Positions 1-64,000 of a stretch of DNA of 64,000 nt are shown here, one piece after another. The translations under genes were made by a program, and so were the position numbers. Source of the stretch: an uncultured Pseudomonadota bacterium (GTDB lineage Bacteria > Pseudomonadota > Alphaproteobacteria > RF32 > CAG-239); the NCBI GenBank assembly GCA_902793695.1, contig CADBEI010000002.1, positions 10,771 through 74,770 of the forward strand. Reading direction: 5' to 3'. Position 1 is the first letter of the stretch, and each line of letters starts with the position of its first letter. The notes below the pieces were generated by a model. The model saw nothing but the letters and a program-made list of their open reading frames with translations. It did no database searches and had not been told where the DNA came from.

Positions 1-113
1 TTCTCCCGCTACCATAACTCAGTATAAACTTATTACTGCACTGAATCGCTGTCAATACATTTTGCCGATTTTCCTGTGTTTTTTATAGTCTGTTGTACAC
101 TTGCACGGTGTTT

Positions 114-1016
114 TTAGGTTACTTCGGTAATGGCGCGTTGGTTACCCATACGTTGAATTTGCACCACATGCAGTTTACGTCGCATTTCATCAAGCGTTTG
201 CTCCACGTTTACGGCGCCGTTGGTTGAGGCCATAATACGCTTAATAAATTGCAAATACGCTTCTTGTGAACTTTCCGCGTGGATGGTGGCAAAGCAATTA
301 TCGTGACCGGAACCCATCAGCTGCCAAATACCGCTGGCATAATCAATATCATTGGTTTGGTTAGTACGAGACATCACGAGGTGAACACGATTCGGGTGAG
401 GCACAATCAACTCACGAGTATCTTCAACCGTAATAATTCGTTTGTGAATATCCAAAATTTTCAGCAAATTATTTAAAAAAGTAGTTTTACCGGTTGATGT
501 TGCGCCGGACACCAAAATGTGTTCACCTCGCTTTATATACAGAAGAAGCCGTTCATAAGCATCGTCCGGTACCTTAATATCTTTAAGCGGATTGAGCTTC
601 ATGAGGGCTTGCCCCTGCTTCATTCCGTAATCTTCGAGACCGAAAGCGACGTCATCGGCGTGAAGACGAATAGCCAAAGCGATACCGCCGGTTAAATCTT
701 CTTCATCATACATGACGTTCCTCCCGCAGATTGCGGAAAAACGGTGATCCCCCGGAATTGTTGCATAAACAAACGGAGAACCTTGTAACGGATCAAACTC
801 CAACTCATAAGTATTGGCAATGATATAGAGTAAATCCGTTAAATATTCTTTTGAAAGCTTTTCATCTTTATACATAACCCACGGATAGGCGCGCTTTCCA
901 CGCATACGGAGCCATATCTGGCCGGCGCGATTTATGGCAACCTCCTCCAGATTATCCTGATTATACCAATAGGATAAAGGTCTTAAAACTGATTCCAATA
1001 CCGAAAAATCACTCAT
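114..1016 (-). CDS. virB11: VirB11-family T4SS traffic ATPase
   Basis: Track ORF is 114..1124. I prefer the internal ATG at 1016 (MSDFSVLES...), 10 nt after the virB10 TAG stop and preceded by GAGAAGGA. Walker A GATSTGKTT, Asp box ITVEDTRELI and His box FATIHA are typical of VirB11/T2SSE ATPases. It is the last gene of the virB-like operon. Confidence 0.85.
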   Translation of the reverse strand: MSDFSVLESVLRPLSYWYNQDNLEEVAINRAGQIWLRMRGKRAYPWVMYKDEKLSKEYLTDLLYIIANTYELEFDPLQGSPFVYATIPGDHRFSAICGRNVMYDEEDLTGGIALAIRLHADDVAFGLEDYGMKQGQALMKLNPLKDIKVPDDAYERLLLYIKRGEHILVSGATSTGKTTFLNNLLKILDIHKRIITVEDTRELIVPHPNRVHLVMSRTNQTNDIDYASGIWQLMGSGHDNCFATIHAESSQEAYLQFIKRIMASTNGAVNVEQTLDEMRRKLHVVQIQRMGNQRAITEVT

Positions 1017-1026
1017 TATCCTTCTC

Positions 1027-4000
1027 CTAAAACATATTTTCCTCGCCCGTACCCAAATCAGGTATGTCGCTATTGCTGTCAATAGCAGGCGGAGGTTGTG
1101 TCGGGTAATTGTTCTGCGGAGCATTTGACGACGGCTGAGAACTCAGGCCTCCCCTGTTTGGTTGCGGTGCCGATACCGGCTGATAATTACCTTGATTATT
1201 GCCGTCATAAGTAACTTCAACATTATCAGCGTTGGCGCCACCATCTGAAAATACCGTGGCTTCTCTGTTGTCATTGCTGTCTCCGTTTCGACCTCTGGTA
1301 CGCCGCGAGCGCTCTTCGTTGTTGAGCCACAAATCCTGATTCGGATAAATTATGATACGCGTGCCGGCCGGAACATAAGCCACGGATTTAATAGCTTGCT
1401 TTCTCTTAATTATATCGTTAATGATTTTCGTAATTTGATCATTAACCTGATTTCGGGCATCTGACATTGCCTCGCTGCGTGCATCTTGCGTTGTGGTTGT
1501 TCCGTTGCTGTTGGTGGTAGAAGTAGAACCATCACCTGATGCCATGGCTATGTTAACCAAGCCTTGTAACGCCGTCGATACGATAGGGAAAGTGTAGCGC
1601 TTCATCAACTGCTCATCCAAATATCCGATAGCACCGGCGCGTCCTTGAGCATCTGCGGTTTGAGCACTGCTAAATCTCCATTGTGAACCATCCGGTCGAA
1701 TAAGACGCTTCCACGTAATATTGATTTTGACCGCACCACCGCTTTCGCCGGAAAGACTATCGCTTTTATTATCAAGACTGCCGATAACTCTCGAGCCGGC
1801 CGGAATAATAATGTTACGCCCTTCTTCCGCAAATACGTTGCGTTCAACAATTGCGGTTACCGGAATCTTTTCTCCCAAGCCGTCGGAAGCATAAACCGAA
1901 CGCGCCAAAACCGCCGGAATTCCCTTATCCTCGAGAATCATCTCACTCATATCAACACGCCAAGAAGATATCTGATTGCCTTGAGGTCCGCCATCCCAAC
2001 CGTCTTCTTCATAGCCGGTAAATACGGACGGATCATATTCTTTCTCTTGTGGCGTTGATATATAACTCTTTAATTGTGAATACATATTCATTCGGCGATT
2101 GTTTTGATAATTCATTACCAAAGCAGCACGTTCCGGACTTAATCTTCCGCCCGGTCCGGTACCTCCGTCAGGACCGACATCGGGTTGTTCCTTGGTATCC
2201 CAAGCTCCGGCCGTTTCCGGAATAAATATAGATGGTTTATTTATTTCAACGGTACCGACAGGGTTATAATTTGTATCAACCACCAAATTATCTTGTCTGT
2301 ATCCGATAACTTCACCATTTTTACCGATAACTTCTCCGTTATCATAAACGTCTCCCATATATTCGCCGGACGGATCAATAAAGAAACCCACAATTTTATT
2401 TCTGTTGCTTCTGCCAGATCGACGAACCGTTACTCCGGTTTCCGGTTTTTGCGTGTCTAATTCTTCCGTTTCATTCGGTATTATGGTAGTAATACTCGGA
2501 CGTCTGCGTTTCCTATCCGCTTCCGGCACCGGTTTGTTGGTGGCGATATAATACTGATATGGTGTGGCCTGCGCAATCTCATTGCCATCGGCATCATGAA
2601 TGGCACCGTTTTCTTTTAAATATCCGATATTTGCTCCTTCGGCATTGACTACCGTATCATTGAGTTGCAACTCACCGACTACGTTATTACTGCTGTCTCT
2701 GACAATATAATCACGATTACCGCGGGCAACAACTTCGCCACGACGAATCACAAAGCCGCGATCCAATTTGCCAAGCTGACTACCGACCATACTCAGCACC
2801 GTACCGTCTTTGGTTAAATAACCGTAAACTACGAAGTTATCGTCATAAACATAGAAATCATACAAGGCATATCCGATATTTGCCCCTTCATATTCAACAC
2901 TGCCGTCAAAATTAATTTGCCCGACAACTCTGTCGCCACTATCTCTGACCTGTCCCGCACCGTCAATCATTCCCAAGAATGTATTGTTGTTTCTGTATGC
3001 AACCTTATAGCGCATCACATTTCCCAAATTCCTTTTGGAGGTAGAAACAACGTTACCGTTCGGCTGCATATAGCCCACCGTCGAGTCGTCGCTGTTAATA
3101 ACCTTACCGGTTGCCAACACATGACCGAAAATCCGATTTTCAAAGTCAATAACCGGCTCCGGTAAAATCACACCATAGCGCTGATGATGTTCCTCGTCCG
3201 TAATTATACCACGACGATCGACACATCCGATATTTTTTCCCTCGGCATTTCTACCGGTTGCACCGCTGACCGTACCGCTGAAATTACCGTCAAAATCTAT
3301 CAAACCGTGTTGCTGTACCGAATAACCGATATAATTACCGACATCGGAAATAGCTTGTCCGTTCGGCAAAATGTGTCCGCTGATAACATCGTGATTATCA
3401 ATGACATCGCCCTTGCCGTCAACCACGCCGATAATACTGCATTTATCGTTGACTACCGTGGAGAACGGTACTAATTTGCCGTTAACAATATCGTTATTAT
3501 CGGTAACATATTCATTATATATCACATGGCCGGCAACATCACCGTTAGTGCCGATAACATTACCTTCGCTGTCGGCATAACCGATTAAGTCGCCGCCGGT
3601 ATTCAAAGCGATAAGTTTGTTACCGCTGAAGCCTTTAATCGGTGAGGTTAACGGAGAAAGCTTATCTTTGGTTTCTACCACATACCCTCCCGGAATAACT
3701 TTATAAGCAATATTCCCCGATTGATCCAAAAGCAGGTTGCTATCTGCAAATGTACCGAGCGGCTTACCGTCATAATCCAAAGCATAACGCGGATTCAAGA
3801 TTTCACCGACAAAGTTTTTACCATCTTGAACTATTCCGGAGCCGGTCAGATGTGTGCCACCCGCACGATATAACGCCCCGTTGGGATCTACGTATGAATA
3901 TAATACACCTTCCGGACCATATACCGCAGAAAGTGAGTATCCGGTGCCGACCGGCTTGCCGTCAGCATTAATCACATAGCCGAACGGTGAAATGTGAACT

Positions 4001-5229
4001 ACCGAGCCACCGACAACCACACCGGCATCAATATTGGAAATACCTACCGGACCATTGTTTTCAAAGGCAATCATACCGTCAACCGTTCCGCCGAGAAGCG
4101 TACCGTTGGTGCTGTACGCCATATTGCCCGACATTTGTCCGATATTCCCGCCGCCGAGCGAAATTACGCGGCCGTTTTTCATACTCTGCCCTTTTAGGCG
4201 CGCCATACTGTCATAAATCGGTCCGGTTTTTACCAAATCGCCGATTTTATTACCGTTTTTATCGTAAACATAACCTTTAGCACCGATATGACCGATAACT
4301 TTATCTCCGTGCATAATATTGCCGTTCGGTGCCAGGTAACCCAAATATTTGCCTGCATTATTATTGGCTGTGGCGGCAATGTCTGCGGCAAACCCGATTA
4401 CATCGCCGGAATCATTTATTAATTTGCCGTCAGCACGATATCTGGCAATTACTTTATCGCCGTCTTTAACTTCACCGTTATAGCCGACTATTCCCAAATA
4501 TTTTCCGGCTTGCGTAAAAGCGTAGCTTGTGGAAATAACGCTGCCGATAACTTTGTCTTGAGCATCATAGGCATAACCGTTGGCGTGAATTTTGCCGACG
4601 GACTTTCCTTCAAAATCAATAATCTGACCGGTAGGCGCTATACTGCCGATAAACTTACCGTCAACCGAAACCACCATTTTGGAAGACATAAGTTTGCCAT
4701 CCAAGATATAGTCTTCGCCGGATTTGCGATAAGCATAGCCGTTGGCGGAAACAAAACCGATGTGTTTTCCTTCCAGCTTCGTATATTCGCCGCCGCCGGT
4801 CAAACGTCCGATAGCTTCTCCGTTTGGCGAATAAATAATTCCCGGATACAGCACCGCACCGATTACATTTGAATTATCATTGATAACCAGTCCGTTAGGT
4901 AAAGATTTACCCAGCGTTTTACCGCTCAAACTGCGCACTACGCCGTCACTGTGAATTTTTCCGAGCAAGCGGTTATCCATACCGATGACAACACCTTGCG
5001 GCACAACACCGCCGATAACTGCTCCGTGTTCGCTCATAATCAAACTGTCAGCCGTAACATATCCTATATTATCGCCATCGGGATTTATAACAATACCGGT
5101 GGAAATTACCTGTCCGATAATATCTCCGTTAAAATCAATAGCCGTAATCTCAGCGGCATAACCGTTGAGTGGCAGGAACATTCCCGCTAAGAATAATATA
5201 TTTTTGGCTTTTCTTATTATTCTCAACAT
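1027..5229 (-). CDS. virB10: Giant VirB10/TrbI-family protein (1400 aa) with a ~1000-aa N-terminal repeat module
   Basis: aa ~1090-1300 match the VirB10/TrbI C-terminal domain (IPAGSRVIGS, INITWKRLIRPDGSQW, DAQGRAGAIGYLDEQL, VPAGTRIIIYPNQDLW). The N-terminus is a hydrophobic signal/anchor (ILFLAGMFLPLNGYAAE). aa ~30-1000 are degenerate units ending in G-x-I/V-G. The start lies 2 nt after the stop of the upstream gene. Confidence 0.8.
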   Translation of the reverse strand: MLRIIRKAKNILFLAGMFLPLNGYAAEITAIDFNGDIIGQVISTGIVINPDGDNIGYVTADSLIMSEHGAVIGGVVPQGVVIGMDNRLLGKIHSDGVVRSLSGKTLGKSLPNGLVINDNSNVIGAVLYPGIIYSPNGEAIGRLTGGGEYTKLEGKHIGFVSANGYAYRKSGEDYILDGKLMSSKMVVSVDGKFIGSIAPTGQIIDFEGKSVGKIHANGYAYDAQDKVIGSVISTSYAFTQAGKYLGIVGYNGEVKDGDKVIARYRADGKLINDSGDVIGFAADIAATANNNAGKYLGYLAPNGNIMHGDKVIGHIGAKGYVYDKNGNKIGDLVKTGPIYDSMARLKGQSMKNGRVISLGGGNIGQMSGNMAYSTNGTLLGGTVDGMIAFENNGPVGISNIDAGVVVGGSVVHISPFGYVINADGKPVGTGYSLSAVYGPEGVLYSYVDPNGALYRAGGTHLTGSGIVQDGKNFVGEILNPRYALDYDGKPLGTFADSNLLLDQSGNIAYKVIPGGYVVETKDKLSPLTSPIKGFSGNKLIALNTGGDLIGYADSEGNVIGTNGDVAGHVIYNEYVTDNNDIVNGKLVPFSTVVNDKCSIIGVVDGKGDVIDNHDVISGHILPNGQAISDVGNYIGYSVQQHGLIDFDGNFSGTVSGATGRNAEGKNIGCVDRRGIITDEEHHQRYGVILPEPVIDFENRIFGHVLATGKVINSDDSTVGYMQPNGNVVSTSKRNLGNVMRYKVAYRNNNTFLGMIDGAGQVRDSGDRVVGQINFDGSVEYEGANIGYALYDFYVYDDNFVVYGYLTKDGTVLSMVGSQLGKLDRGFVIRRGEVVARGNRDYIVRDSSNNVVGELQLNDTVVNAEGANIGYLKENGAIHDADGNEIAQATPYQYYIATNKPVPEADRKRRRPSITTIIPNETEELDTQKPETGVTVRRSGRSNRNKIVGFFIDPSGEYMGDVYDNGEVIGKNGEVIGYRQDNLVVDTNYNPVGTVEINKPSIFIPETAGAWDTKEQPDVGPDGGTGPGGRLSPERAALVMNYQNNRRMNMYSQLKSYISTPQEKEYDPSVFTGYEEDGWDGGPQGNQISSWRVDMSEMILEDKGIPAVLARSVYASDGLGEKIPVTAIVERNVFAEEGRNIIIPAGSRVIGSLDNKSDSLSGESGGAVKINITWKRLIRPDGSQWRFSSAQTADAQGRAGAIGYLDEQLMKRYTFPIVSTALQGLVNIAMASGDGSTSTTNSNGTTTTQDARSEAMSDARNQVNDQITKIINDIIKRKQAIKSVAYVPAGTRIIIYPNQDLWLNNEERSRRTRGRNGDSNDNREATVFSDGGANADNVEVTYDGNNQGNYQPVSAPQPNRGGLSSQPSSNAPQNNYPTQPPPAIDSNSDIPDLGTGEENMF

Positions 5230-5231
5230 TA

Positions 5232-8200
5232 TTAATTCCTCCTATTGCGTGCCACTTCCGGTAAACTGTATCCGGAAACGTTTTTATCGACATCGACAAA
5301 GGAGCCGTTACTCTTTAAGTATCCGACTTCGTTGTTTTGGTTGGAAATAACACGCCCCGTTGCCGACAATCTGCCGATATATTCGCCCTTATCCGACAAT
5401 ATGGTGTTACCGATGGTATAAACGTGCCCCATCAAATTGTTTTGATTATCTACCGCCAATCCGTCAGTCAAAATCTTACCGACAATCGAACCACCGGAGA
5501 ATACTTTACCATCAAAGCCGACAGTACCTTTAATGATGTCATCGCTGCCGATTATGATATCCCCGCTGACGATTTCGCCCAAAAACTTGCCGGTACTGCT
5601 GATAATTTTACCGTCAGGCATTGATTTACCGGCTACAATATGCTTGGTATCAAGGTATTCTCCGCTCAGAGTTGCCGTACCGACAATCTCACCTGCAGAA
5701 TTAATAACCGCACCCGATGATATTGCAACCAAATTACTGTTATTGCCTCCACCCGGCAGCAGTGCAGTAATTTCTTTACGATTGTTACCGACAATTACGC
5801 CCAAACTTGTGGCCAAACCTACCGGATTGCCGTATACGTCGACCATCACACTCTCCGGTAATACCTCGCCGATTATTTTACCTTCTTTAATCACAAATCC
5901 GTCCGGTGTAACGTTACCGGTAATCTCACCGCGACGATATTTACGATCTGAGCCGGATTTGATATTTTCAAGTTCTATCACTTTTCCGGTGGAAACCGCA
6001 TATCCCAGATAAGCACCGTCATACCCGCGAACGCTACCTTGTTTAACCGCGCCGCCTACCAGTCTGCCGCTCTCGTCGAACATTTGACCTTTGGTATTAA
6101 CTTTGCCGATTTTGGTACCTTTATAATCAACAACCGATAAGTCATAATTTATCACACCGATCTTATTACCGTTCATATCAACAACATGCGCCGGACGAAT
6201 TATTTTTGCTACGGCTCCGTTATAAAATCCGATATCGCCTGTATTGATGTTATCAACCACCACTCCCGCCGCATCATATACCAAACCGTCGGCAAATAAG
6301 TGACCGATTATATGTCCGGACGAATCTGCCAATATATTTATTTCCGGTACGGCATACCCGTATATTTTATTGTTCCTGTCCATAATCAGGTTATTGATAC
6401 CGACATATACCGCTCTGCCGTCAACCAAATCCAAGCGCCCTGTCTGATCCAACGTTCCGAGCGGTTTACCGTCAAATCCGTAAACATTTTTTGCATCGGA
6501 TACCTTACCGATATAAGCGGCATCGGCATCATACACATCACCGAAAGCATCGGCGCAACCGACAGCTTCACCTTCTTCGTCACGCAACAAACCGCTTTCA
6601 TCCAACATTCCGACCGGTTTCCACGTTTTGGCCGATATTACAAAACTCTTTTTAACCAAATGCCCTTTAATTTGCGGCTCATTCAAATCCAGTACCGTGC
6701 CATCCGGATTGATGCAACCCACTTCCTGATTATTGCTGTCGCGTACATAACCATCGGCCATAGCTTCACCGATATAAGCACAGTCATCATCATAAACACT
6801 TCCGGTTATCATAGCGCGTCCGGCAAAAGTACCTTCCGGTGTCCAGACCGTTTCGTCCGGATAAACTTTATATCCGGTTTCTTTGCCGTCACGACGGATT
6901 ATGCCGTCTTTATCCAGCTTTAAGCTATAATCGCAACCCCAGTTGACGATATAACCCTGTTTAACGCCTTTTGCCAGAATTTTGGCGCCGGATACATCCG
7001 TTGCCAATCCGTTCGGACGCATTTTACCGACAACCTTCTGCTGATTAACCACCTCACCACGGTTATTAATGGTACCGAGTAATTCGCCTGCCGGTGTAAT
7101 CGGCAGCAGCTGCTTATCAATTATTCCGCCGATGACTCGTTGTCCGAGAGTACGAGCATTTCCGTTTGCGTCAACGATACCGGCAATTTCACTGCCGTTA
7201 TGGATTAAACCGTCTTCACCGACATATCCGAAAACATTACCTTTATCATCTACCGCCAACTTAGCTTTGTTACCTTTACGACCGATGATATTTCCCTGAC
7301 CGTCAACTATATTGCCATTATCGTCAACGTGTCCTTTCAAACTGCCGTCAAAACCGAAAACATTACCATCATCGTCGATATAGCCGAGAGGATTTCCGTT
7401 TTCATCAACCACCAAATCTCTGCTATCGCTGAGATGTCCTATAACATCGCCGGAATAATCTTTACGGATAATCTGACCATTCTCATCCAATGTTCCGAGA
7501 AAAGAACCGTCAAAATTGTGTGCAACTCCGTTTTCATCAACAAAACCGATAAAATTGCCTTCTGTATCCAATGCGATTCGCATATCACCTTTACGGCCGA
7601 TAAGATTACCGTCATCGTCAAAAATGTTACCTTCTTCATCCGCGTGACCTATAAGATTGCCGTCAAAATCAAAAACATTGCCGTCCGGATCGATATAGCC
7701 GATGGCATTACCCTGACTGTCCACCGCTAAATCGCGCTGATAGCCGATAATATTGCCTTTTTCATCAACAATATTACCATTTTCATCTGCTTTGCCGATA
7801 ATAGAACCGTTCATATCGTGAGCAACTCCGTATTCATCGACATAGCCGATAACATTACCGTTGTCATCGACAATTAATTTAACTTTTTGCCCAACCGTGC
7901 CGATGACAGATATTTTCGGCTTATTACCTATAATATTACCGTCTTTATCAACATAGCCGATGATACTGCCGTTGTTGTCATGAACTCGGTTGTTTTCATC
8001 TATATAGCCAATAACATTACCGTCGTTATCTACTGCCAAATCGCGCCATTCATCGCTGACGTGCCCGATGATTTTGCCGCTTTTATCAATTACATTGCCA
8101 TCTTTATCAACCTTACCGATAAGATTGCCGTTAAAATCACGAACATTGCCGTTTTCATCGATATAGCCGATAATATTGCCGGCGTCGTCATACACCATTT

Positions 8201-9467
8201 GTGCCTGACCACCGCGTTTTCCGATTTTTTCATAGGTGGTAACCGTACCGTCGGCGTTCATATGCCCGACAACATTGCCATCGGCATCAACTACATCACC
8301 GTTAGGCATAACCACACCCAAAATATTACCGTCGGCATCCGTAACAACTTCACCGGCTTTAGCCACGCGGCCGATAATGTTGCCGTTTACGTCAATCACA
8401 TTGCCGTTTGCGTCCAAGCGACCGATTACGTTGCCGTCGGCATCAACAACCGTGCCGTCAGGAAGTACTTTGCCCAAAATATTGCCGTTGGCATCAACCG
8501 CAATACCGAAATCTACACCGCGACCGATTATTTTGCCGTTGACATCGACAATCGTGCCATCCGGAAGCATATTACCGATAACGTTACCTTCCATATCGTG
8601 CGCAACTCCGTTGGCATCAACATAGCCGATAACATTGCCGTTTTCATCCAAAATCAGCTTGCCGTTTGAAGCCACACCGATAATGTTGCCGTCTTTATCG
8701 ACAATCATTCCGTCAGCATTAAGTCTGCCGATTTCATTACCATTGGCATCACGGACTATACCATCATCGCCGATTGTGCCGATAATCTTACCGTCAGGGC
8801 CGACGGCATATCGCATACTGCCGTCAATAGATGTTTCCTCCGTACTGCTCGGACCGGTATCGCAATAGTTACAGTTTTCTTTGGTTACGGCGCTGCCGCG
8901 TACCGTTACTTCATCGTGCTTGGCGCTCTGTGCCGAAACATTGGTTTCGTGCCAAATAATTTTAAAGTTGTTCTGCACGTTGGCCGCCATTGTCGGTACC
9001 CATTTGGTCGTTACCATACAGGTTGCTTTTCCGCGCAGTTCTTTATTTTGACAATTTGAGGAATCATAGCTGAAACCATCAAACGGGGCCTCTTCAAGTT
9101 CCACCGACAAAATTCTGATTTCGCGTTTGCCGTTGGTACCTATTGTCAAAACATTGGTAGCTTCGTTACCCAAAACAATTTGCCCCATATTCAATTCGAG
9201 AGGTGACAATGTTATCGGGCGTTCTTCTTCGCTCGGATTGTCCCATTCCACGTCTTCAGGCACTTCCGTAGGTCTTATATTAACATCGGTTTCGGCAGAA
9301 ATTCCGTCTTGTTCAATTCTGACTTCACGCTCTTCTTCTTCGGTACCAGATGTTATTAACATCAAGGCAAACAAGAAAAACAAAAGAGCAATTATGCCGA
9401 TAATCAAAAAGATTTTATCGGTTTTTCTTACATATCTGTCTGATCTTGTTAACGGACCTTTACTCAT
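5232..9467 (-). CDS. 1411-aa bitopic membrane protein made of decapeptide D-x-x-G-N-x-I-G repeats, function unknown
   Basis: Long uninterrupted ORF with a basic N-terminus and one TM (IFLIIGIIALLFFLFALMLI). It carries dozens of units such as VDANGNILGK / LPDGTVVDAD / GNVIGRLDAN. Translationally coupled on both sides (3 nt after the virB9 stop, 2 nt before the virB10 start). Confidence 0.75.
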   Translation of the reverse strand: MSKGPLTRSDRYVRKTDKIFLIIGIIALLFFLFALMLITSGTEEEEREVRIEQDGISAETDVNIRPTEVPEDVEWDNPSEEERPITLSPLELNMGQIVLGNEATNVLTIGTNGKREIRILSVELEEAPFDGFSYDSSNCQNKELRGKATCMVTTKWVPTMAANVQNNFKIIWHETNVSAQSAKHDEVTVRGSAVTKENCNYCDTGPSSTEETSIDGSMRYAVGPDGKIIGTIGDDGIVRDANGNEIGRLNADGMIVDKDGNIIGVASNGKLILDENGNVIGYVDANGVAHDMEGNVIGNMLPDGTIVDVNGKIIGRGVDFGIAVDANGNILGKVLPDGTVVDADGNVIGRLDANGNVIDVNGNIIGRVAKAGEVVTDADGNILGVVMPNGDVVDADGNVVGHMNADGTVTTYEKIGKRGGQAQMVYDDAGNIIGYIDENGNVRDFNGNLIGKVDKDGNVIDKSGKIIGHVSDEWRDLAVDNDGNVIGYIDENNRVHDNNGSIIGYVDKDGNIIGNKPKISVIGTVGQKVKLIVDDNGNVIGYVDEYGVAHDMNGSIIGKADENGNIVDEKGNIIGYQRDLAVDSQGNAIGYIDPDGNVFDFDGNLIGHADEEGNIFDDDGNLIGRKGDMRIALDTEGNFIGFVDENGVAHNFDGSFLGTLDENGQIIRKDYSGDVIGHLSDSRDLVVDENGNPLGYIDDDGNVFGFDGSLKGHVDDNGNIVDGQGNIIGRKGNKAKLAVDDKGNVFGYVGEDGLIHNGSEIAGIVDANGNARTLGQRVIGGIIDKQLLPITPAGELLGTINNRGEVVNQQKVVGKMRPNGLATDVSGAKILAKGVKQGYIVNWGCDYSLKLDKDGIIRRDGKETGYKVYPDETVWTPEGTFAGRAMITGSVYDDDCAYIGEAMADGYVRDSNNQEVGCINPDGTVLDLNEPQIKGHLVKKSFVISAKTWKPVGMLDESGLLRDEEGEAVGCADAFGDVYDADAAYIGKVSDAKNVYGFDGKPLGTLDQTGRLDLVDGRAVYVGINNLIMDRNNKIYGYAVPEINILADSSGHIIGHLFADGLVYDAAGVVVDNINTGDIGFYNGAVAKIIRPAHVVDMNGNKIGVINYDLSVVDYKGTKIGKVNTKGQMFDESGRLVGGAVKQGSVRGYDGAYLGYAVSTGKVIELENIKSGSDRKYRRGEITGNVTPDGFVIKEGKIIGEVLPESVMVDVYGNPVGLATSLGVIVGNNRKEITALLPGGGNNSNLVAISSGAVINSAGEIVGTATLSGEYLDTKHIVAGKSMPDGKIISSTGKFLGEIVSGDIIIGSDDIIKGTVGFDGKVFSGGSIVGKILTDGLAVDNQNNLMGHVYTIGNTILSDKGEYIGRLSATGRVISNQNNEVGYLKSNGSFVDVDKNVSGYSLPEVARNRRN
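7190..8825 (-). repeat. Most regular part of the coding repeat array (~30-nt units, higher-order ~45-50-codon period)
   Basis: Protein aa ~215-760 read as consecutive 10-residue units. A recurring super-unit reads LAVD..GN.IGYID..G.V.D..G..IG..D..GNI.D..GN.IG. At DNA level 7811-7870 and 8591-8650 are ~52/60 identical by hand count. Confidence 0.7.
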
Positions 9468-9470
9468 TTG

Positions 9471-11072
9471 CTATTGCACCCTGACTACACTACAAAATAC
9501 TCCGTTGCGCCCTAATTGACTGCATACCGCGTCTCCGCTGTCCAAACTTTTGACCGGACCGATACGCAGGTGAAACAATTCCTTACCCTGTCCGTCTGCC
9601 GGAGCGTCAACCGAATAAAACGGTTCATACCCGCCCAGCAATGAAGAATAACGTCCGGATAAATCATGCCACAACGCTTCCAAATTGTTCACATTGGAGT
9701 CTGTTCCCAATTCTATCGACAGAACGTCCGAAGTTTGGCCTTCAAAGCCGCTGCCGTAACGATATTGTGATTGAATGTTTCTGAATTTCGGATCATCACT
9801 GAAACTGAGCGGAGTCATACCATTGCAATCCGCATCTTTAGCCGATGACGAAGACGAAGCAGATCCCGCGCCGAAACTGCCGGCCGCACCGTTAGGCATA
9901 TATACGCCACCATTGCTGTCAACTCTTACGGCGCCATTGCCGTTATTTGAAGCTCCGCTGCCGTTACCGGATGCATTTCCGGTTCCGTTTGCCCCGCCGC
10001 TGCCGTTTGTTATGCCGCCCGGAATTGCCGGCGCAACATCCCACTCATTACTGGTATCGGCATAGGTAACATATTGTGTTCCCTCATCATCGGAACGACG
10101 CATTTTCAAGCATACCATACGTTTACCGCTACGCATAACCATATCGCCGACACCTTCCACAATAATCAGTCGGTTATTCGGCCCTTTGGTACGAAAACCT
10201 ACCGGTGTTTCCGAGCGTTCGATAATCATTGTTACAATCGGACGCTGTACCATATTTATGGCCTTTTCGCCCAGATCTATATAAGTGAAAATATCATCAT
10301 GCCATACCCGTTCCGGTGCAATAATCACATCATCCGGATTCGGAACATAGATTTCCATATCAAAACGAAACTTTTCCGGATCCATCGGAATACTTCTGAG
10401 CCAGTCTTCTTTCAAAAAACGTCTGGTGTAGGTGGCATCAACTCTTTTATTGTTATTGTCAAATCCGATACCGCCCGAACTGCCGCCTATCTTGCCGCCC
10501 CTGGGACTACCTCCCGATGCGCCGTTTTGGTCGACAACATCAATATCTATGATGGAATTGGTAATTCTTTCGGAGTTGACGCCCTCTCCGCGAACATAAA
10601 ACACATATTTGTTACCGGATCTGCCGAAAACAATCAGGTTGGTATCGCTGCCTACGGCATAAGGCGTTACCGGATACAGCATAAGCGAACTCGGTTTGCT
10701 GATTTTTCCGCCGAAATTCGCCGGGTCACCCAGTTGTGCATCTTCAATTAATTCCCACTCCGGAAAATTAATCAAGGTCATCATACCCTCACGCAAACGA
10801 ATCGGCAACACCAAATCAGGCGACCAATAATATTTTGAATAAGCCGGCTTGCTTTGTCCTTCGCCTAAATTCTGCAGAGGATCTTGCCAAGCTTCCTGAA
10901 ACATACCGGTACCGAATCCGGTGTATGTCATATTTTGGGCAGGATAATTACCCTGTGTTTGATCTGCCGATTGGTTCAAACTGTCATCGCTGACCAAACC
11001 TGCGGCATACAGGTTTTGCATAAATAACATTCCCGTAATCGTTAATATCAATGTTTTAATGCTCTTTCTCAT
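9471..11072 (-). CDS. virB9: VirB9/CagX/TrbG-family protein with G/S/N-rich linker and C-terminal SPOR-like domain
   Basis: Signal peptide (LILTITGMLFMQNLYAAG). The N-terminal half resembles VirB9 (YYWSPDLVLPIRLREGMMTLINFPEWE..., NLIVFGRSGNKYVFYVRGEG). aa ~345-420 are a low-complexity G/S/N/A linker. The last ~80 aa look like SPOR (LSIELGTDSNVNNLEALWHDL..., FHLRIGPVKSLDSGDAVCSQLGRNGVFCSVVRV). Confidence 0.75.
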   Translation of the reverse strand: MRKSIKTLILTITGMLFMQNLYAAGLVSDDSLNQSADQTQGNYPAQNMTYTGFGTGMFQEAWQDPLQNLGEGQSKPAYSKYYWSPDLVLPIRLREGMMTLINFPEWELIEDAQLGDPANFGGKISKPSSLMLYPVTPYAVGSDTNLIVFGRSGNKYVFYVRGEGVNSERITNSIIDIDVVDQNGASGGSPRGGKIGGSSGGIGFDNNNKRVDATYTRRFLKEDWLRSIPMDPEKFRFDMEIYVPNPDDVIIAPERVWHDDIFTYIDLGEKAINMVQRPIVTMIIERSETPVGFRTKGPNNRLIIVEGVGDMVMRSGKRMVCLKMRRSDDEGTQYVTYADTSNEWDVAPAIPGGITNGSGGANGTGNASGNGSGASNNGNGAVRVDSNGGVYMPNGAAGSFGAGSASSSSSAKDADCNGMTPLSFSDDPKFRNIQSQYRYGSGFEGQTSDVLSIELGTDSNVNNLEALWHDLSGRYSSLLGGYEPFYSVDAPADGQGKELFHLRIGPVKSLDSGDAVCSQLGRNGVFCSVVRVQ

Positions 11073-11087
11073 TGTTTTATCCTAACT

Positions 11088-11840
11088 TTAATCTTTGATT
11101 TGTTTGACCGTGTATGTCATAACCGTGAATCCCACAGGATTTTTTAGTCTTTCTTTGTACGAAACGCGTTGCGGAACATACTGTATGCGCATACTGGCGC
11201 GATATCTCAATTTCTTTGGCGTATACGATGACGGCAGATAATAGTCCACGCTGTATTCAACCTGCCACACAGCCTCGGAAATTTCATTCACCGTGATGAT
11301 CGTAACATTACTGGTTAAGCCGTCCTCTTTCATTCGTTTCATCAACTTCGGGCCGGTTTCACTCATAAATTCCTGATACACAATCGGAGACGACATCTTT
11401 TGCAAATCGCCGCCGTTTTGCCACCGCGCTTCCATCTCTTCAATATCCGAAAGCAATGTCGTACGCAACAAAACATATTGACGAATAAATGTTTCCGTAA
11501 TGGATTTTTTGGCCTCCATATCGCGGCTGTACGGAACAATATTGTAGACCTGTTCGGCCTTGTTGGATAAGGTCAGTAAATACGGTTCAACCCGATACAG
11601 CGGAAGAATGGCAGATATTGTCAGCAACAAAATCAGATTGCAGCATAAACTGATGGCTGTAACAACTGCAAAGGCGCGTGCTGTCCATAAATATCTTCTT
11701 TCACTGGCATTAACCACCAAACTGTCTTCATCGCGTGCGATTTCCCGCTGAATAGCGGTACGGGCACCTTGTGCCGGACGTCTTTGTCCGGAGGCGATTA
11801 GCTTTTGCTGTGTGTTATTTACCCCTAACTGATCCGCCAT
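11088..11840 (-). CDS. virB8: VirB8-family protein, paralog 2
   Basis: 250 aa with a cytoplasmic N-terminus, a single TM (AFAVVTAISLCCNLILLLTISAILPL) and a periplasmic domain with a VirB8-like FIRQYV motif. Clearly paralogous to 12192..12944. Confidence 0.7.
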   Translation of the reverse strand: MADQLGVNNTQQKLIASGQRRPAQGARTAIQREIARDEDSLVVNASERRYLWTARAFAVVTAISLCCNLILLLTISAILPLYRVEPYLLTLSNKAEQVYNIVPYSRDMEAKKSITETFIRQYVLLRTTLLSDIEEMEARWQNGGDLQKMSSPIVYQEFMSETGPKLMKRMKEDGLTSNVTIITVNEISEAVWQVEYSVDYYLPSSYTPKKLRYRASMRIQYVPQRVSYKERLKNPVGFTVMTYTVKQIKD

Positions 11841-11855
11841 TTATTTAAATCCCGT

Positions 11856-12044
11856 CTATATTGTTTCCCAAAACCAATCCGGTACGTTTTTAATGACATC
11901 AATTTGCATACAGGCACAAGGCGACAACTTCAGCTCATTGATGTCCTTACCGATTCCCACGGCTTCCGGTTCATAATACGAACCGAACAAACTGCAAGCC
12001 GACAGAATTAAAAGTATAGCAAAAATCAAAAATTTTTTATACAT
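11856..12044 (-). CDS. virB7: Small lipoprotein, VirB7-like by size, lipobox and position
   Basis: 62 aa with signal peptide and lipobox LILSAC|S. It sits immediately upstream of virB8/virB9. No sequence motif beyond the lipobox. Confidence 0.5.
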   Translation of the reverse strand: MYKKFLIFAILLILSACSLFGSYYEPEAVGIGKDINELKLSPCACMQIDVIKNVPDWFWETI

Positions 12045-12191
12045 TTCATATCTCTCATTTTATTTTTTGACAGTTGTTGAGAATCCTCTCAACACCCAGT
12101 AAATATCGGCATTCTGCGGCAATAACCGATAAACGCGGATACTCCTCTGGTCATTATAATAAAATAAAAAGATTAAAATAAATTAAACAAA

Positions 12192-12944
12192 TTATTCTCT
12201 TATTTCACTTTGGTTATATTTAATCACCGTAAACCCTATCGGATTTAACAATCTGGTTCTTAACAAGCGCCGTTCGGGAATATAGGCCGGCGTTATTGAC
12301 GCTTTGTAGCGCATTGTCTTCAAGGTTAACGAACCGGATGAATTGCGCGCTTTAGACAGATTAAAAGTGGTAAACGTCACTAACCACGCCGGTGAATCTT
12401 CGCTTTCTTTGCCGATTTTATCAATCTGAACTTCGCTGGAGTAGCCGTTATCGAACATTTTATCAATTGTTTTCACGTTCTTACCGACAAAATCCCAATA
12501 AACTTCCGGTGACGACATATATTGTACAATCCCTCCCGGTCCCCAACGTGTTCGCATTTCCTGCTCATCATTAATCACCGTATTACGCACAATGATATAT
12601 TGCCGTATAAACATCTCGGTAAGTTGTTTTTCTGAAGGCATTTTTTTATCAATCGGCTCATAACGAACAACATTTTCCGAATCTTTTTGATTGATTATCA
12701 AGAGCGGTTCCACCACAATTTCGCGTGACAGTCGGAAAATTACCAAAGTAGAACTCAAAAAGAACCCGAGCGAAATGATGGCACACAAAATAACCAAACG
12801 CGACAACCATCTGAAGTAAACCTCCTTACTGGATGTTGTTTCTTGTCTGACATCGTTGATAAAATGCGGTCGGTAACCGGCATTTGATTTCCGATTACCA
12901 TCCGCTATTAAAATACGCTTTGCGCCATCTCCCAGCTGAGCCAC
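12192..12944 (-). CDS. virB8: VirB8-family protein, paralog 1
   Basis: 250 aa with the same architecture as 11088..11840 (TM VILCAIISLGFFLSSTLVIF). Shared motifs are MFIRQYIIVRNT / TFIRQYVLLRTT and NPIGFTVIKY / NPVGFTVMTY. Confidence 0.7.
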   Translation of the reverse strand: MAQLGDGAKRILIADGNRKSNAGYRPHFINDVRQETTSSKEVYFRWLSRLVILCAIISLGFFLSSTLVIFRLSREIVVEPLLIINQKDSENVVRYEPIDKKMPSEKQLTEMFIRQYIIVRNTVINDEQEMRTRWGPGGIVQYMSSPEVYWDFVGKNVKTIDKMFDNGYSSEVQIDKIGKESEDSPAWLVTFTTFNLSKARNSSGSLTLKTMRYKASITPAYIPERRLLRTRLLNPIGFTVIKYNQSEIRE

Positions 12945-12965
12945 TTTTTTACTCCCCTTTGTCTG

Positions 12966-15900
12966 TTAATAACGTGGATATACACCACAATACGGGCGCA
13001 AATGACGTTTTAAGCGACTTATACGCTCTCTGTCCTGTTCCTTAGCCGTTTCGGAAACAACTTTCCAATCGGCATAGGCTTTCTTTATTTTCTCGTCCAT
13101 TTCCGTGCAATCCAGCTCGCCTCCGTCAATCGAACATTCATCACCGATAATCATTACCAAATCTCCCGGATAGTCGTCAATACCCAGTTTTTCTTTGGCA
13201 TACTCCGGAGTATCATATTGATACAACATGGCAGAACGCATAACTTCATTACGGCGGAGATTTATGGTTTCGAGCGCCTCACCTTCGCTTTCTACTTCGT
13301 TTTCTCCTTCGCCTTCTTTTTTGACGGTTGTTGCTTTTACTTCCGACAACTTATTCATAGCGCTTGCAATCGCCGCATCTTTTTCTTCCTGCAGTTTCTG
13401 GCGCAAGCGTTTATAATCTTCCGACTGACACTCGACGAATCTTTCGATTTCTTCGGTATTTTCTTCCTCGTCAAATTTATCCATATCTATTTCGCATGCC
13501 ATATTGAAGTCTTCGCCGAACACAAAATCCGCATCTTTTAAAACTTCAGCCAATTCGAGTTCTGTGGTTTTAGCTTTTTTCTCCGCGTTGAGAAGATTAT
13601 TTTGCGTAATGCGCATTATTTCAATCTGCTCAAGATAATCGCCGAGTTGATTTTTCTCCAAGAAAACCCGATTTGTCGCATCTTTAAGCGAAGTTTCTTC
13701 TTCGTGCCCCTCTTGACCGTAGTCTTCTACTGCCGTATACAAGGCGCGTACCAAAACATCATTGAAAGTCAGACGCATAACACCGTTGGCAACTTCATCT
13801 TTGCATTCAGGAGTTTCGGCCATACATTGCGGATTGCCGTGGCATTTTGAGATGCAAGCTTCCTCATCGTGATGAATGACAATAGCCTGATTATACAGAT
13901 TTGGCAACACCGGCGGGAACCCCGAATGACGCATGGTGTCTTCTTCATTATAATATGTGATGATATTGCTGAGTTCGCTCACTTCCGTATAATCGGCACC
14001 GCCGTACGGATATACAAAATCGTAGGTATGATTATCCATCAGTGCGCTGGCTTCTTTATCATAAATTTTGATTCCCTCGCCGGTTTCCGGTTTCTCTACC
14101 CGTACTTGCAGTGCCTGGCACTCCGGTACAGCCGCAATTTTTTCGGCAACACTGGCATCTTCCACCGTCAACAGTGTAGAAAATCTCAACCACTCCGGAT
14201 GTTTGGTAACACGCGCTTCCAACGGTACCGGATATCTGACTGTTCCGCGCGTGTTCTTTTCCAACGGTGTATTCGGAACGGCATATTGGAAATTGCTGTT
14301 AATATCAATAAAGTACTGAATAGGCACGCCGGTAGACGTGTTATTCGCGTTCATATATGTTCTGCCCGTCGGCTTACCCTTCATATCGTATTCATAAGAA
14401 CGACACGGATACAAACCGGAGCGTCGAACTTCCTGCTGGGCACGAAGTGCATTGACTCTGTCTTCTTCATTTGTGCCGTTTTCAACACCGATAAGTTTAG
14501 CTAAATCAAATTGTTTCTGAACATAGGTACGCGGCAACAATATATATTTCCACCACCGCGGCATAATGGCATTTCTCGCAGCATCCTCGCCCTCAATATA
14601 GTTATCGGTGGAATTAATATTGGTATTCGGAGCGCTGAGCAATTCCTTCAAAAAGAGACGACGACTGAAGAACATAAGCTTATTCATACCGCGTTCTACC
14701 GGAATATCATCGTCCGAAACTTTATGATATATTGAAATAGCATCAAAATCATCGCGGGAAAAGTGGAAAGCTTCACGCAGGAACATACCGTCATCTCCTA
14801 TACCGCAGCCGATAGGATACGGTGCCATAAAGTCACGCGGCTGTCCGATTAGGCCCACAAAGTAACCGCCCGGTTCTTCATCATCGTCGCTCGGTTCCTT
14901 AATATTATCACAAGATTCTTGATCTCGGTCACTCTCAAAATCAAGTTCCACCGGTGCCTCTTTACATTTTTCGGCATTTTCTCCGCAGATTGATTCAAAC
15001 ACATTGTTTGACATCACGGAAGAAAAGCCCGGAATCTCCGGTAAACCGCCACATTCTGCCGGACTGAATTTGAGTAAATATTCATCAAACAGTGCACGAT
15101 GCGATTTGAGAATACTTCTGCATTTCGGAGCTTTGGTAAAGTTTACATAGTTCCTTACGGAATAATTGTAACCCATACACGGTTCTTTATATTCCTTTTC
15201 CCATTCTTCCACCTTCTTTACCAGTTTTTCACGCACGCAAGTCAAAAATTCTCCGGCTCCCGGCAATATTGTCGAAAAATCAATATTCTGGCCATTTACC
15301 GATATGGATGTAGGGCTGAATGATGCTCGAGCTGCTCTCATATTTTGGGCGGCGTTTCTCATATTCAGCATTTCGATATATTCGGCATCGCTCATATCTT
15401 TGATGTATTGATGATGGGCTTCAGCCAATTTTTCATCGAGTTCTTCTATTTTTTCTTTGCACTTTTCGATTTCATCCTCATATCTTTTGGCTTCTTCTTT
15501 GGCCTCATCTTTTTTGGTTTGAGCCGCTTCCGCTATTTCTTTGGAATCATCTTCAAGTTTTTTGAAATTCTTCGACTGCGGAGTTTCGTCCGGATTAACG
15601 TCGTCACGTCCGGCATCTTCATACAATCTGCGGTTGGCATCTTTAGCCGTTTGCGAGGCTTCTTCAACCAGTTTGGCACTTCCGACTTCACGAGTCATCT
15701 GATTATATTCGCTGTTTTTCTTGCTTAATTTTCCGGCGAATTCTTCTTTTTTCTCAACCCACTCTTTTCTCTTTTTCACCCAAGGTTCAATTTTTTTCTT
15801 ATATTTTTTATCAATTTGCACGAACATCGCATCTTGTGCTTCAATCATTTTTTTAATCTCTTTTTGTTCGTTTTCTTGATAAGTTTCCAATGCTTCTTTT

Positions 15901-18335
15901 ATTATCGGCGCATTGCTTAAACCGGCAACTTGCATCAACAAAATAAAATCAGGAACGGTTTTGATATAATCCTTTATGTTATCGTATTTACCGTTAACAT
16001 ATTGATCATAAAACTCTTTCTGATCTTTCCAAGCAACAAATTTAGAGCGCGGTTCGGCAAAATGAATCGGATTGGAATAGCATTCGCCGCCGGCAACATT
16101 CAAACCGCAGGCAAAATCTACCGCCAACACGCCCATAACCTCCTTGCCGATGGTCCAACGCAGAATATCCTCTATCTGCGCATCGGATAACATACTGTCT
16201 TGTGATTCGCCGTCTTTCGTGTCCGGAGCCTTAGCTTCTGCCTCGGCATCTTCATCAATATTATTTTTCATTTCGTTGATTTCATCCGGATCGGTGGATG
16301 CATCACGTTGAGTAATATAAATACTTGAGGCTTCCTCTTCTTCGGTTTCGCCTTCAAGCTCTTTCATTTTCTCTTCTTTTCTTCTGTCGATGGCGTCTTT
16401 ATCCGGATCCTCATTCTCGGCTGTTTCAGACTCTTTCGGTTGGTAGAAAGTCATATATTTGGAAGCTCTGGTTTTGTCGCCGAATTCCATATTTTCGGAA
16501 TCCGAACTGATTTCGACGTGTGATGTATAGTTAGCTCCTTCACTGTCGTTGGTTTCAACGGTCAATACGGTTTCTTCGTGATCGTATATTGCATTACCAT
16601 CAATCGCGGCTCGATATAGGTCAACCAAATATTGCAAAATTCCGCCAACCTTTGAGGCATCTACCGGATCTATCTTTTCCCGTATTCTTTCATTTTTATC
16701 ACTGTATTCCTCTTCGTCTAAATTTCCCTCATCAAACGCATCGATATAGTCGTCTATTCGGGCAACATAGCATTTATGTTGAGAATCACCCGGACATGCG
16801 ACATCCATTAAACCGCGCGATGCCGAAAGGTCGTCAAACGATTTTTCATTGATATAGTGACATACAACTTTACCATCAGGTACACCCTTATCGTTATGTT
16901 CTAGCGAACAACCGTTCGGACCAAACAAAGCTTCGGCCGGATCTTCATAAAACGGCGTCAACATTTGCATAACGCATTCACTTGATTTTGCCACCGTCTT
17001 GCGGCTGAGATTATGCATTTCCTTGATATAGTTGTAATTTTTATAGATATCTTCATAGCTCATAATGCGTTGCAACACATTATGAATATTTTCCGCACGC
17101 TGTAAATCTTCTTCCGCCGAGGCAATACTCGCCAAATCGGCAAAACCTTCGGCTCGACTGTCGATTACGCTGGAATATCCTTTGGCACCGTTGCTGAGTT
17201 CAAAATCACCGCCCAATAAATCGGATGGATCTTCTTGAACACTCTGGTATTTAGCCATTTCTTCTTCTAACACCCGTTGAGATACCGCCGCATCGGCAAA
17301 CACAGCATCTGCCGTCATTTTTTGCGAAACAACGGTGTTATTATAGTTGTAGTAAAGTTGTTCCAATGCGGAAGTATTATCTTCAGTACCTTCTGCTTCA
17401 TCCGGAGCTTCTTTAATTTTTGCAACGGAGGAAATTCCCATAACCGAACGATATTGTGCCAACATCGCAATCACGGTTTCATTATAAATCATTATGGTAT
17501 CATAAAGTTTCTCGGCTTTAATGGCGCTGTTCCAAAAACATACCATATCTTCGTTGTTGCCCGAACCGGAGCCGTCATTATCGCCTCCTTCATCGTTAGA
17601 ACCGGCGCAAGAGGTTAATTTAACAAAATCGCAAAATTTATCTCCAATCATACATCTTTCGTATAGGCGAAGCTGCGACAACATACTTAAATCTTCCATC
17701 TTCACCGATTGCAATTTGCTTTCCACATCACTTTTTGAAAAATCCAACGGTTCTCCCCAAAGTTCGATTTCCCTACCGCGCATTTCTTTTTGCATTTCTT
17801 TGGCAACGATGAACATCTCGATGGTTGTATCCATCTTCAGCTGTTCGCCTTTTTGGGCATATGCATACTTGGTTTGATTGTTTTGGGAAGGGTACTGGAA
17901 AAATAATCTTTCAAATGCTTTTTGCACCATATAAGGGTTACTTACTTCAACCTTTGTCATAGCACCGTTTTCATTCGGTACTTTATATTTTTTACAATTT
18001 TCGATAGTACGGGAATAGCTTATAACCTTTTGTTTTTTCTTTTCATTTTGTTTCAGCATATTGAAAATACCATCACCGAGATTGGCTATATATTTTTTAG
18101 CCAATTGCTTCACTCGAGTAACGTCGGTAACTCCGGTCAAGGTTTGTTTGTTTTCCAAGACTTCTTTAATGGAGGACGTCAGCAATGAAGCTTCTGACGG
18201 TGTGCCGCTCAAATTTGCTTCCACGCTTTGCCCCGGATTTAACGGATCGAAATCAGGCGGAATAAATGCCCAAGCGCTGCCGCAGAACACCGCACTTGTT
18301 AATAAAACTGTTATATATTTTACAATGTTACGCAT
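12966..18335 (-). CDS. ~1789-aa secreted acidic, Cys-rich, partly coiled-coil protein of unknown function
   Basis: Track ORF is 12966..18350. The ATG at 18335 (MRNIVKYITVLLTSAVFCGSAWA) follows a GAGGGAGGG RBS and gives a clean signal peptide. There are no TM bundles. D/E-rich tracts are present, with a K/E coiled-coil centre (KKYKKKIEPWVKKRKEWVEKKEEF...EIEKCKEKIEELDEKLAEAHHQY) and many Cys. Confidence 0.7.
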   Translation of the reverse strand: MRNIVKYITVLLTSAVFCGSAWAFIPPDFDPLNPGQSVEANLSGTPSEASLLTSSIKEVLENKQTLTGVTDVTRVKQLAKKYIANLGDGIFNMLKQNEKKKQKVISYSRTIENCKKYKVPNENGAMTKVEVSNPYMVQKAFERLFFQYPSQNNQTKYAYAQKGEQLKMDTTIEMFIVAKEMQKEMRGREIELWGEPLDFSKSDVESKLQSVKMEDLSMLSQLRLYERCMIGDKFCDFVKLTSCAGSNDEGGDNDGSGSGNNEDMVCFWNSAIKAEKLYDTIMIYNETVIAMLAQYRSVMGISSVAKIKEAPDEAEGTEDNTSALEQLYYNYNNTVVSQKMTADAVFADAAVSQRVLEEEMAKYQSVQEDPSDLLGGDFELSNGAKGYSSVIDSRAEGFADLASIASAEEDLQRAENIHNVLQRIMSYEDIYKNYNYIKEMHNLSRKTVAKSSECVMQMLTPFYEDPAEALFGPNGCSLEHNDKGVPDGKVVCHYINEKSFDDLSASRGLMDVACPGDSQHKCYVARIDDYIDAFDEGNLDEEEYSDKNERIREKIDPVDASKVGGILQYLVDLYRAAIDGNAIYDHEETVLTVETNDSEGANYTSHVEISSDSENMEFGDKTRASKYMTFYQPKESETAENEDPDKDAIDRRKEEKMKELEGETEEEEASSIYITQRDASTDPDEINEMKNNIDEDAEAEAKAPDTKDGESQDSMLSDAQIEDILRWTIGKEVMGVLAVDFACGLNVAGGECYSNPIHFAEPRSKFVAWKDQKEFYDQYVNGKYDNIKDYIKTVPDFILLMQVAGLSNAPIIKEALETYQENEQKEIKKMIEAQDAMFVQIDKKYKKKIEPWVKKRKEWVEKKEEFAGKLSKKNSEYNQMTREVGSAKLVEEASQTAKDANRRLYEDAGRDDVNPDETPQSKNFKKLEDDSKEIAEAAQTKKDEAKEEAKRYEDEIEKCKEKIEELDEKLAEAHHQYIKDMSDAEYIEMLNMRNAAQNMRAARASFSPTSISVNGQNIDFSTILPGAGEFLTCVREKLVKKVEEWEKEYKEPCMGYNYSVRNYVNFTKAPKCRSILKSHRALFDEYLLKFSPAECGGLPEIPGFSSVMSNNVFESICGENAEKCKEAPVELDFESDRDQESCDNIKEPSDDDEEPGGYFVGLIGQPRDFMAPYPIGCGIGDDGMFLREAFHFSRDDFDAISIYHKVSDDDIPVERGMNKLMFFSRRLFLKELLSAPNTNINSTDNYIEGEDAARNAIMPRWWKYILLPRTYVQKQFDLAKLIGVENGTNEEDRVNALRAQQEVRRSGLYPCRSYEYDMKGKPTGRTYMNANNTSTGVPIQYFIDINSNFQYAVPNTPLEKNTRGTVRYPVPLEARVTKHPEWLRFSTLLTVEDASVAEKIAAVPECQALQVRVEKPETGEGIKIYDKEASALMDNHTYDFVYPYGGADYTEVSELSNIITYYNEEDTMRHSGFPPVLPNLYNQAIVIHHDEEACISKCHGNPQCMAETPECKDEVANGVMRLTFNDVLVRALYTAVEDYGQEGHEEETSLKDATNRVFLEKNQLGDYLEQIEIMRITQNNLLNAEKKAKTTELELAEVLKDADFVFGEDFNMACEIDMDKFDEEENTEEIERFVECQSEDYKRLRQKLQEEKDAAIASAMNKLSEVKATTVKKEGEGENEVESEGEALETINLRRNEVMRSAMLYQYDTPEYAKEKLGIDDYPGDLVMIIGDECSIDGGELDCTEMDEKIKKAYADWKVVSETAKEQDRERISRLKRHLRPYCGVYPRY

Positions 18336-18350
18336 TGTACCCTCCCTCAA

Positions 18351-19592
18351 TTAAAAGAACTCTTTTACCTTGCTTTTGATGGTTTCTTTTGCCGTTCTTT
18401 TTGATTTTGACAGCCAATCTTCTTTTGTCATCATATAATCATCCAAATTAAACTTGGTTATATCTTTTTCATAGTCGCGCAGTGCATATTTGTTGTCCCA
18501 TTTTTGCATTTCCGCCGTTGTATCCAATTGTATCATTGCCAACAAAATTTCCAAATAACCGACGGCAACTATGGAATTTTGCATCTCAACGCATTGACGC
18601 AATCCCATTGCGCCGAACACTCCGTCTGCTCTTAATGATTCATCGGCACAAGATATGCTGCGTTCATTGGTTTCCTTAATGCTTACTTGTGTACTCACAA
18701 CCGTTTCCAACGCATTTTTAACTGCGTCATAGTATTCTCTCTGACGTTCTTTCACTACTCGACGAATATTCTCCGGATTTGCTGGTTCGTCTTCTTCCAA
18801 AAACAGTTTACTGATAACCGTTTTGTACATTTCCTTTTCTTCTTTGTCCGGATCGACATCAAACAATTTCATCAACTCGGTCTGCATTTTATCCGTCATA
18901 TTTTTCTCGGAATATTTTGCTTTTGCTTTTTCAATTTGCTTTTGCAGTTTTTCCATTCTCTCTTTGGATTTTTTAACTTTCGGAGTATCCAACACTTCGG
19001 TTTCGTCGTTTTGCTGCATTTGTTCGGCCAAATCGGCGATTGATTTATCCAGAGCGTCCAATTGAGCCACTCTATCCGGAGTAGACTCTTGGGCAATCAA
19101 CGCATCCAGAGCATTACGTTGCGAAACAAGGATACTCATTTGCTTTTGCATTTCCACTTTTTTATCAAGTTTGGCTTTTTCTGCCGCTTCAATTTCCGCT
19201 TCCATCTGTTTTTTGTGGTTAGCATAATCTTTACTTAAGTCATTCAACTGATCGACAAAAGTCTGCAACATCTCGTCGGCAGAATAATCGGAAGCCTTAT
19301 ATTGTCCTTTAGCCGCGGCAATGGCGACATCGGCTGATTCCTCGACAACATCCTTAAACATTTTCATACTTTCATTATTGCCGGCTTGCAGAGTTTTCTT
19401 ATTCAACTGCTCCATAATGTTGGCAGTTATGGTTTCCTGATTATCACTGTCCTTGAAAATCTTTTTAGCCAAATCCTCCAGCAATGTGGTGATTTCCAAA
19501 AAAGCCAGTGCCCGCGCCGGCGGCGTGTATATACAGAATGAACCCAACAAATATACAACGAGCAATAATGCTCCCTTTTTACTTATTTTCAT
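18351..19592 (-). CDS. Secreted coiled-coil protein, unknown (possible VirB5/TrbJ analog)
   Basis: Track ORF extends to 19706. The ATG at 19592 (MKISKKGALLLVVYLLGSFCIYTPPARA) follows AGGAGG and overlaps the upstream gene by 14 nt. The sequence is K/E/Q-rich and helical. Confidence 0.6.
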   Translation of the reverse strand: MKISKKGALLLVVYLLGSFCIYTPPARALAFLEITTLLEDLAKKIFKDSDNQETITANIMEQLNKKTLQAGNNESMKMFKDVVEESADVAIAAAKGQYKASDYSADEMLQTFVDQLNDLSKDYANHKKQMEAEIEAAEKAKLDKKVEMQKQMSILVSQRNALDALIAQESTPDRVAQLDALDKSIADLAEQMQQNDETEVLDTPKVKKSKERMEKLQKQIEKAKAKYSEKNMTDKMQTELMKLFDVDPDKEEKEMYKTVISKLFLEEDEPANPENIRRVVKERQREYYDAVKNALETVVSTQVSIKETNERSISCADESLRADGVFGAMGLRQCVEMQNSIVAVGYLEILLAMIQLDTTAEMQKWDNKYALRDYEKDITKFNLDDYMMTKEDWLSKSKRTAKETIKSKVKEFF

Positions 19593-28540: not shown

Positions 28541-30175
28541 ATGCAAAAGCTGAATTTGAAATATTTTATGGGTAGTTTTTTTCTTTCGCTGGTTGCGGTG
28601 TTTATTGCCACGAAAGTTTACATTGTGATGTCTTTAAACGCACAAACACAGGAAGAAAAAACTGCCGTCATCGAAACCAAGAACATTGAGCTGTTTGCCG
28701 CAACCGAAGAAAATGATCCGATATACGAAAAGTATAAGAGATTATCGGCGGCGGAAGCTCCTCTCGGCACCGTCGACAGCGTTGCGACAAATACCGGTTC
28801 CGCCTCTGAAGAAAACAGCGAGAGCGGCACGGTTTTGTATGCGGAAAATGATGCAGATGATTGGATTAAAGGTGACGAAAATTTTGCCGAACAGACAGAT
28901 AATAACAACTTATCCACAGCTTTTTCCACAGAAACGACATCGACTGTTGATTTAGCGGAAACGGTAGCAAATACGCCGAAAAACGACGAATTGCAGATTG
29001 CCGATGCTACGACAGCTCCTAATTTTGCCATTCCGCTCAAACATAATTTTAAAATAGAAACCGGCGTAGTTTCGATTTCCGACGAAGCTGACAGCGGACA
29101 AATTGCTTTAGCTTCCAAAAATGTCAGCATTTATAATTTAGGCACGGAAAATACCGCAGCCGTAACCGAACCGCTCGCTTCCGAAGTTGAAAACGACACT
29201 TTATCCTCACAATCCACAGCTATGGATGAAGAAACTTATACACAAGAGATTGAAGACAACCCGTGGGAAGTTGCCGAAACCGGTAATAAGCACATTAACA
29301 AAAACACTTTCGGGGTAAAGAGTGAACCGTTGCAAAAAGATGTTACGTTGCCGGATGCGCAAGCCAAAGAAGAGGCCAAAGTAGCCTATACTCCGCAGCA
29401 GAATATTTTGATTCCGATACCGGAAGATATTTTAAATGATGAAAATTTAACCCCGCAATTCTCTACTTCAAAGGAAAATCTTGAAATAGAACAGGAGTTG
29501 CGTGATAAACACCAACTGCCGGAACTGCTGCCGGAAGAAAGGATTCAAAACAGAAATGGCAGCTCATCCGGAAATAACGGTAGTATCAGAAACGCGGACG
29601 GAACAATTCAAAGCATTGATGACGAGAAAGATTTTGATGGCGATGATGAGGAAACCGTTGATAAAAACGACGAAGCGGCTCACGGTTATCTTGACCGGAT
29701 AAATTCGTGGTTCAGCGGCAGTATCCGCAACAAAACGGATGGTTCGGATGCAAAATCGAAAAAGGCCGGTTCCGCCGGAAAAGACCAACAAAGTTCTATC
29801 TTTCAGCGCCTTTTAGGCAAGAAAGAAGCTCAGGAAAACATTATGCCGACGGAATTAAAATTGGCATTCCAGCCGAATCGAGCCGAAATTTCGGGACAGA
29901 CATTGGAATGGTTGCACGCTTTTGCCGATAACGCCGTCAACAATGAAAATGTCGTTGTTGAAATCAGGGTTGATCGTTCGGCTTCGTTTGAAATTCAGCA
30001 AAAACGTCTCAAAATGCTGTATAAAATTTTGGAAGACAGCGGCGTTGAGCAACGCAAGGTCAATATTATGTTTACTGACAGAGAGCCAAACTCTTTTATT
30101 ATTAGGAATGTACGATACGCTACGGATGAGGCGCGGATAGAGGCAACAAAACATGCCGACAATCCGTGGTTTTAA
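28541..30175 (+). CDS. 544-aa membrane-anchored acidic protein, unknown (possible degenerate OmpA/MotB-like C-terminus)
   Basis: N-terminal TM (FFLSLVAVFIATKVYIVM) followed by a long D/E/T/S-rich region. The C-terminal ~110 aa (LKLAFQPNRAEISGQTLEWLHAFADNAVNNENVVVEIRVDRS...QQKRLKMLYKILEDSGVEQRKV) are loosely OmpA_C-like. That domain call is weak. Confidence 0.5.
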   Translation: MQKLNLKYFMGSFFLSLVAVFIATKVYIVMSLNAQTQEEKTAVIETKNIELFAATEENDPIYEKYKRLSAAEAPLGTVDSVATNTGSASEENSESGTVLYAENDADDWIKGDENFAEQTDNNNLSTAFSTETTSTVDLAETVANTPKNDELQIADATTAPNFAIPLKHNFKIETGVVSISDEADSGQIALASKNVSIYNLGTENTAAVTEPLASEVENDTLSSQSTAMDEETYTQEIEDNPWEVAETGNKHINKNTFGVKSEPLQKDVTLPDAQAKEEAKVAYTPQQNILIPIPEDILNDENLTPQFSTSKENLEIEQELRDKHQLPELLPEERIQNRNGSSSGNNGSIRNADGTIQSIDDEKDFDGDDEETVDKNDEAAHGYLDRINSWFSGSIRNKTDGSDAKSKKAGSAGKDQQSSIFQRLLGKKEAQENIMPTELKLAFQPNRAEISGQTLEWLHAFADNAVNNENVVVEIRVDRSASFEIQQKRLKMLYKILEDSGVEQRKVNIMFTDREPNSFIIRNVRYATDEARIEATKHADNPWF

Positions 30176-30217
30176 TCGGCAGACGTTAAGTTTTAACCTG
30201 TATTATAGGAAAATACG

Positions 30218-30952
30218 ATGAAACAAAATATTAAAGGAAAAACAATGACAAACAAATTTGCGATTACCGGCTTGGTATGCTGTATTCTGGGTACAGCCGG
30301 TTGTGTCAGCAACAATAACCAGCGCCCGATGCAAGGATATCCGGACGAACAGTGCAGTGACGGCATATGCACCAGCAACAGCGAATATACTGCAGTATGC
30401 GTCGAAAACGCGGCAGGGTACAGCGAATGCACCGATAACGCTCCGGTTAACTATACCAGAACGCAGGCTGATTTCCGCTCCTATGGCGAAAGAACGGCGC
30501 GTGATCATCGTATTACACAGGCCGCGGCCGGAAACAATATCTCTGCAACCGTTATGCCGAGCATAAATGACGAAGTAGTCGAATACGAAGCTGAGGTTTC
30601 GGGAAATCCGCAGACAACACCGGCACAAGTTCAGCAGTTTGAAGCCATTGATAATGAGCCGGCAGAAGAATATGCCGATGATCCTAATCGCGATTGGTTG
30701 GCAGAAGAAGGTCAGAGTTTGAAAGATTTATTAGTTCAGTGGAGTGACGAAGCCGGTTGGCGGCTGATTTGGAAGACAAATCGTAATTATACGCTGAACG
30801 CCGGCGCAATGTTCCGTGGCAACTTTGCCGATGTGGCATCTGCGCTCGTCAGGGCTTTTGCCCGTGCAAAACCGGCACCGATTGCCACTTTCTATAAAGG
30901 TAACCGCGTTCTGGTAATTGAAACAATGGAGGACGAAAATGCGTATGACTAA
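30218..30952 (+). CDS. TcpQ/PilL-like pilus lipoprotein
   Basis: Lipobox ILGTAGC|V. The C-terminal domain (SLKDLLVQWSDEAGWRLIWKTNRNYTLNAGAMFRGNFADVASALVRAF...ATFYKGNRVLVI) matches the TcpQ/PilL pattern of type IVb pilus systems. Confidence 0.6.
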   Translation: MKQNIKGKTMTNKFAITGLVCCILGTAGCVSNNNQRPMQGYPDEQCSDGICTSNSEYTAVCVENAAGYSECTDNAPVNYTRTQADFRSYGERTARDHRITQAAAGNNISATVMPSINDEVVEYEAEVSGNPQTTPAQVQQFEAIDNEPAEEYADDPNRDWLAEEGQSLKDLLVQWSDEAGWRLIWKTNRNYTLNAGAMFRGNFADVASALVRAFARAKPAPIATFYKGNRVLVIETMEDENAYD

Positions 30953-32546
30953 TTTGTTTAAACTGACTGTTCTCGGTCTTCTGGGGATTACCGTTGCGTG
31001 TTCCCTGTCGCCGCAATTGGATGCGGATATTGAACAGGCTACCAAAGATACCGAGGCCTTAAAACAACAGGCTTCCGTGCCGGATACTCCGATTCCGGAT
31101 GATGTGGTACGGGTAAAAAACGACATTTGGCTCGGTGACACTTCAAAAGTTGAGTTTGAAGGCGAGCAGGTTCCGTCGTATTTGGAGGCCAAAGACGGCA
31201 TTACTTTAATCAGTAACCGTCCTATCACTCTTTTTGAAATCGGCTCTATGATAAACAAGATTACTTCTTTGTCCGTACGTTATGCGCCGGAATTGGAAGA
31301 GACCGATGACATCAAAGGCGTTGCCGACGATAACCCTCCGACACTTGAAACAATCGGTGCACAATGGACCGATTCCACCAAAATGCTTGTAAATTACAAG
31401 GGCCCGCTCAGCGGTTTGTTGGACGAAGTTGCCAATCGTTTCGGCGTATGGTGGAAATATGAAAAGAATGAGATTTATTTCTATCGTTATATTACCAAAA
31501 CTTTCGTTATTTACAGTTTACCGACCAATCCTTCGCTCAGTGTGAATCTTGATGTTTCCGGCGATGGCGGCTCCGGTGAGGGTGCCAGCGGCGGTTCTTC
31601 CATCAGCCAATCCAACTCATCCGGCGACTTGGATATATGGTCACAAATTAATGCGACTTTGGAAAACATGACCACCAGTGGCGGCGCCTACAGCGTAAAT
31701 CAGGCCAACGGTACGGTTACGGTTACCGACACACCTTCCAACATTCGTCGTATTGCGAAATTTGTTAACGAAACAAACGATCGCTTGAGCAAACAGGTTG
31801 CCATCAGCGTTAAGGTGTTCAGCGTTGCATTGAACGATGAAGACCAGTATGGTTTCGATTTAAATGAATTGGTTTATCACAACGGTTCAGACAGAATTAC
31901 TCGAATTACAGCCGATGGTTCGAGTGATATTTCCGGACACGGACTTTCCATGTTGATTTCCGGTAACCATTGGGATATCAACGCGGCGGTTAGAGCAATT
32001 TCAAAACAAAATAAGGGTAAGTTGGTTACAAGCGGTACCGTTACGACTATGAACAATAAACCGGCACCGATTCAGGTTGTTCAAACCGGTCACTATAACA
32101 AAAATATGCAGACAACTACCACTTCCGGAAGCGATAATACCGATTCGACCACTGATGTTGAAGATTATACCGTCGGTTTCATGATGAGCGTATTGCCGAG
32201 AATTCTCGACCACGGACGCTTGATGATGTTCTTCAATCTGTCTTTGTCTGAAGTAATTCAATGGGAAGAAATTGAGTACGCAGTCGGTAAGCCGACATTA
32301 AAAGTTCCAAAGATTGAGACTCGCGGCTTTACGCAAGAAGTGACACTCAAATCCGGTCAAACTTTGGTACTTGCCGGTTATGAAAGAGCGCAAGATACAG
32401 TTGGTAAAGAGGGCACGGGCAGTCCGGACAATATGTTGCTCGGTGGTAAAAATCAAGCTTCCATGGAACGCAACGTCTTTGTGATTATGCTTACCCCTGT
32501 GGTTTTGGAAACTCCGTTGTCTCCGGAATCCAGAATGAGCGACTAA
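30939..32546 (+). CDS. Secretin (lipoprotein type, PilN/BfpB-like)
   Basis: Track start 30918 is TTG. The ATG at 30939 follows GGAGGA. Lipobox ITVAC|S. The C-terminal region is secretin-like (VTSGTVTTMNNKPAPIQVVQ, FMMSVLPRILDHG, VTLKSGQTLVLAGYERAQD...NVFVIMLTPVVLE). Confidence 0.75.
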   Translation: MRMTNLFKLTVLGLLGITVACSLSPQLDADIEQATKDTEALKQQASVPDTPIPDDVVRVKNDIWLGDTSKVEFEGEQVPSYLEAKDGITLISNRPITLFEIGSMINKITSLSVRYAPELEETDDIKGVADDNPPTLETIGAQWTDSTKMLVNYKGPLSGLLDEVANRFGVWWKYEKNEIYFYRYITKTFVIYSLPTNPSLSVNLDVSGDGGSGEGASGGSSISQSNSSGDLDIWSQINATLENMTTSGGAYSVNQANGTVTVTDTPSNIRRIAKFVNETNDRLSKQVAISVKVFSVALNDEDQYGFDLNELVYHNGSDRITRITADGSSDISGHGLSMLISGNHWDINAAVRAISKQNKGKLVTSGTVTTMNNKPAPIQVVQTGHYNKNMQTTTTSGSDNTDSTTDVEDYTVGFMMSVLPRILDHGRLMMFFNLSLSEVIQWEEIEYAVGKPTLKVPKIETRGFTQEVTLKSGQTLVLAGYERAQDTVGKEGTGSPDNMLLGGKNQASMERNVFVIMLTPVVLETPLSPESRMSD

Positions 32547-32567
32547 CACTTATAAGGGAGAAAACCA

Positions 32568-33833
32568 GTGGACGATACGCAAACTGAAGAAAAGGCCTGG
32601 AAATCGACGTTCAGCAGCGACGGTACGGTTTATGCCGCCAGTCTGTTCTGGCAACCGTTGCTGAACGAAGATAAGCCTTTGCCCGAAGTCAAAGAAGCGG
32701 CCGAAAATATTATGGAAGGTGCCGACCTCTACGTCACACGTAAAGGCAAATCAGCCCAGTTTGGTTTGGCGGCTTCTTCGCAAGGATTCACCAAAGGCTT
32801 GCCTTCTGCCGCTATTGCTTTAATTTCCGGGTTGGGAAACGTCACATCGTTTCTGGGTGTATTTAAGGTAGATACCGGTTGGTGGTATATTTGTTACAGA
32901 AACGATGTTATCCTCTCCGACGGCGATACTTTATTTATTAATGAACGCGATGCCAAAAATCAGTTTATCTCAATGTTGGCTGTGCCGGATTGGGACGCGA
33001 TTTATGCACCGGCCGAATGGGCTATAGAAGATACAAAATCAACCGAACTCGGTCCGCTTTTAAATCGCGGTTTGCAAGTTAAACTTGATAAAATTGACGC
33101 CAGTAATGATACCATTATGTTGGCGGTTATCGTAGTATGTTTTGCCATTATTCTCTGGTTTGCTTATTCTACGCTGAAAGATTTGTTTTTCTCTGCACCG
33201 AGCGCACCTGTGATTGCGCCGATTGAACAAGCAGAACAGGCCGAGTTGCCTCCGGAACCGAAACCATGGGAAGATTTGAATAATCCGGTTGATGTAATGC
33301 GAAATTGTTATGACGGCGTACAAAAAGTGGTGCAAATTTTAACTCCGGGATGGGTACTGGGACCTATAACCTGTGCTCCGAATTCGGGAATCGTAACCTC
33401 TTGGACTCGTGAACACGGACGTCTGACTTGGATTCATCAGGCATTGGATGTTTCCGGTGTTCCGTTTACGTCGCGTGTTTTATCCAGAGACGGTAATGAA
33501 ATCATTGTAACAACACCGATTGATAAGTCAAAGACTTTCAATTCTCCGCCGGAATATACCGAAGATGAATTAATTGACACCATCAATGATATCAATCAGG
33601 CTCTTGACCTGCAGCAGTTCAATTCGCAAATCTCGCTTAATCCGATTTCTTGGGTTTCTCCGCGCGGAACAAAATATCAGTTGTTGGAATTTACCATTAC
33701 TTCAAATAACGATCCGCTGGAATGGATTGACTTGTTAATGAAATTTTCAGGGTTATCGATTAAAAGTATAATATACAATATCCACTCTAATGACGCAAAG
33801 TGGACTTACAAAGGAGAAATTTATGAGTTATAA
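32568..33833 (+). CDS. Pilus assembly protein in the PilO position (IncI1-type nomenclature), single central TM
   Basis: 421 aa, GTG start after GGGAG, central TM (IMLAVIVVCFAIILWFAYSTL). The assignment rests on position between secretin and ATPase only. Confidence 0.35.
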   Translation: MDDTQTEEKAWKSTFSSDGTVYAASLFWQPLLNEDKPLPEVKEAAENIMEGADLYVTRKGKSAQFGLAASSQGFTKGLPSAAIALISGLGNVTSFLGVFKVDTGWWYICYRNDVILSDGDTLFINERDAKNQFISMLAVPDWDAIYAPAEWAIEDTKSTELGPLLNRGLQVKLDKIDASNDTIMLAVIVVCFAIILWFAYSTLKDLFFSAPSAPVIAPIEQAEQAELPPEPKPWEDLNNPVDVMRNCYDGVQKVVQILTPGWVLGPITCAPNSGIVTSWTREHGRLTWIHQALDVSGVPFTSRVLSRDGNEIIVTTPIDKSKTFNSPPEYTEDELIDTINDINQALDLQQFNSQISLNPISWVSPRGTKYQLLEFTITSNNDPLEWIDLLMKFSGLSIKSIIYNIHSNDAKWTYKGEIYEL

Positions 33834-35658
33834 TCTGAAAAATAAAGCAGTGGTTGTCATCGCGTTGGCTTTTGCATTTACGCTGACGCTGAATCATATA
33901 AGTTTTGCCGCAGACGAAATTGCCGCTGCCGGCGCAGAAAACGCGGTCACGGTTTCCGTACCGACCGATGCATTAATTCAACCGGCAGAAGCTGCCGCAG
34001 ATGAAATTGCTAAAGCAGCGGATAAGGTTTCTGACGCCGCCGATAAAGCAGTCGATGCGGTTAATCAGGCTGCCGATGCCGTAAATGATGTCACCAATGA
34101 CATACAAAATGCCAAAGCTGCCGTTGCTCAGGTTGCCGAAGTTTCTCCGGAAGCCGCCGGCGCGGATACGGCCGGTGTGGAACAACTTCCTTTTGCTCCG
34201 ACGGAAGATGAAATAGCTGCCGCTTTGCCGGAAAAGAGCAACGATGAAAGTTTAGATTTCTTAAATGAGCAAAAACCGGATGATTTTCTTAACAATTCCG
34301 AAGTGACGATTGACACTGTTGGGGCACCGGTAACAGTTGAGTCTGAAGCCGGTGTTGCACCGGTTGCAACCACAGATCAACCGACAGAAGCCCATGCTGA
34401 AGATAATCCTTTGGATGAAGCGTCCTTGAGCGAAGCCTCTTTGGATGATGCATCTTTGAACGCGGGATTTGAAGAACTTAAAGAACTGGATCCGGCTTTG
34501 CCTGATGCAGAAGCTCCGAAGTCTCCTCTGGAAAAATTCGGTAATGCCATTCTCTCCAAGGTTGACAACAACTTGTTCAATCAGATGTCTCACATTGAAA
34601 AAGAGGCAACCTTGTTACAATTGGAGAAAAAGCGCGAAGAACTCCGTACAAAAGTTTTGGAAGAACGTCAGAAGAGTTTGGCTATCATTGAGGCCACAAA
34701 ACGTGCCAAGATGCAGCTGGAAGAAGAACGTTTGAGAGCCGAAGCCGAGCGCAAAGCCAGAATTTTGGAAGAAGAACGCAAGCTTAAAGAAAAAGAAATG
34801 GAACTCGAAAAGCTCAGACAAGCAAAAGTTATCAACGATTATATGAACGAGATGTTGATGATGAATCAACAATGGGTGGAAAAGAGTGCAAAACTCCAAG
34901 GTCGTATTAAAGAGTTGGAAGATGAACGTGTTGACCTTATCGAAACTTTCAAAACCAAGATAACAAGCGTTGATGAGGAAATCTTAAAAACCAAAGAGCA
35001 CGCGGTTTTGGTGGTAAAGGAACACGAAAGAGTCGTTTCCGAATTCGAAAGTAAGATTAAAGATTTGGAAGGCACCATTAACGACTTGAACCTCGAATTG
35101 AGTGTGAACCGCAAGAAGATAAAACAGTTGCAGGAAGCCGCCGAAAATAAGGCCAATGAAGAAGTAAGTGAAGAAGGTCCGAACAAAAACGATAAGGATA
35201 TGTCGCAGCAATACGCCATTATGGATATTACCGGTAAGGGTGATGATATTGTGGCTAAAATTATCAATACCGACGGTAAAGTGTTTATTGTTCACAAAGG
35301 CTCCATGCTGAAAAACGGTGAAGTGGTTACCGCCATTACGGATCACTATATATCTTTTGAAAATAAAGGTGTTAAAAGTTATCTGTATACCGGCAATACC
35401 ATTGTTGAATATGAACCGGAAGCATCTTTCAGCGGAACTAACGATATCCTCTCCAATGTCTTATCTGAAGATGATGATTTGCTGGAAGGTGCAGAGGCTT
35501 CGGATAGACCGAAGAACAACGATAAAGCCAAACAAACCAAGCCTAAGAAGAGCAGTGCTTCCAAAGTTAAGAAAGAAGTTATCCCTCCGGGAAGTTCTAC
35601 TCCGGTCAGCAAACATGTTTCGGCCCCTTCATTCGGTAGAGGAATGTTTGTAAGATAA
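33823..35658 (+). CDS. PilP-like protein with a long Ala-rich/coiled-coil extension
   Basis: The ATG at 33823 follows AAGGAG (track start 33790). It has a signal/anchor (VVVIALAFAFTLTLNHISFA), an A/D/E-rich segment and a ~200-aa K/E coiled coil. A PilP-like beta module follows (YAIMDITGKGDDIVAKIINTDGKVFIVHKGSMLKNGEVVTAITDHYISFENKG), then a K-rich tail. Confidence 0.4.
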   Translation: MSYNLKNKAVVVIALAFAFTLTLNHISFAADEIAAAGAENAVTVSVPTDALIQPAEAAADEIAKAADKVSDAADKAVDAVNQAADAVNDVTNDIQNAKAAVAQVAEVSPEAAGADTAGVEQLPFAPTEDEIAAALPEKSNDESLDFLNEQKPDDFLNNSEVTIDTVGAPVTVESEAGVAPVATTDQPTEAHAEDNPLDEASLSEASLDDASLNAGFEELKELDPALPDAEAPKSPLEKFGNAILSKVDNNLFNQMSHIEKEATLLQLEKKREELRTKVLEERQKSLAIIEATKRAKMQLEEERLRAEAERKARILEEERKLKEKEMELEKLRQAKVINDYMNEMLMMNQQWVEKSAKLQGRIKELEDERVDLIETFKTKITSVDEEILKTKEHAVLVVKEHERVVSEFESKIKDLEGTINDLNLELSVNRKKIKQLQEAAENKANEEVSEEGPNKNDKDMSQQYAIMDITGKGDDIVAKIINTDGKVFIVHKGSMLKNGEVVTAITDHYISFENKGVKSYLYTGNTIVEYEPEASFSGTNDILSNVLSEDDDLLEGAEASDRPKNNDKAKQTKPKKSSASKVKKEVIPPGSSTPVSKHVSAPSFGRGMFVR

Positions 35659-35670
35659 CATATAAATACT

Positions 35671-37425
35671 ATGGCAGATGAAGTTAAAACAACAGAACAA
35701 AATCAAGACTTATCGGCAGGAATCACTGTCGATAAGTCTCCTGTTGACGTTGCTGCCGTAATTACACCGAAGGCAAATGCTCCGAAAAAGGAAGAAGCGG
35801 CGCACATATCCGATATTGAAGAAAATGAAAACATCGCCCAAAAAGAAGATGATGATCCGCAAACCTCTTTCAGACATCTGTTTGCCAATGATAATCGCCT
35901 ACTGACGCTCGAAAACGGCGAAATCGTGGTTGATCCGGAAACACGCCGTATGTTGGCTTTGTTTTCCGACGGTACTTATCTGGTTGACGAAGGACACAGG
36001 TTTGACGGTAAAGTTCTGAACTTTACGGCAACAGCTCGTCGTCGTAAGATTCCGATTTCGGATCCGCGTTATGTTTCTACGGCGGAAATTTCGGCAATTT
36101 ATGCCTTCGCCGAACGCGGTACCGGTCAAATCAATATTTCGGCTGCGGAAACGTCAGACTATCAGATGCAAATCGACTTTTTGAGCGTTATCAGTCGTGC
36201 CGCCATTCATAAAGTTTCCGATATTCACGTTATAGTCGGCAATTCCACCATTGTTTATTTCCGTTCCAGCGGTATGATGGAGCGCGAATTGGAATATTCA
36301 AAAGAATGGGGCGAAGCCTTCGTGCGTGCGGCTTTTGCTTCGGCAGATATTTCCGATGCCAACTATGCGCAAAACGAATTCCAAGGTGCCCAAAAGTTGG
36401 GTTCAACACCGTTACGCGGCACAAATGGTAAATTGCGTTTGCCGCACAACATTCTGGCTATTCGTTTACAATTTAATCCGGTGGCATTCGGTTCGCAATA
36501 TCTGGTTATGCGTCTATTGTATGCCGATGATAATCCTAACGGAGACGGCGATTTGCGTTCTCTCGGTTTGGGCGACCGCGAAATAGATTTATTTTATCGT
36601 TTGAGAGCCAGTGCAACCGGCCTGAAAATCATCGCCGGACCGACCGGTTCCGGTAAATCCACTACCCTGCAACGTAACATGATTAAACTTTTGCAGGAAC
36701 ATAACAACGAAATTAACGTAATTACCGTGGAAGATCCGCCGGAGTACCCGATTCCGGGGGCAAGGCAAATGCCGGTTACCAATGCCAGCTCTGAAGAAGA
36801 AAAAGATGATGCGTTCAATAAAGCGTTATCAGCGGCACTTCGTTCCGACCCTGACGTTATTATGGTCGGCGAAATCCGTACTTTGTCTGCCGCAACTCTT
36901 GTGTTCCGCGGTGCGCTTTCCGGTCACAGTGTGTGGTCAACTTTGCACGCCAACTCGGCACCGGCGATTATTACTCGTCTGCGCGATATGGGAGTGCAGT
37001 CGTATATGTTGGAAGATCCGGAAATTATGAAGGGGCTTATTTCGCAACGTTTGTTCCGAAAAATTTGTCCTTACTGCCGTGTTCCGGTTAAAAAGAGAAT
37101 GTCTGATCCGTCATTTAAGCGTTTGGAAACGGCACTCGGTGAATATGGCGTAGACAATACCTATGTCCGCGGTCCGGGATGCAAATTCTGTGACAATAAG
37201 GGCGTTATCGGCCGAATGTCCGTGCCGGAAATTATTTTGCCAGATGCTCACTTTTTGCAGCTTATGATTAAGGGTGAAACCAAAGACGCCATTGATTATT
37301 GGGTAAGCGAACTTAACGGACGTCCTTTGCGTGAGGCGGCTATTGAACGTATGCTTAAGGGATATATTGATTTGGATGAAGTCGAACGGTGGTGCGGTCT
37401 GTTGGATCAGCGACCTATTTACTAG
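35671..37425 (+). CDS. GspE/PilB-family pilus assembly ATPase
   Basis: Walker A GPTGSGKST, Asp box ITVEDPPEYP, Walker B DVIMVGEIR, His box GHSVWSTLHAN, and tetracysteine CPYC...CKFC. Confidence 0.9.
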   Translation: MADEVKTTEQNQDLSAGITVDKSPVDVAAVITPKANAPKKEEAAHISDIEENENIAQKEDDDPQTSFRHLFANDNRLLTLENGEIVVDPETRRMLALFSDGTYLVDEGHRFDGKVLNFTATARRRKIPISDPRYVSTAEISAIYAFAERGTGQINISAAETSDYQMQIDFLSVISRAAIHKVSDIHVIVGNSTIVYFRSSGMMERELEYSKEWGEAFVRAAFASADISDANYAQNEFQGAQKLGSTPLRGTNGKLRLPHNILAIRLQFNPVAFGSQYLVMRLLYADDNPNGDGDLRSLGLGDREIDLFYRLRASATGLKIIAGPTGSGKSTTLQRNMIKLLQEHNNEINVITVEDPPEYPIPGARQMPVTNASSEEEKDDAFNKALSAALRSDPDVIMVGEIRTLSAATLVFRGALSGHSVWSTLHANSAPAIITRLRDMGVQSYMLEDPEIMKGLISQRLFRKICPYCRVPVKKRMSDPSFKRLETALGEYGVDNTYVRGPGCKFCDNKGVIGRMSVPEIILPDAHFLQLMIKGETKDAIDYWVSELNGRPLREAAIERMLKGYIDLDEVERWCGLLDQRPIY

Positions 37426-37438
37426 GAGATAACGGAAA

Positions 37439-38560
37439 ATGCCAGAGATAAAGAAAAGAAGTGCCTTTAATCGAGCCATGGGAACCACTAACAAGTGGAT
37501 GCTTACGTACGCTAAATTTATGTGCAATATGTCAAATAAAGGCCGGCTGAAAATCTACCGCAAACTGGCAGCGTTATTGCGCAACCGTTTTTCATTGATG
37601 AACTCTCTTGATATGATATACGGCGGTATTTCGGAAGAAGGTGCACACCCAAACGAACCGATGGCTATTGCCATAAGTGCATGGGGGCGCTCGTTGCAGG
37701 AAGGTCATCCGTTTTCCGACGCCCTAAAGGGTTGGGCACCGGATCGTGAACGTTTGATGCTGTCCGTCGGCGATGTGTCAGACTTGGAAAGTGCTTTATT
37801 GAACCTGATTAAGGTTTCTGAAGGTTCTTCCCGTATGATTCGACCGATTGTCAGTGCAATTGCCTACCCGTCTTTTTTGATGATGATGGCGGTGTTGATT
37901 TTGTACGCCATCGGTGTATATATGGTTCCGCCTATGCTCAGTGCGGCTCCGAACACGGTATGGACGGGAACGGCGCGTTCGCTCGTTAATCTTTCGGAAT
38001 GGATTCAGAAAAACTGGCCTATTGCATTTGCCATTTTACCGGCAATCGGTTTGACTATTTATTTGACTATCGGCATTTGGTCAGGCAAAATCAGAGTTAA
38101 GTTTGACCGTTTTCCGCCATGGTCTCTTTATAAAATATTTACCGGTATTACTTGGTTGTTGGCGCTTTCCGCTTTGGTAAAAGGCGGTGTGCCGGTATCA
38201 GTGGCATTAACGTCTTTGCGCAAAGATGCCAGCCGTTATTTGCGTGACCGTATTGACGGTGCTTTGTTCCACATTAAAAACGGTGATAACCTCGGTCAAG
38301 CCCTGTCCAAAGCCAAACAAGAATTTCCGGATAAACAGATTATTTCCGACTTAAAAGTGTATTCGGAATTGGATAACTTTGAAGAGGCGCTGGATAAACT
38401 GGCTAATGAGTGGCTGGAAGAATCCGTATATTTAATTGAACAAAAAGCCGAAGTTATGAACATTGTGGCCATGCTGTTCGTGTCCGGCATTATTGCTTGG
38501 GCGGTGTTCGGCACCTTTGATATGCAAGACCAAATTACCAGCTCGATGGGTAAATCATAA
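37439..38560 (+). CDS. GspF/PilC-family inner-membrane platform protein
   Basis: 373 aa with two T2SSF-like halves (YRKLAALLRNRFSLMNSLDMI; LSALVKGGVPVSVALTSLRKD...NGDNLGQALSK) and three hydrophobic segments. Confidence 0.8.
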   Translation: MPEIKKRSAFNRAMGTTNKWMLTYAKFMCNMSNKGRLKIYRKLAALLRNRFSLMNSLDMIYGGISEEGAHPNEPMAIAISAWGRSLQEGHPFSDALKGWAPDRERLMLSVGDVSDLESALLNLIKVSEGSSRMIRPIVSAIAYPSFLMMMAVLILYAIGVYMVPPMLSAAPNTVWTGTARSLVNLSEWIQKNWPIAFAILPAIGLTIYLTIGIWSGKIRVKFDRFPPWSLYKIFTGITWLLALSALVKGGVPVSVALTSLRKDASRYLRDRIDGALFHIKNGDNLGQALSKAKQEFPDKQIISDLKVYSELDNFEEALDKLANEWLEESVYLIEQKAEVMNIVAMLFVSGIIAWAVFGTFDMQDQITSSMGKS

Positions 38561-39111
38561 TGAACAGAATATATTTGAATTTAAAAAATATTCGCTCGCA
38601 AAGTTTCAACGGACTCATCATTGCCTTGTGTTTGTTGCTTGCCGTTATTGCCTTGAGTTATGTTTTATTTCATAATCCGCATAAAGACTTGCATTCCGCA
38701 ATTTTCAAAACTGCCGATAACATTCACAACTATTACCGCGATCAGCCGAATTATTGGAAATTATCAACCGAAACGGCGACAGCGGCTTCATTGGTAGATA
38801 AAAAACTGCTTGAACAAACAAAATATGATTGGAAAATCGGTCAGGGCGCACAAGGCGACACTTCTATGCCGAATGACAACAGCTTCGATATTGCATTGAA
38901 CAAGCTCAATAAATCGGCCTGTATCAATTTAAGCGAATTATCCGTAAGCAAAAAGCAACAGCTGAGTCTACAAAAAATTACCGTCATCAATGACGCGGGA
39001 AACACCGAGTTTTCGTGGGGCAACGAGGAGCACCCGTTGCCGATAGACCGCTACGCCACCCGTCGCTTATGCACGCCGGACGGCAATACGGTTATTTGGA
39101 CTTTTCAATAA
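38560..39111 (+). CDS. Pilin-like protein, non-canonical
   Basis: 183 aa. A basic leader ends in SFNG, followed by a hydrophobic helix (LIIALCLLLAVIALSYVLF). There are two Cys ~50 aa apart near the C-terminus, and the gene sits directly after the platform gene. It lacks the conserved Glu at +5. Confidence 0.35.
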   Translation: MNRIYLNLKNIRSQSFNGLIIALCLLLAVIALSYVLFHNPHKDLHSAIFKTADNIHNYYRDQPNYWKLSTETATAASLVDKKLLEQTKYDWKIGQGAQGDTSMPNDNSFDIALNKLNKSACINLSELSVSKKQQLSLQKITVINDAGNTEFSWGNEEHPLPIDRYATRRLCTPDGNTVIWTFQ

Positions 39112-39117
39112 AAAGCT

Positions 39118-40089
39118 TTATTTTTTACTTTCCGGCACATCAAACAGCGGACGGCCTTGACTCATCCGCGTCATCTGCATTTCGATGGTAGTGGCCAAGT
39201 TGATTTTTCCGGTTTTGATGATGTTACGCGTTTGATCGCCCTGTGTCGTAATAGGGTTGGCAAATAAGAACTGTACCACCGGACGCTTTTTACCGGTACC
39301 GATTAACTGTTGATGAATAACTCCCAAAATACCGCGCGAAAGCAAGTCAAAAGCCAATTCCTCACTCATTTCACCGGCGGAAGCGTGTTTAACTATGGCA
39401 TCAATAGCATCGGCCACGTTGTTGGCGTGAATGGTTGATAAGACCAAGTGGCCGGAAGTAGCGGCACGCAAACATTCGCTCGCGGTTGCCGGAGTACGAA
39501 TCTCGCCCACCAGAATATAACGCGGACGCGAGCGCAAAGCCGAACGCAAAGATGCACCCCAGTCATCATTAATCGGCTGTGTTTGCTTACACATCCCGAC
39601 CGAGCCGTTCATAGCCCGATATTCACCGTCCAGTGGCATTTCAAACGGATCTTCGATAGTATATGCGAATCCACCATTTCTGATTAAATATTCGCGTAAC
39701 AAACTGGATACGGTTGTGGTTTTACCGGAACCGGTGGCACCGCCAAGCAAAATCAGGCCGGAAGCATTGCCGAGCGTAGCCAAATAATTAATCAGCGCCG
39801 GAGGATAACCGAGTGAGGTTAAATCCGGAACCTGCTTCGGCATTTTACGCATACAAAATAAAACTCCGTACATCGAAACCGTGCGTTCAACACGGAAGAA
39901 AAAGTCTTCATAAGTTATGGAATAGCTTGAGCGACCGGTAAACGAGCGCTCCAATAAGTCGTAAAACGCATCAAAATCATCGGGATGAATTTGTCGCAAC
40001 CCGTTTTCCGTACGTTTGTCCGGCACAAACACCTGTTTATCCGGTGTAATATATATATCGGAATAAAATTCATCATTGATACGGCTCAT
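39118..40089 (-). CDS. PilT/DotB-like hexameric secretion ATPase
   Basis: 323 aa with no PilB-type N-domain. Walker A GATGSGKTT, Asp box YTIEDPFE, Walker B RYILVGEIR, His box GHLVLSTIHAN. Confidence 0.8.
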   Translation of the reverse strand: MSRINDEFYSDIYITPDKQVFVPDKRTENGLRQIHPDDFDAFYDLLERSFTGRSSYSITYEDFFFRVERTVSMYGVLFCMRKMPKQVPDLTSLGYPPALINYLATLGNASGLILLGGATGSGKTTTVSSLLREYLIRNGGFAYTIEDPFEMPLDGEYRAMNGSVGMCKQTQPINDDWGASLRSALRSRPRYILVGEIRTPATASECLRAATSGHLVLSTIHANNVADAIDAIVKHASAGEMSEELAFDLLSRGILGVIHQQLIGTGKKRPVVQFLFANPITTQGDQTRNIIKTGKINLATTIEMQMTRMSQGRPLFDVPESKK

Positions 40090-40243
40090 ATTTTCCTCCT
40101 GTTTTTGCTCGGATTATAGGCTTTATTTTATAAAATGTCCATAAAAAAGCAAAACATTCATATTCTTATTGTCAGCGCGCAAAAAATATTTTATATTGCT
40201 TATCATAAATTGGACTATAATACCGTATAAGGCGGAAAGCAGA

Positions 40244-42199
40244 ATGAAAGTATTTGGATTTTTTCTGATGTTTGTTATCGGATTGGTTGTAATATTGCTG
40301 ATCGGACATCCGTTATGGTATTCGGAAAAGCTGACCTTTCCGCTGTTGATATCCGTGGAAAACATCAAACCGATGATGATGTTGTTGCTATGCGTGCCGT
40401 ATGTCTTATTGTGGCTGATTGCGGTTTTTATTTATAAAAAACGCGACGAAATTATGCAACGACTGTCAAAAATAAAAGCTTTCAAAAGTTATATATTTAT
40501 TCTGCCGTTTGCAAAACCTTATTGGATTCGGGCGGTTATTTCCATTATTATAACCATCCCCATCGGGGCAATGGACGCGGTAATTGCTTGGTCGCTTAAG
40601 CCGTTTATGGATGTGGTTTTGATTGAAAAACAAACCGGCTGGACTATGTATATACCGCTGATGATTATCTTTTTCAGTGTTTTGCAAGCGCTTTTCACTT
40701 ATTTAGCAACATATCTGAATGCGTGGGTAGGCAATAAAATATCAACCGATTTGAAACGGCAGTTGTTCAATCGACTTATCCGCCACGATGCCGCATTTTT
40801 TGATAAAAATGACTCCGGTTTTATACTGCTTCGTTTCCATAATGATGCGGAAACTGCCTGTAGCGGTCTGTTAAACAGTATTCGCTTGTTCTCGACACGT
40901 TTCTTTTCTTCGCTGTCTTTGTTAGCTGTGTTGTTTTATAACTCGTGGAAACTGGCTTTGGTGGCAAGTGTTGTTTTATTCGGCGCATTGTTACCGCTGA
41001 CAAAGGTAAAAAAACGCTTGAACTCCGTTGTATCCAAAGATGCGAATATTATGGCGATAGTTTTGAAAGATTACAATGAGGTGTTCAGCGGAAACCGCAT
41101 TATTACAGCATATAATCTGTTTGATTATTGCAAACGAAAATTCGCTGACAGTGTGAATGAAATATTTAATCTTTCTTTGCAAATACAGCGCAAAACCGGC
41201 ACAATTTCACCGATTATGCATACCATTTCGTCTTTCGGTATTGCTTTTGTTATATGGTACGGCAGTTATTTGATTGTTTCGCAGCAAATTACCGTCGGTA
41301 ACTTTGCCTCATTCGTCACCTCGTTGGTGATGCTTTATAACCCGCTTAAATCCATTGGCAACAACGCCAGCAGTATCGTTATGTCGTTGATGGCAGTTGA
41401 TAGAATTGCCGAATTGTTGCAAAGCAAAAACAATATTGCGAATGCGACTGATGCCGTATCGCTACCATCTTGCCGCGGCAATATTGAATATAAAGACGTT
41501 TCTTTTGCTTATGTTCCGAATAAACCGGTGCTCAAACACATAAATTTAAGCATAAAATCGGGACAAACCATAGCGTTGGTAGGTAATTCCGGCGGTGGAA
41601 AATCTACCATTTCGGTTTTGTTGCCGCGCTTTTATGAAGTAACCGGCGGCGCCATAACCATTGACGGCACTGATATTCGCAAAATAAATCTGGAAAGTCT
41701 GCGCGACAATATCGCCATTGTATTCCAAGATAATTTTCTGTTCGGCGGCACCATTCGAGAGAATATTTTGCTGGGCCGTACCGATGTTTCGGAAGAACGT
41801 TTGCATGAAGTGATTAAAGCGGCTTGTTTGGAAGAATTTGTTAACTCACTGGATAAGGGGTTGGATACCGAAATCGGAGAACGCGGTGTTCTGGTTTCGG
41901 GTGGGCAAAAGCAGCGAATTGCCATTGCACGGGCATTTGTGAAAAACGCGCCGATTCTGATTTTGGACGAGGCTACGTCGGCGCTTGATAACAAATCGGA
42001 AAAAATCGTACAACAGGCTATTGATAATTTAATGAAAAACCGTACCGTGTTGGTTATAGCACACAGGCTCTCTACGGTTCGCAATGCAGATTATATTGCG
42101 GTTATAAACAACGGAGAAATCGTCGAACGCGGTTCGCACGAAGAGTTGCTCGCCAAAGACGGAGAATATGCCGCACTTTATAAAACTCAATTAAGCTGA
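40244..42199 (+). CDS. MsbA-like fused ABC exporter (TMD+NBD)
   Basis: Track start 40169 is TTG; the ATG at 40244 is preferred. Walker A GNSGGGKST, signature VSGGQKQRIAIARA, Walker B ILILDEATSALD. An N-terminal ~90-aa extension with two extra hydrophobic helices precedes the usual six-helix TMD. Confidence 0.85.
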   Translation: MKVFGFFLMFVIGLVVILLIGHPLWYSEKLTFPLLISVENIKPMMMLLLCVPYVLLWLIAVFIYKKRDEIMQRLSKIKAFKSYIFILPFAKPYWIRAVISIIITIPIGAMDAVIAWSLKPFMDVVLIEKQTGWTMYIPLMIIFFSVLQALFTYLATYLNAWVGNKISTDLKRQLFNRLIRHDAAFFDKNDSGFILLRFHNDAETACSGLLNSIRLFSTRFFSSLSLLAVLFYNSWKLALVASVVLFGALLPLTKVKKRLNSVVSKDANIMAIVLKDYNEVFSGNRIITAYNLFDYCKRKFADSVNEIFNLSLQIQRKTGTISPIMHTISSFGIAFVIWYGSYLIVSQQITVGNFASFVTSLVMLYNPLKSIGNNASSIVMSLMAVDRIAELLQSKNNIANATDAVSLPSCRGNIEYKDVSFAYVPNKPVLKHINLSIKSGQTIALVGNSGGGKSTISVLLPRFYEVTGGAITIDGTDIRKINLESLRDNIAIVFQDNFLFGGTIRENILLGRTDVSEERLHEVIKAACLEEFVNSLDKGLDTEIGERGVLVSGGQKQRIAIARAFVKNAPILILDEATSALDNKSEKIVQQAIDNLMKNRTVLVIAHRLSTVRNADYIAVINNGEIVERGSHEELLAKDGEYAALYKTQLS

Positions 42200-42370
42200 T
42201 TTTCACACTTTTTTATCGGCGACAACCGATTGTTTTTGCTTAATAATTTGTGTTCAAATCAAATGACAAAAAATTCCGTAGATTATATCCGATTAACATT
42301 GCGATTCATCTGTTTTTAAATACAACTAACATACTGTTTTACTCTTAATCAAAACAAGGTAATCTTTTCT

Positions 42371-42420
42371 GATTATTTAAGATTATTTAAGATTATTTAA
42401 GATTATTTTCGATTGCTTCC
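42371..42420. repeat. 10-bp tandem repeat (gattatttaa x3 perfect plus 2 degenerate)
   Basis: Read directly: gattatttaa gattatttaa gattatttaa gattattttc gattgcttcc. It lies in the non-coding gap between convergent genes. Confidence 0.9.
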
Positions 42421-42477
42421 GCAAAAAGGTATAACGGATGCACACAGTTATTTGGTAGCAAACACCCCAAAACAAAG

Positions 42478-42500
42478 CGCGCCATCATCAAGGTGGCGCG
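42478..42500 (-). terminator. Rho-independent terminator downstream of the S66 peptidase gene
   Basis: 7-bp GC-rich stem CGCGCCA/TGGCGCG with a 9-nt loop. On the minus strand it is followed by CTTTGTTTTGGGG, ~20 nt after the stop. Confidence 0.55.
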
Positions 42501-42521
42501 TCTTTCTCTGTTTATAGGATA

Positions 42522-43502
42522 TTATTTTTCAATTATCAGTTTGCCGTTATCAAGCGTGGCCGTGCCGCCGAGCGGAATGGTGATAATCGGCGTCGAGTGA
42601 CCGTAATCAACATTGGCAAGCACCGGAATATTTTTAAGTTCCGGTTTATTGTTAATGATGAATTCCAGCATTTCGCGCGACATTTTTGAGCCTTTTTGAA
42701 AACGACCGATAACCAAACCTTTAACGTTTTTAAAATCCGGCTGATGGCAAAGTGCCTGCAAATTGCGATCAAACACCACATCATTGGTATCGCAGGCATC
42801 TTCAATCATCAAAATCGTATCTGCAGGAAATTCCGGACGATACGATGTGCCCAACAACAGATTAAACGTGCATAAATTGCCGCCGACAATCGTACCTCCG
42901 GCACTACCGTTATGAATATTCCAGAAGCCATCATTTTTGATAAAATCACGTTTTTCTTGGTCAATAAACCACAAATCATCGCTCCATTCGACAGACGGTT
43001 TAATTTCTACCGGTGCATCGGTAAACAGCATTTTTTGCAAATAATCGAGCGTATATTCACAGCCTTTTTTCATACCGATTGAGCTGAAATGCGGTCCGTA
43101 ATAGGTTTCCAGTCCGGTACGGGCGGTAATAGCGTCAAGCACAGCGGTAATATCGGAAAAACCACAGATAATCTTCGGATTAGCTTTAATCACATCATAA
43201 TCCAAATGCGCCAAAATTTGATTGGAATTGAAACCGCCGATAACCGTAAAAATTGCCTTAACCGACTTATCCTTAAAGGCGGTCATAATATCGGCGGCGC
43301 GTTGTTCAATCGAGCCGCAACCTTGCATATTCCAATTCTCGTCGGTGGTATTCGGAGCAAATTCCACCGTTAAGCCCATATCATTAAAGCGCTTGACAGC
43401 AATTTCTCGGCAATCCTGCCCGATAAGTTTCAGACCGCGTGACGGTGCAATTATCATTATTTTATCGCCCTTTTGCAATTTTTGCGGAATAATTTTTTGC
43501 AT
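42522..43502 (-). CDS. Peptidase S66 family (LD-carboxypeptidase LdcA / MccF-like)
   Basis: N-terminal GDKIMIIAPS, nucleophile motif ICGFSDITAV, length 326 aa. Confidence 0.75.
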   Translation of the reverse strand: MQKIIPQKLQKGDKIMIIAPSRGLKLIGQDCREIAVKRFNDMGLTVEFAPNTTDENWNMQGCGSIEQRAADIMTAFKDKSVKAIFTVIGGFNSNQILAHLDYDVIKANPKIICGFSDITAVLDAITARTGLETYYGPHFSSIGMKKGCEYTLDYLQKMLFTDAPVEIKPSVEWSDDLWFIDQEKRDFIKNDGFWNIHNGSAGGTIVGGNLCTFNLLLGTSYRPEFPADTILMIEDACDTNDVVFDRNLQALCHQPDFKNVKGLVIGRFQKGSKMSREMLEFIINNKPELKNIPVLANVDYGHSTPIITIPLGGTATLDNGKLIIEK

Positions 43503-44051
43503 TTATTTTTCCTCCTGTTTGATAAGCGGCTTGCAACCGCAATAGTTTTGATTATATAAATCCAATTCTTTGATAAGTGCGGCGCGAAGTTCCTGCATTC
43601 CGTGTTTGCGTCCGGCCGCTTTGTAGGCTGACTCATTGACTTGCGCCAGATTTTTCCAGCGTGATACCCCCAAAACCGATGCCACCGCGGTATAACCGTT
43701 TGCTTTGGCATATTCCATCACCCGTTTCAAGCGCATATAAAAGCAAATCGAGCAACGTTTGCCGCGCTCCGGCTCGTTTTCCAAACCGCTGGTTAATTCA
43801 CACCAACGCTCATTATCATACTCTAATTCAATAAACGGCACATCGTAAAGTTTGCACACGCGCTCGTTTTCAGCGCGGCGCTTAATATATTCGGCAAGCG
43901 GACGAATATTAGGATTATAAAACACCACCGCAAAATCACGCCCAGCTTCGGACAGCGTTTTAATCACGGCACACGAACACGGCGCACAGCACGAAAGCAA
44001 TAAAAACTTACCTGCAAAATTCTGCGGCACTATATCGAATTCCACGTTCAC
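43503..44051 (-). CDS. queH: Epoxyqueuosine reductase QueH (DUF208)
   Basis: [10 protein letters not shown] motif near the N-terminus, additional Cys pairs (CSICF, CGCK), ~180 aa. Confidence 0.7.
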
Positions 44052-46800
44052 TTCAACTTGCCTTTCAGATATTTACCGGTAAAGCTCTTTTTGTTTTTCA
44101 CTACTTCCTCCGGTGTACCTTGAGCCACAATCGTACCGCCGCCGTCGCCACCCTCCGGCCCCACGTCAACAATATAATCCGCCATTTTAATCACATCGAG
44201 ATTATGTTCGATAACCACCACGGTGTTGCCCTGCTCCACCAACATTTCCAACACATCAAGCAAGTGCTGAATATCCTCAAAATGAAGTCCGGTTGTAGGC
44301 TCATCCAAGATATATAATGTCTTACCGGTGGCTTTTTTGCTCAACTCTTTGGAAAGTTTAATGCGTTGTGCCTCACCGCCGGAAAGTGTCGGTGCCGGCT
44401 GTCCGAGTTTGACATATCCCAAACCCACACGGCGCAACAAATCCAACCGTCGCTTAATCGCCGGAATATTCTCAAAAAACTTGTAGGCATCGTCAATGGT
44501 CATATCCAAAACATCGGCAATTGACTTGTCTCTGAACTTAACCTCCAGCGTTTCGCGGTTATAACGCGTGCCGTGGCAAGCATCGCACGGAACATATACG
44601 TCCGGCAAAAAATTCATCTCGATTTTCATCACGCCGTCGCCTTTGCAAGCCTCGCAACGACCGCCGGCAACATTAAACGAAAAATAGCCCGAAGTATAGC
44701 CGCGCGCTTTGGCTTCCGGCAACTCGGCGAACCAATCGCGAATATTGGTAAACACACCGGTATAAGTGGCCGGATTGGAGCGTGGAGTACGCCCGATGGG
44801 AGATTGGTCAATATCTATCACTTTATCGATATTTTCCAAGCCGATGAGCTTATCATACGGCCCGGGCGGCACCCGAGAACCGTTCATTTCTTTATCCACC
44901 GCCTTAAACAGCGTTTCCAAAATCAGCGAAGATTTGCCGCTGCCGGAAATACCGGTAACACAGGTAAAAGTGCCGAGCGGTATTTTTAAATCAACATTCT
45001 TCAAATTGTTGGTACGTGCGCCTTTAAGTTCCAAAAATTTGCCGTTACCTTTACGGCGCTTAAGCGGTAGGGTAATTTCTTTTTCGCCGTTTAAATATTT
45101 AGCGGTCAGGCTGTTTGGATTATGCAAAACTTCGTCCACTGTGCCGCAAGCTGTGACTTCGCCACCGAAAGTGCCGGCCAGAGGCCCCATATCCACCAGA
45201 TAATCGGCAGCACGCATGGCGTCCTCATCGTGTTCCACCACAATCACGGTGTTGCCGATATCGCGCAAACGGCGCAAACTGTCGAGAAGTTTATCGTTAT
45301 CGCGTTGGTGCAAACCGATGGAAGGCTCGTCCAAAACATACATCACTCCGGTTAAGCCGGTACCGATTTGTGAGGCTAAGCGAATCCGCTGTGCTTCTCC
45401 GCCGGAAAGGGTTCCCGATTGTCGTGATAAAGTCAGATAATCAAGCCCTACATTATTCAAAAAGCTCAGACGCTCCTTAATTTCTTTTAGTATTTTGCGG
45501 GCAATTTCGCGTTTTTGCGGAGTTAATTGTTCTTCCACTCCGTTAAACCAAGCCAAAGCCTGTTTTACCGACATATTACTTGCATCCATAATATCAAGTC
45601 CGGCAATTTTAACCGCCAAAGCCTCTTGTTTGAGGCGCTTACCGTGGCAAACTTCGCACGGTGCGGCAGACTGATAGTGAGAAAGTTCATCACGTACCGC
45701 CGCCGAATCGGTTTCCACAAAGCGCCGCTCCAAATTCGGAATCACACCTTCAAACGGTTTATCCGTAACCCATTTGGAATATACCATCGGCACGCAACGA
45801 TTGCCGGAACCGTAGAGAATCGTCTCCTGTGCATAGGCCGGTAAATCTTTCCACGGCGTTTTGTTGGAAATATCCAAATATTCACACAAAGAATTTAAGG
45901 TTTGACGATAAAAAATCGAATGGCTGCTGACCGACCACGGGGCAATCGCGCCGCCGGCCAGACTCAGATTTTCATTCGGCACCACCAACTCCGGATCCAT
46001 ATATAAGCTGGCACCCAAACCTCCGCAATGCGGACAAGCACCCTGCGGATTGTTGAAAGAAAACAACCGCGGTTCGATTTCTTCAATGGTAAATCCCGAC
46101 ACCGGACAAGCAAATTTGGAAGAAAACGTAGTGCGCGATTTATCGCCTATATTCTCAACATACAAAAGTCCGTCACTCAATTTCAGCGCAGTTTCCACCG
46201 ATTGTGCCACACGGGTTTGAATTCCCTCTTTTATCACAATACGGTCGACCACCACTTCAATATTGTGTTTGATGTTTTTATTCAAATTCGGCAGTTCTTC
46301 AATGTTATAAATTTCGCCGTCAATATCCAAACGCTGAAAACCTTTTTTTTGCAACTCGGCAAATTCTTTTTTAAATTCGCCTTTTTTGCCGCGTGCTATC
46401 GGCGAAAGCAAAATCAGTTTTGAGCCCTGCGGATATTCCAGAATTTTATCAACCATTTGCGTGGTGGATTGCGCCTCAATCGGCAAACCGGTGGCCGGAG
46501 AATACGGAGTTCCGGCACGCGCCCACAGCAAACGCATATAATCATAGATTTCGGTAATGGTGCCGACGGTAGAACGCGGATTGTGAGAAACGGTTTTCTG
46601 CTCAATGGAAATAGCCGGCGATAAACCCTCTATCGAATCGACATCCGGCTTGTTCATCAAATCGAGAAACTGACGGGCATAGACCGACAAACTTTCCACA
46701 TAGCGCCGCTGTCCTTCGGCATAAATCGTATCAAATGCCAATGACTTTTAAGGTTGTGCTGTCGTGCGCCTTTAATTTCGATATATTTACTCTCTGCCAT
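44048..46800 (-). pseudogene. uvrA: uvrA (excinuclease ABC subunit A) with an N-terminal lesion: first Walker A segment missing plus a frame change
   Basis: The 897-aa frame (44048..46741) is unmistakably UvrA from [26 protein letters not shown] onward. The true N-terminus [19 protein letters not shown] is in another frame (ATG 46800). The two frames abut at ~46741-46746, with the expected ~23 aa containing G-x-S-G-S-G-K-S-S absent. Confidence 0.6.
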
Positions 46801-46866
46801 TTTTTTCTCCGTTGTATCCGATATATACCAATCAACAGCATTTCGCAACAGTTTAATAAATAAAAC

Positions 46867-46895
46867 TTGCTTTTTTTAAGCAAACTGATTACAAT
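46867..46895 (+). promoter_or_regulatory. Sigma70-like promoter (TTGCTT-17-TACAAT)
   Basis: -35 at 46867-46872, exactly 17-nt spacer, -10 at 46890-46895. The -35 is embedded in the hairpin TTGCTTtttttAAGCAA. Confidence 0.4.
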
Positions 46896-46901
46896 GACTG
46901 T

Positions 46902-47050
46902 TGCAGATAAGAGATTGTTTGCGGAGTGTCGAAGCTTCACCAATAGAAAATAACTCCTCGATGGTGGGGAGCCGGTTGAATATATTGAATAGACCGGACT
47001 GACTATTGGCAGTTTCGAACTCCCGACCACTTTTTTGAGTGGTCTTTTTG
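46902..47050 (+). ncRNA. Candidate ~150-nt structured leader or small RNA ending in an intrinsic terminator
   Basis: Lies between the promoter above and the terminator GACCAC-ttttttga-GTGGTC-TTTTT (47025-47049). Nested helices are visible: GGTGGGGAG...CTCCCGACC, CCGGT...ACCGG, ACTG...CAGT. No family recognised. Confidence 0.3.
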
Positions 47051-47081
47051 TTTTGATAACTGCAAAAAGGAGTTCTGAAAA

Positions 47082-47306
47082 ATGAGTACGCATAATCTGC
47101 TCAGCAAAGAAGTTTTAACGGAAATTTGCGCACAATTTAAACAGTTAAGGATTGAACATCAACTCAGTATTGAGGAATTGCAAGTCGCCACAAACCTTAG
47201 TCTCAAAGTATTAAAACGTATGGAAAACGGCAAATGTATGCCTTTCAGATATTATCGGCGTTTGCTGGAATTTTATGGTAAAAAAGCCCGAGTTGTAATT
47301 GAATAA
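47082..47306 (+). CDS. Small XRE-family HTH protein
   Basis: 74 aa, AAAGGAG RBS, HTH-like segment LRIEHQLSIEELQVATNLSLKVLKRMENG. Confidence 0.6.
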   Translation: MSTHNLLSKEVLTEICAQFKQLRIEHQLSIEELQVATNLSLKVLKRMENGKCMPFRYYRRLLEFYGKKARVVIE

Positions 47307-47312
47307 AGTCGT

Positions 47313-47349
47313 AAAAAAGGCTCGGATAACGCGTTTCCCGAGCCTTTTT
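47313..47349. terminator. Bidirectional intrinsic terminator between the XRE gene and tyrS
   Basis: AAAAAA-GGCTCGG-12 nt loop-CCGAGCC-TTTTT. Confidence 0.7.
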
Positions 47350-47368
47350 ATTTTTGATAGCAATCCGT

Positions 47369-48619
47369 TTATCTAATCAGTCCGAACTTCTTCTTGCCTT
47401 GGGCGATTTTAACCGCACCGTCGACAATATCGGCTTTGGTGATAACATAGTTCTCGTCGGTTATCGGTTTGCCGTTAATCTTTAATCCGGCTTGTTTAAT
47501 CAGACGACGAGCCTCACCTTTGCTCTCCACAAAACCGATTTGCAAAAAGGCATCTAAAACACCTATACCGGCATTCAAATCGGCATTAAGCGTCGGCAGA
47601 TCATCACCGGCCGTGCCTTGTTCAAAAGTTTTGACAGCCGTTTCCTGTGCTGACTTAGCTTCTGCTTCGCCACGGCAAATTTTGGTAGCTTCAAAGGCCA
47701 GAATCTTTTTGGCTTCGTTGATTTCCTTATCCTGCAATTTTTCCAAACGATAAACTTCTTCCATCGGCAAATCGGTGTATATTCTCAAGCATTTTCCGAC
47801 TTCGGCATCTCCGATGTTGCGGAAGTATTGATAATACTCGTACGACGGCAGTTTATCTTCATTAATCCATACGGCATTACCCTCGGATTTGCCCATTTTT
47901 TTGCCGGACGAATCGGTAATTATCGGGCTGGTAAAGCCGAACAATTCGGTATCGTAACGGCGGCGACCGAGTTCGGTTCCGGAGGTTATATTACCCCATT
48001 GGTCGGCACCGGCAATTTGCGCGCGACAATTATATTTTTGCAACAAAACGCAGAAGTCGTAACCTTGCAACAGCATATAGTTAAATTCCAAAAACGACAT
48101 CGGCTGCTCGCGCTCCAAACGGCTTTTTACACTATCCATGGTCAGCATACGGTTGACCGAATAACAGGTGCCGATGTCGCGCAAAAATTCGAGATAATTA
48201 ACGTTTTTGAACCAATCCCAGTTATCAACCATCAAAGCATCGGTCGGGCCGTCACCGAATTTTAAAAATTTGGAAAACGACTTTTTCAGCCCCTGTGCAT
48301 TGTGTGCCAAAGTAGCTTCATCCAAAAACGGGCGCAACTTATCTTTGCCCGACGGATCGCCGATACGCGCGGTTGCTCCACCCACCAAAGTCAGAGGCTT
48401 ATGCCCGCATTTTTGAAACCAGCGCAACATCATAAGCGGCACAATATGCCCCACGTGCAAGCTGTCTCCGGTCGGATCGGAACCTAAATATCCCACTGCC
48501 GGTTTGCCTGTTTTTTCGCACTCATAAAGGTAGTTATCAAACCCCTCCTCATTGGTGCATTGATTGTAAAAACCGCGCTCCTGCATAATATTCAAAAATT
48601 CCGATTTAAATTTTGTCAT
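47369..48619 (-). CDS. tyrS: Tyrosyl-tRNA synthetase
   Basis: HIGH motif (LHVGHIV), KMSKS motif (KMGKSEGN), GGATARIGDPSGK, C-terminal S4-like domain; 416 aa. Confidence 0.95.
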   Translation of the reverse strand: MTKFKSEFLNIMQERGFYNQCTNEEGFDNYLYECEKTGKPAVGYLGSDPTGDSLHVGHIVPLMMLRWFQKCGHKPLTLVGGATARIGDPSGKDKLRPFLDEATLAHNAQGLKKSFSKFLKFGDGPTDALMVDNWDWFKNVNYLEFLRDIGTCYSVNRMLTMDSVKSRLEREQPMSFLEFNYMLLQGYDFCVLLQKYNCRAQIAGADQWGNITSGTELGRRRYDTELFGFTSPIITDSSGKKMGKSEGNAVWINEDKLPSYEYYQYFRNIGDAEVGKCLRIYTDLPMEEVYRLEKLQDKEINEAKKILAFEATKICRGEAEAKSAQETAVKTFEQGTAGDDLPTLNADLNAGIGVLDAFLQIGFVESKGEARRLIKQAGLKINGKPITDENYVITKADIVDGAVKIAQGKKKFGLIR

Positions 48620-48706
48620 GGGTTATCCTCTGTCCTTTCGTATTTATACCAATTTTTAACGTATACTAGCATATTATTTTACCATTGCAACAGGATTTAA
48701 TTTTTA

Positions 48707-49810
48707 ATGATAATAAAAAGTTTAAATTCACTCGGCGTTTACGGTAATGCGTCGCTAAATTCGGTTGATTTGGCTCTCATCACAACCGACGGCATCGACA
48801 TACAACAATTTATAAAAACCGCGACCATGCACTATCCGGATGAATTATGCCTCGGTATTCGCAAGCTCATTGCACGCAGAGAATGGACCTACGATGAACT
48901 GCGTCAAAATCCGGAAGTTCGCCTGATGCGCGAAAAAATCAGCCGTTTTTATATTGAATGTATCAACGAATTTAAGGTCGATGAAAAAGTAGATTGTTAC
49001 GGTATAGATGGCTTGACCGTATTCAGCAATCCGGCGGAAAAATGTTCGTATCAGTTAGAAAACGGCAGTATGCTGGGTAACGCTTTGGAACATAATGTTG
49101 TCACACACTTTCACCGTGCCGATTTGCTCTCCGGCGGACAGGCCTCGCCACTGTATCCGGCATTTATCGATTATTTGGGGCAAACGGTGGAAAAACCGGC
49201 GCTGTTTATTACGGTTGATACGGTTGCCAGTTTAATCTATATCGGGCAATCCGGCGAATTATCGGCTTTTGACTGTGCGCCGGCAACCGCCATGATTGAA
49301 GATTGGACTTTTCGCCATGCCAATATGCAAACGGATTATAACGGCAAATTAGCAATTACGGGCAAAGCCGACACGCAAATTGTGGAATCGTTGCTCAAGC
49401 ATAAACTGCTGAAAAGAATGCCGCCGAAAGCCTTGGATATTATGTGCTTTTCCGATAAAAAAGAACATCTGGAAGGATTGTCGCTCGAAGACGGTGCGGC
49501 CACCGCCACCGTATTTATTGCCGAGGCGATTTATCAGGCGGCTTTTGATTTTCTGCCGCGAATTCCGTCAAATATTTACATCTGTGGTGAGGGTTGTAAA
49601 AATCCGACTTTGTTGCGTTTTATTAAGCAGAATTTTGCGCCGCGCGAAGTTCATCTTGTCAACGAACTTAATGAAAACATAATTGCGACGGGTGCGCAAT
49701 CAACGGCCTTTAACGCGGTGCGCCGTTTATACGGTCTGCCTTTGACCTACCCGACAACAACCGGAACTTATGAACCGATGAGCGGAGGAGAAATTTATGA
49801 AAAAATCTGA
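48707..49810 (+). CDS. anmK: Anhydro-N-acetylmuramic acid kinase-like
   Basis: 367 aa with overall AnmK-like layout. The N-terminal motif is degenerate (GVYGNASLNSVDLAL versus the usual GLMSGTSLDGVD). The C-terminus has GGGxxN-like CGEGCKNPTL. Confidence 0.65.
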   Translation: MIIKSLNSLGVYGNASLNSVDLALITTDGIDIQQFIKTATMHYPDELCLGIRKLIARREWTYDELRQNPEVRLMREKISRFYIECINEFKVDEKVDCYGIDGLTVFSNPAEKCSYQLENGSMLGNALEHNVVTHFHRADLLSGGQASPLYPAFIDYLGQTVEKPALFITVDTVASLIYIGQSGELSAFDCAPATAMIEDWTFRHANMQTDYNGKLAITGKADTQIVESLLKHKLLKRMPPKALDIMCFSDKKEHLEGLSLEDGAATATVFIAEAIYQAAFDFLPRIPSNIYICGEGCKNPTLLRFIKQNFAPREVHLVNELNENIIATGAQSTAFNAVRRLYGLPLTYPTTTGTYEPMSGGEIYEKI

Positions 49811-50534
49811 AAAAATAACTCTGAATGTGCAAAATTTATGCAAAAATTACGGGGAGATACAAGCCTCCGATAACCTGAACTTCAAAGCCGAAATCGGCGA
49901 AGTTATAGCTTTACTCGGACCGAACGGAGCCGGAAAATCGACCTTAATGAATATGATTGCCGGCTATTTGGCACCGACTTCCGGCAAAATCGAGGTATTA
50001 GGTAAAAACATTGCGCAATATCCGATTTTTGCTAAAGAGAATATCGGTTTTTTGCCGGAGGGTGCGCCACTGTATGCCGATCTCACGGTCAAGCGCTTTT
50101 TGTTGTATATGGCACAACTGCGCGGACTGGGCAAAGAAGCCGTGCAAAACGCAGCCGAAATCGCCAATATAACCGATGTGTTCGCGCAAAAGGTGGAAAC
50201 ATTATCCAAAGGGTATCAGCGCCGCGTCGGTTTTGCGCAAAGCATTTTGAGTAACCCGCCGATTTTGCTTTTGGATGAGCCTACCGACGGTCTGGATCCG
50301 AACCAAAAAGATTATATCCGCGCCCTGATTAAAAAGATGGCAAAAAACAAAACCATTGTTATTTCAACACACTTGCTTGATGAAGCCGAATCAATATGCA
50401 ATCGCATTATTTTGTTGGATAAAGGATGTATAAAAGCCGACGGCACCGCGCAAGATTTGTTAAAGCAAACCAAAACCCGAGATATTGCCGCAGCTTTCCG
50501 CAAATTAACACAAAAGGAGAATCCTAATGACTAA
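49797..50534 (+). CDS. ABC transporter ATP-binding protein (ABC-2/GldA-like)
   Basis: Walker A GPNGAGKST, signature LSKGYQRRVGFA, Walker B ILLLDEPTDGLD. Confidence 0.85.
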   Translation: MKKSEKITLNVQNLCKNYGEIQASDNLNFKAEIGEVIALLGPNGAGKSTLMNMIAGYLAPTSGKIEVLGKNIAQYPIFAKENIGFLPEGAPLYADLTVKRFLLYMAQLRGLGKEAVQNAAEIANITDVFAQKVETLSKGYQRRVGFAQSILSNPPILLLDEPTDGLDPNQKDYIRALIKKMAKNKTIVISTHLLDEAESICNRIILLDKGCIKADGTAQDLLKQTKTRDIAAAFRKLTQKENPND

Positions 50535-53500
50535 AGTTTTGACCGTTATCAAAAACGAACTTATTCGTTATTTTGTGTCACCGCTTGCTTATGTTTATTT
50601 ATTCTGCTTTGTGATTCTCAACGCCTCGTTTGCCACTTATTTCGGTGACTTTTTCAACCGCGGTCAAGCTGATTTATTGCCTATGTTTGCATTTCAACCT
50701 TGGCTGTATCTGCTATTTATTCCGGGAATTTCGATGCGCTTATGGGCCGAAGAATTTCATTCCAAAACCATTGTACAGATTGCCACCATGCCGGTTTCCA
50801 TTACGGCTCTGGTGCTCGGAAAATTTTTTGCCGCATGGATTTTCAGCGGTATTGCCTTGTTGCTTACTTTTCCGTTTTGGATTACGATAAATGCACTCGG
50901 TACTCCGGATAATTTTGTGATATTTATGGGGTATTGCGCCAGCTTTATTTTGGCCGGTTGTATGCTTGCCGTTTCGCAAATTATGTCGGCGCTGACCAAA
51001 AATCAGATTATTGCGCTGGTTTTGGCGGTGATTGCCAATTTGCTGTTTTTCTGGAGCGGTATTGAATACGTGTTGTCATTTTTCCGCCTGTTTCTGCCGG
51101 ATACGGTTATTGATGTTATTGCTTCATTCAGTTTTATTACGCACTTCAATACCATAACTCACGGATCGTTGGCATTAAGTGACATTATTTTCTTTTTATC
51201 TCTGATAATATTCGGCAATTACACAACGATTTTGATCATCAATTTCAAAACTGCGGGAACTTCGGGGTGGTTAAAATCAAGTAGCAAAAGTTATACCATA
51301 ACCGCATGGCTACTGTTGTTAATCGGCTTTTTCGGTATCAATATCATATCGGATAATTTGGCGACTGCTCTGCAGTACGACGGCACTGCCGAAAAGAATT
51401 TCACACTGACGGAAAATACCGAAGAAATATTGAAAAACCTTAAAGAACCGGTTATGGCAAGACTGTATTTTTCACCGGTTTTGGAACAGCGTAATTCCCA
51501 GTTGCGCGAGCAATTCGACAATATTCGCATTTTGTTGCATAAATACAAAAGTGTATCGGACGGAAATTTTGATTATAAAATTTATTATCCGGAATTTTTA
51601 AGCAAAGAGGAAGATTTGGCTATTGCCGATGGTGTGCAATCAATCCCGTTGATTGACGTGAATCAGACTGCTCTGTTCGGAATGACGGTCGAAGACAGTT
51701 TGCAGAACAAAGCCGTTATTCCGTTTTTTGCTACCAGTCAGTTTGGTCGTTTGGAACAGGATATTACATCAAAAATTCATCAGCTTTCAATAGATAAGAA
51801 AAAAATCGGTATTTTAAGCAGTATTCCGGTTTTTGGTCGTGATTTGGAAGCAGACGGCGCCATCTTTGACGACACGTGGGAAATTATAAAAATGTTGGAT
51901 GAAAGTTATCACGTTCACCGCATTATGGCTCCCGACGATTTTGATAAATATAAGTTTGACGCGGTAATAATTATTTATCCGAAACATTTGACCGAGGATA
52001 CTCTAAACAAAGTTAAAGACTATGCCCAAAGTGGCGGCAAAATCGTGTTGATTTTGGATCCGGCAAACGAAGCATCGCGCTTATATGCGCCGGTGGCAGG
52101 AAACTTGGAGCCTTCGGATTCCGAATTTTTTGAAAATCTTTGGAATTTCAAGTTTTATAAAGATTTTGTGGTGGCCGACTTGGAAAATTCCATTACGGTA
52201 GATGCTACTACCGACTACAATAAAAATCCGGTGTTTTCTCAAGATGTAATTCAGTTCCGTTTGCACGCTGATGCGATGAATCCGAAACATCCGATTACCC
52301 GTAATCTGCAAGAAATAATGATGGCTTCGGCTTCGGCAATTATGCCTGACTTGCAAAAATATCGCGAAAATAAGATTGTGTTTTATCCGCTGCTTAAGGC
52401 CGGATATATTTCAGCAATGGTTCCGGCAAGCAACGTTATCGACGGACTGAATCCGCAGGATATTCTCGAGAATTTTCAACCGGACGAAAACAATAAATTT
52501 CTGGCTGCCGAAATCATCGGTTTGGAGCCGGAAAACCCGTACGATGTGGTTGTTTTTACCGATTCCGACTTTTTGTATGACCGCTTTTGGATGGATAAAG
52601 TGTATTTGCTGGATAGCGAATACGTTACGGCAATTTTTGATAATGCCAACTTATTGCTCAATGCCGTTGATTATCTGACAGGCGATAAATCTCTCCTCGG
52701 TTTGCGCGGAAAACGTGCGCGAGAGCGGCGTTTTGACGATATTGAATTGATGCGACGCATAAATTCTTTGCAATATAAGCAAAAAGAACGGAAGATTTTT
52801 GATAAAATAGAAGAAGCCAAGCGTTCTCTGCAAGAAGTTTGGAGCAAAAAAGAATTTGAAGGACGCGAAAACTTTACTGCCGACGAGATGGCGGCTCTGT
52901 CGCAAATCAGAACGCGTCTGACCGAATATAAAAAGCAATTAAGTGAAGTGCGCAGTCAGGCATTCAACGATATTAAAACCGTGGCCGCCAAAATAAACTT
53001 TCTTAATATCTGGGTATTGCCTATATGTTTCGGAATCATTTTGTTGCTGATTTTATGCATTCGCTTTATCCGGCGCAAAAAAACTCTTACTTTCGGCTTA
53101 CACCTCAACCGGAGACTGTGCGTGTTGGCAGGTATCTGCTCGGGCATATTTGTTTGTGCGTTGCTTTCACTATATGTCATTAATCGCAGCAGTATTGATG
53201 CTTATGAAAACAAACCGGTATTTCCGCAACTTACGGCGCAACTTAACCGGATTGATAATGTTGTTTTGAAAACAAATAAAACCGAACTTAACTTTAAGCT
53301 AAAAGACGGAATATGGGTATTGGAAAATATGCCGCACCTGCCGGTATATCAGGAACGTATCCGTCGACTTTTAACCACTGTTGCCGACGCGCGCTATTTT
53401 GCCCGTAAAAGCAATAAAGCCGAAAATCTGGCAATGTTTAATTTGCTGCCGATTGAAGATGAAAAATCCAAAGTTATTTCCGTTGATTTAAACAGTGGTG

Positions 53501-54000
53501 AAGAGATAATACAACACTTCCTGTTGGGTAATGTCAATATTGACATTGGGCGCAGTGCCAAAGCCGCCTATATGCGCTTTGACGACCAATTTCAGGTTTG
53601 GGAAATCAGTGCCGATTTTGTGGATATGGATTTGGATTGGCATAAATGGACTTACTCCAATATTTGGGATTTGCGCTATGGCAGACCGTATGACCGTTAT
53701 CAAAATCCTAATGACGAAATGTATTTGGCCAATTTGATAAAGGTTCTGCTGAATGTGCCATTTGAAGAAATAATCGATAAACCTGCCGGCGAGCCGCAAA
53801 AAATCCTAAAACTCGATATTGAGGGCGGCAATTATGTTGATATTGCGTTTTATAAAACCGCGGATAAAGCATATATTACTTATAGTCAAGACAAGAATAA
53901 TCCCAACAGACATTTAAAACTGTTGCAACAGTTCTTAGGTGATAAGGCGGCGGTTATCGATATGAAAAAAATGGAGATGCTTCTTGAAATTATCAAATAA
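50527..54000 (+). CDS. Fused ABC-2 permease (GldF-like) + GldG-like auxiliary domain + C-terminal extension
   Basis: aa 1-270 form a six-helix ABC-2 permease. aa ~290-800 are GldG-like (VMARLYFSPVLEQRNSQLREQFDNIRILLHKY...). Two TM helices sit near aa 830-890, followed by ~270 aa that may correspond to DUF4340. Confidence 0.65.
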   Translation: MTKVLTVIKNELIRYFVSPLAYVYLFCFVILNASFATYFGDFFNRGQADLLPMFAFQPWLYLLFIPGISMRLWAEEFHSKTIVQIATMPVSITALVLGKFFAAWIFSGIALLLTFPFWITINALGTPDNFVIFMGYCASFILAGCMLAVSQIMSALTKNQIIALVLAVIANLLFFWSGIEYVLSFFRLFLPDTVIDVIASFSFITHFNTITHGSLALSDIIFFLSLIIFGNYTTILIINFKTAGTSGWLKSSSKSYTITAWLLLLIGFFGINIISDNLATALQYDGTAEKNFTLTENTEEILKNLKEPVMARLYFSPVLEQRNSQLREQFDNIRILLHKYKSVSDGNFDYKIYYPEFLSKEEDLAIADGVQSIPLIDVNQTALFGMTVEDSLQNKAVIPFFATSQFGRLEQDITSKIHQLSIDKKKIGILSSIPVFGRDLEADGAIFDDTWEIIKMLDESYHVHRIMAPDDFDKYKFDAVIIIYPKHLTEDTLNKVKDYAQSGGKIVLILDPANEASRLYAPVAGNLEPSDSEFFENLWNFKFYKDFVVADLENSITVDATTDYNKNPVFSQDVIQFRLHADAMNPKHPITRNLQEIMMASASAIMPDLQKYRENKIVFYPLLKAGYISAMVPASNVIDGLNPQDILENFQPDENNKFLAAEIIGLEPENPYDVVVFTDSDFLYDRFWMDKVYLLDSEYVTAIFDNANLLLNAVDYLTGDKSLLGLRGKRARERRFDDIELMRRINSLQYKQKERKIFDKIEEAKRSLQEVWSKKEFEGRENFTADEMAALSQIRTRLTEYKKQLSEVRSQAFNDIKTVAAKINFLNIWVLPICFGIILLLILCIRFIRRKKTLTFGLHLNRRLCVLAGICSGIFVCALLSLYVINRSSIDAYENKPVFPQLTAQLNRIDNVVLKTNKTELNFKLKDGIWVLENMPHLPVYQERIRRLLTTVADARYFARKSNKAENLAMFNLLPIEDEKSKVISVDLNSGEEIIQHFLLGNVNIDIGRSAKAAYMRFDDQFQVWEISADFVDMDLDWHKWTYSNIWDLRYGRPYDRYQNPNDEMYLANLIKVLLNVPFEEIIDKPAGEPQKILKLDIEGGNYVDIAFYKTADKAYITYSQDKNNPNRHLKLLQQFLGDKAAVIDMKKMEMLLEIIK

Positions 54001-54916
54001 AAAATTTAGCGAATCGCAATACAAATTCGTAGCTGCAAGCGCCAGTATCACCACCGCCTGTCTGTTGACAATCATTAAGGCCGCAGCCTCTTTCGCGACC
54101 GGTTCGTTGGCAATATTGTCTTCAACCGCGGACAGTTTGGCCGACATCTTGTCTTCAGTCATAACTTTTATTGCCGTAACTTATTCCAATAAACCGCTGA
54201 CTTGTGACCATCGCTACGGTTATGGCAAAGCCGAAGCGGTGAGTGCACTCATTCAGGCCGCATTTATCAGCGGTTCGGCGTGTTTTATTTTATATGATGC
54301 GGTGTATCGTTTTTTTCATCCGGTTGTTTTGGAACATACTTTTGCCGGTATTTGCGTTATGCTCATCAGTATGTTGCTGACTCTGACATTAATTATTTTG
54401 CAAAAATATATCATTCGCCGCGTACAATCGCAGGCCATTGAGGCCGACCATTCTCATTATGTCATAGATTTGGCCGCCAATACCTCCGTTTTACTTTCTT
54501 TATTGATTATACATTATTTACAATGGGAGTGGTTTGACATTCTGGCAGCAATATTTATTTCGTGCTATTTACTGATTACCGCTTTGAAAATTGCCGAAAA
54601 GGCACTGGCGGAGATTACCGATAAAGAAGTTGATGCCAAAATTAAGGCCGATATTGTGCGCGAAATTATGCAAACCGAAGGAGTTATGGGATATCACGAT
54701 TTGCGCTCGCGTTTTTCCGGTCCACGACTCTTTGTGGAAATTCACTTGGAGTTTGCGGGAGATTTGCCGTTGCTGACAACTCATGAAATTGCCGAGCGTG
54801 CCGAACAAAAAATAACGGCTATATATCCGAATGCCCAGATAATTATTCATCAGGATCCTTACGGTATTGAAGAAAAACGTATAGACAGCGGAATAGAAGG
54901 TCCGTGCGCATTATGA
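53984..54916 (+). CDS. Cation diffusion facilitator (FieF/CzcD-like) transporter
   Basis: TTG start. Motifs GSLAILSSTADSLADILSS and DHSHYVIDLAAN, six TM helices, C-terminal cytoplasmic domain (VMGYHDLRSRFSGPRLFVEIHLEF). Confidence 0.8.
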   Translation: MKLSNKKFSESQYKFVAASASITTACLLTIIKAAASFATGSLAILSSTADSLADILSSVITFIAVTYSNKPLTCDHRYGYGKAEAVSALIQAAFISGSACFILYDAVYRFFHPVVLEHTFAGICVMLISMLLTLTLIILQKYIIRRVQSQAIEADHSHYVIDLAANTSVLLSLLIIHYLQWEWFDILAAIFISCYLLITALKIAEKALAEITDKEVDAKIKADIVREIMQTEGVMGYHDLRSRFSGPRLFVEIHLEFAGDLPLLTTHEIAERAEQKITAIYPNAQIIIHQDPYGIEEKRIDSGIEGPCAL

Positions 54917-56569
54917 TTTTCGATTTTGTTTCGGTTTCAGCGGAATCTTGATTTTAAATTCCGTCCCTTTGCCGATTGTGCTTTTTACATTGATTGTTCC
55001 GCCGACCTTAGCCACCAGACTGTTAACAATTGCCAATCCCAATCCGGAACTTTTGCCGCCGGCCGTATAGAACGGCTCAAAAATTCGCTGCAGCTTATTC
55101 GCTTCAATGCCGACACCGGTATCGCCGACCGTAACGACTGCCTGTCCGTTTTGTTTGCGCCCGGTTATTTTCAAAATACCTCCGTCTTGCATTGCCTTTA
55201 AGGCATTTTGCGCCAAATTCAGAAGCATCATTTTGAAATCCGCCTCGTTGCCGATAAAAGTAAGATTATCCTCAACTTCATAATCGCACTCGATACCACT
55301 GCGTTTAGCCTCATAATCTACCATCAGGATGATATCTCTAACCGCCATCTTTACGTCTATCACGTCGTTTTCCTTTTCGGAGTATTGCGCCAATTTCAGC
55401 AATCTTTCCGGTATTTGCATAGCCTCTTTAAGCTGTTTGTCGGCCATATCCAAATATTTAAAATAATCCTTATTAATGGCGGCACGCAGTTCATCATCGC
55501 TTAAAATACCTTCCAAAATCAGTCCGATTGCACCTAAATTATTCTTCATTTCGTGTGCCAAAGAAGTGGAAAGAAATGCCAGAGAAGAAACTTTTTGCTG
55601 GTGTGAATAACGTATGTCGGAACTCAAATCGTGAATAGCCTCAATTATGTAGTATTCATCCTCTTTCGGCCCGAAATTAAGTTTGGCGGCATTAACATAC
55701 AACGGGACTTTATTAACCTCGTGAATAGCGTGAAATTCGTTTTTATTTTCTTTTATGTATTTTATCGGGCAATTATAATGACTTTGCGGACAAGTTTCGC
55801 AATCATAACCGTATGCCGCGTGACATTTTTGGCCGACGCACGGAGATTTCAGATGAAGTTGTTTATAAAACGCCGTATTAGCCATAATAACATTGTAATT
55901 CAAATCTATCACACGAATTCCGTCCGGAATGGCATCGATAAGTTGTTGCAAAAAATGTTCACGCATTTGAGTTTGTGCAATATTATCTTCAATGCTGTCC
56001 AACATTTGATTGTATGTCCTATATAAAATATCAAACTCGTCTTGCAACAATTTGCTTTTATTGAGCGGCAAGCGACGAGAAAAAACGCCGGAAGACACAT
56101 CGTTGCTGATATCTATAAGTTTGTTCAGCGGATGTATTACCCAGCGGTCCAAAAATATCACCAACAGCAAAATCAGCAACAACACCACAAACAAGCCTAT
56201 CAGCACAATTTTGGCGCCGACGATTATTGCTTCCTGATTGCTGTTATAATTTTTGCGCAATTCTTCGTTAAGATTCTGCTCTTTGGTCAGCTCACGTTGA
56301 ATTATATCTATTTTTTCGCCGCTGGCATCATAATATTTATTTTCCAAAAGCTTGGGATTCTGCCGAGCAATTTCCGAAACAATGCTTTGCAGTTGAACAT
56401 TATCTATCAGCAAATCAACCACATATTGATTGCGCAAATATACCGAGTTGCGGTTATCTTGCATTTTTTGGCTGTAAAAGTTGATGAAAATATCAAAAAA
56501 TACGACAATCAATAAAATGGTGAAAATAAACAGACTGTAAAGAATCTTTTTATTTAAGCTGATAAACAT
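54911..56569 (-). CDS. Sensor histidine kinase (2 TM, HAMP, Cys-rich PAS-like, HisKA, HATPase_c)
   Basis: The ATG at 56569 is preferred over the TTG at 56614, which overlaps the upstream gene. H-box LSTSLAHEMKNNLG, N-box LLNLAQNALKAM, G-boxes VGDTGVGI and GLGLAIV. Confidence 0.8.
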   Translation of the reverse strand: MFISLNKKILYSLFIFTILLIVVFFDIFINFYSQKMQDNRNSVYLRNQYVVDLLIDNVQLQSIVSEIARQNPKLLENKYYDASGEKIDIIQRELTKEQNLNEELRKNYNSNQEAIIVGAKIVLIGLFVVLLLILLLVIFLDRWVIHPLNKLIDISNDVSSGVFSRRLPLNKSKLLQDEFDILYRTYNQMLDSIEDNIAQTQMREHFLQQLIDAIPDGIRVIDLNYNVIMANTAFYKQLHLKSPCVGQKCHAAYGYDCETCPQSHYNCPIKYIKENKNEFHAIHEVNKVPLYVNAAKLNFGPKEDEYYIIEAIHDLSSDIRYSHQQKVSSLAFLSTSLAHEMKNNLGAIGLILEGILSDDELRAAINKDYFKYLDMADKQLKEAMQIPERLLKLAQYSEKENDVIDVKMAVRDIILMVDYEAKRSGIECDYEVEDNLTFIGNEADFKMMLLNLAQNALKAMQDGGILKITGRKQNGQAVVTVGDTGVGIEANKLQRIFEPFYTAGGKSSGLGLAIVNSLVAKVGGTINVKSTIGKGTEFKIKIPLKPKQNRKS

Positions 56570-56585
56570 AGCGGTTATCCTTTTT

Positions 56586-57491
56586 TCAGTGTTTGTCTGC
56601 CGACTTGTAATCAATCAGTTGCGGATATTGATCGGTATACGCCAGTTTATAATACGAAAGTGTGTAATCAATCATTCCGCCGATATTTTTCAAATTGCTG
56701 TCGTGCATCATCTGTGCCGCCACGTTTACCCCGTTCGGTGCTTGGCTCATCCGACGTTGAAACAGGCGCGTATGGCGAAAATAATCGTAGTCAATGCTCG
56801 AATTTATGTGCAACGCTCGCGCTCTTATGCTATCTTCGAGATTGGAGAACACTTTGTATCGATAGTCGGAATCGGGATCATCTTTCGGTCGCACCCCTTG
56901 ATTGGTGTACCATACTTCCTCGCGATACAGGGAGTTTTCTTCCGTTGCCAGACGTGATTTTCCCCAGTCGGAATAGATGATGGCCGTGGAAATCATAATT
57001 GAAGCCGGTATGATATCAACTTTTTCAAGCAATTGTTTGATTAAAACTCTGGCACGCGACGGCTGCTCCTTAATGGTGGTAAATGCGTCGTATTTTTCGG
57101 CGGTGGTATCGATAACTCCATATTCCGCGACGGTTAAAGCGCCGGTTTCTCTTATTTTTTTATACATCCGCATAAGTTCGCTCCGTTCAGCCGTTATTTC
57201 TTCATTTATTTTAAGCACCAGCGGCAACAATATGCGAATAAAAGTCCTATTTTTGGCAGCGTTTTCAGGTGAATCGCGCCAATCATACGGTAAATGCTGA
57301 AAATAAATCCGCGGAATCTCGGCACCGGCCTTGGTATAATCATAAGGGTGCTGCCGAAAAAACAATTTTACCTCGTCGGTCGAAGATTTTTTCACTATCA
57401 GTGCTCCGTCCGCTTCTTCCGTAATCATTTCGGCAAAGGCGGCGGTTGCGGCAAAAATCCAACAAAACAAAATTATTGAGCAATATTTCAC
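56586..57491 (-). CDS. Secreted glucosaminidase-domain (Bax/FlgJ-like) protein
   Basis: Signal peptide (IILFCWIFAATAAFA). SDWGKSRLATEENSLY resembles the ESGWGxSxxAxxxNNxFG glucosaminidase motif. Confidence 0.45.
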   Translation of the reverse strand: MKYCSIILFCWIFAATAAFAEMITEEADGALIVKKSSTDEVKLFFRQHPYDYTKAGAEIPRIYFQHLPYDWRDSPENAAKNRTFIRILLPLVLKINEEITAERSELMRMYKKIRETGALTVAEYGVIDTTAEKYDAFTTIKEQPSRARVLIKQLLEKVDIIPASIMISTAIIYSDWGKSRLATEENSLYREEVWYTNQGVRPKDDPDSDYRYKVFSNLEDSIRARALHINSSIDYDYFRHTRLFQRRMSQAPNGVNVAAQMMHDSNLKNIGGMIDYTLSYYKLAYTDQYPQLIDYKSADKH

Positions 57492-58022
57492 TTATTTTGC
57501 CTCCATTTGCTTAATTTCTTTGATTTGCGGCATATAGCGCAGAAAAGTCCGCATAACCACATTCCGTAAAGTATTTTCCGCATACGGACAACCGGCACAA
57601 TGTCCGGTGAAAGACAGTTCCATAACGCCGTCTTTGATACAATGAATGGTAATATCCCCGTTATCGCGATTCAAAGTCGGACGAATCAAAGCATCGGCCA
57701 ATGCTTCGGCGCACTGAATTTCGGTTGTTGCGGATAAATTATCCGGTACGACATACGGCGCGGAAAAATAATCATCAATTTCCGACATAACCAGCATTTT
57801 TATTTCTTCAATATCTGCATCGGGACTATGGCGAACAGAGATCAAATCAGATGTAATCAATAAGCGTTCCACTCCCGCAAGCTCCGAAATATTTTTGCTT
57901 AAATCCGTACCGGGTTCATCTTCAGAAGCGGCAACACAAAACACGCCCGCGATTTTTATCGTTTCAGCCGGATAAAAATTGATGATGTGATTTTTTATCT
58001 GTGTTTCTAATTTAATCTGCAT
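57492..58022 (-). CDS. Nfu/NifU-like Fe-S cluster scaffold/carrier
   Basis: Nfu_N-like N-terminal half and NifU C-terminal domain (IRPTLNRDNGDITIHCIKDGVMELSFTGHCAGCPYAENTL). Confidence 0.75.
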   Translation of the reverse strand: MQIKLETQIKNHIINFYPAETIKIAGVFCVAASEDEPGTDLSKNISELAGVERLLITSDLISVRHSPDADIEEIKMLVMSEIDDYFSAPYVVPDNLSATTEIQCAEALADALIRPTLNRDNGDITIHCIKDGVMELSFTGHCAGCPYAENTLRNVVMRTFLRYMPQIKEIKQMEAK

Positions 58023-59085
58023 GGTTTTCTTTCAATAATTTGTTACGAATTTGCTCAGCGGCAATCATCGCCCGTTGCAGATAAAAACTTTGCATTATCA
58101 AATGATTCGGTATTGTTAAATTTTCCGGCGCTCCGTTACGCACCACAAACGGCTTGAGCTCGGCGGCTTTGCGCAAAGAATTGCTTAAATAAGTCCACTC
58201 GGTATACAGATTATGTTCCAAAATAACATCCTTAAAATCAAAGGCGATTGTATCGGTAATCTGCCACAAAGCAAAGGCATATCCTTTGCCGTAATAAAAC
58301 GCATCATCGGACGATGTATCTATCCAATCTGTTGCATGCTCTCTTTGCAAAGCCTCGTTGCGAAGCGTGATTTTTTGCAGATTTTTATTAATTTGCCGCA
58401 ACAAAATATCCAAATCTTTGGTTTGAGGCAGAAAAACGCCGTCCTTGGTGAAATTTTGCAACTCTTTGGCCGCCTTGCGATATTGAGCATTGGAAGACGG
58501 TGCCAGATTAAATTTTCCCCGATGTGCCATCAACCACACATCAGGAGGATAATTCAGCAGTTCATACGCCGCTTTTATATCATTTTTTTGTGCATCGGTA
58601 TTTTGCTCAAAGCGTCGAATTGCCGGTATCATCTCTTTTACACCGGAAACAATGCCGATTTGGAAATTAGGCATATTATCCAAAATCGAGGCCGGAAACA
58701 CAAACGGCAAATTAGGCGTCCACATTTTATCATCAACTTCGCGCTTGAGCAAATAAGACATTCCGTCAGTTGTTTCAAACATCGGCAAGCGTTTATCCGG
58801 CAATTTGTATTCGGCTGTAACATCCGTATTTTCCGCCAACATACTGCCGAAAAAATAATAAAAAAACAAAAATGACGGCAGAAAAATCGTGATAAATTTC
58901 CAATGCTTCATCACTTTTAAGGTTGCTTTTCTGATTTTGCGCAACTGCGGTAGCACTTTACGGATATATTGACGTATTGTGTTCCGTATTTTACCGAAGT
59001 CCGTGTTGCGCGCGGTTTGCAGCATTTTAACAGCTTTTTGGCGGATTTTAAGATATGAAATTTTTTGCCGGTTATTTTCAGCCAT
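58012..59085 (-). CDS. Conserved-looking membrane-anchored protein, unknown
   Basis: 357 aa with a basic N-terminus and one TM (FITIFLPSFLFFYYFFGSML). Overlaps murJ by 8 nt and nfu by 11 nt. Confidence 0.5.
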   Translation of the reverse strand: MAENNRQKISYLKIRQKAVKMLQTARNTDFGKIRNTIRQYIRKVLPQLRKIRKATLKVMKHWKFITIFLPSFLFFYYFFGSMLAENTDVTAEYKLPDKRLPMFETTDGMSYLLKREVDDKMWTPNLPFVFPASILDNMPNFQIGIVSGVKEMIPAIRRFEQNTDAQKNDIKAAYELLNYPPDVWLMAHRGKFNLAPSSNAQYRKAAKELQNFTKDGVFLPQTKDLDILLRQINKNLQKITLRNEALQREHATDWIDTSSDDAFYYGKGYAFALWQITDTIAFDFKDVILEHNLYTEWTYLSNSLRKAAELKPFVVRNGAPENLTIPNHLIMQSFYLQRAMIAAEQIRNKLLKENHAD

Positions 59086-60649
59086 GTTTTCTCCTTGCCA
59101 TATTCAATATCTGCCGAAAATCAATAATATGCAATATTTTACCCATTATCAGCAAAATTGCAAGTGCAATTATTCCCACAACCGCCAAACCGCCGAAAAG
59201 ACATATCTGTCGAGTAAGATATGACGGGAAATAATGTATAAGCGCGGCATTTGTGCACCAAGCACCGACACCCATTATCAGTGAAGCCAGTACAATTTTT
59301 GCAAACTGTATAAGCAGCGGACGCGTAAATTGCCAATATCCGCGCTTTTTAAGTCCGACAATATACTGTCCGAGCGAAACAAAAGCTGCTATGGTGGTAG
59401 CCATGGCAATTCCGACATGCCCGAACCACTGCATCAAAATAATGTTAAATATGAGATTGGTAACAAAAACCCAAAAACTGTATTTAACCGGTGTTACCGT
59501 GTCGCCGCGCGCAAAAAAGTTAGGCATCATGGCTTTGGCCAAAACGTAACACGGTAAACCTATGGAATAAGCAATTACGGCATAGGCGGTCATGCGGGCA
59601 TCTGCGGCATTAAAAGCACCGTGTTGAAACAAAAAAGTTACAATCGGTCGCGCCAAAACTATCAATAAAACCGCGGCCGGCAACGAAAGCAACAAGCCGT
59701 ATTCCACCGCCTGATTTTGTGTTGAACGAGCATTTTGCAAGTCTCCCGCTTTTAAATATTTGGAAAGTATCGGCAATAAAGCCACACTGATGGCGGCACC
59801 GACCACTCCGAGCGGCAACTGTTGCAAGCGATTGGCGTAATACAGCCAAGAAATTGCTCCGGTTCCGGCAAGCGATACCAAAATGGTATCAACTGCCATA
59901 TTGATTTGATAAATTCCGGCCCCGACAACCCCCGGTGCAATTCGCTTGAACAGGGTTTTAATCTCCGGATTACGCATAATTTTTGCAAGGTGCAAATACG
60001 GATGCAAAGCAACTCCGATATGCCGCAAATTAAAATAAAGCCACAACATTTCAAACACACCGGCAAGTGTAATACCCAAAGCAAAGCCGTGAGCGGCGGT
60101 CGGCATAAACGGTACCAAAACAAACGCAGACAAAATCATTGTTATGTTCAGAATTACCGGTGCAACTGCCGGTGCCGCAAATTTTTCAAACGAATTAAGT
60201 ATTCCACCCTGAAAAGATACAATGGAAATCAACAACAAAAACGGAAACGTGATACGGCAAAGTTCGACCGCCAACTCTATTTTGCCGGCATCATTATGAA
60301 ATCCCGGCGCCAAAATCGTTACCACATACGGCATCAACAGCTCAAACAAAATAACCAGCAGTCCGACAATTACCGCCAAAATCATCATCGCTTGTGCAGC
60401 AAAAAATACCGCCCGCTTTTTACCCTCACCCACCAATTTTTGGGAAAACAACGGCACAAATGCACTGGTAAAAGCCCCTTCGGCAAACAAACTGCGGAAC
60501 AAATTAGGCAATTTAAACGCCACCACAAAAGCATCTGCCATTGCCCCTGCTCCCATAAAATACGCCAACACCATATCGCGTACAAAACCTGTCACGCGGC
60601 TGATGAGCGTAAAACCGCCGAATGTGGCAATCGATTTAAATAAAGACAT
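59078..60649 (-). CDS. murJ: Lipid II flippase MurJ (MviN)
   Basis: The N-terminus SRVTGFVRDMVLAYFMGAGAMADAFVVAFKLPNLFRSLFAEGAFTSAFVP is diagnostic; 523 aa, polytopic. Confidence 0.9.
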   Translation of the reverse strand: MSLFKSIATFGGFTLISRVTGFVRDMVLAYFMGAGAMADAFVVAFKLPNLFRSLFAEGAFTSAFVPLFSQKLVGEGKKRAVFFAAQAMMILAVIVGLLVILFELLMPYVVTILAPGFHNDAGKIELAVELCRITFPFLLLISIVSFQGGILNSFEKFAAPAVAPVILNITMILSAFVLVPFMPTAAHGFALGITLAGVFEMLWLYFNLRHIGVALHPYLHLAKIMRNPEIKTLFKRIAPGVVGAGIYQINMAVDTILVSLAGTGAISWLYYANRLQQLPLGVVGAAISVALLPILSKYLKAGDLQNARSTQNQAVEYGLLLSLPAAVLLIVLARPIVTFLFQHGAFNAADARMTAYAVIAYSIGLPCYVLAKAMMPNFFARGDTVTPVKYSFWVFVTNLIFNIILMQWFGHVGIAMATTIAAFVSLGQYIVGLKKRGYWQFTRPLLIQFAKIVLASLIMGVGAWCTNAALIHYFPSYLTRQICLFGGLAVVGIIALAILLIMGKILHIIDFRQILNMARRKHG

Positions 60650-60752
60650 TTTACCGTTCCTCTTTTTAAGTTCAATTTATGCTGATTTTAAGCATATTTC
60701 GTAACAAAATAGTTACTTTTATCACAAATTGTAATTTTTTTTTCGATTTCCC

Positions 60753-61238
60753 TTGACAAAATATTTTATACATGTTAAAGTTAGACAAAAGGATGAAAAA
60801 ATTCATCAAATGTTGGCTTATAATTTAGGAATGAGAGATATGGAAAGAAAGGCAGATATATTCTCCATCGGCGGAGCAAAACTACTGGAAATGAACACTT
60901 CTTATGCTGTTCGTGAACATTCCGGCGCGTCCAAAGAATCGCTGGAAAGTGATTTTAGGATGCCGTTGACACCAATGAAAGATTACGCACAAGCGGTTGA
61001 AAAATATTCCGGTGCAAGTTTGGATGCGTTCAAAAATATTTTCAATCAAACGATGGTACCTATGCTAGAAGCAGTTAATGTTCCGTCTTTGCAGAATCCG
61101 CTGGTTAAGGCCATCGAGTGTGGCTTTGATAATCCGCTTATCGTCAACGGGCAAAACGAGGCTAAGGTTTTGGATAATGCCAAGGTAGCTAAATTGGAAC
61201 CGTTGAAAATCAATAAAGACCATGTTCGCTCCGCGTAA
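60753..61238 (+). CDS. Hypothetical protein (start uncertain: TTG 60753, ATG 60810/60831/60840)
   Basis: ORF followed by a good terminator. No motif recognised. Confidence 0.4.
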   Translation: MTKYFIHVKVRQKDEKIHQMLAYNLGMRDMERKADIFSIGGAKLLEMNTSYAVREHSGASKESLESDFRMPLTPMKDYAQAVEKYSGASLDAFKNIFNQTMVPMLEAVNVPSLQNPLVKAIECGFDNPLIVNGQNEAKVLDNAKVAKLEPLKINKDHVRSA

Positions 61239-61257
61239 TTATCAAAAAATTCAATTT

Positions 61258-61283
61258 AAGTCCGCTTCGGCGGGCTTTTTTTT
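61258..61283 (+). terminator. Intrinsic terminator
   Basis: AAGTCCGC-ttcg-GCGGGCTT followed by TTTTTT. Confidence 0.7.
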
Positions 61284-61449
61284 ATTAATTTATTTTGCAG
61301 ATTCCGCTTGCATTTCAAAAAATTATATGTTAGTAGTGTCAACGAAAAACGAATCGCTTTTATGTATGAGCCTGCGGGCAACCGTAGTAAAAGCACTGTA
61401 TTAATCCGCTTTGCCCAGCAAAGCACAGAGAAAAAGAAAGGAATATCCC

Positions 61450-61908
61450 ATGAGACATGGTGACGCACATAAAAAATTCAGTATGCCGAAAAGCCAAAGA
61501 AGAGCTTTGTTCTCAAATTTGACCGGTGCATTGTTGACACACGAACAAATCACAATCACGTTAACCCGTGCGAAAGAACTCAGAACTTTTGCCGACAAGA
61601 TGATTACCTTTGCGAAAAAGGGCGACCTCAACAGCCGTCGTTTGGCTGCCGGTTTCTTGCGCAACGATGAAGTTGTTTCCAAACTTTTCTCTACTTTGGC
61701 CGAACGTTATAAGGAACGCAACGGCGGTTATACCCGCGTGTTGAAGTCCGGTTTCCGTTACGGTGACTGCGCTCCGATGGCAATCATCGAGTTGGTTGAC
61801 CGCGATGTTAACGCCAAAGGTGCTAAAGACTTAGCTCGCGTAGCTGCCGAAAAAGCCGCTGCCGCCGAAGCCGAAAAAGCAGAGAGCGAAGTTGCGGAAA
61901 GCAAATAG
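61450..61908 (+). CDS. rplQ: 50S ribosomal protein L17
   Basis: [10 protein letters not shown]...[15 protein letters not shown]...[30 protein letters not shown]. The track ORF starts earlier (61411) but the canonical MRH start is at 61450. A/E/K-rich C-terminal tail. Confidence 0.95.
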
Positions 61909-61930
61909 TTTTCTAAACTGATTTATGAAA

Positions 61931-61959
61931 AACGCCGTTTAATTTGAACGGCGTTTTTT
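61931..61959. terminator. Bidirectional intrinsic terminator
   Basis: AACGCCGTT-taatttg-AACGGCGTT-TTTT, preceded by an A-run. Confidence 0.7.
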
Positions 61960-61984
61960 GTTGTGTTTTGCTGTGAGAGTGTTT

Positions 61985-62320
61985 TCAATAGCACCTGTCG
62001 TTGAGTTTGGAATACCAAGTACTGCCGGCGCCGTAACAATTTTTCTCTTTGGTTTGTTGTTGCGAACTATCGTTGGAAACATAGGCATTATAATACATAT
62101 ATCCGTGGAAGAACAAACCGCCGATTAATACCAGTATGCAAAGATTCATACATATATCTATGTAATCCGCCGCCAAATAAAGTATGGCAACCAACACGAT
62201 GAAATTAATGCGATTAAACACGACGGCATCATACAAATTGGCGCGATTGTGATATAAGTTGCACGCATAAAACACTATCAGCGCAACCAAAATCAAACCT
62301 CTGATTATTTTTTCAACCAT
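61985..62320 (-). CDS. Small membrane protein (3 predicted TM), unknown
   Basis: 111 aa with hydrophobic segments LILVALIVFYACNL, FIVLVAILYLAADYI and LCILVLIGGLFFHGY. Confidence 0.45.
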   Translation of the reverse strand: MVEKIIRGLILVALIVFYACNLYHNRANLYDAVVFNRINFIVLVAILYLAADYIDICMNLCILVLIGGLFFHGYMYYNAYVSNDSSQQQTKEKNCYGAGSTWYSKLNDRCY

Positions 62321-62478
62321 TTTAATCTCCTTTACCTCTTTATGATAAAGCAGAATTAATTAAAAAAACAATAAAAAACTTTATTTTTCAAATTGCTGTC
62401 AACTTATGACGATTATTTTATCGCTATTTTTAAGATAGTCCGTTGGAACTTATATTCGTCCCCCTGCCGCCAATAAAA

Positions 62479-62501
62479 AAACTCCCTGCATGATGGAGTT
62501 T
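62479..62501. terminator. Hairpin flanked by A-run and T-run (possible bidirectional terminator/insulator)
   Basis: aaaaaACTCC-ctgcatgat-GGAGTtttctt. Confidence 0.35.
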
Positions 62502-62704
62502 TCTTATTGGTGGTGTGGTTTGGCAAGTTTAAATTTAAAATATACAAACCATGGAAAATACCTTAATTTTCAATGCATTTATCTAAATAAAATATGAAAA
62601 TATTTTTAAATTTAATTGTTGCTGATTAGTGTACCTTTTTATTATGATAAAAGCGTATAACTTACTGAAAATACGTTGATAAATATAAATTAAGGTGGTC
62701 AATT

Positions 62705-62863
62705 TAAACCACCGTTTAAATCAATCACTTTTTTCATAAAATGGTAAAAAATTTTTAACAATCTCTCTAATCATTGCAAATATTGACTTAAGTGCACCTT
62801 TTGTTTTTCTATTCAGTTTGCAAAATGTTTGTTTTTCAGGCGATGAATTTAAACGGTGGTTTA
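62705..62863. repeat. Perfect 17-bp inverted repeat pair flanking a 125-bp AT-rich spacer
   Basis: 62705-62721 taaaccaccgtttaaat; 62847-62863 atttaaacggtggttta, the exact reverse complement. The left copy is also part of a local hairpin GGTGGT(62694-62699)/ACCACC(62708-62713). Confidence 0.85.
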
Positions 62864-62912
62864 TGTTACACTTAGACAAATGACAAAACAATTTTCAGGA
62901 AAGGACATCATC

Positions 62913-64000
62913 ATGAGTAAAACGCCAGTAGAAAAGTTTAATGAAGATGCAGAAAAATTAAAACAAAGAATAATAGAGAAAACAGGTAATCAACCACAAA
63001 AAGGGGATGATGGTTGCGTTTATATCTATGATAGTGATAAAGTCATATATAAGGAAAAACCTGGAGATTTTGTAGAAGGATATTACCGTATTAACCAAGA
63101 ACTCAGAATGAAAGATGATGAATATCATAAAATAATTCATTGGACTGATAGTACTACGACGAAGGAAATTTTATATTCCAATGGTATTGAACGTACTTTT
63201 GATAAAAATGATGTACTTCGTACAGAAACAATTGGTAATATAACTAAAAAATTTGATGAGGACAGTAAATTTATAGGAACTAGAGAAATAGATGCTGAAG
63301 GCAATAAAATTGAAAAAGATACAGATGGTAATATTTTATCAATTAAAGACAAGGATGGTAATATTAAATATTTTGAAAATGATCAATTGGTAGCAGAGGA
63401 ATTACCTAATCGTGTAACAAGAGAGTATCAACCAGATGCCAATGGTGAACCGCAATTAGTTCATGAATATCAGCAAAATGATAAGATAACCAGTTGGGGA
63501 TATCGAGAATCAGGTGTTGTCAAGTTGAAAGAGAAACAATGGGTTATTGATTCTGATAATAATCGTCAACTGATTTGGGATGTTGAAAGAGATGAAAGTA
63601 ATCATCCCACAAAAGAACAAAAATGGGAACTAGATTCAAAAAATCAAAGAAGATTGGTTTATAGTTTTGAACTTGGAGAGGATAACTATCGTAAAAGTTT
63701 ACAAAAGTGGAATTTAACTACTGATGATAAACTGATTCTACGAGAAAAAATAGATTTTGATCATAATGAACAACGATGGGATGAAAAAGGTATTCTGGTG
63801 TGGGAAGATCGAGCTGTTGGTTATAGTACTATTACTTATCGTTATGAACGTGTTAATGATTGTGAATTTTTACGTGATCCTGAAGATAGGAAAAACAATA
63901 AACGTTGTTTTCAATTCAAGTATAAAGATATTACTTTTGAAGAATTTGATTCCACAGAACCAGGAACTGCATATTCGTACATAATATCCCAAAATGGTAT
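62913..64000 (+). CDS. Partial ORF (>=362 codons, runs off the window) in AT-rich DNA; repeat-containing protein, unknown
   Basis: Not in the ORF track. I translated it by hand from the ATG at 62913 (RBS AGGAAAGGA, 7 nt upstream) to 64000 with no stop: MSKTPVEKFNEDAEKLKQRIIEKTGNQPQKGDDGCVYIYDSDK...IDAEGNKIEKDTDGNILSIKDKDGNIKYF...QKWELDSKNQRRLVYSF... The track ORFs 62958..63140(-), 63137..63352(-) and 63757..63984(+) overlap it and look spurious. Confidence 0.6.
   Translation, partial: MSKTPVEKFNEDAEKLKQRIIEKTGNQPQKGDDGCVYIYDSDKVIYKEKPGDFVEGYYRINQELRMKDDEYHKIIHWTDSTTTKEILYSNGIERTFDKNDVLRTETIGNITKKFDEDSKFIGTREIDAEGNKIEKDTDGNILSIKDKDGNIKYFENDQLVAEELPNRVTREYQPDANGEPQLVHEYQQNDKITSWGYRESGVVKLKEKQWVIDSDNNRQLIWDVERDESNHPTKEQKWELDSKNQRRLVYSFELGEDNYRKSLQKWNLTTDDKLILREKIDFDHNEQRWDEKGILVWEDRAVGYSTITYRYERVNDCEFLRDPEDRKNNKRCFQFKYKDITFEEFDSTEPGTAYSYIISQNG

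Follow-up and report, generated by a model that had tools for sequence, protein, structure and literature searches.

A VirB10 with a rigid beta-hairpin array, probably half of a giant VirB10 whose gene has been divided in two, in an uncultured gut-type alphaproteobacterial lineage

The 1400-residue protein encoded at 1027-5229 of the window (the whole stretch of 64,000 nucleotides analysed here) is a genuine VirB10 of a type IV secretion system (T4SS), is intact, and carries a rigid beta-hairpin array of ~860 residues. This design is kept across many uncultured gut and rumen Alphaproteobacteria. We think it probable that the protein, called B10, is the half nearer the outer membrane of a giant VirB10 whose gene has been divided into two coupled genes lying side by side, and that the product of the upstream gene, BF, is the other half. 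B10 and its parts are as follows:

1027..5229, minus strand: virB10 (B10), 1400 aa, an open ORF identified by translation, Pfam and homologues
5155..5229, minus strand: probable Sec signal peptide, aa 1-25 (...LNGYA/AEITAIDF)
2560..5151, minus strand: beta-hairpin repeat module, aa 27-890, ~50 hairpins of 17 aa, of the beta-flower / DUF3659 / YD-like class
2395..2547, minus strand: charged disordered linker, aa ~895-945, ~50 aa, poorly conserved
2242..2394, minus strand: small extra beta-hairpin unit, aa 946-996, strands in the AF2 model at pLDDT ~80-85
1939..2241, minus strand: Gly/Pro-rich pre-barrel region, aa 997-1097, at the position of the VirB10 proline-rich linker, read from sequence
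1324..1938, minus strand: TrbI/VirB10 C-terminal beta-barrel with antenna helix-loop-helix, aa 1098-1302, Pfam PF03743
1030..1323, minus strand: C-terminal tail, aa 1303-1400, ~98 aa, N/S/G/P-rich, poorly conserved

An earlier note on this DNA had described a giant VirB10 on the scale of CagY, and this description holds: the ORF is intact, with no frameshift in 1027-5229 that would split it, and a canonical TrbI barrel stands behind a repeat module of ~900 residues. Profile searches returned both Bflower_2 (9.9e-41) and TrbI (1.4e-30). The architecture recurs in more than 100 homologous protein clusters, and tblastn found relatives in 254 stretches of a species-representative genome collection. 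Hence, the ORF is not an assembly artefact.

The barrel was placed by the note at aa ~1090-1300, and the Pfam match falls there, covering positions 2-188 of the 188 in the TrbI profile. The NCBIfam ComB10 and VirB10 models match the same stretch. The crystal-structure sequence of Helicobacter pylori ComB10 (2bhv) aligns to aa ~1095-1302, including the helix-loop-helix (E 2.3e-19), and CagY barrel chains match the barrel weakly, at 3e-6 to 6e-5. Before the barrel, the family consensus of the pre-barrel region contains LGPGGGYGQGERYDP, and the extra beta unit is weakly matched by Pfam Bflower over aa 950-995. The linker has pLDDT <50 at aa 899-943 in the AF2 model and a dN/dS of 0.27-0.38; the minimum of identity among homologues lies in the aa 901-1000 window. 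The tail of ~100 residues was likewise found; it is N/S/G/P-rich and only 16-38% identical among homologues, with a dN/dS of 0.20-0.34.

At the other end, B10 probably starts with a cleavable-looking Sec signal peptide and not with the inner-membrane anchor of a VirB10. No 19-residue window reaches a transmembrane-grade Kyte-Doolittle value of 1.6. In the homologues inspected, a variable h-region is followed by AxA and then by a near-invariant EITA[IV][DN]F; residues 18-26 are of low confidence in the AF2 model. Conceivably, the N-terminus is instead a short anchor that is left uncleaved.

The repeats had been read as irregular units of 9-11 residues, ending in G-x-I/V-G and spanning aa ~30-1000. 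That the region is repetitive far beyond chance is clear: glycine autocorrelation in the module peaks at lags of 17 (z = 10.2) and 34 (z = 7.5) relative to shuffles, a periodicity that was looked for in the barrel and tail and gave no such signal there, and the count of [DNEQGSK]xx[IVLA]G is 39, against 20.2 +/- 4.0 in shuffles. The details of that reading need correction, however. The repeat body stops at about aa 890, its structural unit is a 17-residue hairpin made of two half-units of 8-9 residues, and the strict motif G-x-[IVL]-G is present only four times. The module matches Pfam PF21785, PF21784 and PF12396, and the beta-flower match scores 138.5 bits against a gathering threshold of 38, with the profile fitting in arbitrary register and leaving aa 375-590 without any match. 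The note had raised the prospect that the repeats belong to a well-characterised family with an unrelated role; the beta-flower family is a named one, but it has no known role. The beta-flowers described for PF21784 and PF21785 are predicted barrels of only ~100 aa that stand alone and have no assigned function (Durairaj et al., Nature 2023), whereas B10 concatenates ~50 hairpins and fuses them to a secretion-system subunit.

In the high-confidence AF2 model, the module is a single rigid body made up entirely of beta structure, in line with the extended beta-structure suggested earlier. The model of aa 1-1000 has a mean pLDDT of 87.4 and a pTM of 0.81; its module consists of ~100 short strands, mostly at pLDDT >90, and the hairpins are short and antiparallel, with [DNEQ]xxG-type turns. 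For aa 588-830 modelled separately, the pLDDT is 94 and the pTM 0.84, and this 243-aa stretch measures 243-246 aa in 53/53 homologues. Foldseek found no solved structure that matches the module model, all structural matches having TM <=0.2. Many glycine, aromatic and cysteine positions spread along the whole module are invariant in the homologue alignment. The only two cysteines of B10 (597 and 669) both lie in the module, are invariant among homologues and are compatible with a disulfide.

Directly upstream of B10 lies BF:

5232..9467, minus strand: BF, 1411 aa, with a conserved cytoplasmic tail, a transmembrane helix, an N-domain and ~1200 aa of hairpin repeats
9345..9467, minus strand: cytoplasmic motif and transmembrane anchor of BF, aa 1-41, MSKGPLTRSDRYVRKTDK-IFLIIGIIALLFFLFALML
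7368..7970, minus strand: length-variable cassette zone of BF, aa ~500-700
5227..5243, minus strand: junction of BF stop and B10 start, AGGAGGAATTAATAATG, read from sequence

The BF repeats (Bflower_2, 1.4e-70) are paralogous to the B10 module, with 26% identity over ~850 aa. Its transmembrane helix (aa 19-37) reaches a Kyte-Doolittle value of 3.24. Among 47 loci in which a virB10 ORF could be identified, 42 show a large ORF directly upstream of it, and the N-terminus is complete in 39 of these 42. At the junction, a Shine-Dalgarno sequence is embedded in the final codons of BF, and the ATG follows 2 nt after the stop, an arrangement from which we predict that the two genes are translationally coupled. 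The earlier note passed over the missing anchor of B10, and it took in BF only within the range of a suggested dot-plot (1027-9467). The sole length-variable part of the pair is a zone of 52-53-aa cassettes in BF: across 26 BF orthologues it consists of 36-64% gaps, while the remaining BF aligns gap-free. DNA repeat families span 7272-8201, with spacings of 147-162 nt among others. In two other species, BF orthologues that are 97-99% identical differ by in-frame indels of 52-53 aa.

Sister gut Alphaproteobacteria encode single-chain VirB10s of 1888-2433 aa (among them P0165, 2201 aa; P0149, 2350 aa; and P0192, 2406 aa) that combine Bflower_2, TrbI and BF-like N-termini. The motif L[ST]xS[DE]xY[VIL][KR]K[ST]N[RK], followed by a transmembrane helix, is common to BF and these fused proteins. 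They share the repeat class and gene neighbourhood of the pair, and their barrels are 38-47% identical to that of B10; they are one polypeptide with canonical bitopic topology, whereas the lineage of the window has two genes. The gene order in their genomes is virB8-(virB7-sized ORF)-virB8-virB9-[one giant gene]-virB11, and BF does not exist there as a gene of its own. BF is collinear with the single-chain giants from residue 1: BF aa 1-1401 correspond to P0165 aa 1-1511, and B10 aa 31-1380 to P0165 aa 780-2155. The fission point cannot be located, because the repeats align to one another in many different registers. In a barrel-domain tree built by simple NJ, all giant forms make up a clade in 63-67% of bootstraps; the split forms are monophyletic in 95-96%, among the fused forms, which are themselves monophyletic in only 2-4%. 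With this polarity, and as part of the same explanation, we favor a derivation of the split arrangement from the fused one by fission. The fused proteins are undescribed in the searchable literature, and the sources label them "hypothetical protein" or "DUF3659 domain-containing protein".

VirB10 has been described as the sole subunit linking the inner-membrane complex to the outer-membrane core complex (PMC12857230). Exported B10 would keep its module in the periplasm, below the outer-membrane ring of VirB9 and VirB10, because the fused form places the array between an inner-membrane helix and an outer-membrane barrel; the disulfide-compatible cysteine pair points the same way. There the module would pair with the BF array projecting from the inner membrane, so that the two chains together restore the bridge. 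Repeated around the ring, both chains could surround the translocation channel with a much enlarged periplasmic scaffold of all-beta structure and take the part that is ascribed in expanded systems to the CagY repeat region, or to DotG with DotF. The B10 module would then be a structural element and not an antigenic or phase-variable one. Surface exposure of CagY has been reported, according to a citation in PMC6761968, and it shows that topology arguments can mislead.

Might the module instead be a variable element, as the note proposed? A surface or host-facing array whose repeat number is tuned by in-frame recombination, as in CagY, for T4SS activity or immune evasion, would fit the comparable size and the position of the repeats ahead of the VirB10 barrel. 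Precedents for repeat regions that vary in VirB10 homologues exist in CagY and DotG (PMC10706595, PMC6761968), and the cassette zone of BF does vary between species and between near-identical alleles. In B10, however, DNA repeats are only 60-75% alike, and none above ~75% identity was found. Length is fixed between species (1382-1425 aa in 103/120 clusters), and the listed full-length proteins that share a 90%-identity cluster, the largest having 220 members, are identical or 1-5 aa apart. The module is under stronger purifying selection than the barrel (dN/dS 0.04-0.05 versus 0.09-0.10), invariant positions occur throughout it, and the homologue identity profile confines variability to the linker and tail. 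Tuning of the CagY type is thus largely refuted for B10, and we regard it as very unlikely.

Binding of the hairpin arrays to peptidoglycan, or to a polysaccharide of the envelope or of a target cell, would make them a sacculus anchor or an adhesin without mutual pairing. Local Foldseek matches include choline-binding repeats (CbpF, LytA, LytC) and TcdB CROPs, the adjacent VirB9 carries a peptidoglycan-binding SPOR domain, and purifying selection fits. However, no structural match exceeds the TM ceiling given above, no ligand-binding motif was found, and the joining of anchor and barrel on one chain in sister lineages goes unexplained. We consider such a role rather unlikely as an alternative; glycan binding may be an added property. 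For the 1000-aa model, Foldseek ranks T6SS Rhs cores and Tc BC shells highest (E 5.5e-25 to 1e-11), BF and the fused giants show weak matches to RHS_repeat and YD profiles, and the module resembles an Rhs core in size. A hollow Rhs/YD-type cocoon enclosing cargo, such as a toxin or the protein's own tail, is nevertheless highly improbable: global superposition fails (TM ~0.10, rmsd ~29 A), the 243-aa fragment reaches only TM <=0.14 on Rhs or teneurin sheets, the DPxG[LW] autoproteolysis motif is absent, no toxin domain is detectable by Pfam, the C-terminal partner is a VirB10 barrel, and beta-flower Pfam scores are far above those of RHS. Finally, two adjacent, co-oriented genes 2 nt apart, with single-gene versions in other lineages, could betray an assembly or frameshift error in one gene or a mis-assembled repeat collapse. 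This is scarcely credible, for the same split occurs in dozens of independent assemblies, every B10 has its own signal peptide as predicted from the sequence pattern, the ATG is preceded by a Shine-Dalgarno sequence, and the DNA repeats are too divergent for assembly collapse.

The split VirB10 that we favor sits in an operon with these further genes:

12192-12944, minus strand: virB8a, Pfam VirB8
11856-12044, minus strand: VirB7-like lipoprotein, 62-aa ORF, lipobox LILSAC
11088-11840, minus strand: virB8b, Pfam VirB8
9471..11072, minus strand: virB9 (CagX domain, PF03524, 2.3e-12) with a C-terminal SPOR domain (PF05036, 8.2e-4)
114..1124, minus strand: virB11 ATPase, NCBIfam VirB11, 2.1e-33; true start likely Met37, nt 1016, judging from orthologues of 322-325 aa

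The window showed no VirD4, relaxase or polytopic VirB6. Along with the two-chain explanation, we think it probable that the system is a chromosomal, rvh-like P-type T4SS. Its gene order equals the islet C core of Rickettsia, virB8a-virB7-virB8b-virB9-virB10-virB11 (PMC2653234), a likeness of gene order alone. Duplicated virB8, affinities to ComB components and an alphaproteobacterial host are also in common with the Rickettsiales rvh system, and the vir genes of sister lineages sit in separate islets. On the other hand, virB11 of the window is not followed by virD4, and its virB9 and virB10 are set apart by an additional giant gene. RvhB10 of Rickettsia is of ordinary size.

With canonical VirB10/TrbI/ComB10 proteins (Agrobacterium tumefaciens VirB10, pKM101 TraF, R388 TrwE and H. 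pylori ComB10), B10 shares the TrbI barrel and antenna, a gene between virB9 and virB11, and a Gly/Pro-rich stretch before the barrel; ComB10 is its best match among NCBIfam models and solved structures. B10 is ~3 times longer, however, with ~860 aa of beta-hairpin repeats inserted, and its apparent signal peptide replaces the cytoplasmic tail and transmembrane helix that define VirB10 as the bridge between the membranes (PMC12857230); the anchor resides instead on the protein encoded upstream. CagY of H. pylori (1927 aa) is also a giant VirB10 homologue with a repeat region of ~1000 aa N-terminal to the barrel. Its middle repeat region consists of short alpha-helical, Cys-rich A/B modules, rearranges, and is more polymorphic than any other part of CagY (PMC10706595). 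In contrast, the B10 module is all-beta in the model, has two cysteines and lacks recombinogenic DNA repeats, and it is length-invariant and strongly constrained. CagY, moreover, is a single chain with its own transmembrane helix, and the operon ORFs scanned with Pfam and NCBIfam showed no Cag-specific partners. The module having neither the repeat sequence nor the secondary-structure type of CagY, the CagY analogy is valid for size only, and the mechanism does not carry over.

The pentapeptide repeats of Legionella DotG (IcmE) recombine and differ in number from one species or strain to another, and DotF (IcmG) is a bitopic inner-membrane protein, encoded by an adjacent gene, that is reported to interact with DotG (PMC6761968). 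A repeat-enlarged VirB10 homologue and an inner-membrane partner from the adjacent gene are thus common to this type IVB system and the pair described here. The system of the window is nevertheless P-type (VirB-like), not I-type, and BF shares its N-terminal motif and transmembrane helix with the fused giant VirB10s. DotG keeps its own inner-membrane anchor; B10 does not. As an analogy, DotG with DotF is the nearest in function to BF with B10.

The minus-strand ORF at 1027..5229 (virB10; its product is here called B10) runs for 1400 codons without a stop. It encodes a complete TrbI/VirB10 domain (PF03743) at aa 1098-1302 (Pfam E 1.4e-30, profile positions 2-188 of 188), and the same stretch is matched by the NCBIfam ComB10 (8.1e-33) and VirB10 (4.3e-23) models, both below their equivalog cut-offs. 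The sequence of the Helicobacter pylori ComB10 crystal structure 2bhv aligned with B10 across the entire barrel domain (E 2.3e-19); this phmmer sequence alignment covers the stretch that would correspond to the helix-loop-helix "antenna" (aa ~1215-1275). CagY barrel chains among the PDB sequences matched at ~3e-6 to 6e-5. A tail of 98 residues, rich in N, S, G and P, follows the barrel. The gene lies inside a VirB-type operon in the order virB9 - BF - virB10 - virB11, where BF is a partner ORF of 1411 aa. Across 47 related loci, virB11 is directly 3' of virB10 in most; in those relatives whose loci were annotated, virB9 precedes it. The operon reads, in order of transcription:

26907-28111, minus: three tandem small hydrophobic VirB2-like pilin ORFs (132, 143 and 118 aa), two of the three matching the TrbC/VirB2 profile
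23729-26158, minus: virB4, with an N-terminal TM segment
18351-23643, minus: five signal-peptide ORFs without a family match
12966-18350, minus: secreted protein of 1794 aa without a match
minus strand: virB8a, VirB7-like lipoprotein and virB8b, in that operon order
11856-12044, minus: the VirB7-like ORF, 62 aa, with lipobox LILSAC (MYKKFLIFAILLILSAC), between the two virB8 genes
9471-11072, minus: virB9, whose C-terminus carries a peptidoglycan-binding SPOR domain (aa 459-531; Pfam E 8.2e-4, narrowly missing the cut-off)
5232-9467, minus: BF
1027-5229, minus: virB10
1017-1124, minus: 5' end of the longest virB11 ORF (336 aa), which overlaps the virB10 3' end by 98 nt

Glycine autocorrelation over B10 aa ~27-890 peaked at lag 17 (z = 10.2) and lag 34 (z = 7.5), a periodicity absent from the barrel and the tail. 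An earlier note had read the 1400-aa ORF as a VirB10 barrel with a repeat region in front and a tail behind, and the open frame, the Pfam TrbI match and the glycine periodicity confirm this. The repeats had been described there as irregular units of 9-11 residues. Their repetitiveness stands; the unit is better drawn as a 17-residue beta-hairpin (two half-units of 8-9 residues), and the repeat body ends near aa 890. Pfam assigned this module to Bflower_2 (PF21785; 138.5 bits vs a cut-off of 38, in six stretches) and Bflower (PF21784; 44.3 bits vs a cut-off of 25), with a weak match to DUF3659. Both are beta-flower families of clan CL0395. The beta-flower fold was described in 2023 from AlphaFold models alone, without a known function, as small barrels, shallow in shape, that contain 8-12 short strands and have [DNEQ]xxG at the hairpin tips (PMC10584680). 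When ten overlapping 130-aa fragments of B10 were scanned with Pfam, the profile register proved arbitrary and aa 375-590 went unmatched; hence the domain boundaries of single "flowers" could not be set.

AlphaFold2 was run on B10 aa 1-1000 with a family alignment of 53 sequences, and its output was read as pLDDT and pTM values, DSSP strings and Foldseek tables. The model had a mean pLDDT of 87.4 and a pTM of 0.81. Residues 28-887 were modelled as ~100 short strands, essentially beta only, in a recurring pattern of a 5-residue strand, a 4-residue turn, a 3-residue strand and a 5-residue loop; the model agrees with the earlier suggestion of beta structure in the module. Residues 899-943 are disordered in the model, and beyond them lies a small additional beta unit at 946-996. 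The fragment aa 588-830, modelled separately, reached pLDDT 94 and pTM 0.84. Because pTM is 0.81 over 1000 residues, the module is predicted to be one rigid body and not beads on a string. Foldseek searches of the PDB with the 1000-aa and 243-aa models returned only beta-hairpin-repeat proteins, at TM 0.05-0.2: T6SS Rhs cores, Tc toxin BC shells, teneurin YD shells, TcdB CROPs and choline-binding proteins. Hence the modelled hairpins are locally like YD or cell-wall-binding repeats, and their higher-order arrangement in the model is without a solved counterpart. An Rhs shell and a solenoid were both rejected as the global fold, since the matches are local, at the level of the hairpin, with TM no higher than 0.2. 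The PDB was also searched by sequence, and neither the B10 module nor BF had a match there.

Is the module a variable element, as the earlier note had suggested? Repeat copies within 1027-5229 are just 60-75% identical at the DNA level. Scans of window positions 1-10000 for tandem and direct DNA repeats found nothing recombinogenic in B10, and no tandem array scored. Among the best 120 clusters of homologues (40-85% identity), 103 are 1382-1425 aa long, and the 243-aa stretch at aa 588-830 measures 243-246 aa in all 53 aligned homologues. In-frame length variants between members of a population were looked for in nine 90%-identity clusters of 20-220 members each, a check that may miss alleles placed in separate clusters; the full-length members listed were identical in length or differed by 1-5 aa. 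With the two closest orthologues as reference, dN/dS comes to 0.04-0.05 in the module and 0.09-0.10 in the barrel, and it rises to 0.20-0.38 in the linker, the pre-barrel region and the tail. Windowed identity likewise places the variation of B10 at aa 901-1000 and 1301-1400, not in the repeats. Many glycine and aromatic positions are invariant, as are both cysteines (597 and 669), the only two in the protein. With its fixed length, diverged DNA repeats and low dN/dS, the module is very probably not the CagY-type variable element that had been suggested.

B10 lacks the cytoplasmic tail and single inner-membrane TM helix that begin a VirB10, and both are present on BF. No 19-residue window of B10 reaches a Kyte-Doolittle value of 1.6, hence it has no TM-grade segment. 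Its N-terminus consists of a basic n-region, an h-region of 10-14 residues and an AxA site. Among the homologues inspected, the h-region is free to vary, and EITA[IV][DN]F directly after AxA is nearly invariant; we therefore infer from sequence that B10 carries a cleaved Sec signal peptide. The first 18 residues of BF form a cytoplasmic tail, and a strong TM helix comes next (hydropathy 3.24). A domain of ~180 residues follows, and then ~1200 residues of hairpins of the B10 class (Bflower_2 1.4e-70); BF is 26% identical to the B10 module across ~850 residues. Only 2 nt separate the BF stop from the B10 ATG, and a Shine-Dalgarno AGGAGG lies within the last codons of BF. The arrangement is shared: in 42 of the 47 related loci with an identifiable virB10 ORF, a large ORF lies immediately upstream, and 39 of these 42 upstream ORFs begin with the conserved sequence MSKExLTHS[DE]RYV[RK]KTNRIIL and a TM segment.

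When the barrel region was searched against 1.84 billion representative proteins, a set of VirB10 homologues 1888-2406 aa long appeared just outside the query clade. Each of the four giants scanned carried Bflower_2 (E down to 5e-107) and a C-terminal TrbI domain, and the N-termini of these single-chain forms bear the BF motif (...SSSEQY[VI]KKSNR...) and a TM segment. With BF as the query, the matches were separate BF proteins of ~1000-1580 aa, which NCBI names "DUF3659 domain-containing protein", together with ~70 clusters of single-chain proteins of ~1900-2430 aa that contain TrbI and cover 92-100% of BF. Two fused-form loci were examined, with the orders virB8-(65-aa ORF)-virB8-virB9-[one 2201-aa gene]-virB11 and virB8-virB9-[one 1930-aa gene]-virB11; a separate BF gene is absent at both. 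By BLASTP, the two chains are collinear with the fused protein P0165: BF aa 1-1401 aligns to its aa 1-1511, and B10 aa 31-1380 to its aa 780-2155.

BF and B10 together match a single gene of sister lineages. In a neighbour-joining tree of the barrel domain (simple distance; 64 sequences, 211 columns), ordinary-sized VirB10s fall outside the giants, and the giants as a whole form one group in 63-67% of replicates. The split forms, BF plus B10, are a single clade with 95-96% bootstrap, and the fused forms are monophyletic in only 2-4%. The most economical reading is that an ordinary VirB10 acquired a hairpin array and became a fused giant, which was split in one lineage, the downstream gene gaining a signal peptide. 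When the C-terminus of BF and the N-terminus of B10 were compared with the fused giants by BLAST, the repeats cross-aligned in many registers; hence the exact cut between BF and B10 cannot be located.

Length variation does occur in BF. Between species, BF ranges from ~1100 to 1737 aa. Across 26 aligned orthologues, gaps occur only at aa ~500-700 and the remainder is gap-free. This zone corresponds to window nt ~7368-7970 on the minus strand, within a DNA-repeat region (7272-8201) whose repeat families include spacings of 147-162 nt. In two other species (P0606/P0610 and P0618/P0619), alleles 97-99% identical are one in-frame cassette of 52-53 residues apart; the cassette amounts to three hairpins, and its sites are aa 535 and aa 586. 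From these alleles and the gap-confined zone, we conclude that modest repeat-number polymorphism exists in the system, and that it lies in the inner-membrane half, BF, and not in the flagged B10 ORF.

Rickettsia rvh islet C has the same order, virB8a-virB7-virB8b-virB9-virB10-virB11 (PMC2653234), and in the window it is the 62-aa lipoprotein ORF, likely the VirB7 equivalent, that completes it. The real start of virB11 is probably Met37 (MSDFSVLES, nt 1016), because orthologues are 322-325 aa long. A SPOR domain joined to VirB9 is not known from model T4SSs. The row of ORFs at 26907-28111 suggests that the operon holds several pilin paralogues. Between virB4 and virB8, six consecutive minus-strand ORFs (12966-23643; 1794, 451, 400, 523, 224 and 173 aa) have signal-peptide-like N-termini and no significant Pfam match, and the four largest have no NCBIfam match either. 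The counterpart of the 1794-aa ORF at the related locus L069 is 1235 aa. AT skew is strongly negative (-0.14 to -0.24) at 14001-24000, over these unannotated secreted-protein genes, and much weaker over virB8-virB11; G+C is 0.31 in the last 2 kb of the window (62001-64000) vs 0.40-0.48 elsewhere. VirD4, a relaxase and a polytopic VirB6 were looked for in the window and downstream of virB11 in relatives, and none was found; the operon has no polytopic VirB6-like ORF. An Rfam scan of the whole window gave no match. Downstream of virB11, relatives carry yidC, an EngB-like GTPase, a DEAD helicase and ptsP. These are housekeeping genes. The window itself carries uvrA and tyrS, hence the T4SS is chromosomal.

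Relatives are encoded in 254 stretches of the species-representative genome collection. By record title, nearly all of the 80 listed are rumen, gut or faecal MAGs labelled Alphaproteobacteria, "Rhodospirillaceae" or "Azospirillum sp.". Six loci with this alphaproteobacterial T4SS (L026, L027, L030, L038, L060 and L066) come from MAGs titled Bacteroidaceae, [Ruminococcus] gnavus, Lachnospiraceae or Lactobacillaceae, probably through mis-binning or mislabelling. A type IVb-pilus-like cluster (28541-40089, mostly plus strand) adjoins the T4SS operon, in a layout that resembles that of the R64 thin pilus. Its recognizable members are:

30918-32546: secretin
32568-33833: PilO-family accessory protein
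35671-37425: T2SSE ATPase
37439-38560: T2SSF platform protein
39118-40089, minus: second T2SSE-family ATPase

VirB10 has been described as the one subunit to form a physical link between the inner-membrane complex and the outer-membrane core complex (PMC12857230). How might two chains do this? In the fused relatives, the array sits between the inner-membrane helix and the outer-membrane barrel, and on that ground the hairpin array is most probably periplasmic; the two invariant cysteines of B10 would fit an oxidising compartment. We propose that B10 would be exported, its signal peptide being cleaved, and that its barrel would join VirB9 and VirB7 in the outer-membrane ring. From there, the rigid B10 array would reach into the periplasm and may dock with the array that BF projects from the inner membrane, and the pair would serve as one VirB10. 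Repeated round the ring, the BF and B10 arrays would build a very large all-beta periplasmic scaffold; every hairpin is under strong constraint, as would suit a tightly packed structural assembly. It is also reasonable that the arrays bind cell wall or glycan, in addition to the scaffold role or instead of it; the local likeness of the hairpins to cell-wall-binding repeats was noted at TM 0.05-0.2. The scaffold can be carried further, to a picture that we offer tentatively and think rather unlikely to be right. The system would be a third, structurally independent design of expanded T4SS, with ~2000-2800 residues of beta-flower arrays per VirB10 unit forming a giant all-beta periplasmic structure. 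Its two chains would dock non-covalently, allowing reversible, regulatable coupling of inner and outer membrane and hence of channel gating, and the 52-53-aa cassette zone of BF would set span or stoichiometry. This would be the first cellular role for the beta-flower.

Giant repeat-bearing VirB10s (CagY, DotG) are already known, the beta-flower is in Pfam, and NCBI labels proteins of this kind "TrbI/VirB10 family protein". Among open-access papers and bioRxiv preprints, we found none that links hairpin repeats to VirB10 or describes this T4SS. What appears to be undescribed is the combination of beta-flower and giant VirB10, the scale (~2200-2800 residues per functional VirB10) and the division of the bridge subunit between two chains, one for the inner membrane and one for the outer. 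Such a natural, conserved split is a ready test of how far VirB10 function needs covalent continuity. It also places the beta-flower, a prediction-only fold without a known function, in a defined machine. The hosts are abundant uncultured Alphaproteobacteria of the human gut and rumen whose biology is almost unknown, and to find a large conserved chromosomal secretion machine beside the locus of a type IVb pilus may point to a lifestyle dependent on contact.

Several known systems invite comparison. The beta-flower families themselves are predicted to form shallow barrels of 8, 10 or 12 strands, with 4-, 5- or 6-fold symmetry. The B10 hairpins may close likewise, into five-petal "flowers", or pack in a different manner; their models are confident, and no solved fold superposes on them above TM 0.2. 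Against the spiral shells of Rhs, Tc BC and teneurin proteins, Foldseek E-values are low yet TM is 0.05-0.14 for the 1000-aa and 243-aa models; the Rhs autoproteolysis motif DPxG[LW] is absent from B10 and BF, and Pfam finds no toxin domain in them. The pentapeptide repeats of DotG vary in number and recombine (PMC6761968), whereas B10 has a period of 17 and not 5, and no pentapeptide-family match in Pfam. CagY is most polymorphic in its middle repeat region, which consists of alpha-helical modules that are short and Cys-rich (PMC10706595). In contrast to these A and B modules, the B10 module is predicted to be essentially beta strands only and has two cysteines, and outside the barrel B10 has no PDB or Pfam similarity to CagY. 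Near-identical direct DNA repeats of the CagY type, which give strain length variants, are not found in B10; such variants were seen only in BF of other species. With VirB10/TrbI, B10 shares the barrel and the position between virB9 and virB11, but not the bitopic tail and TM helix. Beside the helical and variable CagY and the pentapeptide and variable DotG, then, stands a third kind of giant VirB10, all-beta and rigid by prediction and strongly constrained, which argues against assuming that VirB10 repeat expansions serve variation.

What the first reader, a model, noticed from the sequence alone, without database searches (positions are those of the whole stretch)
5232..9467. 1411-aa bitopic protein built from >50 'D-x-x-G-N-x-I-G' decapeptides, wedged between virB9 and virB10
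Seen: a basic N-terminus and one TM, an acidic linker, then a ~150-aa non-repeat region with five Cys (SNCQNKELRGKATCMV...KENCNYCDTGP). Repeats then run to the C-terminus. They are most regular in aa ~215-760 (VDANGNILGKVLPDGTVVDADGNVIGRLDANGNVIDVNGNIIGR...). A ~45-50-aa super-repeat starts with LAVD..GN.IGYID. The gene is translationally coupled to virB9 (3-nt gap) and virB10 (2-nt gap), which implies co-expression as a machine component. Its N-in single-TM topology mimics the N-terminus of a classical VirB10, and the repeat family is shared with the neighbouring VirB10. Inference: it arose by duplication or exchange with virB10 and is a structural partner. I cannot place the repeat in a family. 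It is only vaguely reminiscent of YD/Rhs-type beta-hairpin repeats and lacks the YD signature.
Basis: partly seen in the sequence, partly recalled or inferred. Interest (0 to 1): 0.8.

Follow-up and report, generated by a model that had tools for sequence, protein, structure and literature searches.

The report
Inner-membrane half of a split VirB10
This 1411-residue repeat protein is the inner-membrane-anchored front half of a giant type IV secretion protein (VirB10) that one clade of uncultured gut and rumen Alphaproteobacteria encodes as two adjacent genes, so the subunit normally thought to bridge both membranes as one chain is here made in two pieces.

Summary
The ORF is real (window 5232..9467, minus strand, 1411 aa) and lies between virB9 and a TrbI-domain virB10, with 3-nt and 2-nt gaps. 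The repeat can be placed in a family. It is the beta-flower fold (Pfam PF21785, PF21784 and DUF3659), built from roughly 17-residue hairpins rather than decapeptides.

The first 215 residues are a cytoplasmic tail, one TM helix, an acidic linker and a PapD/ASH-like Ig domain with 4 invariant Cys. They align collinearly with the N-termini of 2000-2430-aa single-chain VirB10s of a sister clade, which sit at the same locus position (virB9-virB10-virB11).

In at least 65 species-level genomes the gene is instead split. The split junction is conserved. The N-half ends ..NRRN*, and its last codons form the Shine-Dalgarno site for the C-half. The C-half starts with a Sec signal peptide (AxA|(A/Q)EITA(I/V)DFNG).

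dN/dS is 0.05-0.09. On a TrbI-domain tree the split and fused forms are reciprocally monophyletic.

Best reading: a conserved, functional two-gene VirB10. The target supplies the cytoplasmic and inner-membrane modules plus about 13 periplasmic beta-flower modules. Physical docking to the outer-membrane half is inferred, not shown. This is a new variant of a known kind.

The parts
5232..9467 (-). Whole target ORF, 1411 aa plus stop: the N-terminal half of a two-gene VirB10
9414..9467 (-). Cytoplasmic tail, aa 1-18, net charge +4. Holds the conserved S-x-[DE]-x-Y-[VI]-[KR]-K-[ST]-N motif (Y12 invariant)
   Evidence: Alignment A1. The motif is shared with fused VirB10s
9351..9413 (-). Single transmembrane helix, aa 19-39, N-in
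   Evidence: AF2 helix 9-39. The orientation follows from the positive-inside rule read from the sequence
9216..9350 (-). Acidic, disordered periplasmic linker, aa 40-84
   Evidence: pLDDT below 50 for aa 41-81. The region is variable in A1
8853..9215 (-). PapD/ASH/MSP-like Ig beta-sandwich (aa 85-195) plus a CxxC motif (aa 199-202). Four Cys are invariant
   Evidence: Foldseek match to the HYDIN PapD-like domain 2e6j, E 3e-6, TMt 0.69. Pfam ASH E 0.0022, below the curated cut-off. Invariant columns
8028..8822 (-). R1, aa 216-480: conserved block of about 15 regular 17-aa hairpins, roughly 3 beta-flower modules. Most constrained part of the protein (dN/dS 0.03-0.07)
   Evidence: Collinear with aa 239-407 of the closest fused VirB10, P0037
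7188..8027 (-). R2, aa 481-760: the roughly 50-aa super-repeat block. Its copy number varies among orthologues and accounts for their length differences
5235..7187 (-). C block, aa 761-1411: conserved, degenerate beta-hairpin body with about 70 strands and 4 invariant Cys. Predicted to be one rigid unit
   Evidence: AF2 pLDDT 88, pTM 0.84. Collinear and anchored to the C-terminus in all orthologues
5227..5243 (-). Split junction: AGGAGGAAT-TAA-TA-ATG. The last codons (R-R-N) of the target form the Shine-Dalgarno site for the downstream half
   Evidence: Conserved as cGGAGGAAyTAr in 41 species loci
1027..5229 (-). Downstream C-terminal half of VirB10, 1400 aa: signal peptide, beta-flower array, TrbI domain (aa 1098-1302, nt 1324-1938), disordered tail
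5155..5229 (-). Predicted Sec signal peptide of the C-half, aa 1-25, with cleavage at GYA|AEITAIDFNG
   Evidence: Read from the sequence. Across species the leader is variable and the mature N-terminus is conserved. No signal-peptide predictor was available
9471..11072 (-). Upstream VirB9 (CagX domain) with a C-terminal SPOR domain
   Evidence: A VirB9 homologue lies upstream of the target-like gene in 86 of 86 loci

Best explanation
The target is the N-terminal, inner-membrane half of a VirB10 that this clade encodes as two adjacent, translationally coupled genes.

Shown:
- It keeps the VirB10 modules that a sister clade has at the start of a single 2000-2430-aa VirB10. These are the cytoplasmic tail with a conserved SxxxYVKKxN motif, one N-in TM helix, an acidic linker and a disulfide-type Ig domain.
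- About 1200 residues of beta-flower hairpin repeats follow, roughly 13 modules.
- The TrbI/VirB10 outer-membrane barrel is on the next gene. That gene has swapped the membrane anchor for a Sec signal peptide.

Inferred mechanism:
- The tail and TM helix contact the inner-membrane complex and ATPases (VirB4, VirD4, VirB6, VirB8), as the VirB10 Cyto and IM sub-domains do in R388.
- The beta-flower array stands in the periplasm as a rigid spacer or scaffold.
- Its conserved C block docks non-covalently onto the beta-flower array of the exported C-half, which forms the outer-membrane core complex with VirB9 and a VirB7-like lipoprotein.
- This would rebuild the IM-to-OM bridge from two chains.
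For: - Pfam places the repeats in the beta-flower families. PF21785 scores 234.6 bits (cut-off 38), PF21784 scores 124.4 and DUF3659 scores 85. The target has no TrbI domain, while the downstream ORF has TrbI at aa 1098-1302.
- Residues 1-206 align collinearly with residues 1-202 of more than 75 TrbI-bearing proteins of 2000-2430 aa (E down to 5e-28). The window's own VirB10 gives no hit. Thirteen columns are invariant, including Y12, G24 and four Cys.
- The locus position is the same in both forms. Fused loci read VirB8-x-VirB8-VirB9-[2290-aa VirB10]-VirB11. Split loci read VirB9-[target-like]-[about 1400 aa with TrbI]-VirB11.
- 217 species genomes carry the split-type N module. The split was verified in 65 of the 80 genome loci from that scan. 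VirB9 lies upstream in 86 of 86 loci.
- The junction, its Shine-Dalgarno site and the signal peptide are conserved in 41 species.
- On a TrbI-domain NJ tree, 67 split and 32 fused tips are reciprocally monophyletic.
- dN/dS is 0.05-0.09.
- AF2 predicts the TM helix, the Ig domain, the hairpin array and a rigid C block with pTM 0.84.
- The roles of the VirB10 sub-domains are taken from the review PMC12624023.
Against: - No interaction between the two halves was tested, because no multimer prediction or coevolution analysis was run.
- The repeat arrays of the two halves do not map collinearly onto fused VirB10s. The break point cannot be located, and fission cannot be told from duplication with reciprocal loss.
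- The summed length of the two halves is about 2600-2800 aa in the six loci summed and reaches about 3500 aa in some species. That exceeds the fused proteins at 2000-2430 aa.
- The signal peptide of the C-half is judged by rule only.
- There are no expression data.
- The polarity (fused form ancestral) rests on parsimony against classical VirB10s, because the tree was midpoint-rooted.
Confidence: 0.72

Rival explanations
1. The target is a T4SS accessory scaffold that no longer works with the C-half. After the split (or a duplication) it became an independent inner-membrane-anchored periplasmic spacer or cell-wall-associated scaffold. It could, for example, organise the VirB8 arches or hold the machine in the peptidoglycan. 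The signal-peptide VirB10 then functions without an IM link.
For: [quoted passage not shown]
- VirB9 in this locus carries a peptidoglycan-binding SPOR domain.
- The most constrained part of the target is R1, next to the membrane, rather than the C-terminus.
- The C-half has its own export signal.
Against: - The C block of 651 aa is conserved, rigid and collinear in all orthologues, which suggests a specific partner.
- The adjacency and coupling to the C-half are strict in all 65 verified loci.
- The review PMC12624023 describes VirB10 as linking the IM ATPases to the OM gate.
Confidence: 0.17
2. The target is a surface-exposed or host-interacting variable repeat protein, analogous to the CagY repeat regions. 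On this view R2 copy-number variation serves antigenic or functional tuning.
For: - R2 varies in copy number among species and has the highest dN/dS, 0.07-0.17.
- CagY is a known precedent for a giant repeat-bearing VirB10 (my own knowledge; it is named as the VirB10 homologue in PMC12624023).
Against: - The N-in TM anchor and the absence of a cleavable leader keep the protein tethered to the inner membrane.
- All segments are under strong purifying selection.
- The DNA repeats are only 60-77% identical, with no long identical tracts that could drive recombination.
- The eight invariant Cys fit a periplasmic fold.
Confidence: 0.05
3. The split is an artefact or a pseudogene: a frameshifted or mis-assembled single giant virB10.
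For: The two ORFs are adjacent, lie in different frames and share the same repeat family.
Against: - The same junction is found in at least 65 independent species-level assemblies.
- The junction has a conserved Shine-Dalgarno site and start codon, and a signal peptide absent from the fused proteins.
- dN/dS is 0.05-0.09.
Confidence: 0.01

Closest known systems
Single-chain giant beta-flower VirB10s of sister gut and rumen Alphaproteobacteria (for example P0037, 2290 aa). NCBI labels them only as 'hypothetical' or 'DUF3659 domain-containing protein'
   Same: They share a homologous N-terminal tail, TM helix and Ig module, the beta-flower array, and the locus position between virB9 and virB11.
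   Different: They carry the TrbI barrel on the same chain. The target stops before it, and a second gene with its own signal peptide continues.
Classical VirB10/TrwE/TrbI (Pfam PF03743), a bitopic IM protein that reaches the OM
   Same: Both have a short cytoplasmic tail and one N-in TM helix. The operon position and the presumed IM-complex contacts also match.
   Different: The target has no TrbI barrel. It has no proline-rich linker either (2.3% Pro). About 1200 aa of beta-flower repeats and an Ig domain take the linker's place.
Beta-flower fold proteins (PF21784, PF21785, PF21786 and DUF3659; clan CL0395, which also holds the Tubby C-terminal domain; Durairaj et al. 2023, PMC10584680)
   Same: The Pfam hits lie far above the cut-offs. 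[DNEQ]xxG sits at the hairpin tips. The short antiparallel strands have no PDB counterpart.
   Different: The described examples are mostly single domains of about 96 aa, some of them lipoproteins. Here about 13 modules are fused in tandem into a T4SS subunit, and the C block is predicted as one rigid body.
CagY (Helicobacter) and DotG/IcmE (Legionella): VirB10 homologues enlarged by internal repeats. DotF is an IM-anchored partner of DotG. (My own knowledge; the homologies are listed in PMC12624023.)
   Same: The principle is the same: a repeat-expanded VirB10 in an enlarged T4SS. As an IM-anchored periplasmic protein encoded beside the VirB10 barrel protein, the target would work like DotF.
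   Different: The repeat folds are unrelated (as I recall, helical Cys-containing repeats in CagY and pentapeptide repeats in DotG). CagY and DotG remain single chains. As far as I know DotF is not derived from VirB10; I did not test this here.
Rhs/YD-repeat shells
   Same: Similarity is local, at the level of single beta-hairpins. Pfam RHS_repeat gives 1.3e-7 with no single stretch significant, and Foldseek gives E 7e-14 to Tse15.
   Different: TM-scores are only 0.07-0.10 and rmsd about 30 A, so the fold differs. I saw no YD motif, Rhs core or toxin end when reading the sequence.

Membership tests
Beta-flower fold (Pfam PF21785/PF21784; DUF3659 PF12396) | Profile match above the curated gathering score | tested here: met
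   PF21785 scores 234.6 bits against a cut-off of 38, in 9 stretches. PF21784 scores 124.4 against 25. PF12396 scores 85 against 24.8.
Beta-flower fold (Pfam PF21785/PF21784; DUF3659 PF12396) | Semi-conserved [DNEQ]xxG at the tip of short antiparallel beta-hairpins | tested here: met
   The motif occurs 100 times against 51 +/- 6 in shuffles. AF2 shows alternating 5-residue and 3-residue strands about every 17 aa.
Beta-flower fold (Pfam PF21785/PF21784; DUF3659 PF12396) | Closed shallow barrel of 8, 10 or 12 strands with 4-, 5- or 6-fold symmetry | not testable with these tools
   Only the secondary structure and confidence of the AF2 models are returned. No coordinates were available to count strands per barrel.
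VirB10/TrbI family (PF03743) | C-terminal TrbI/VirB10 beta-barrel domain | tested here: not met
   The target has no TrbI hit. The domain lies in the downstream ORF at aa 1098-1302.
VirB10/TrbI family (PF03743) | Short cytoplasmic N-terminus plus a single N-in TM helix | tested here: met
   Read from the sequence. AF2 helix 9-39. The region is homologous to the N-termini of TrbI-bearing VirB10s.
VirB10/TrbI family (PF03743) | Gene located between virB9 and virB11 in a virB-type operon | tested here: met
VirB10/TrbI family (PF03743) | Proline-rich periplasmic linker | tested here: not met
   Pro is 2.3% of the protein. An acidic linker, an Ig domain and the beta-flower array stand in its place.
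Rhs/YD-repeat proteins | YD repeats that form a closed shell, an Rhs core motif and a C-terminal toxin | tested here: not met
   The RHS_repeat hit has no individually significant stretch. Foldseek TM-scores are 0.07-0.10 with rmsd about 30 A.
ASH/PapD-like (MSP) Ig domain | Seven-to-eight-stranded beta-sandwich that matches the ASH profile or PapD-like structures | tested here: inconclusive
   Pfam ASH scores 18.5 bits, below the cut-off of 27. Foldseek does match HYDIN PapD-like domains at E 3e-6 with TMt 0.69.

The most novel reading that the evidence does not exclude
A whole clade of gut and rumen Alphaproteobacteria (at least 217 species genomes) runs a T4SS whose VirB10 is naturally cut in two. 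VirB10 is the one subunit thought to need covalent continuity from cytoplasm to outer membrane in order to sense ATP use and gate the channel. On this reading the two chains are held together only by contacts between giant beta-flower arrays (about 25 modules per pair), which form a previously unseen periplasmic superstructure. This would be the first assigned cellular role for the beta-flower fold. It would also be a natural experiment on whether VirB10 signalling needs one continuous chain.
Probability: 0.45. Interest if true: 0.75.

Novelty: new variant of a known kind. Interest (0 to 1): 0.6.

Why it matters
The 2025 review (PMC12624023) describes VirB10 as the key T4SS component. [quoted passage not shown]

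A conserved natural split shows that this clade can do without covalent continuity between the anchor and sensor end and the pore end. It is under strong purifying selection, and the pore half has gained its own signal peptide. That gives a natural system for asking how the signal crosses the periplasm.

It also gives the beta-flower fold, described in 2023 with no known function, a concrete context as the periplasmic body of a secretion-machine subunit. Finally, it points to a large and unstudied T4SS family in common gut and rumen commensals.

Tried and rejected
- **PDB sequence search.** The whole protein found nothing.
- **Mapping the break point onto fused VirB10s.** I tried whole-protein BLAST, 120-aa sliding windows, and junction peptides plus the EITA(I/V)DF motif. 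Only the N module, R1 and the TrbI end are collinear. The repeat arrays are too homogenised, so fission against duplication-plus-loss stays open.
- **Genome-contig scan with the mixed split-plus-fused alignment A1.** That scan therefore says nothing about how widespread the fused forms are.
- **Profile of the N module against 1.84 billion representatives.** Giant proteins with 10-39 tandem Ig domains dominated the hits. This shows the Ig module is common but adds nothing on VirB10.
- **Recombination-prone DNA repeats of the CagY kind.** No evidence for them was found. Repeat copies are 60-77% identical.
- **Rhs/YD membership.** Rejected.
- **Literature searches.** VirB10+DUF3659, VirB10+'gene fission' and RF32+'type IV secretion' returned nothing. 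CAG-239+'secretion system' returned two gut-microbiome surveys that I did not open. Of the 29 papers for VirB10+split+'two genes' I opened only the top hit. In that paper (Anaplasma ovis) virB10 is a single intact gene.


Full report
**1. The observation**

The ORF exists as described, at 5232..9467 on the minus strand, 1411 aa. It sits in a minus-strand virB-type operon with the following members:
- VirB2/TrbC pilin paralogues at 26907..27747
- VirB4 at 23729..26158
- four large ORFs without Pfam hits, in the position where VirB6 would be expected
- VirB8 at 12192..12944
- a 62-aa lipoprotein at 11856..12044
- a second VirB8 at 11088..11840
- VirB9 with a C-terminal SPOR domain at 9471..11072
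- the target
- a 1400-aa TrbI-domain VirB10 at 1027..5229
- VirB11 at 114..1124

The 3-nt gap after virB9 and the 2-nt gap before virB10 are correct.

The repeats are far beyond chance. D..G[NDSK].[ILVF]G occurs 30 times against 0.23 expected, and [DNEQ]xxG occurs 100 times against 51 +/- 6. The dominant spacing is 17 residues, not 10. At DNA level the spacings are 51 nt and 147-162 nt, which confirms the roughly 50-aa super-repeat. The non-repeat region has four Cys, not five.

**2. What the repeat is**

Pfam places it firmly in the beta-flower families. PF21785 scores 234.6 bits in 9 stretches, PF21784 scores 124.4 bits, and DUF3659 scores 85 bits. This fold was described only in 2023 from AlphaFold models. 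[quoted passage not shown]

My results agree with that description:
- The PDB sequence search found nothing.
- AF2 shows alternating 5-residue and 3-residue strands every 17 residues or so.
- Foldseek finds no PDB match for the repeat part. For the C block it finds only local hairpin similarity to Rhs and teneurin shells (E 7e-14, but TM 0.07-0.10 and rmsd about 30 A).

**3. What the protein is**

The homology search split into two groups. P0001-P0036 are proteins of 784-1581 aa (P0028 and P0029 lack the N module and look partial) that resemble the target and have no TrbI domain. P0037-P0120 are mostly 2000-2430 aa and carry both beta-flower repeats and a C-terminal TrbI domain, so they are giant single-chain VirB10s.

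The target's first 215 residues align collinearly (1-206 to 1-202, E down to 5e-28) with the extreme N-termini of more than 75 of these fused VirB10s. The window's own 1400-aa VirB10 gives no hit. Alignment A1 shows 13 invariant positions across both groups. They include Y12 in the cytoplasmic SxxxYVKKxN motif, G24 in the TM helix, and C139, C150, C199 and C202.

AF2 and Foldseek identify aa 85-195 as a PapD/ASH/MSP-like Ig sandwich (HYDIN 2e6j, E 3e-6, TMt 0.69). Pfam ASH gives only a weak hit.

Genomic context settles the relation:
- In fused-type genomes the order is VirB8-x-VirB8-VirB9-[2290-aa VirB10]-VirB11.
- In target-type genomes it is VirB8-x-VirB8-VirB9-[target-like]-[about 1400-1500 aa of beta-flower plus TrbI]-VirB11.

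**4. The split is conserved and functional**

A scan of one genome per GTDB species found 217 genomes with the split-type N module. All are uncultured gut, rumen or faecal Alphaproteobacteria, under names such as 'Azospirillum sp. 51_20', UBA1254, RUG and RGIG. The closest are Tb.RUG.243 (94%) and MAG-R073 (92%). From memory, GTDB places these in the RF32/CAG-239 lineage; I did not test that here.

- Of the 80 genome loci from that scan, 65 show the two-gene arrangement. The rest are cut off by the end of the contig or of the fetched stretch.
- VirB9 lies directly upstream in 86 of 86 loci.
- The junction is strikingly conserved in 41 species. ORF1 ends ..VA[KRQ]NRRN*, and its last codons spell cGGAGGAAyTAr, a Shine-Dalgarno site placed just upstream of the ORF2 start. 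The gap runs from -1 to +5 nt in all but one locus.
- ORF2 begins with a leader that varies in sequence but always has a basic stretch, a hydrophobic stretch and AxA. The conserved (A/Q)EITA(I/V)DFNG follows. That pattern is typical of a cleaved Sec signal peptide. I judged this by rule, since no predictor was available.
- dN/dS against four orthologues is 0.05-0.09 overall. dS is near saturation, so these values are approximate. R1 is the most constrained segment and R2 the least.
- On a midpoint-rooted NJ tree of the TrbI domain, 67 split and 32 fused sequences are reciprocally monophyletic. This fits a single event.

Every other known VirB10 is a single chain with an N-terminal TM helix and a C-terminal barrel (PMC12624023). 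Parsimony therefore makes the fused state ancestral.

**5. Architecture of the target**

| Segment | Residues | Description |
|---|---|---|
| Tail | 1-18 | Cytoplasmic, basic |
| TM | 19-39 | Single helix, N-in |
| Linker | 40-84 | Acidic, disordered |
| Ig domain | 85-205 | PapD/ASH-like sandwich plus CxxC |
| R1 | 216-480 | Conserved regular hairpins. In the sliding-window test, aa 241-420 are collinear with aa 239-407 of the nearest fused VirB10, P0037 |
| R2 | 481-760 | Super-repeat block. Copy number accounts for the 1013-1581 aa range among complete orthologues compared, and plausibly for ORFs up to 2734 aa |
| C block | 761-1411 | Collinear and C-terminally anchored in all orthologues, four invariant Cys |

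AF2 predicts the C block with pLDDT 88 and pTM 0.84. That points to one rigid body rather than beads on a string.

**6. How it most likely works**

Shown: the target retains the VirB10 modules that face the cytoplasm and the inner membrane, and the next gene retains the outer-membrane barrel and is exported separately.

Inferred, using the sub-domain roles described for R388 VirB10 (Cyto and IM contacts to VirB4, VirB3, VirB6 and VirD4; O- and I-layers in the outer-membrane core):
- The target anchors at the inner-membrane complex.
- Its beta-flower body spans or fills the periplasm.
- Its conserved C block docks onto the beta-flower array of the C-half, which rebuilds the envelope-spanning link non-covalently.

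The main rival is that the target has become an independent periplasmic or cell-wall scaffold. A CagY-like variable surface role is unlikely, given the membrane anchor, the strong purifying selection and the lack of identical DNA repeats. A pseudogene or assembly artefact is excluded.

**7. What could not be resolved**

- Simple fission could not be separated from tandem duplication with reciprocal loss. The repeat arrays do not map collinearly onto fused proteins, and the junction motif is absent from them.
- No interaction test was possible.
- No expression data are available.
- No model coordinates were available, so strands per barrel could not be counted.

**8. Novelty**

NCBI labels these proteins only as 'hypothetical' or 'DUF3659 domain-containing'. 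None of the eight listed titles in the beta-flower search concerns secretion systems, and I read only the 2023 Nature paper among them. Searches for VirB10+DUF3659, VirB10+'gene fission' and RF32+'type IV secretion' found nothing. None of the titles listed for VirB10+split+'two genes' or CAG-239+'secretion system' suggested a split VirB10. The library is incomplete, so this is absence within what was searched.

I rate it a new variant of a known kind. It is a VirB10 enlarged by a newly described fold and naturally divided into an inner-membrane half and an outer-membrane half.

Noticed in passing
window 11856..12044 (-): A 62-aa ORF between the two virB8 copies has a lipobox (LILSAC), so it is probably a VirB7-like lipoprotein. 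A gene of 62-70 aa sits at the same position in related loci L001 and L003-L006.
   Followed up: partly
window 9471..11072 (-): VirB9 (CagX domain, aa 79-323) carries a Gly/Ser/Asn-rich linker and a C-terminal SPOR (peptidoglycan-binding) domain. The SPOR hit is at E 8e-4, just under the Pfam cut-off. I do not recall this add-on in other VirB9s (not checked).
   Followed up: no
window 12966..22398 (-): Four consecutive large ORFs (1794, 451, 400 and 523 aa) lie between virB4 and virB8, where VirB6 would be expected. None has a significant Pfam hit. Equivalent unannotated genes of 1300-1400 aa occur in L001, L005 and L006. The paired virB8 genes recall Rickettsiales vir-homologue systems.
   Followed up: no
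window 30218..39111 (+): A type IVb-pilus-like cluster (TcpQ, secretin, PilO-like, T2SSE ATPase, T2SSF platform) lies next to the T4SS operon on the opposite strand. A further T2SSE-family ATPase lies at 39118..40089 (-).
   Followed up: no
window 26442..27747 (-): Two tandem VirB2/TrbC pilin paralogues (143 and 132 aa) lie upstream of virB4. A third ORF of 149 aa is a possible further copy.
   Followed up: no
window 1027..1300 (-) and 114..1124 (-): The VirB10 C-half ends in a disordered tail of about 90 aa, rich in Asn, Gln, Pro and Ser, after the TrbI domain. Its last ~98 nt overlap the longest reading of the virB11 ORF, so the true virB11 start is probably further downstream.
   Followed up: no
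loci L039, L085, L021 (N-half) and L059, L066 (C-half): Some species have much longer halves. The N-half ORF reaches 2314-2734 aa and the C-half 2081-2101 aa, so the beta-flower arrays expand independently in either gene.
   Followed up: partly
window aa 85-195 of the target; A profile of the N module hits 11,091 protein clusters. Most are giant proteins (up to 7259 aa) with 10-39 tandem copies of the same Ig-like domain. This is a very large family of ASH/PapD-like repeat proteins.
   Followed up: no
window 62001..64000: GC content drops to 0.31 against 0.40-0.48 in the rest of the window. No ORF of 120 aa or more was listed beyond 61908.
   Followed up: no

Follow-up and report, generated by a model that had tools for sequence, protein, structure and literature searches.

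A giant protein with a predicted Sec signal, encoded beside virB8 in an rvh-like T4SS locus of uncultured gut and rumen Alphaproteobacteria

The architecture of T4SSs is known from few model systems, namely R388/pKM101, Cag, Dot/Icm and F. In F-type systems, TraN is a Sec-exported, Cys-rich outer-membrane mating-pair stabiliser with many conserved cysteines, while the Cag and Dot/Icm machines contain extra subunits that add periplasmic or surface structure. The hallmarks of the Rickettsiales vir homolog (rvh) system are a duplicated VirB8 flanking a VirB7-like lipoprotein, a multicopy large VirB6 encoded away from virB8–virB11, and the lack of VirB5; rvh systems function without a VirB5 analog (PMC11077975).

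The window analysed here (the whole stretch of DNA under study, 64,000 nucleotides) originates from an uncultured alphaproteobacterium and encodes a giant protein of 1789 aa within a T4SS locus. Based on gene content, the machine appears to be a chromosomal VirB-type T4SS resembling the rvh system. As in rvh, VirB8 is duplicated around a VirB7-like lipoprotein (a 62-aa ORF between the two VirB8 genes), VirB6 is multicopy and detached from the virB8 genes, and VirB5 is lacking. No match to VirB5/TrbJ (PF07996) was found anywhere in the genome at E-values up to 10, and none above the cut-off in 10 further genomes carrying the family of the giant protein; the faint PF07996 signals seen in relatives come from ORFs of 362, 647 and 747 aa, which are too short to be homologs of it. 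The duplication of VirB4 and VirB9 associated with rvh is not shared, as a single PF03135 (VirB4) locus and a single PF03524 (VirB9) locus are present in this genome, which is 99.8% complete. To our knowledge, no counterpart of the giant protein has been described for rvh.

The original prediction had placed the giant gene at the site where the polytopic VirB6 subunit is normally encoded, and had regarded the apparent absence of VirB6 as puzzling. The hydrophobicity scan agreed with this as far as the operon is concerned, since no polytopic proteins are encoded there, but VirB6 is not absent from the genome. A tandem array of four or five polytopic VirB6/TrbL-like genes is located on a separate contig (C32): one gene scores above the Pfam TrbL cut-off and is accompanied by three weaker matches and then by a polytopic 1122-aa ORF. 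All TrbL (PF04610) matches of the genome fall on this contig, and VirD4 is found on a third one. Comparable VirB6 arrays were observed in 11 out of 12 congeners, and two other families have them as well. Thus, the puzzle was a false one, resolved by VirB6 paralogs that sit in tandem on another contig and form, as in Rickettsiales, a detached array of multiple copies.

In all of the 39 fetched loci, the gene order is VirB4, secreted proteins, the giant gene and VirB8–VirB7–VirB8–VirB9–VirB10. The canonical virB5–virB7 interval is occupied here by the giant protein and five other secreted proteins, and three VirB2 paralogs are present. The giant gene is packed tightly between the secreted-protein block and virB8, with spacers of 15 nt and 21 nt, respectively, which agrees with its predicted position directly upstream of virB8. 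The 451-aa protein encoded upstream is present alongside the giant gene in loci from close relatives and from those at mid-distance; it was considered as a paralog of the giant protein, and this was rejected, as the two share no homology. The features of the locus, in window coordinates and in the order of transcription of the giant gene, are the following:

18351..19706, minus strand: upstream secreted 451-aa protein, with its stop 15 nt before the start codon of the giant gene (ORF list, synteny).
12966..18335, minus strand: whole coding sequence of the 1789-aa predicted exported protein (ORF list, translation, RBS/ATG, dN/dS, metatranscriptome contigs).
18267..18335, minus strand: Sec signal peptide, residues 1–23, predicted cleavage after AWA (sole hydrophobic segment in the protein).
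17151..18266, minus strand: N-terminal helical region, residues 24–395 (alignments, Cys table; AF2 low-confidence, mostly helical).
16929..17150, minus strand: core block 1, residues 396–469, a helix with invariant H418-N419 and S451-x-x-C454 (mini-profile match, E-value 6e-9).
16758..16907, minus strand: small beta domain, residues 477–526, with four Cys (476, 492, 514, 522) (AF2 strands, pLDDT ~80).
16203..16538, minus strand: acidic, poorly conserved, probably disordered linker, residues 600–711, with GETEEEEASS inside (composition, gaps, pLDDT <50).
15927..16166, minus strand: core block 2 (W block), residues 724–803 (invariant columns; mini-homolog match, E-value 7e-10).
15321..15908, minus strand: antiparallel helical hairpin, residues 810–907 and 919–1005 (AF2 model 2, pLDDT mostly 85–95).
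14865..15308, minus strand: variable Cys-containing helical region with acidic tract EPSDDDEEPGG, residues 1010–1157 (low conservation, many gaps).
14406..14864, minus strand: core block 3, residues 1158–1310 (invariant columns).
13782..14405, minus strand: beta-rich insertion domain, residues 1311–1518 (AF2 strands).
13008..13781, minus strand: core block 4, C-terminal helical domain, residues 1519–1776 (hhalign to minis; AF2 pLDDT ~75–90).
12969..13007, minus strand: C-terminal tail RHLRPYCGVYPRY, with P-Y-C-x-x-Y kept by 25 of the 26 giants aligned and by 4 of 4 minis.
12192..12944, minus strand: virB8 copy a, invariant neighbour, 21 nt downstream (Pfam VirB8, E-value 9e-12; synteny in all loci).
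11088–11840: second VirB8 gene (Pfam scan).

The ORF is intact. It starts with an ATG at position 18335, preceded by GAGGGAGGG, the same Met starts the close homologs, and the stop codon occupies positions 12966–12968. A dN/dS of 0.08–0.11 was obtained along the full length of the gene in comparison with three relatives, indicating purifying selection, and gut metatranscriptome contigs 98–99% identical across the gene were found; both results argue that the giant gene is real. The signal peptide, MRNIVKYITVLLTSAVFCGSAWA/F, ends with an AXA site, and the Kyte–Doolittle scan detected no hydrophobic segment beyond it, so that both the clean signal peptide and the lack of a transmembrane bundle expected from the outset were recovered, and no hidden VirB6-like membrane domain came to light. 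The giant protein is therefore predicted to be Sec-exported and to have no membrane anchor. Two other readings of its termini were rejected: a lipobox at Cys18, as close homologs have Ser at that site, and an Arg-rich C-terminal T4SS signal, as the positive charge varies among homologs and the giant protein is a Sec-exported one. The protein contains 33 Cys (1.8%), 19% D+E and 12% K+R; its earlier description as Cys-rich is apt for an exported bacterial protein, but the content is modest in absolute terms. Both acidic tracts that had been pointed out are present in the translation.

The N-terminal helical region is conserved within the giant family, including its C228/C235 pair, and the profile of mini homologs (see below) aligns to the giant protein only from residue 396 on. 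The AF2 model of the N-terminal half is of low confidence (pLDDT 57.6, pTM 0.37). The four cysteines at 476, 492, 514 and 522 are either jointly kept or jointly lost across homologs, and the acidic linker at 600–711 is missing in the 1240-aa homologs. The best-conserved stretch of the whole family is the W block, with the motif W727-x-x-G730 ... W769-x-D771 ... F775-Y776 ... Y779 ... K783-Y784-x-N786 ... Y790. The central K/E coiled coil that had been proposed corresponds in the AF2 model to two long antiparallel helices, i.e., a hairpin of ~2 × 90 residues and ~13–14 nm in length; its tip, YEDAGRDDVNPDETPQSKNF (residues 905–924), is charged and polar, not hydrophobic, and the hairpin is missing from the mini homologs. 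It is followed by the 1010–1157 region, where Cys pairs are specific to single lineages. Core block 3 is characterised by F-V-G ... D1168 ... P1172 ... R-E-x-F-H-F ... D1196 ... P1259-x-x-W1262; this block is unscored by the mini-homolog profile itself, and its LPP-x-K/R-E and P-x-x-W motifs were recognised in the mini homologs by eye. The beta-rich insertion, with C1311 and C1406 as a Cys pair and four more Cys clustered at 1494–1511, is missing in homologs of 1236–1242 aa. The family hallmark is the P-Y-C-x-x-Y tail, with its Cys four to seven residues short of the C-terminus.

Giant homologs range from 1236 to 1865 aa. The family was found in 197 out of 201 genomes and in all 22 genera of the order, always in the same slot of the loci fetched, which bears out the supposed tie to the T4SS; the giant protein is inherited with the T4SS throughout a bacterial order, and the family represents a core gene of an abundant, uncultured gut/rumen order of Alphaproteobacteria with genomes of ~1.5 Mb. 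An exhaustive protein search, in which the C-terminal two thirds served as the query (the full-length profile has >1200 positions), yielded 375 clusters at 50% identity with E-values up to 0.001, the matches listed being the best 150. Mini versions of 527–714 aa, which possess a signal peptide, no transmembrane segment and a Cys near the C-terminus, occur in four other alphaproteobacterial families. In three of these families, virB8 directly follows the mini gene, and in the fourth the mini gene closes a VirB2–VirB3–VirB4 cluster; family genes thus lie inside a VirB-type cluster and, with one exception among the lineages seen, adjoin virB8. The hhalign comparison of mini and giant families gave a probability of 99.6% and an E-value of 2e-24 for the C-terminal helical domain. 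Across the class, a sample of 151 genera, which may not include Rickettsiales, gave matches outside the window's own family in five families only. When genomes of the phylum were searched with the mini profile, nothing was returned, and the window's own genome was missed too. According to these alignments, the shared core comprises ~550 residues (396–469, 724–803, 1158–1310 and 1519–1776) plus the near-C-terminal Cys, and giants and minis together form a new family defined by a signal peptide, no transmembrane segment, the W block, the C-terminal helical domain and the near-terminal Cys.

The family is without any existing annotation. In agreement with the expectation that no motif would be recognised, Pfam and NCBIfam scans of the giant protein gave no family match, and the same scans of 26 aligned C-terminal segments and 10 distant full-length members gave only coiled-coil noise, as did sequence searches of PDB for which the single protein and three profiles were used (ClpB middle domain, SMC). 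With Foldseek, the only matches were long helices at E-values of 0.03 or worse, i.e., generic coiled coils, whether the two AF2 models were compared to PDB or model 2 to BFVD; the hairpin dominates these searches of the whole models. Neither sequence nor structure (Pfam, NCBIfam, PDB, Foldseek) revealed a likeness to a known T4SS subunit, and the literature on the T4SS of this lineage yielded nothing relevant.

In comparison with the locus of one relative (L010), identity is 95% for VirB4, 80–88% for VirB8, 72% for VirB9 and 46% for the giant protein; in comparison with a second (L013), VirB4 is 92% and the giant protein 28% identical. The giant protein thus evolves much faster than the core machine, which fits a peripheral or exposed part. 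Across homologs, Cys are gained or lost in pairs or fours along with their domains, and disulfides are expected for this reason. Two DsbA-like genes were found in the genome and no DsbB; the habitat of the organism is anoxic. An intramolecular C454–C1783 disulfide is only hinted at: one homolog (L035) lacks both C454 and the C-terminal Cys, and another (L036) lacks C454 with the C-terminal Cys kept.

On balance, the giant protein is probably, by a modest degree, an accessory, disulfide-stabilised, fast-evolving subunit located in the periplasmic or the outer portion of the rvh-like T4SS. Sec would export the protein, disulfides would then form, and the conserved core may dock to the machine in its periplasmic part, with VirB8, the VirB6 loops and the VirB9/VirB10 ring as candidate partners. 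The family-specific additions, namely the N-terminal helical region, the acidic linkers, the 13–14 nm hairpin and the beta-rich Cys domains, would project from the core as a peripheral, fast-evolving part of the apparatus, and the role of the giant protein would therefore compare with that of the additional, species-specific components of the Cag and Dot/Icm systems. This partly preserves the original prediction of a periplasmic or extracellular structural element or a T4SS-associated surface protein: predicted export and T4SS linkage stand, and only the claim on VirB6 absence falls away. Fast evolution and a Sec signal, however, would also be compatible with a secreted substrate or with an adhesin.

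It is less likely that the giant protein is a functional analog of VirB5, i.e., a subunit that forms the tip of the stalk or nucleates the pilus, or an adhesin at the tip; it would sit on the VirB6 pentamer and be carried outward to the target cell by the VirB2 pilus. The missing PF07996 matches in this genome and the 10 others, the three VirB2 paralogs, the location within the virB5–virB7 interval and the secreted, largely helical and fast-evolving nature of the protein are all consistent with such a role. However, the protein is eight times as large as VirB5 and resembles it neither in sequence nor in fold, the five other secreted proteins of the interval suit the role as well as it does or better, and rvh systems do without a VirB5 analog (PMC11077975). 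A broader proposal, similarly doubtful, is that the ~550-residue core is an obligatory subunit of VirB5-less alphaproteobacterial T4SSs with a stalk-tip, pilus-nucleating or target-contact role, which in the gut/rumen lineage would have developed, along with the split giant VirB10, into an exposed long appendage for contact with other cells.

The large size, acidity, quick divergence and Sec signal of the giant protein could also suggest a substrate or toxin released by the T4SS from the periplasm, in the way Ptl releases pertussis toxin, and no part of the machine; the hairpin weakly resembles the alpha-pore-forming toxins AhlB and SmhB. This appears improbable, as presence in single copy at one operon position across the order, with minis elsewhere, is atypical for effectors, and the family-library scans detected no toxin or enzyme domain. 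The polar hairpin tip also differs from the hydrophobic head or tongue of such toxins, the Foldseek matches are generic coiled coils with E-values of 0.05 or worse, and those to ClyA/AhlB/SmhB reach E-values of 0.13 or worse and TM-scores of 0.39 or lower. Still more improbable is that the giant protein belongs to the envelope or surface and is linked to the T4SS by co-transcription alone, e.g., as an adhesin for a type IVb pilus or a part of general surface architecture; against this, the gene is embedded among T4SS genes with 15–21 nt spacers, and its position beside them is retained in other families. Finally, a replacement of VirB6 in forming the inner channel or the base of the stalk has next to nothing in its favour beyond the canonical virB6 site and the operon without a polytopic gene, as the giant protein has no transmembrane segments and polytopic VirB6-like genes, one above the Pfam TrbL cut-off, are kept in tandem on C32 and as arrays in the congeners and two other families; the giant protein thus does not stand in for VirB6.

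In comparison with described T4SS parts, the giant protein and VirB6/TrbL (PF04610) have only the place in the canonical gene order in common: VirB6 is polytopic, with five or more transmembrane helices, whereas the giant protein has none and no TrbL profile match. VirB5/TrbJ (PF07996; TraC of pKM101, TrwJ of R388) is similarly Sec-exported, helix-rich, encoded between virB4 and virB8 and expected to evolve quickly, but it is an exported bundle of helices of ~220 aa that bears a globular appendage, whereas the giant protein is a multi-domain one of 1789 aa with extra beta domains and a long hairpin and no PF07996 match. With TraN it shares Sec export and many conserved cysteines, yet it has no Pfam match, it contains a helical hairpin and acidic linkers, and the T4SS here is VirB-type, not F-type. 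If it is an accessory subunit of the machine, as favoured here, the giant protein would be a new building block for the T4SS parts list and would help to explain rvh-like assembly without VirB5. Its nearest parallels would then be Cag3/CagM/CagT and CagH/CagI/CagL of H. pylori and DotF/DotG/Dis of Legionella, which are likewise exported, encoded in the T4SS locus and outside the minimal VirB set. CagH, CagI and CagL have a common conserved C-terminal motif that is required for function (PMC3164655), and the P-Y-C-x-x-Y tail of the giant family parallels it. Compared to these subunits, the giant protein is far larger and has no sequence or fold likeness to them, and its core, in contrast to theirs, is common to several alphaproteobacterial families and not to one species.

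The giant gene lies within a long minus-strand operon, the members of which are, in transcription order:

three VirB2-like pilins and a 149-aa secreted protein
VirB3 and VirB4
five secreted proteins of 173, 224, 523, 400 and 451 aa
12966–18335, minus strand, the giant gene (1789 residues)
VirB8, a 62-aa lipoprotein ORF (LSAC lipobox) and a second VirB8
VirB9 with a SPOR domain
a 1411-aa beta-flower protein and a 1400-aa VirB10
VirB11

No polytopic protein is encoded in this operon. The giant gene is a real feature. GAGGGAGGG is found a few bases before its ATG at 18335, 15 nt separate this ATG from the stop of the upstream gene, and close homologs have the same start Met. The 62-aa ORF between both virB8 copies (beginning MYKKFLIFAILLILSAC, window ~11850–12040, minus strand) is VirB7-like, so that the genes run VirB8-VirB7-VirB8-VirB9; L016, a locus of a relative, has a gene of the same length (62 aa) at this place.

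The giant protein starts with a Sec signal peptide (residues 1–23, AWA at the end), beyond which a hydropathy scan revealed no other hydrophobic segment. It is not a lipoprotein, because Cys18 is Ser in close homologs. Its residues include 33 Cys; Asp+Glu make up 19% and Lys+Arg 12%. Neither Pfam nor NCBIfam returned a match. The original prediction had described a secreted, acidic, Cys-rich protein with no TM bundle and no recognised motif, and the ORF, hydropathy, composition and domain searches agree with it; both acidic tracts that it quoted are present in the translation.

Word-seeded and exhaustive searches for homologs yielded 14 close to mid-distance proteins of 1236–1789 aa, and, at E ≤ 0.001, 375 clusters (50% identity), 212 of which reach E ≤ 1e-30. 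None of the members is annotated, and wherever a source is named, it is an uncultured "Alphaproteobacteria bacterium" genome from rumen or gut. As far as the contigs reach, the homolog is located directly upstream of VirB8-VirB8-VirB9-VirB10 in all 39 fetched loci, and, wherever the contig extends upstream, downstream of VirB4 and the secreted-protein block, so that the linkage to the T4SS, raised as a question by the original prediction, was found in the same slot in 39/39 cases. A profile built from the C-terminal two thirds of the family matches 197 of 201 genomes and 22/22 genera sampled from the order; across 151 genera sampled class-wide, it matches only five other families. Two homologs are anomalous owing to frameshifts or assembly errors: one, from a rumen MAG (L011, 9998–15048), is broken after 717 codons with similarity running to the end, and the other (L012, 10001–14860; 1619 aa) extends past the usual C-terminus.

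Matches from four of these five families were fetched. These mini homologs (527–714 aa) have no TM segment and carry a Cys near the C-terminus, at a distance of four to five residues; a signal peptide is present in three of the four. Three are also located directly upstream of virB8, and the fourth ends a VirB2-VirB3-VirB4-[four secreted proteins] cluster. Profile-profile comparison confirmed homology to the giant family over the C-terminal domain (probability 99.6%, E-value 2e-24), and every mini-form relative is a "hypothetical protein" or unnamed. The giant family is new and unannotated, with a minimal core recognisable in several alphaproteobacterial lineages. In L051 (13047–13835 and 9488–11260, minus strand), from one of these families, the first 16 signal-peptide residues, MLKKQLILTGALTAVL, are common to the mini homolog and to a secreted neighbour of 262 aa; the 5′ ends may have been duplicated or gene-converted recently within the secreted-protein block.

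Comparison of the mini, 1240-aa and 1789-aa forms separated core from additions (residues of the giant protein):

396–469, core block 1 (H418-N419, C454)
724–803, core W block
1158–1310, core block 3 (F-V-G ... R-E-x-F-H-F ... P-x-x-W)
1519–1776, core C-terminal helical domain
core tail, P-Y-C-x-x-Y
24–395, added N-terminal helical region
477–526, added four-Cys beta mini-domain
600–711, added acidic linker
810–1005, added helical hairpin
1010–1157, added variable Cys-containing region
1311–1518, added beta-rich domain

AlphaFold2 modelling from a 26-sequence alignment gave a usable model of residues 712–1789 (pLDDT 76.5, pTM 0.71) and a weak one of residues 24–1150 (pLDDT 57.6). The model is confident for the two hairpin helices (98 and 87 residues), which span ~13–14 nm at 0.15 nm per residue; the tip of the hairpin is polar. 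Cysteines are gained or lost by twos and fours with their domains (228/235, 476/492/514/522, 1311/1406, 1494/1498/1504/1511), the behaviour to be expected if they form disulfides, given that the protein is exported. The genome carries two DsbA-like (Thioredoxin_4) genes, amid T4SS proteins with many paired cysteines; DsbB was not found in it. L035 (7859–11965, tail PYRAKYF) and L041 (276–3026, tail PYQARYF), both distant homologs, no longer have the hallmark C-terminal Cys. The equivalent of C454 is also missing from L035, which hints that the two cysteines may pair, although L036, without C454, retains the C-terminal Cys.

The dN/dS of the giant gene is 0.08–0.11 against three relatives (75–81% identity), and does not exceed 0.2 in any 100-codon window with unsaturated dS. 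Gut metatranscriptome contigs are 98–99% identical over the giant gene and its neighbours, with DNA carry-over in the library possible. These contigs omit 485 nt (window 22708–23194) within the 224/173-aa and 75 nt (window 21140–21216) within the 523-aa secreted-protein genes, likely strain-level length variation in low-complexity genes. In the same genome pairs, the giant protein and its five secreted neighbours diverge much faster than the core machine: identity to L010 is 95% for VirB4, 80–88% for VirB8, 72% for VirB9 and 46% for the giant protein, and to L013 92%, 71–80%, 68% and 28%, respectively. Because the protein diverges rapidly yet under purifying selection, a peripheral, environment- or partner-facing component suits it better than a central part of the channel.

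Foldseek (PDB and BFVD) and HMM searches of PDB sequences returned only generic long-helix proteins with non-significant E-values, including SMC arms, dynein stalk, chemoreceptors, AhlB/SmhB and the ClpB middle domain; ten distant family members contained no Pfam domains. An alpha-pore-forming toxin was rejected because of the polar hairpin tip. The giant protein is somewhat more probably than otherwise an accessory structural subunit in the periplasmic or outer part of the T4SS. The conserved core would be its point of attachment to the machine, at a partner and location that we infer, with the hairpin and Cys domains, specific to the lineage, projecting from this core. A VirB5-type stalk-tip or adhesin analog is a possible but distinctly less probable reading; no VirB5 was found in the genome, and the protein matches neither VirB5, TraN nor any other Pfam family. 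Sub-threshold PF07996 (VirB5) matches (E 0.001–0.009) occur in relatives' ORFs of 362, 747 and 647 aa (G013:C20:2602–4222; G049:C1:265974–266213), which may encode relatives of the secreted proteins upstream of the giant gene, in which case a VirB5-like role may reside in those. It is unlikely that the protein is a substrate that depends on Sec and is then released by the T4SS, and slightly less likely still that it is an unrelated envelope protein, co-transcribed in the operon.

VirB6 itself was rejected because the giant protein has no TM segments, and its replacement, very improbable despite the position upstream of virB8, is contradicted by VirB6 arrays in the genome. Contig C32 of the same genome (L005, 1099–13427) carries five tandem polytopic ORFs (560, 642, 458, 631 and 1122 aa), interspersed with ORFs of 265 and 333 aa. 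The first four have TrbL/VirB6 similarity (one above the Pfam cut-off, three weak) and 5–8 predicted TM segments each; the 1122-aa ORF has ~8–10 hydrophobic segments in its first 420 residues, followed by a long tail. As in Rickettsiales, VirB6 is thus present in multiple copies at a detached locus. Within the genus, 11 of 12 genomes have such an array, as do genomes from two other families. The search for VirB6 elsewhere, proposed in the original prediction, thus overturned its missing VirB6, while its reading of a T4SS-associated, exported, structural protein is supported.

VirD4 is encoded on contig C20. The hallmarks of the rvh system (Rickettsiales vir homolog) include VirB8 duplicated around VirB7, detached multicopy VirB6 and no VirB5 (PMC11077975). 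All three are shared by the system studied here, whereas VirB4 and VirB9 are single copies in its genome; therefore, this T4SS is rvh-like, not rvh. As an accessory structural subunit, the giant family, solidly and broadly established, would be lineage-specific and of a kind already known, in uncultured organisms. Its closest analogy, functional only, is with the lineage-specific exported accessory proteins of the Cag and Dot/Icm machines, among which CagH, CagI and CagL have a conserved C-terminal motif in common (PMC3164655).
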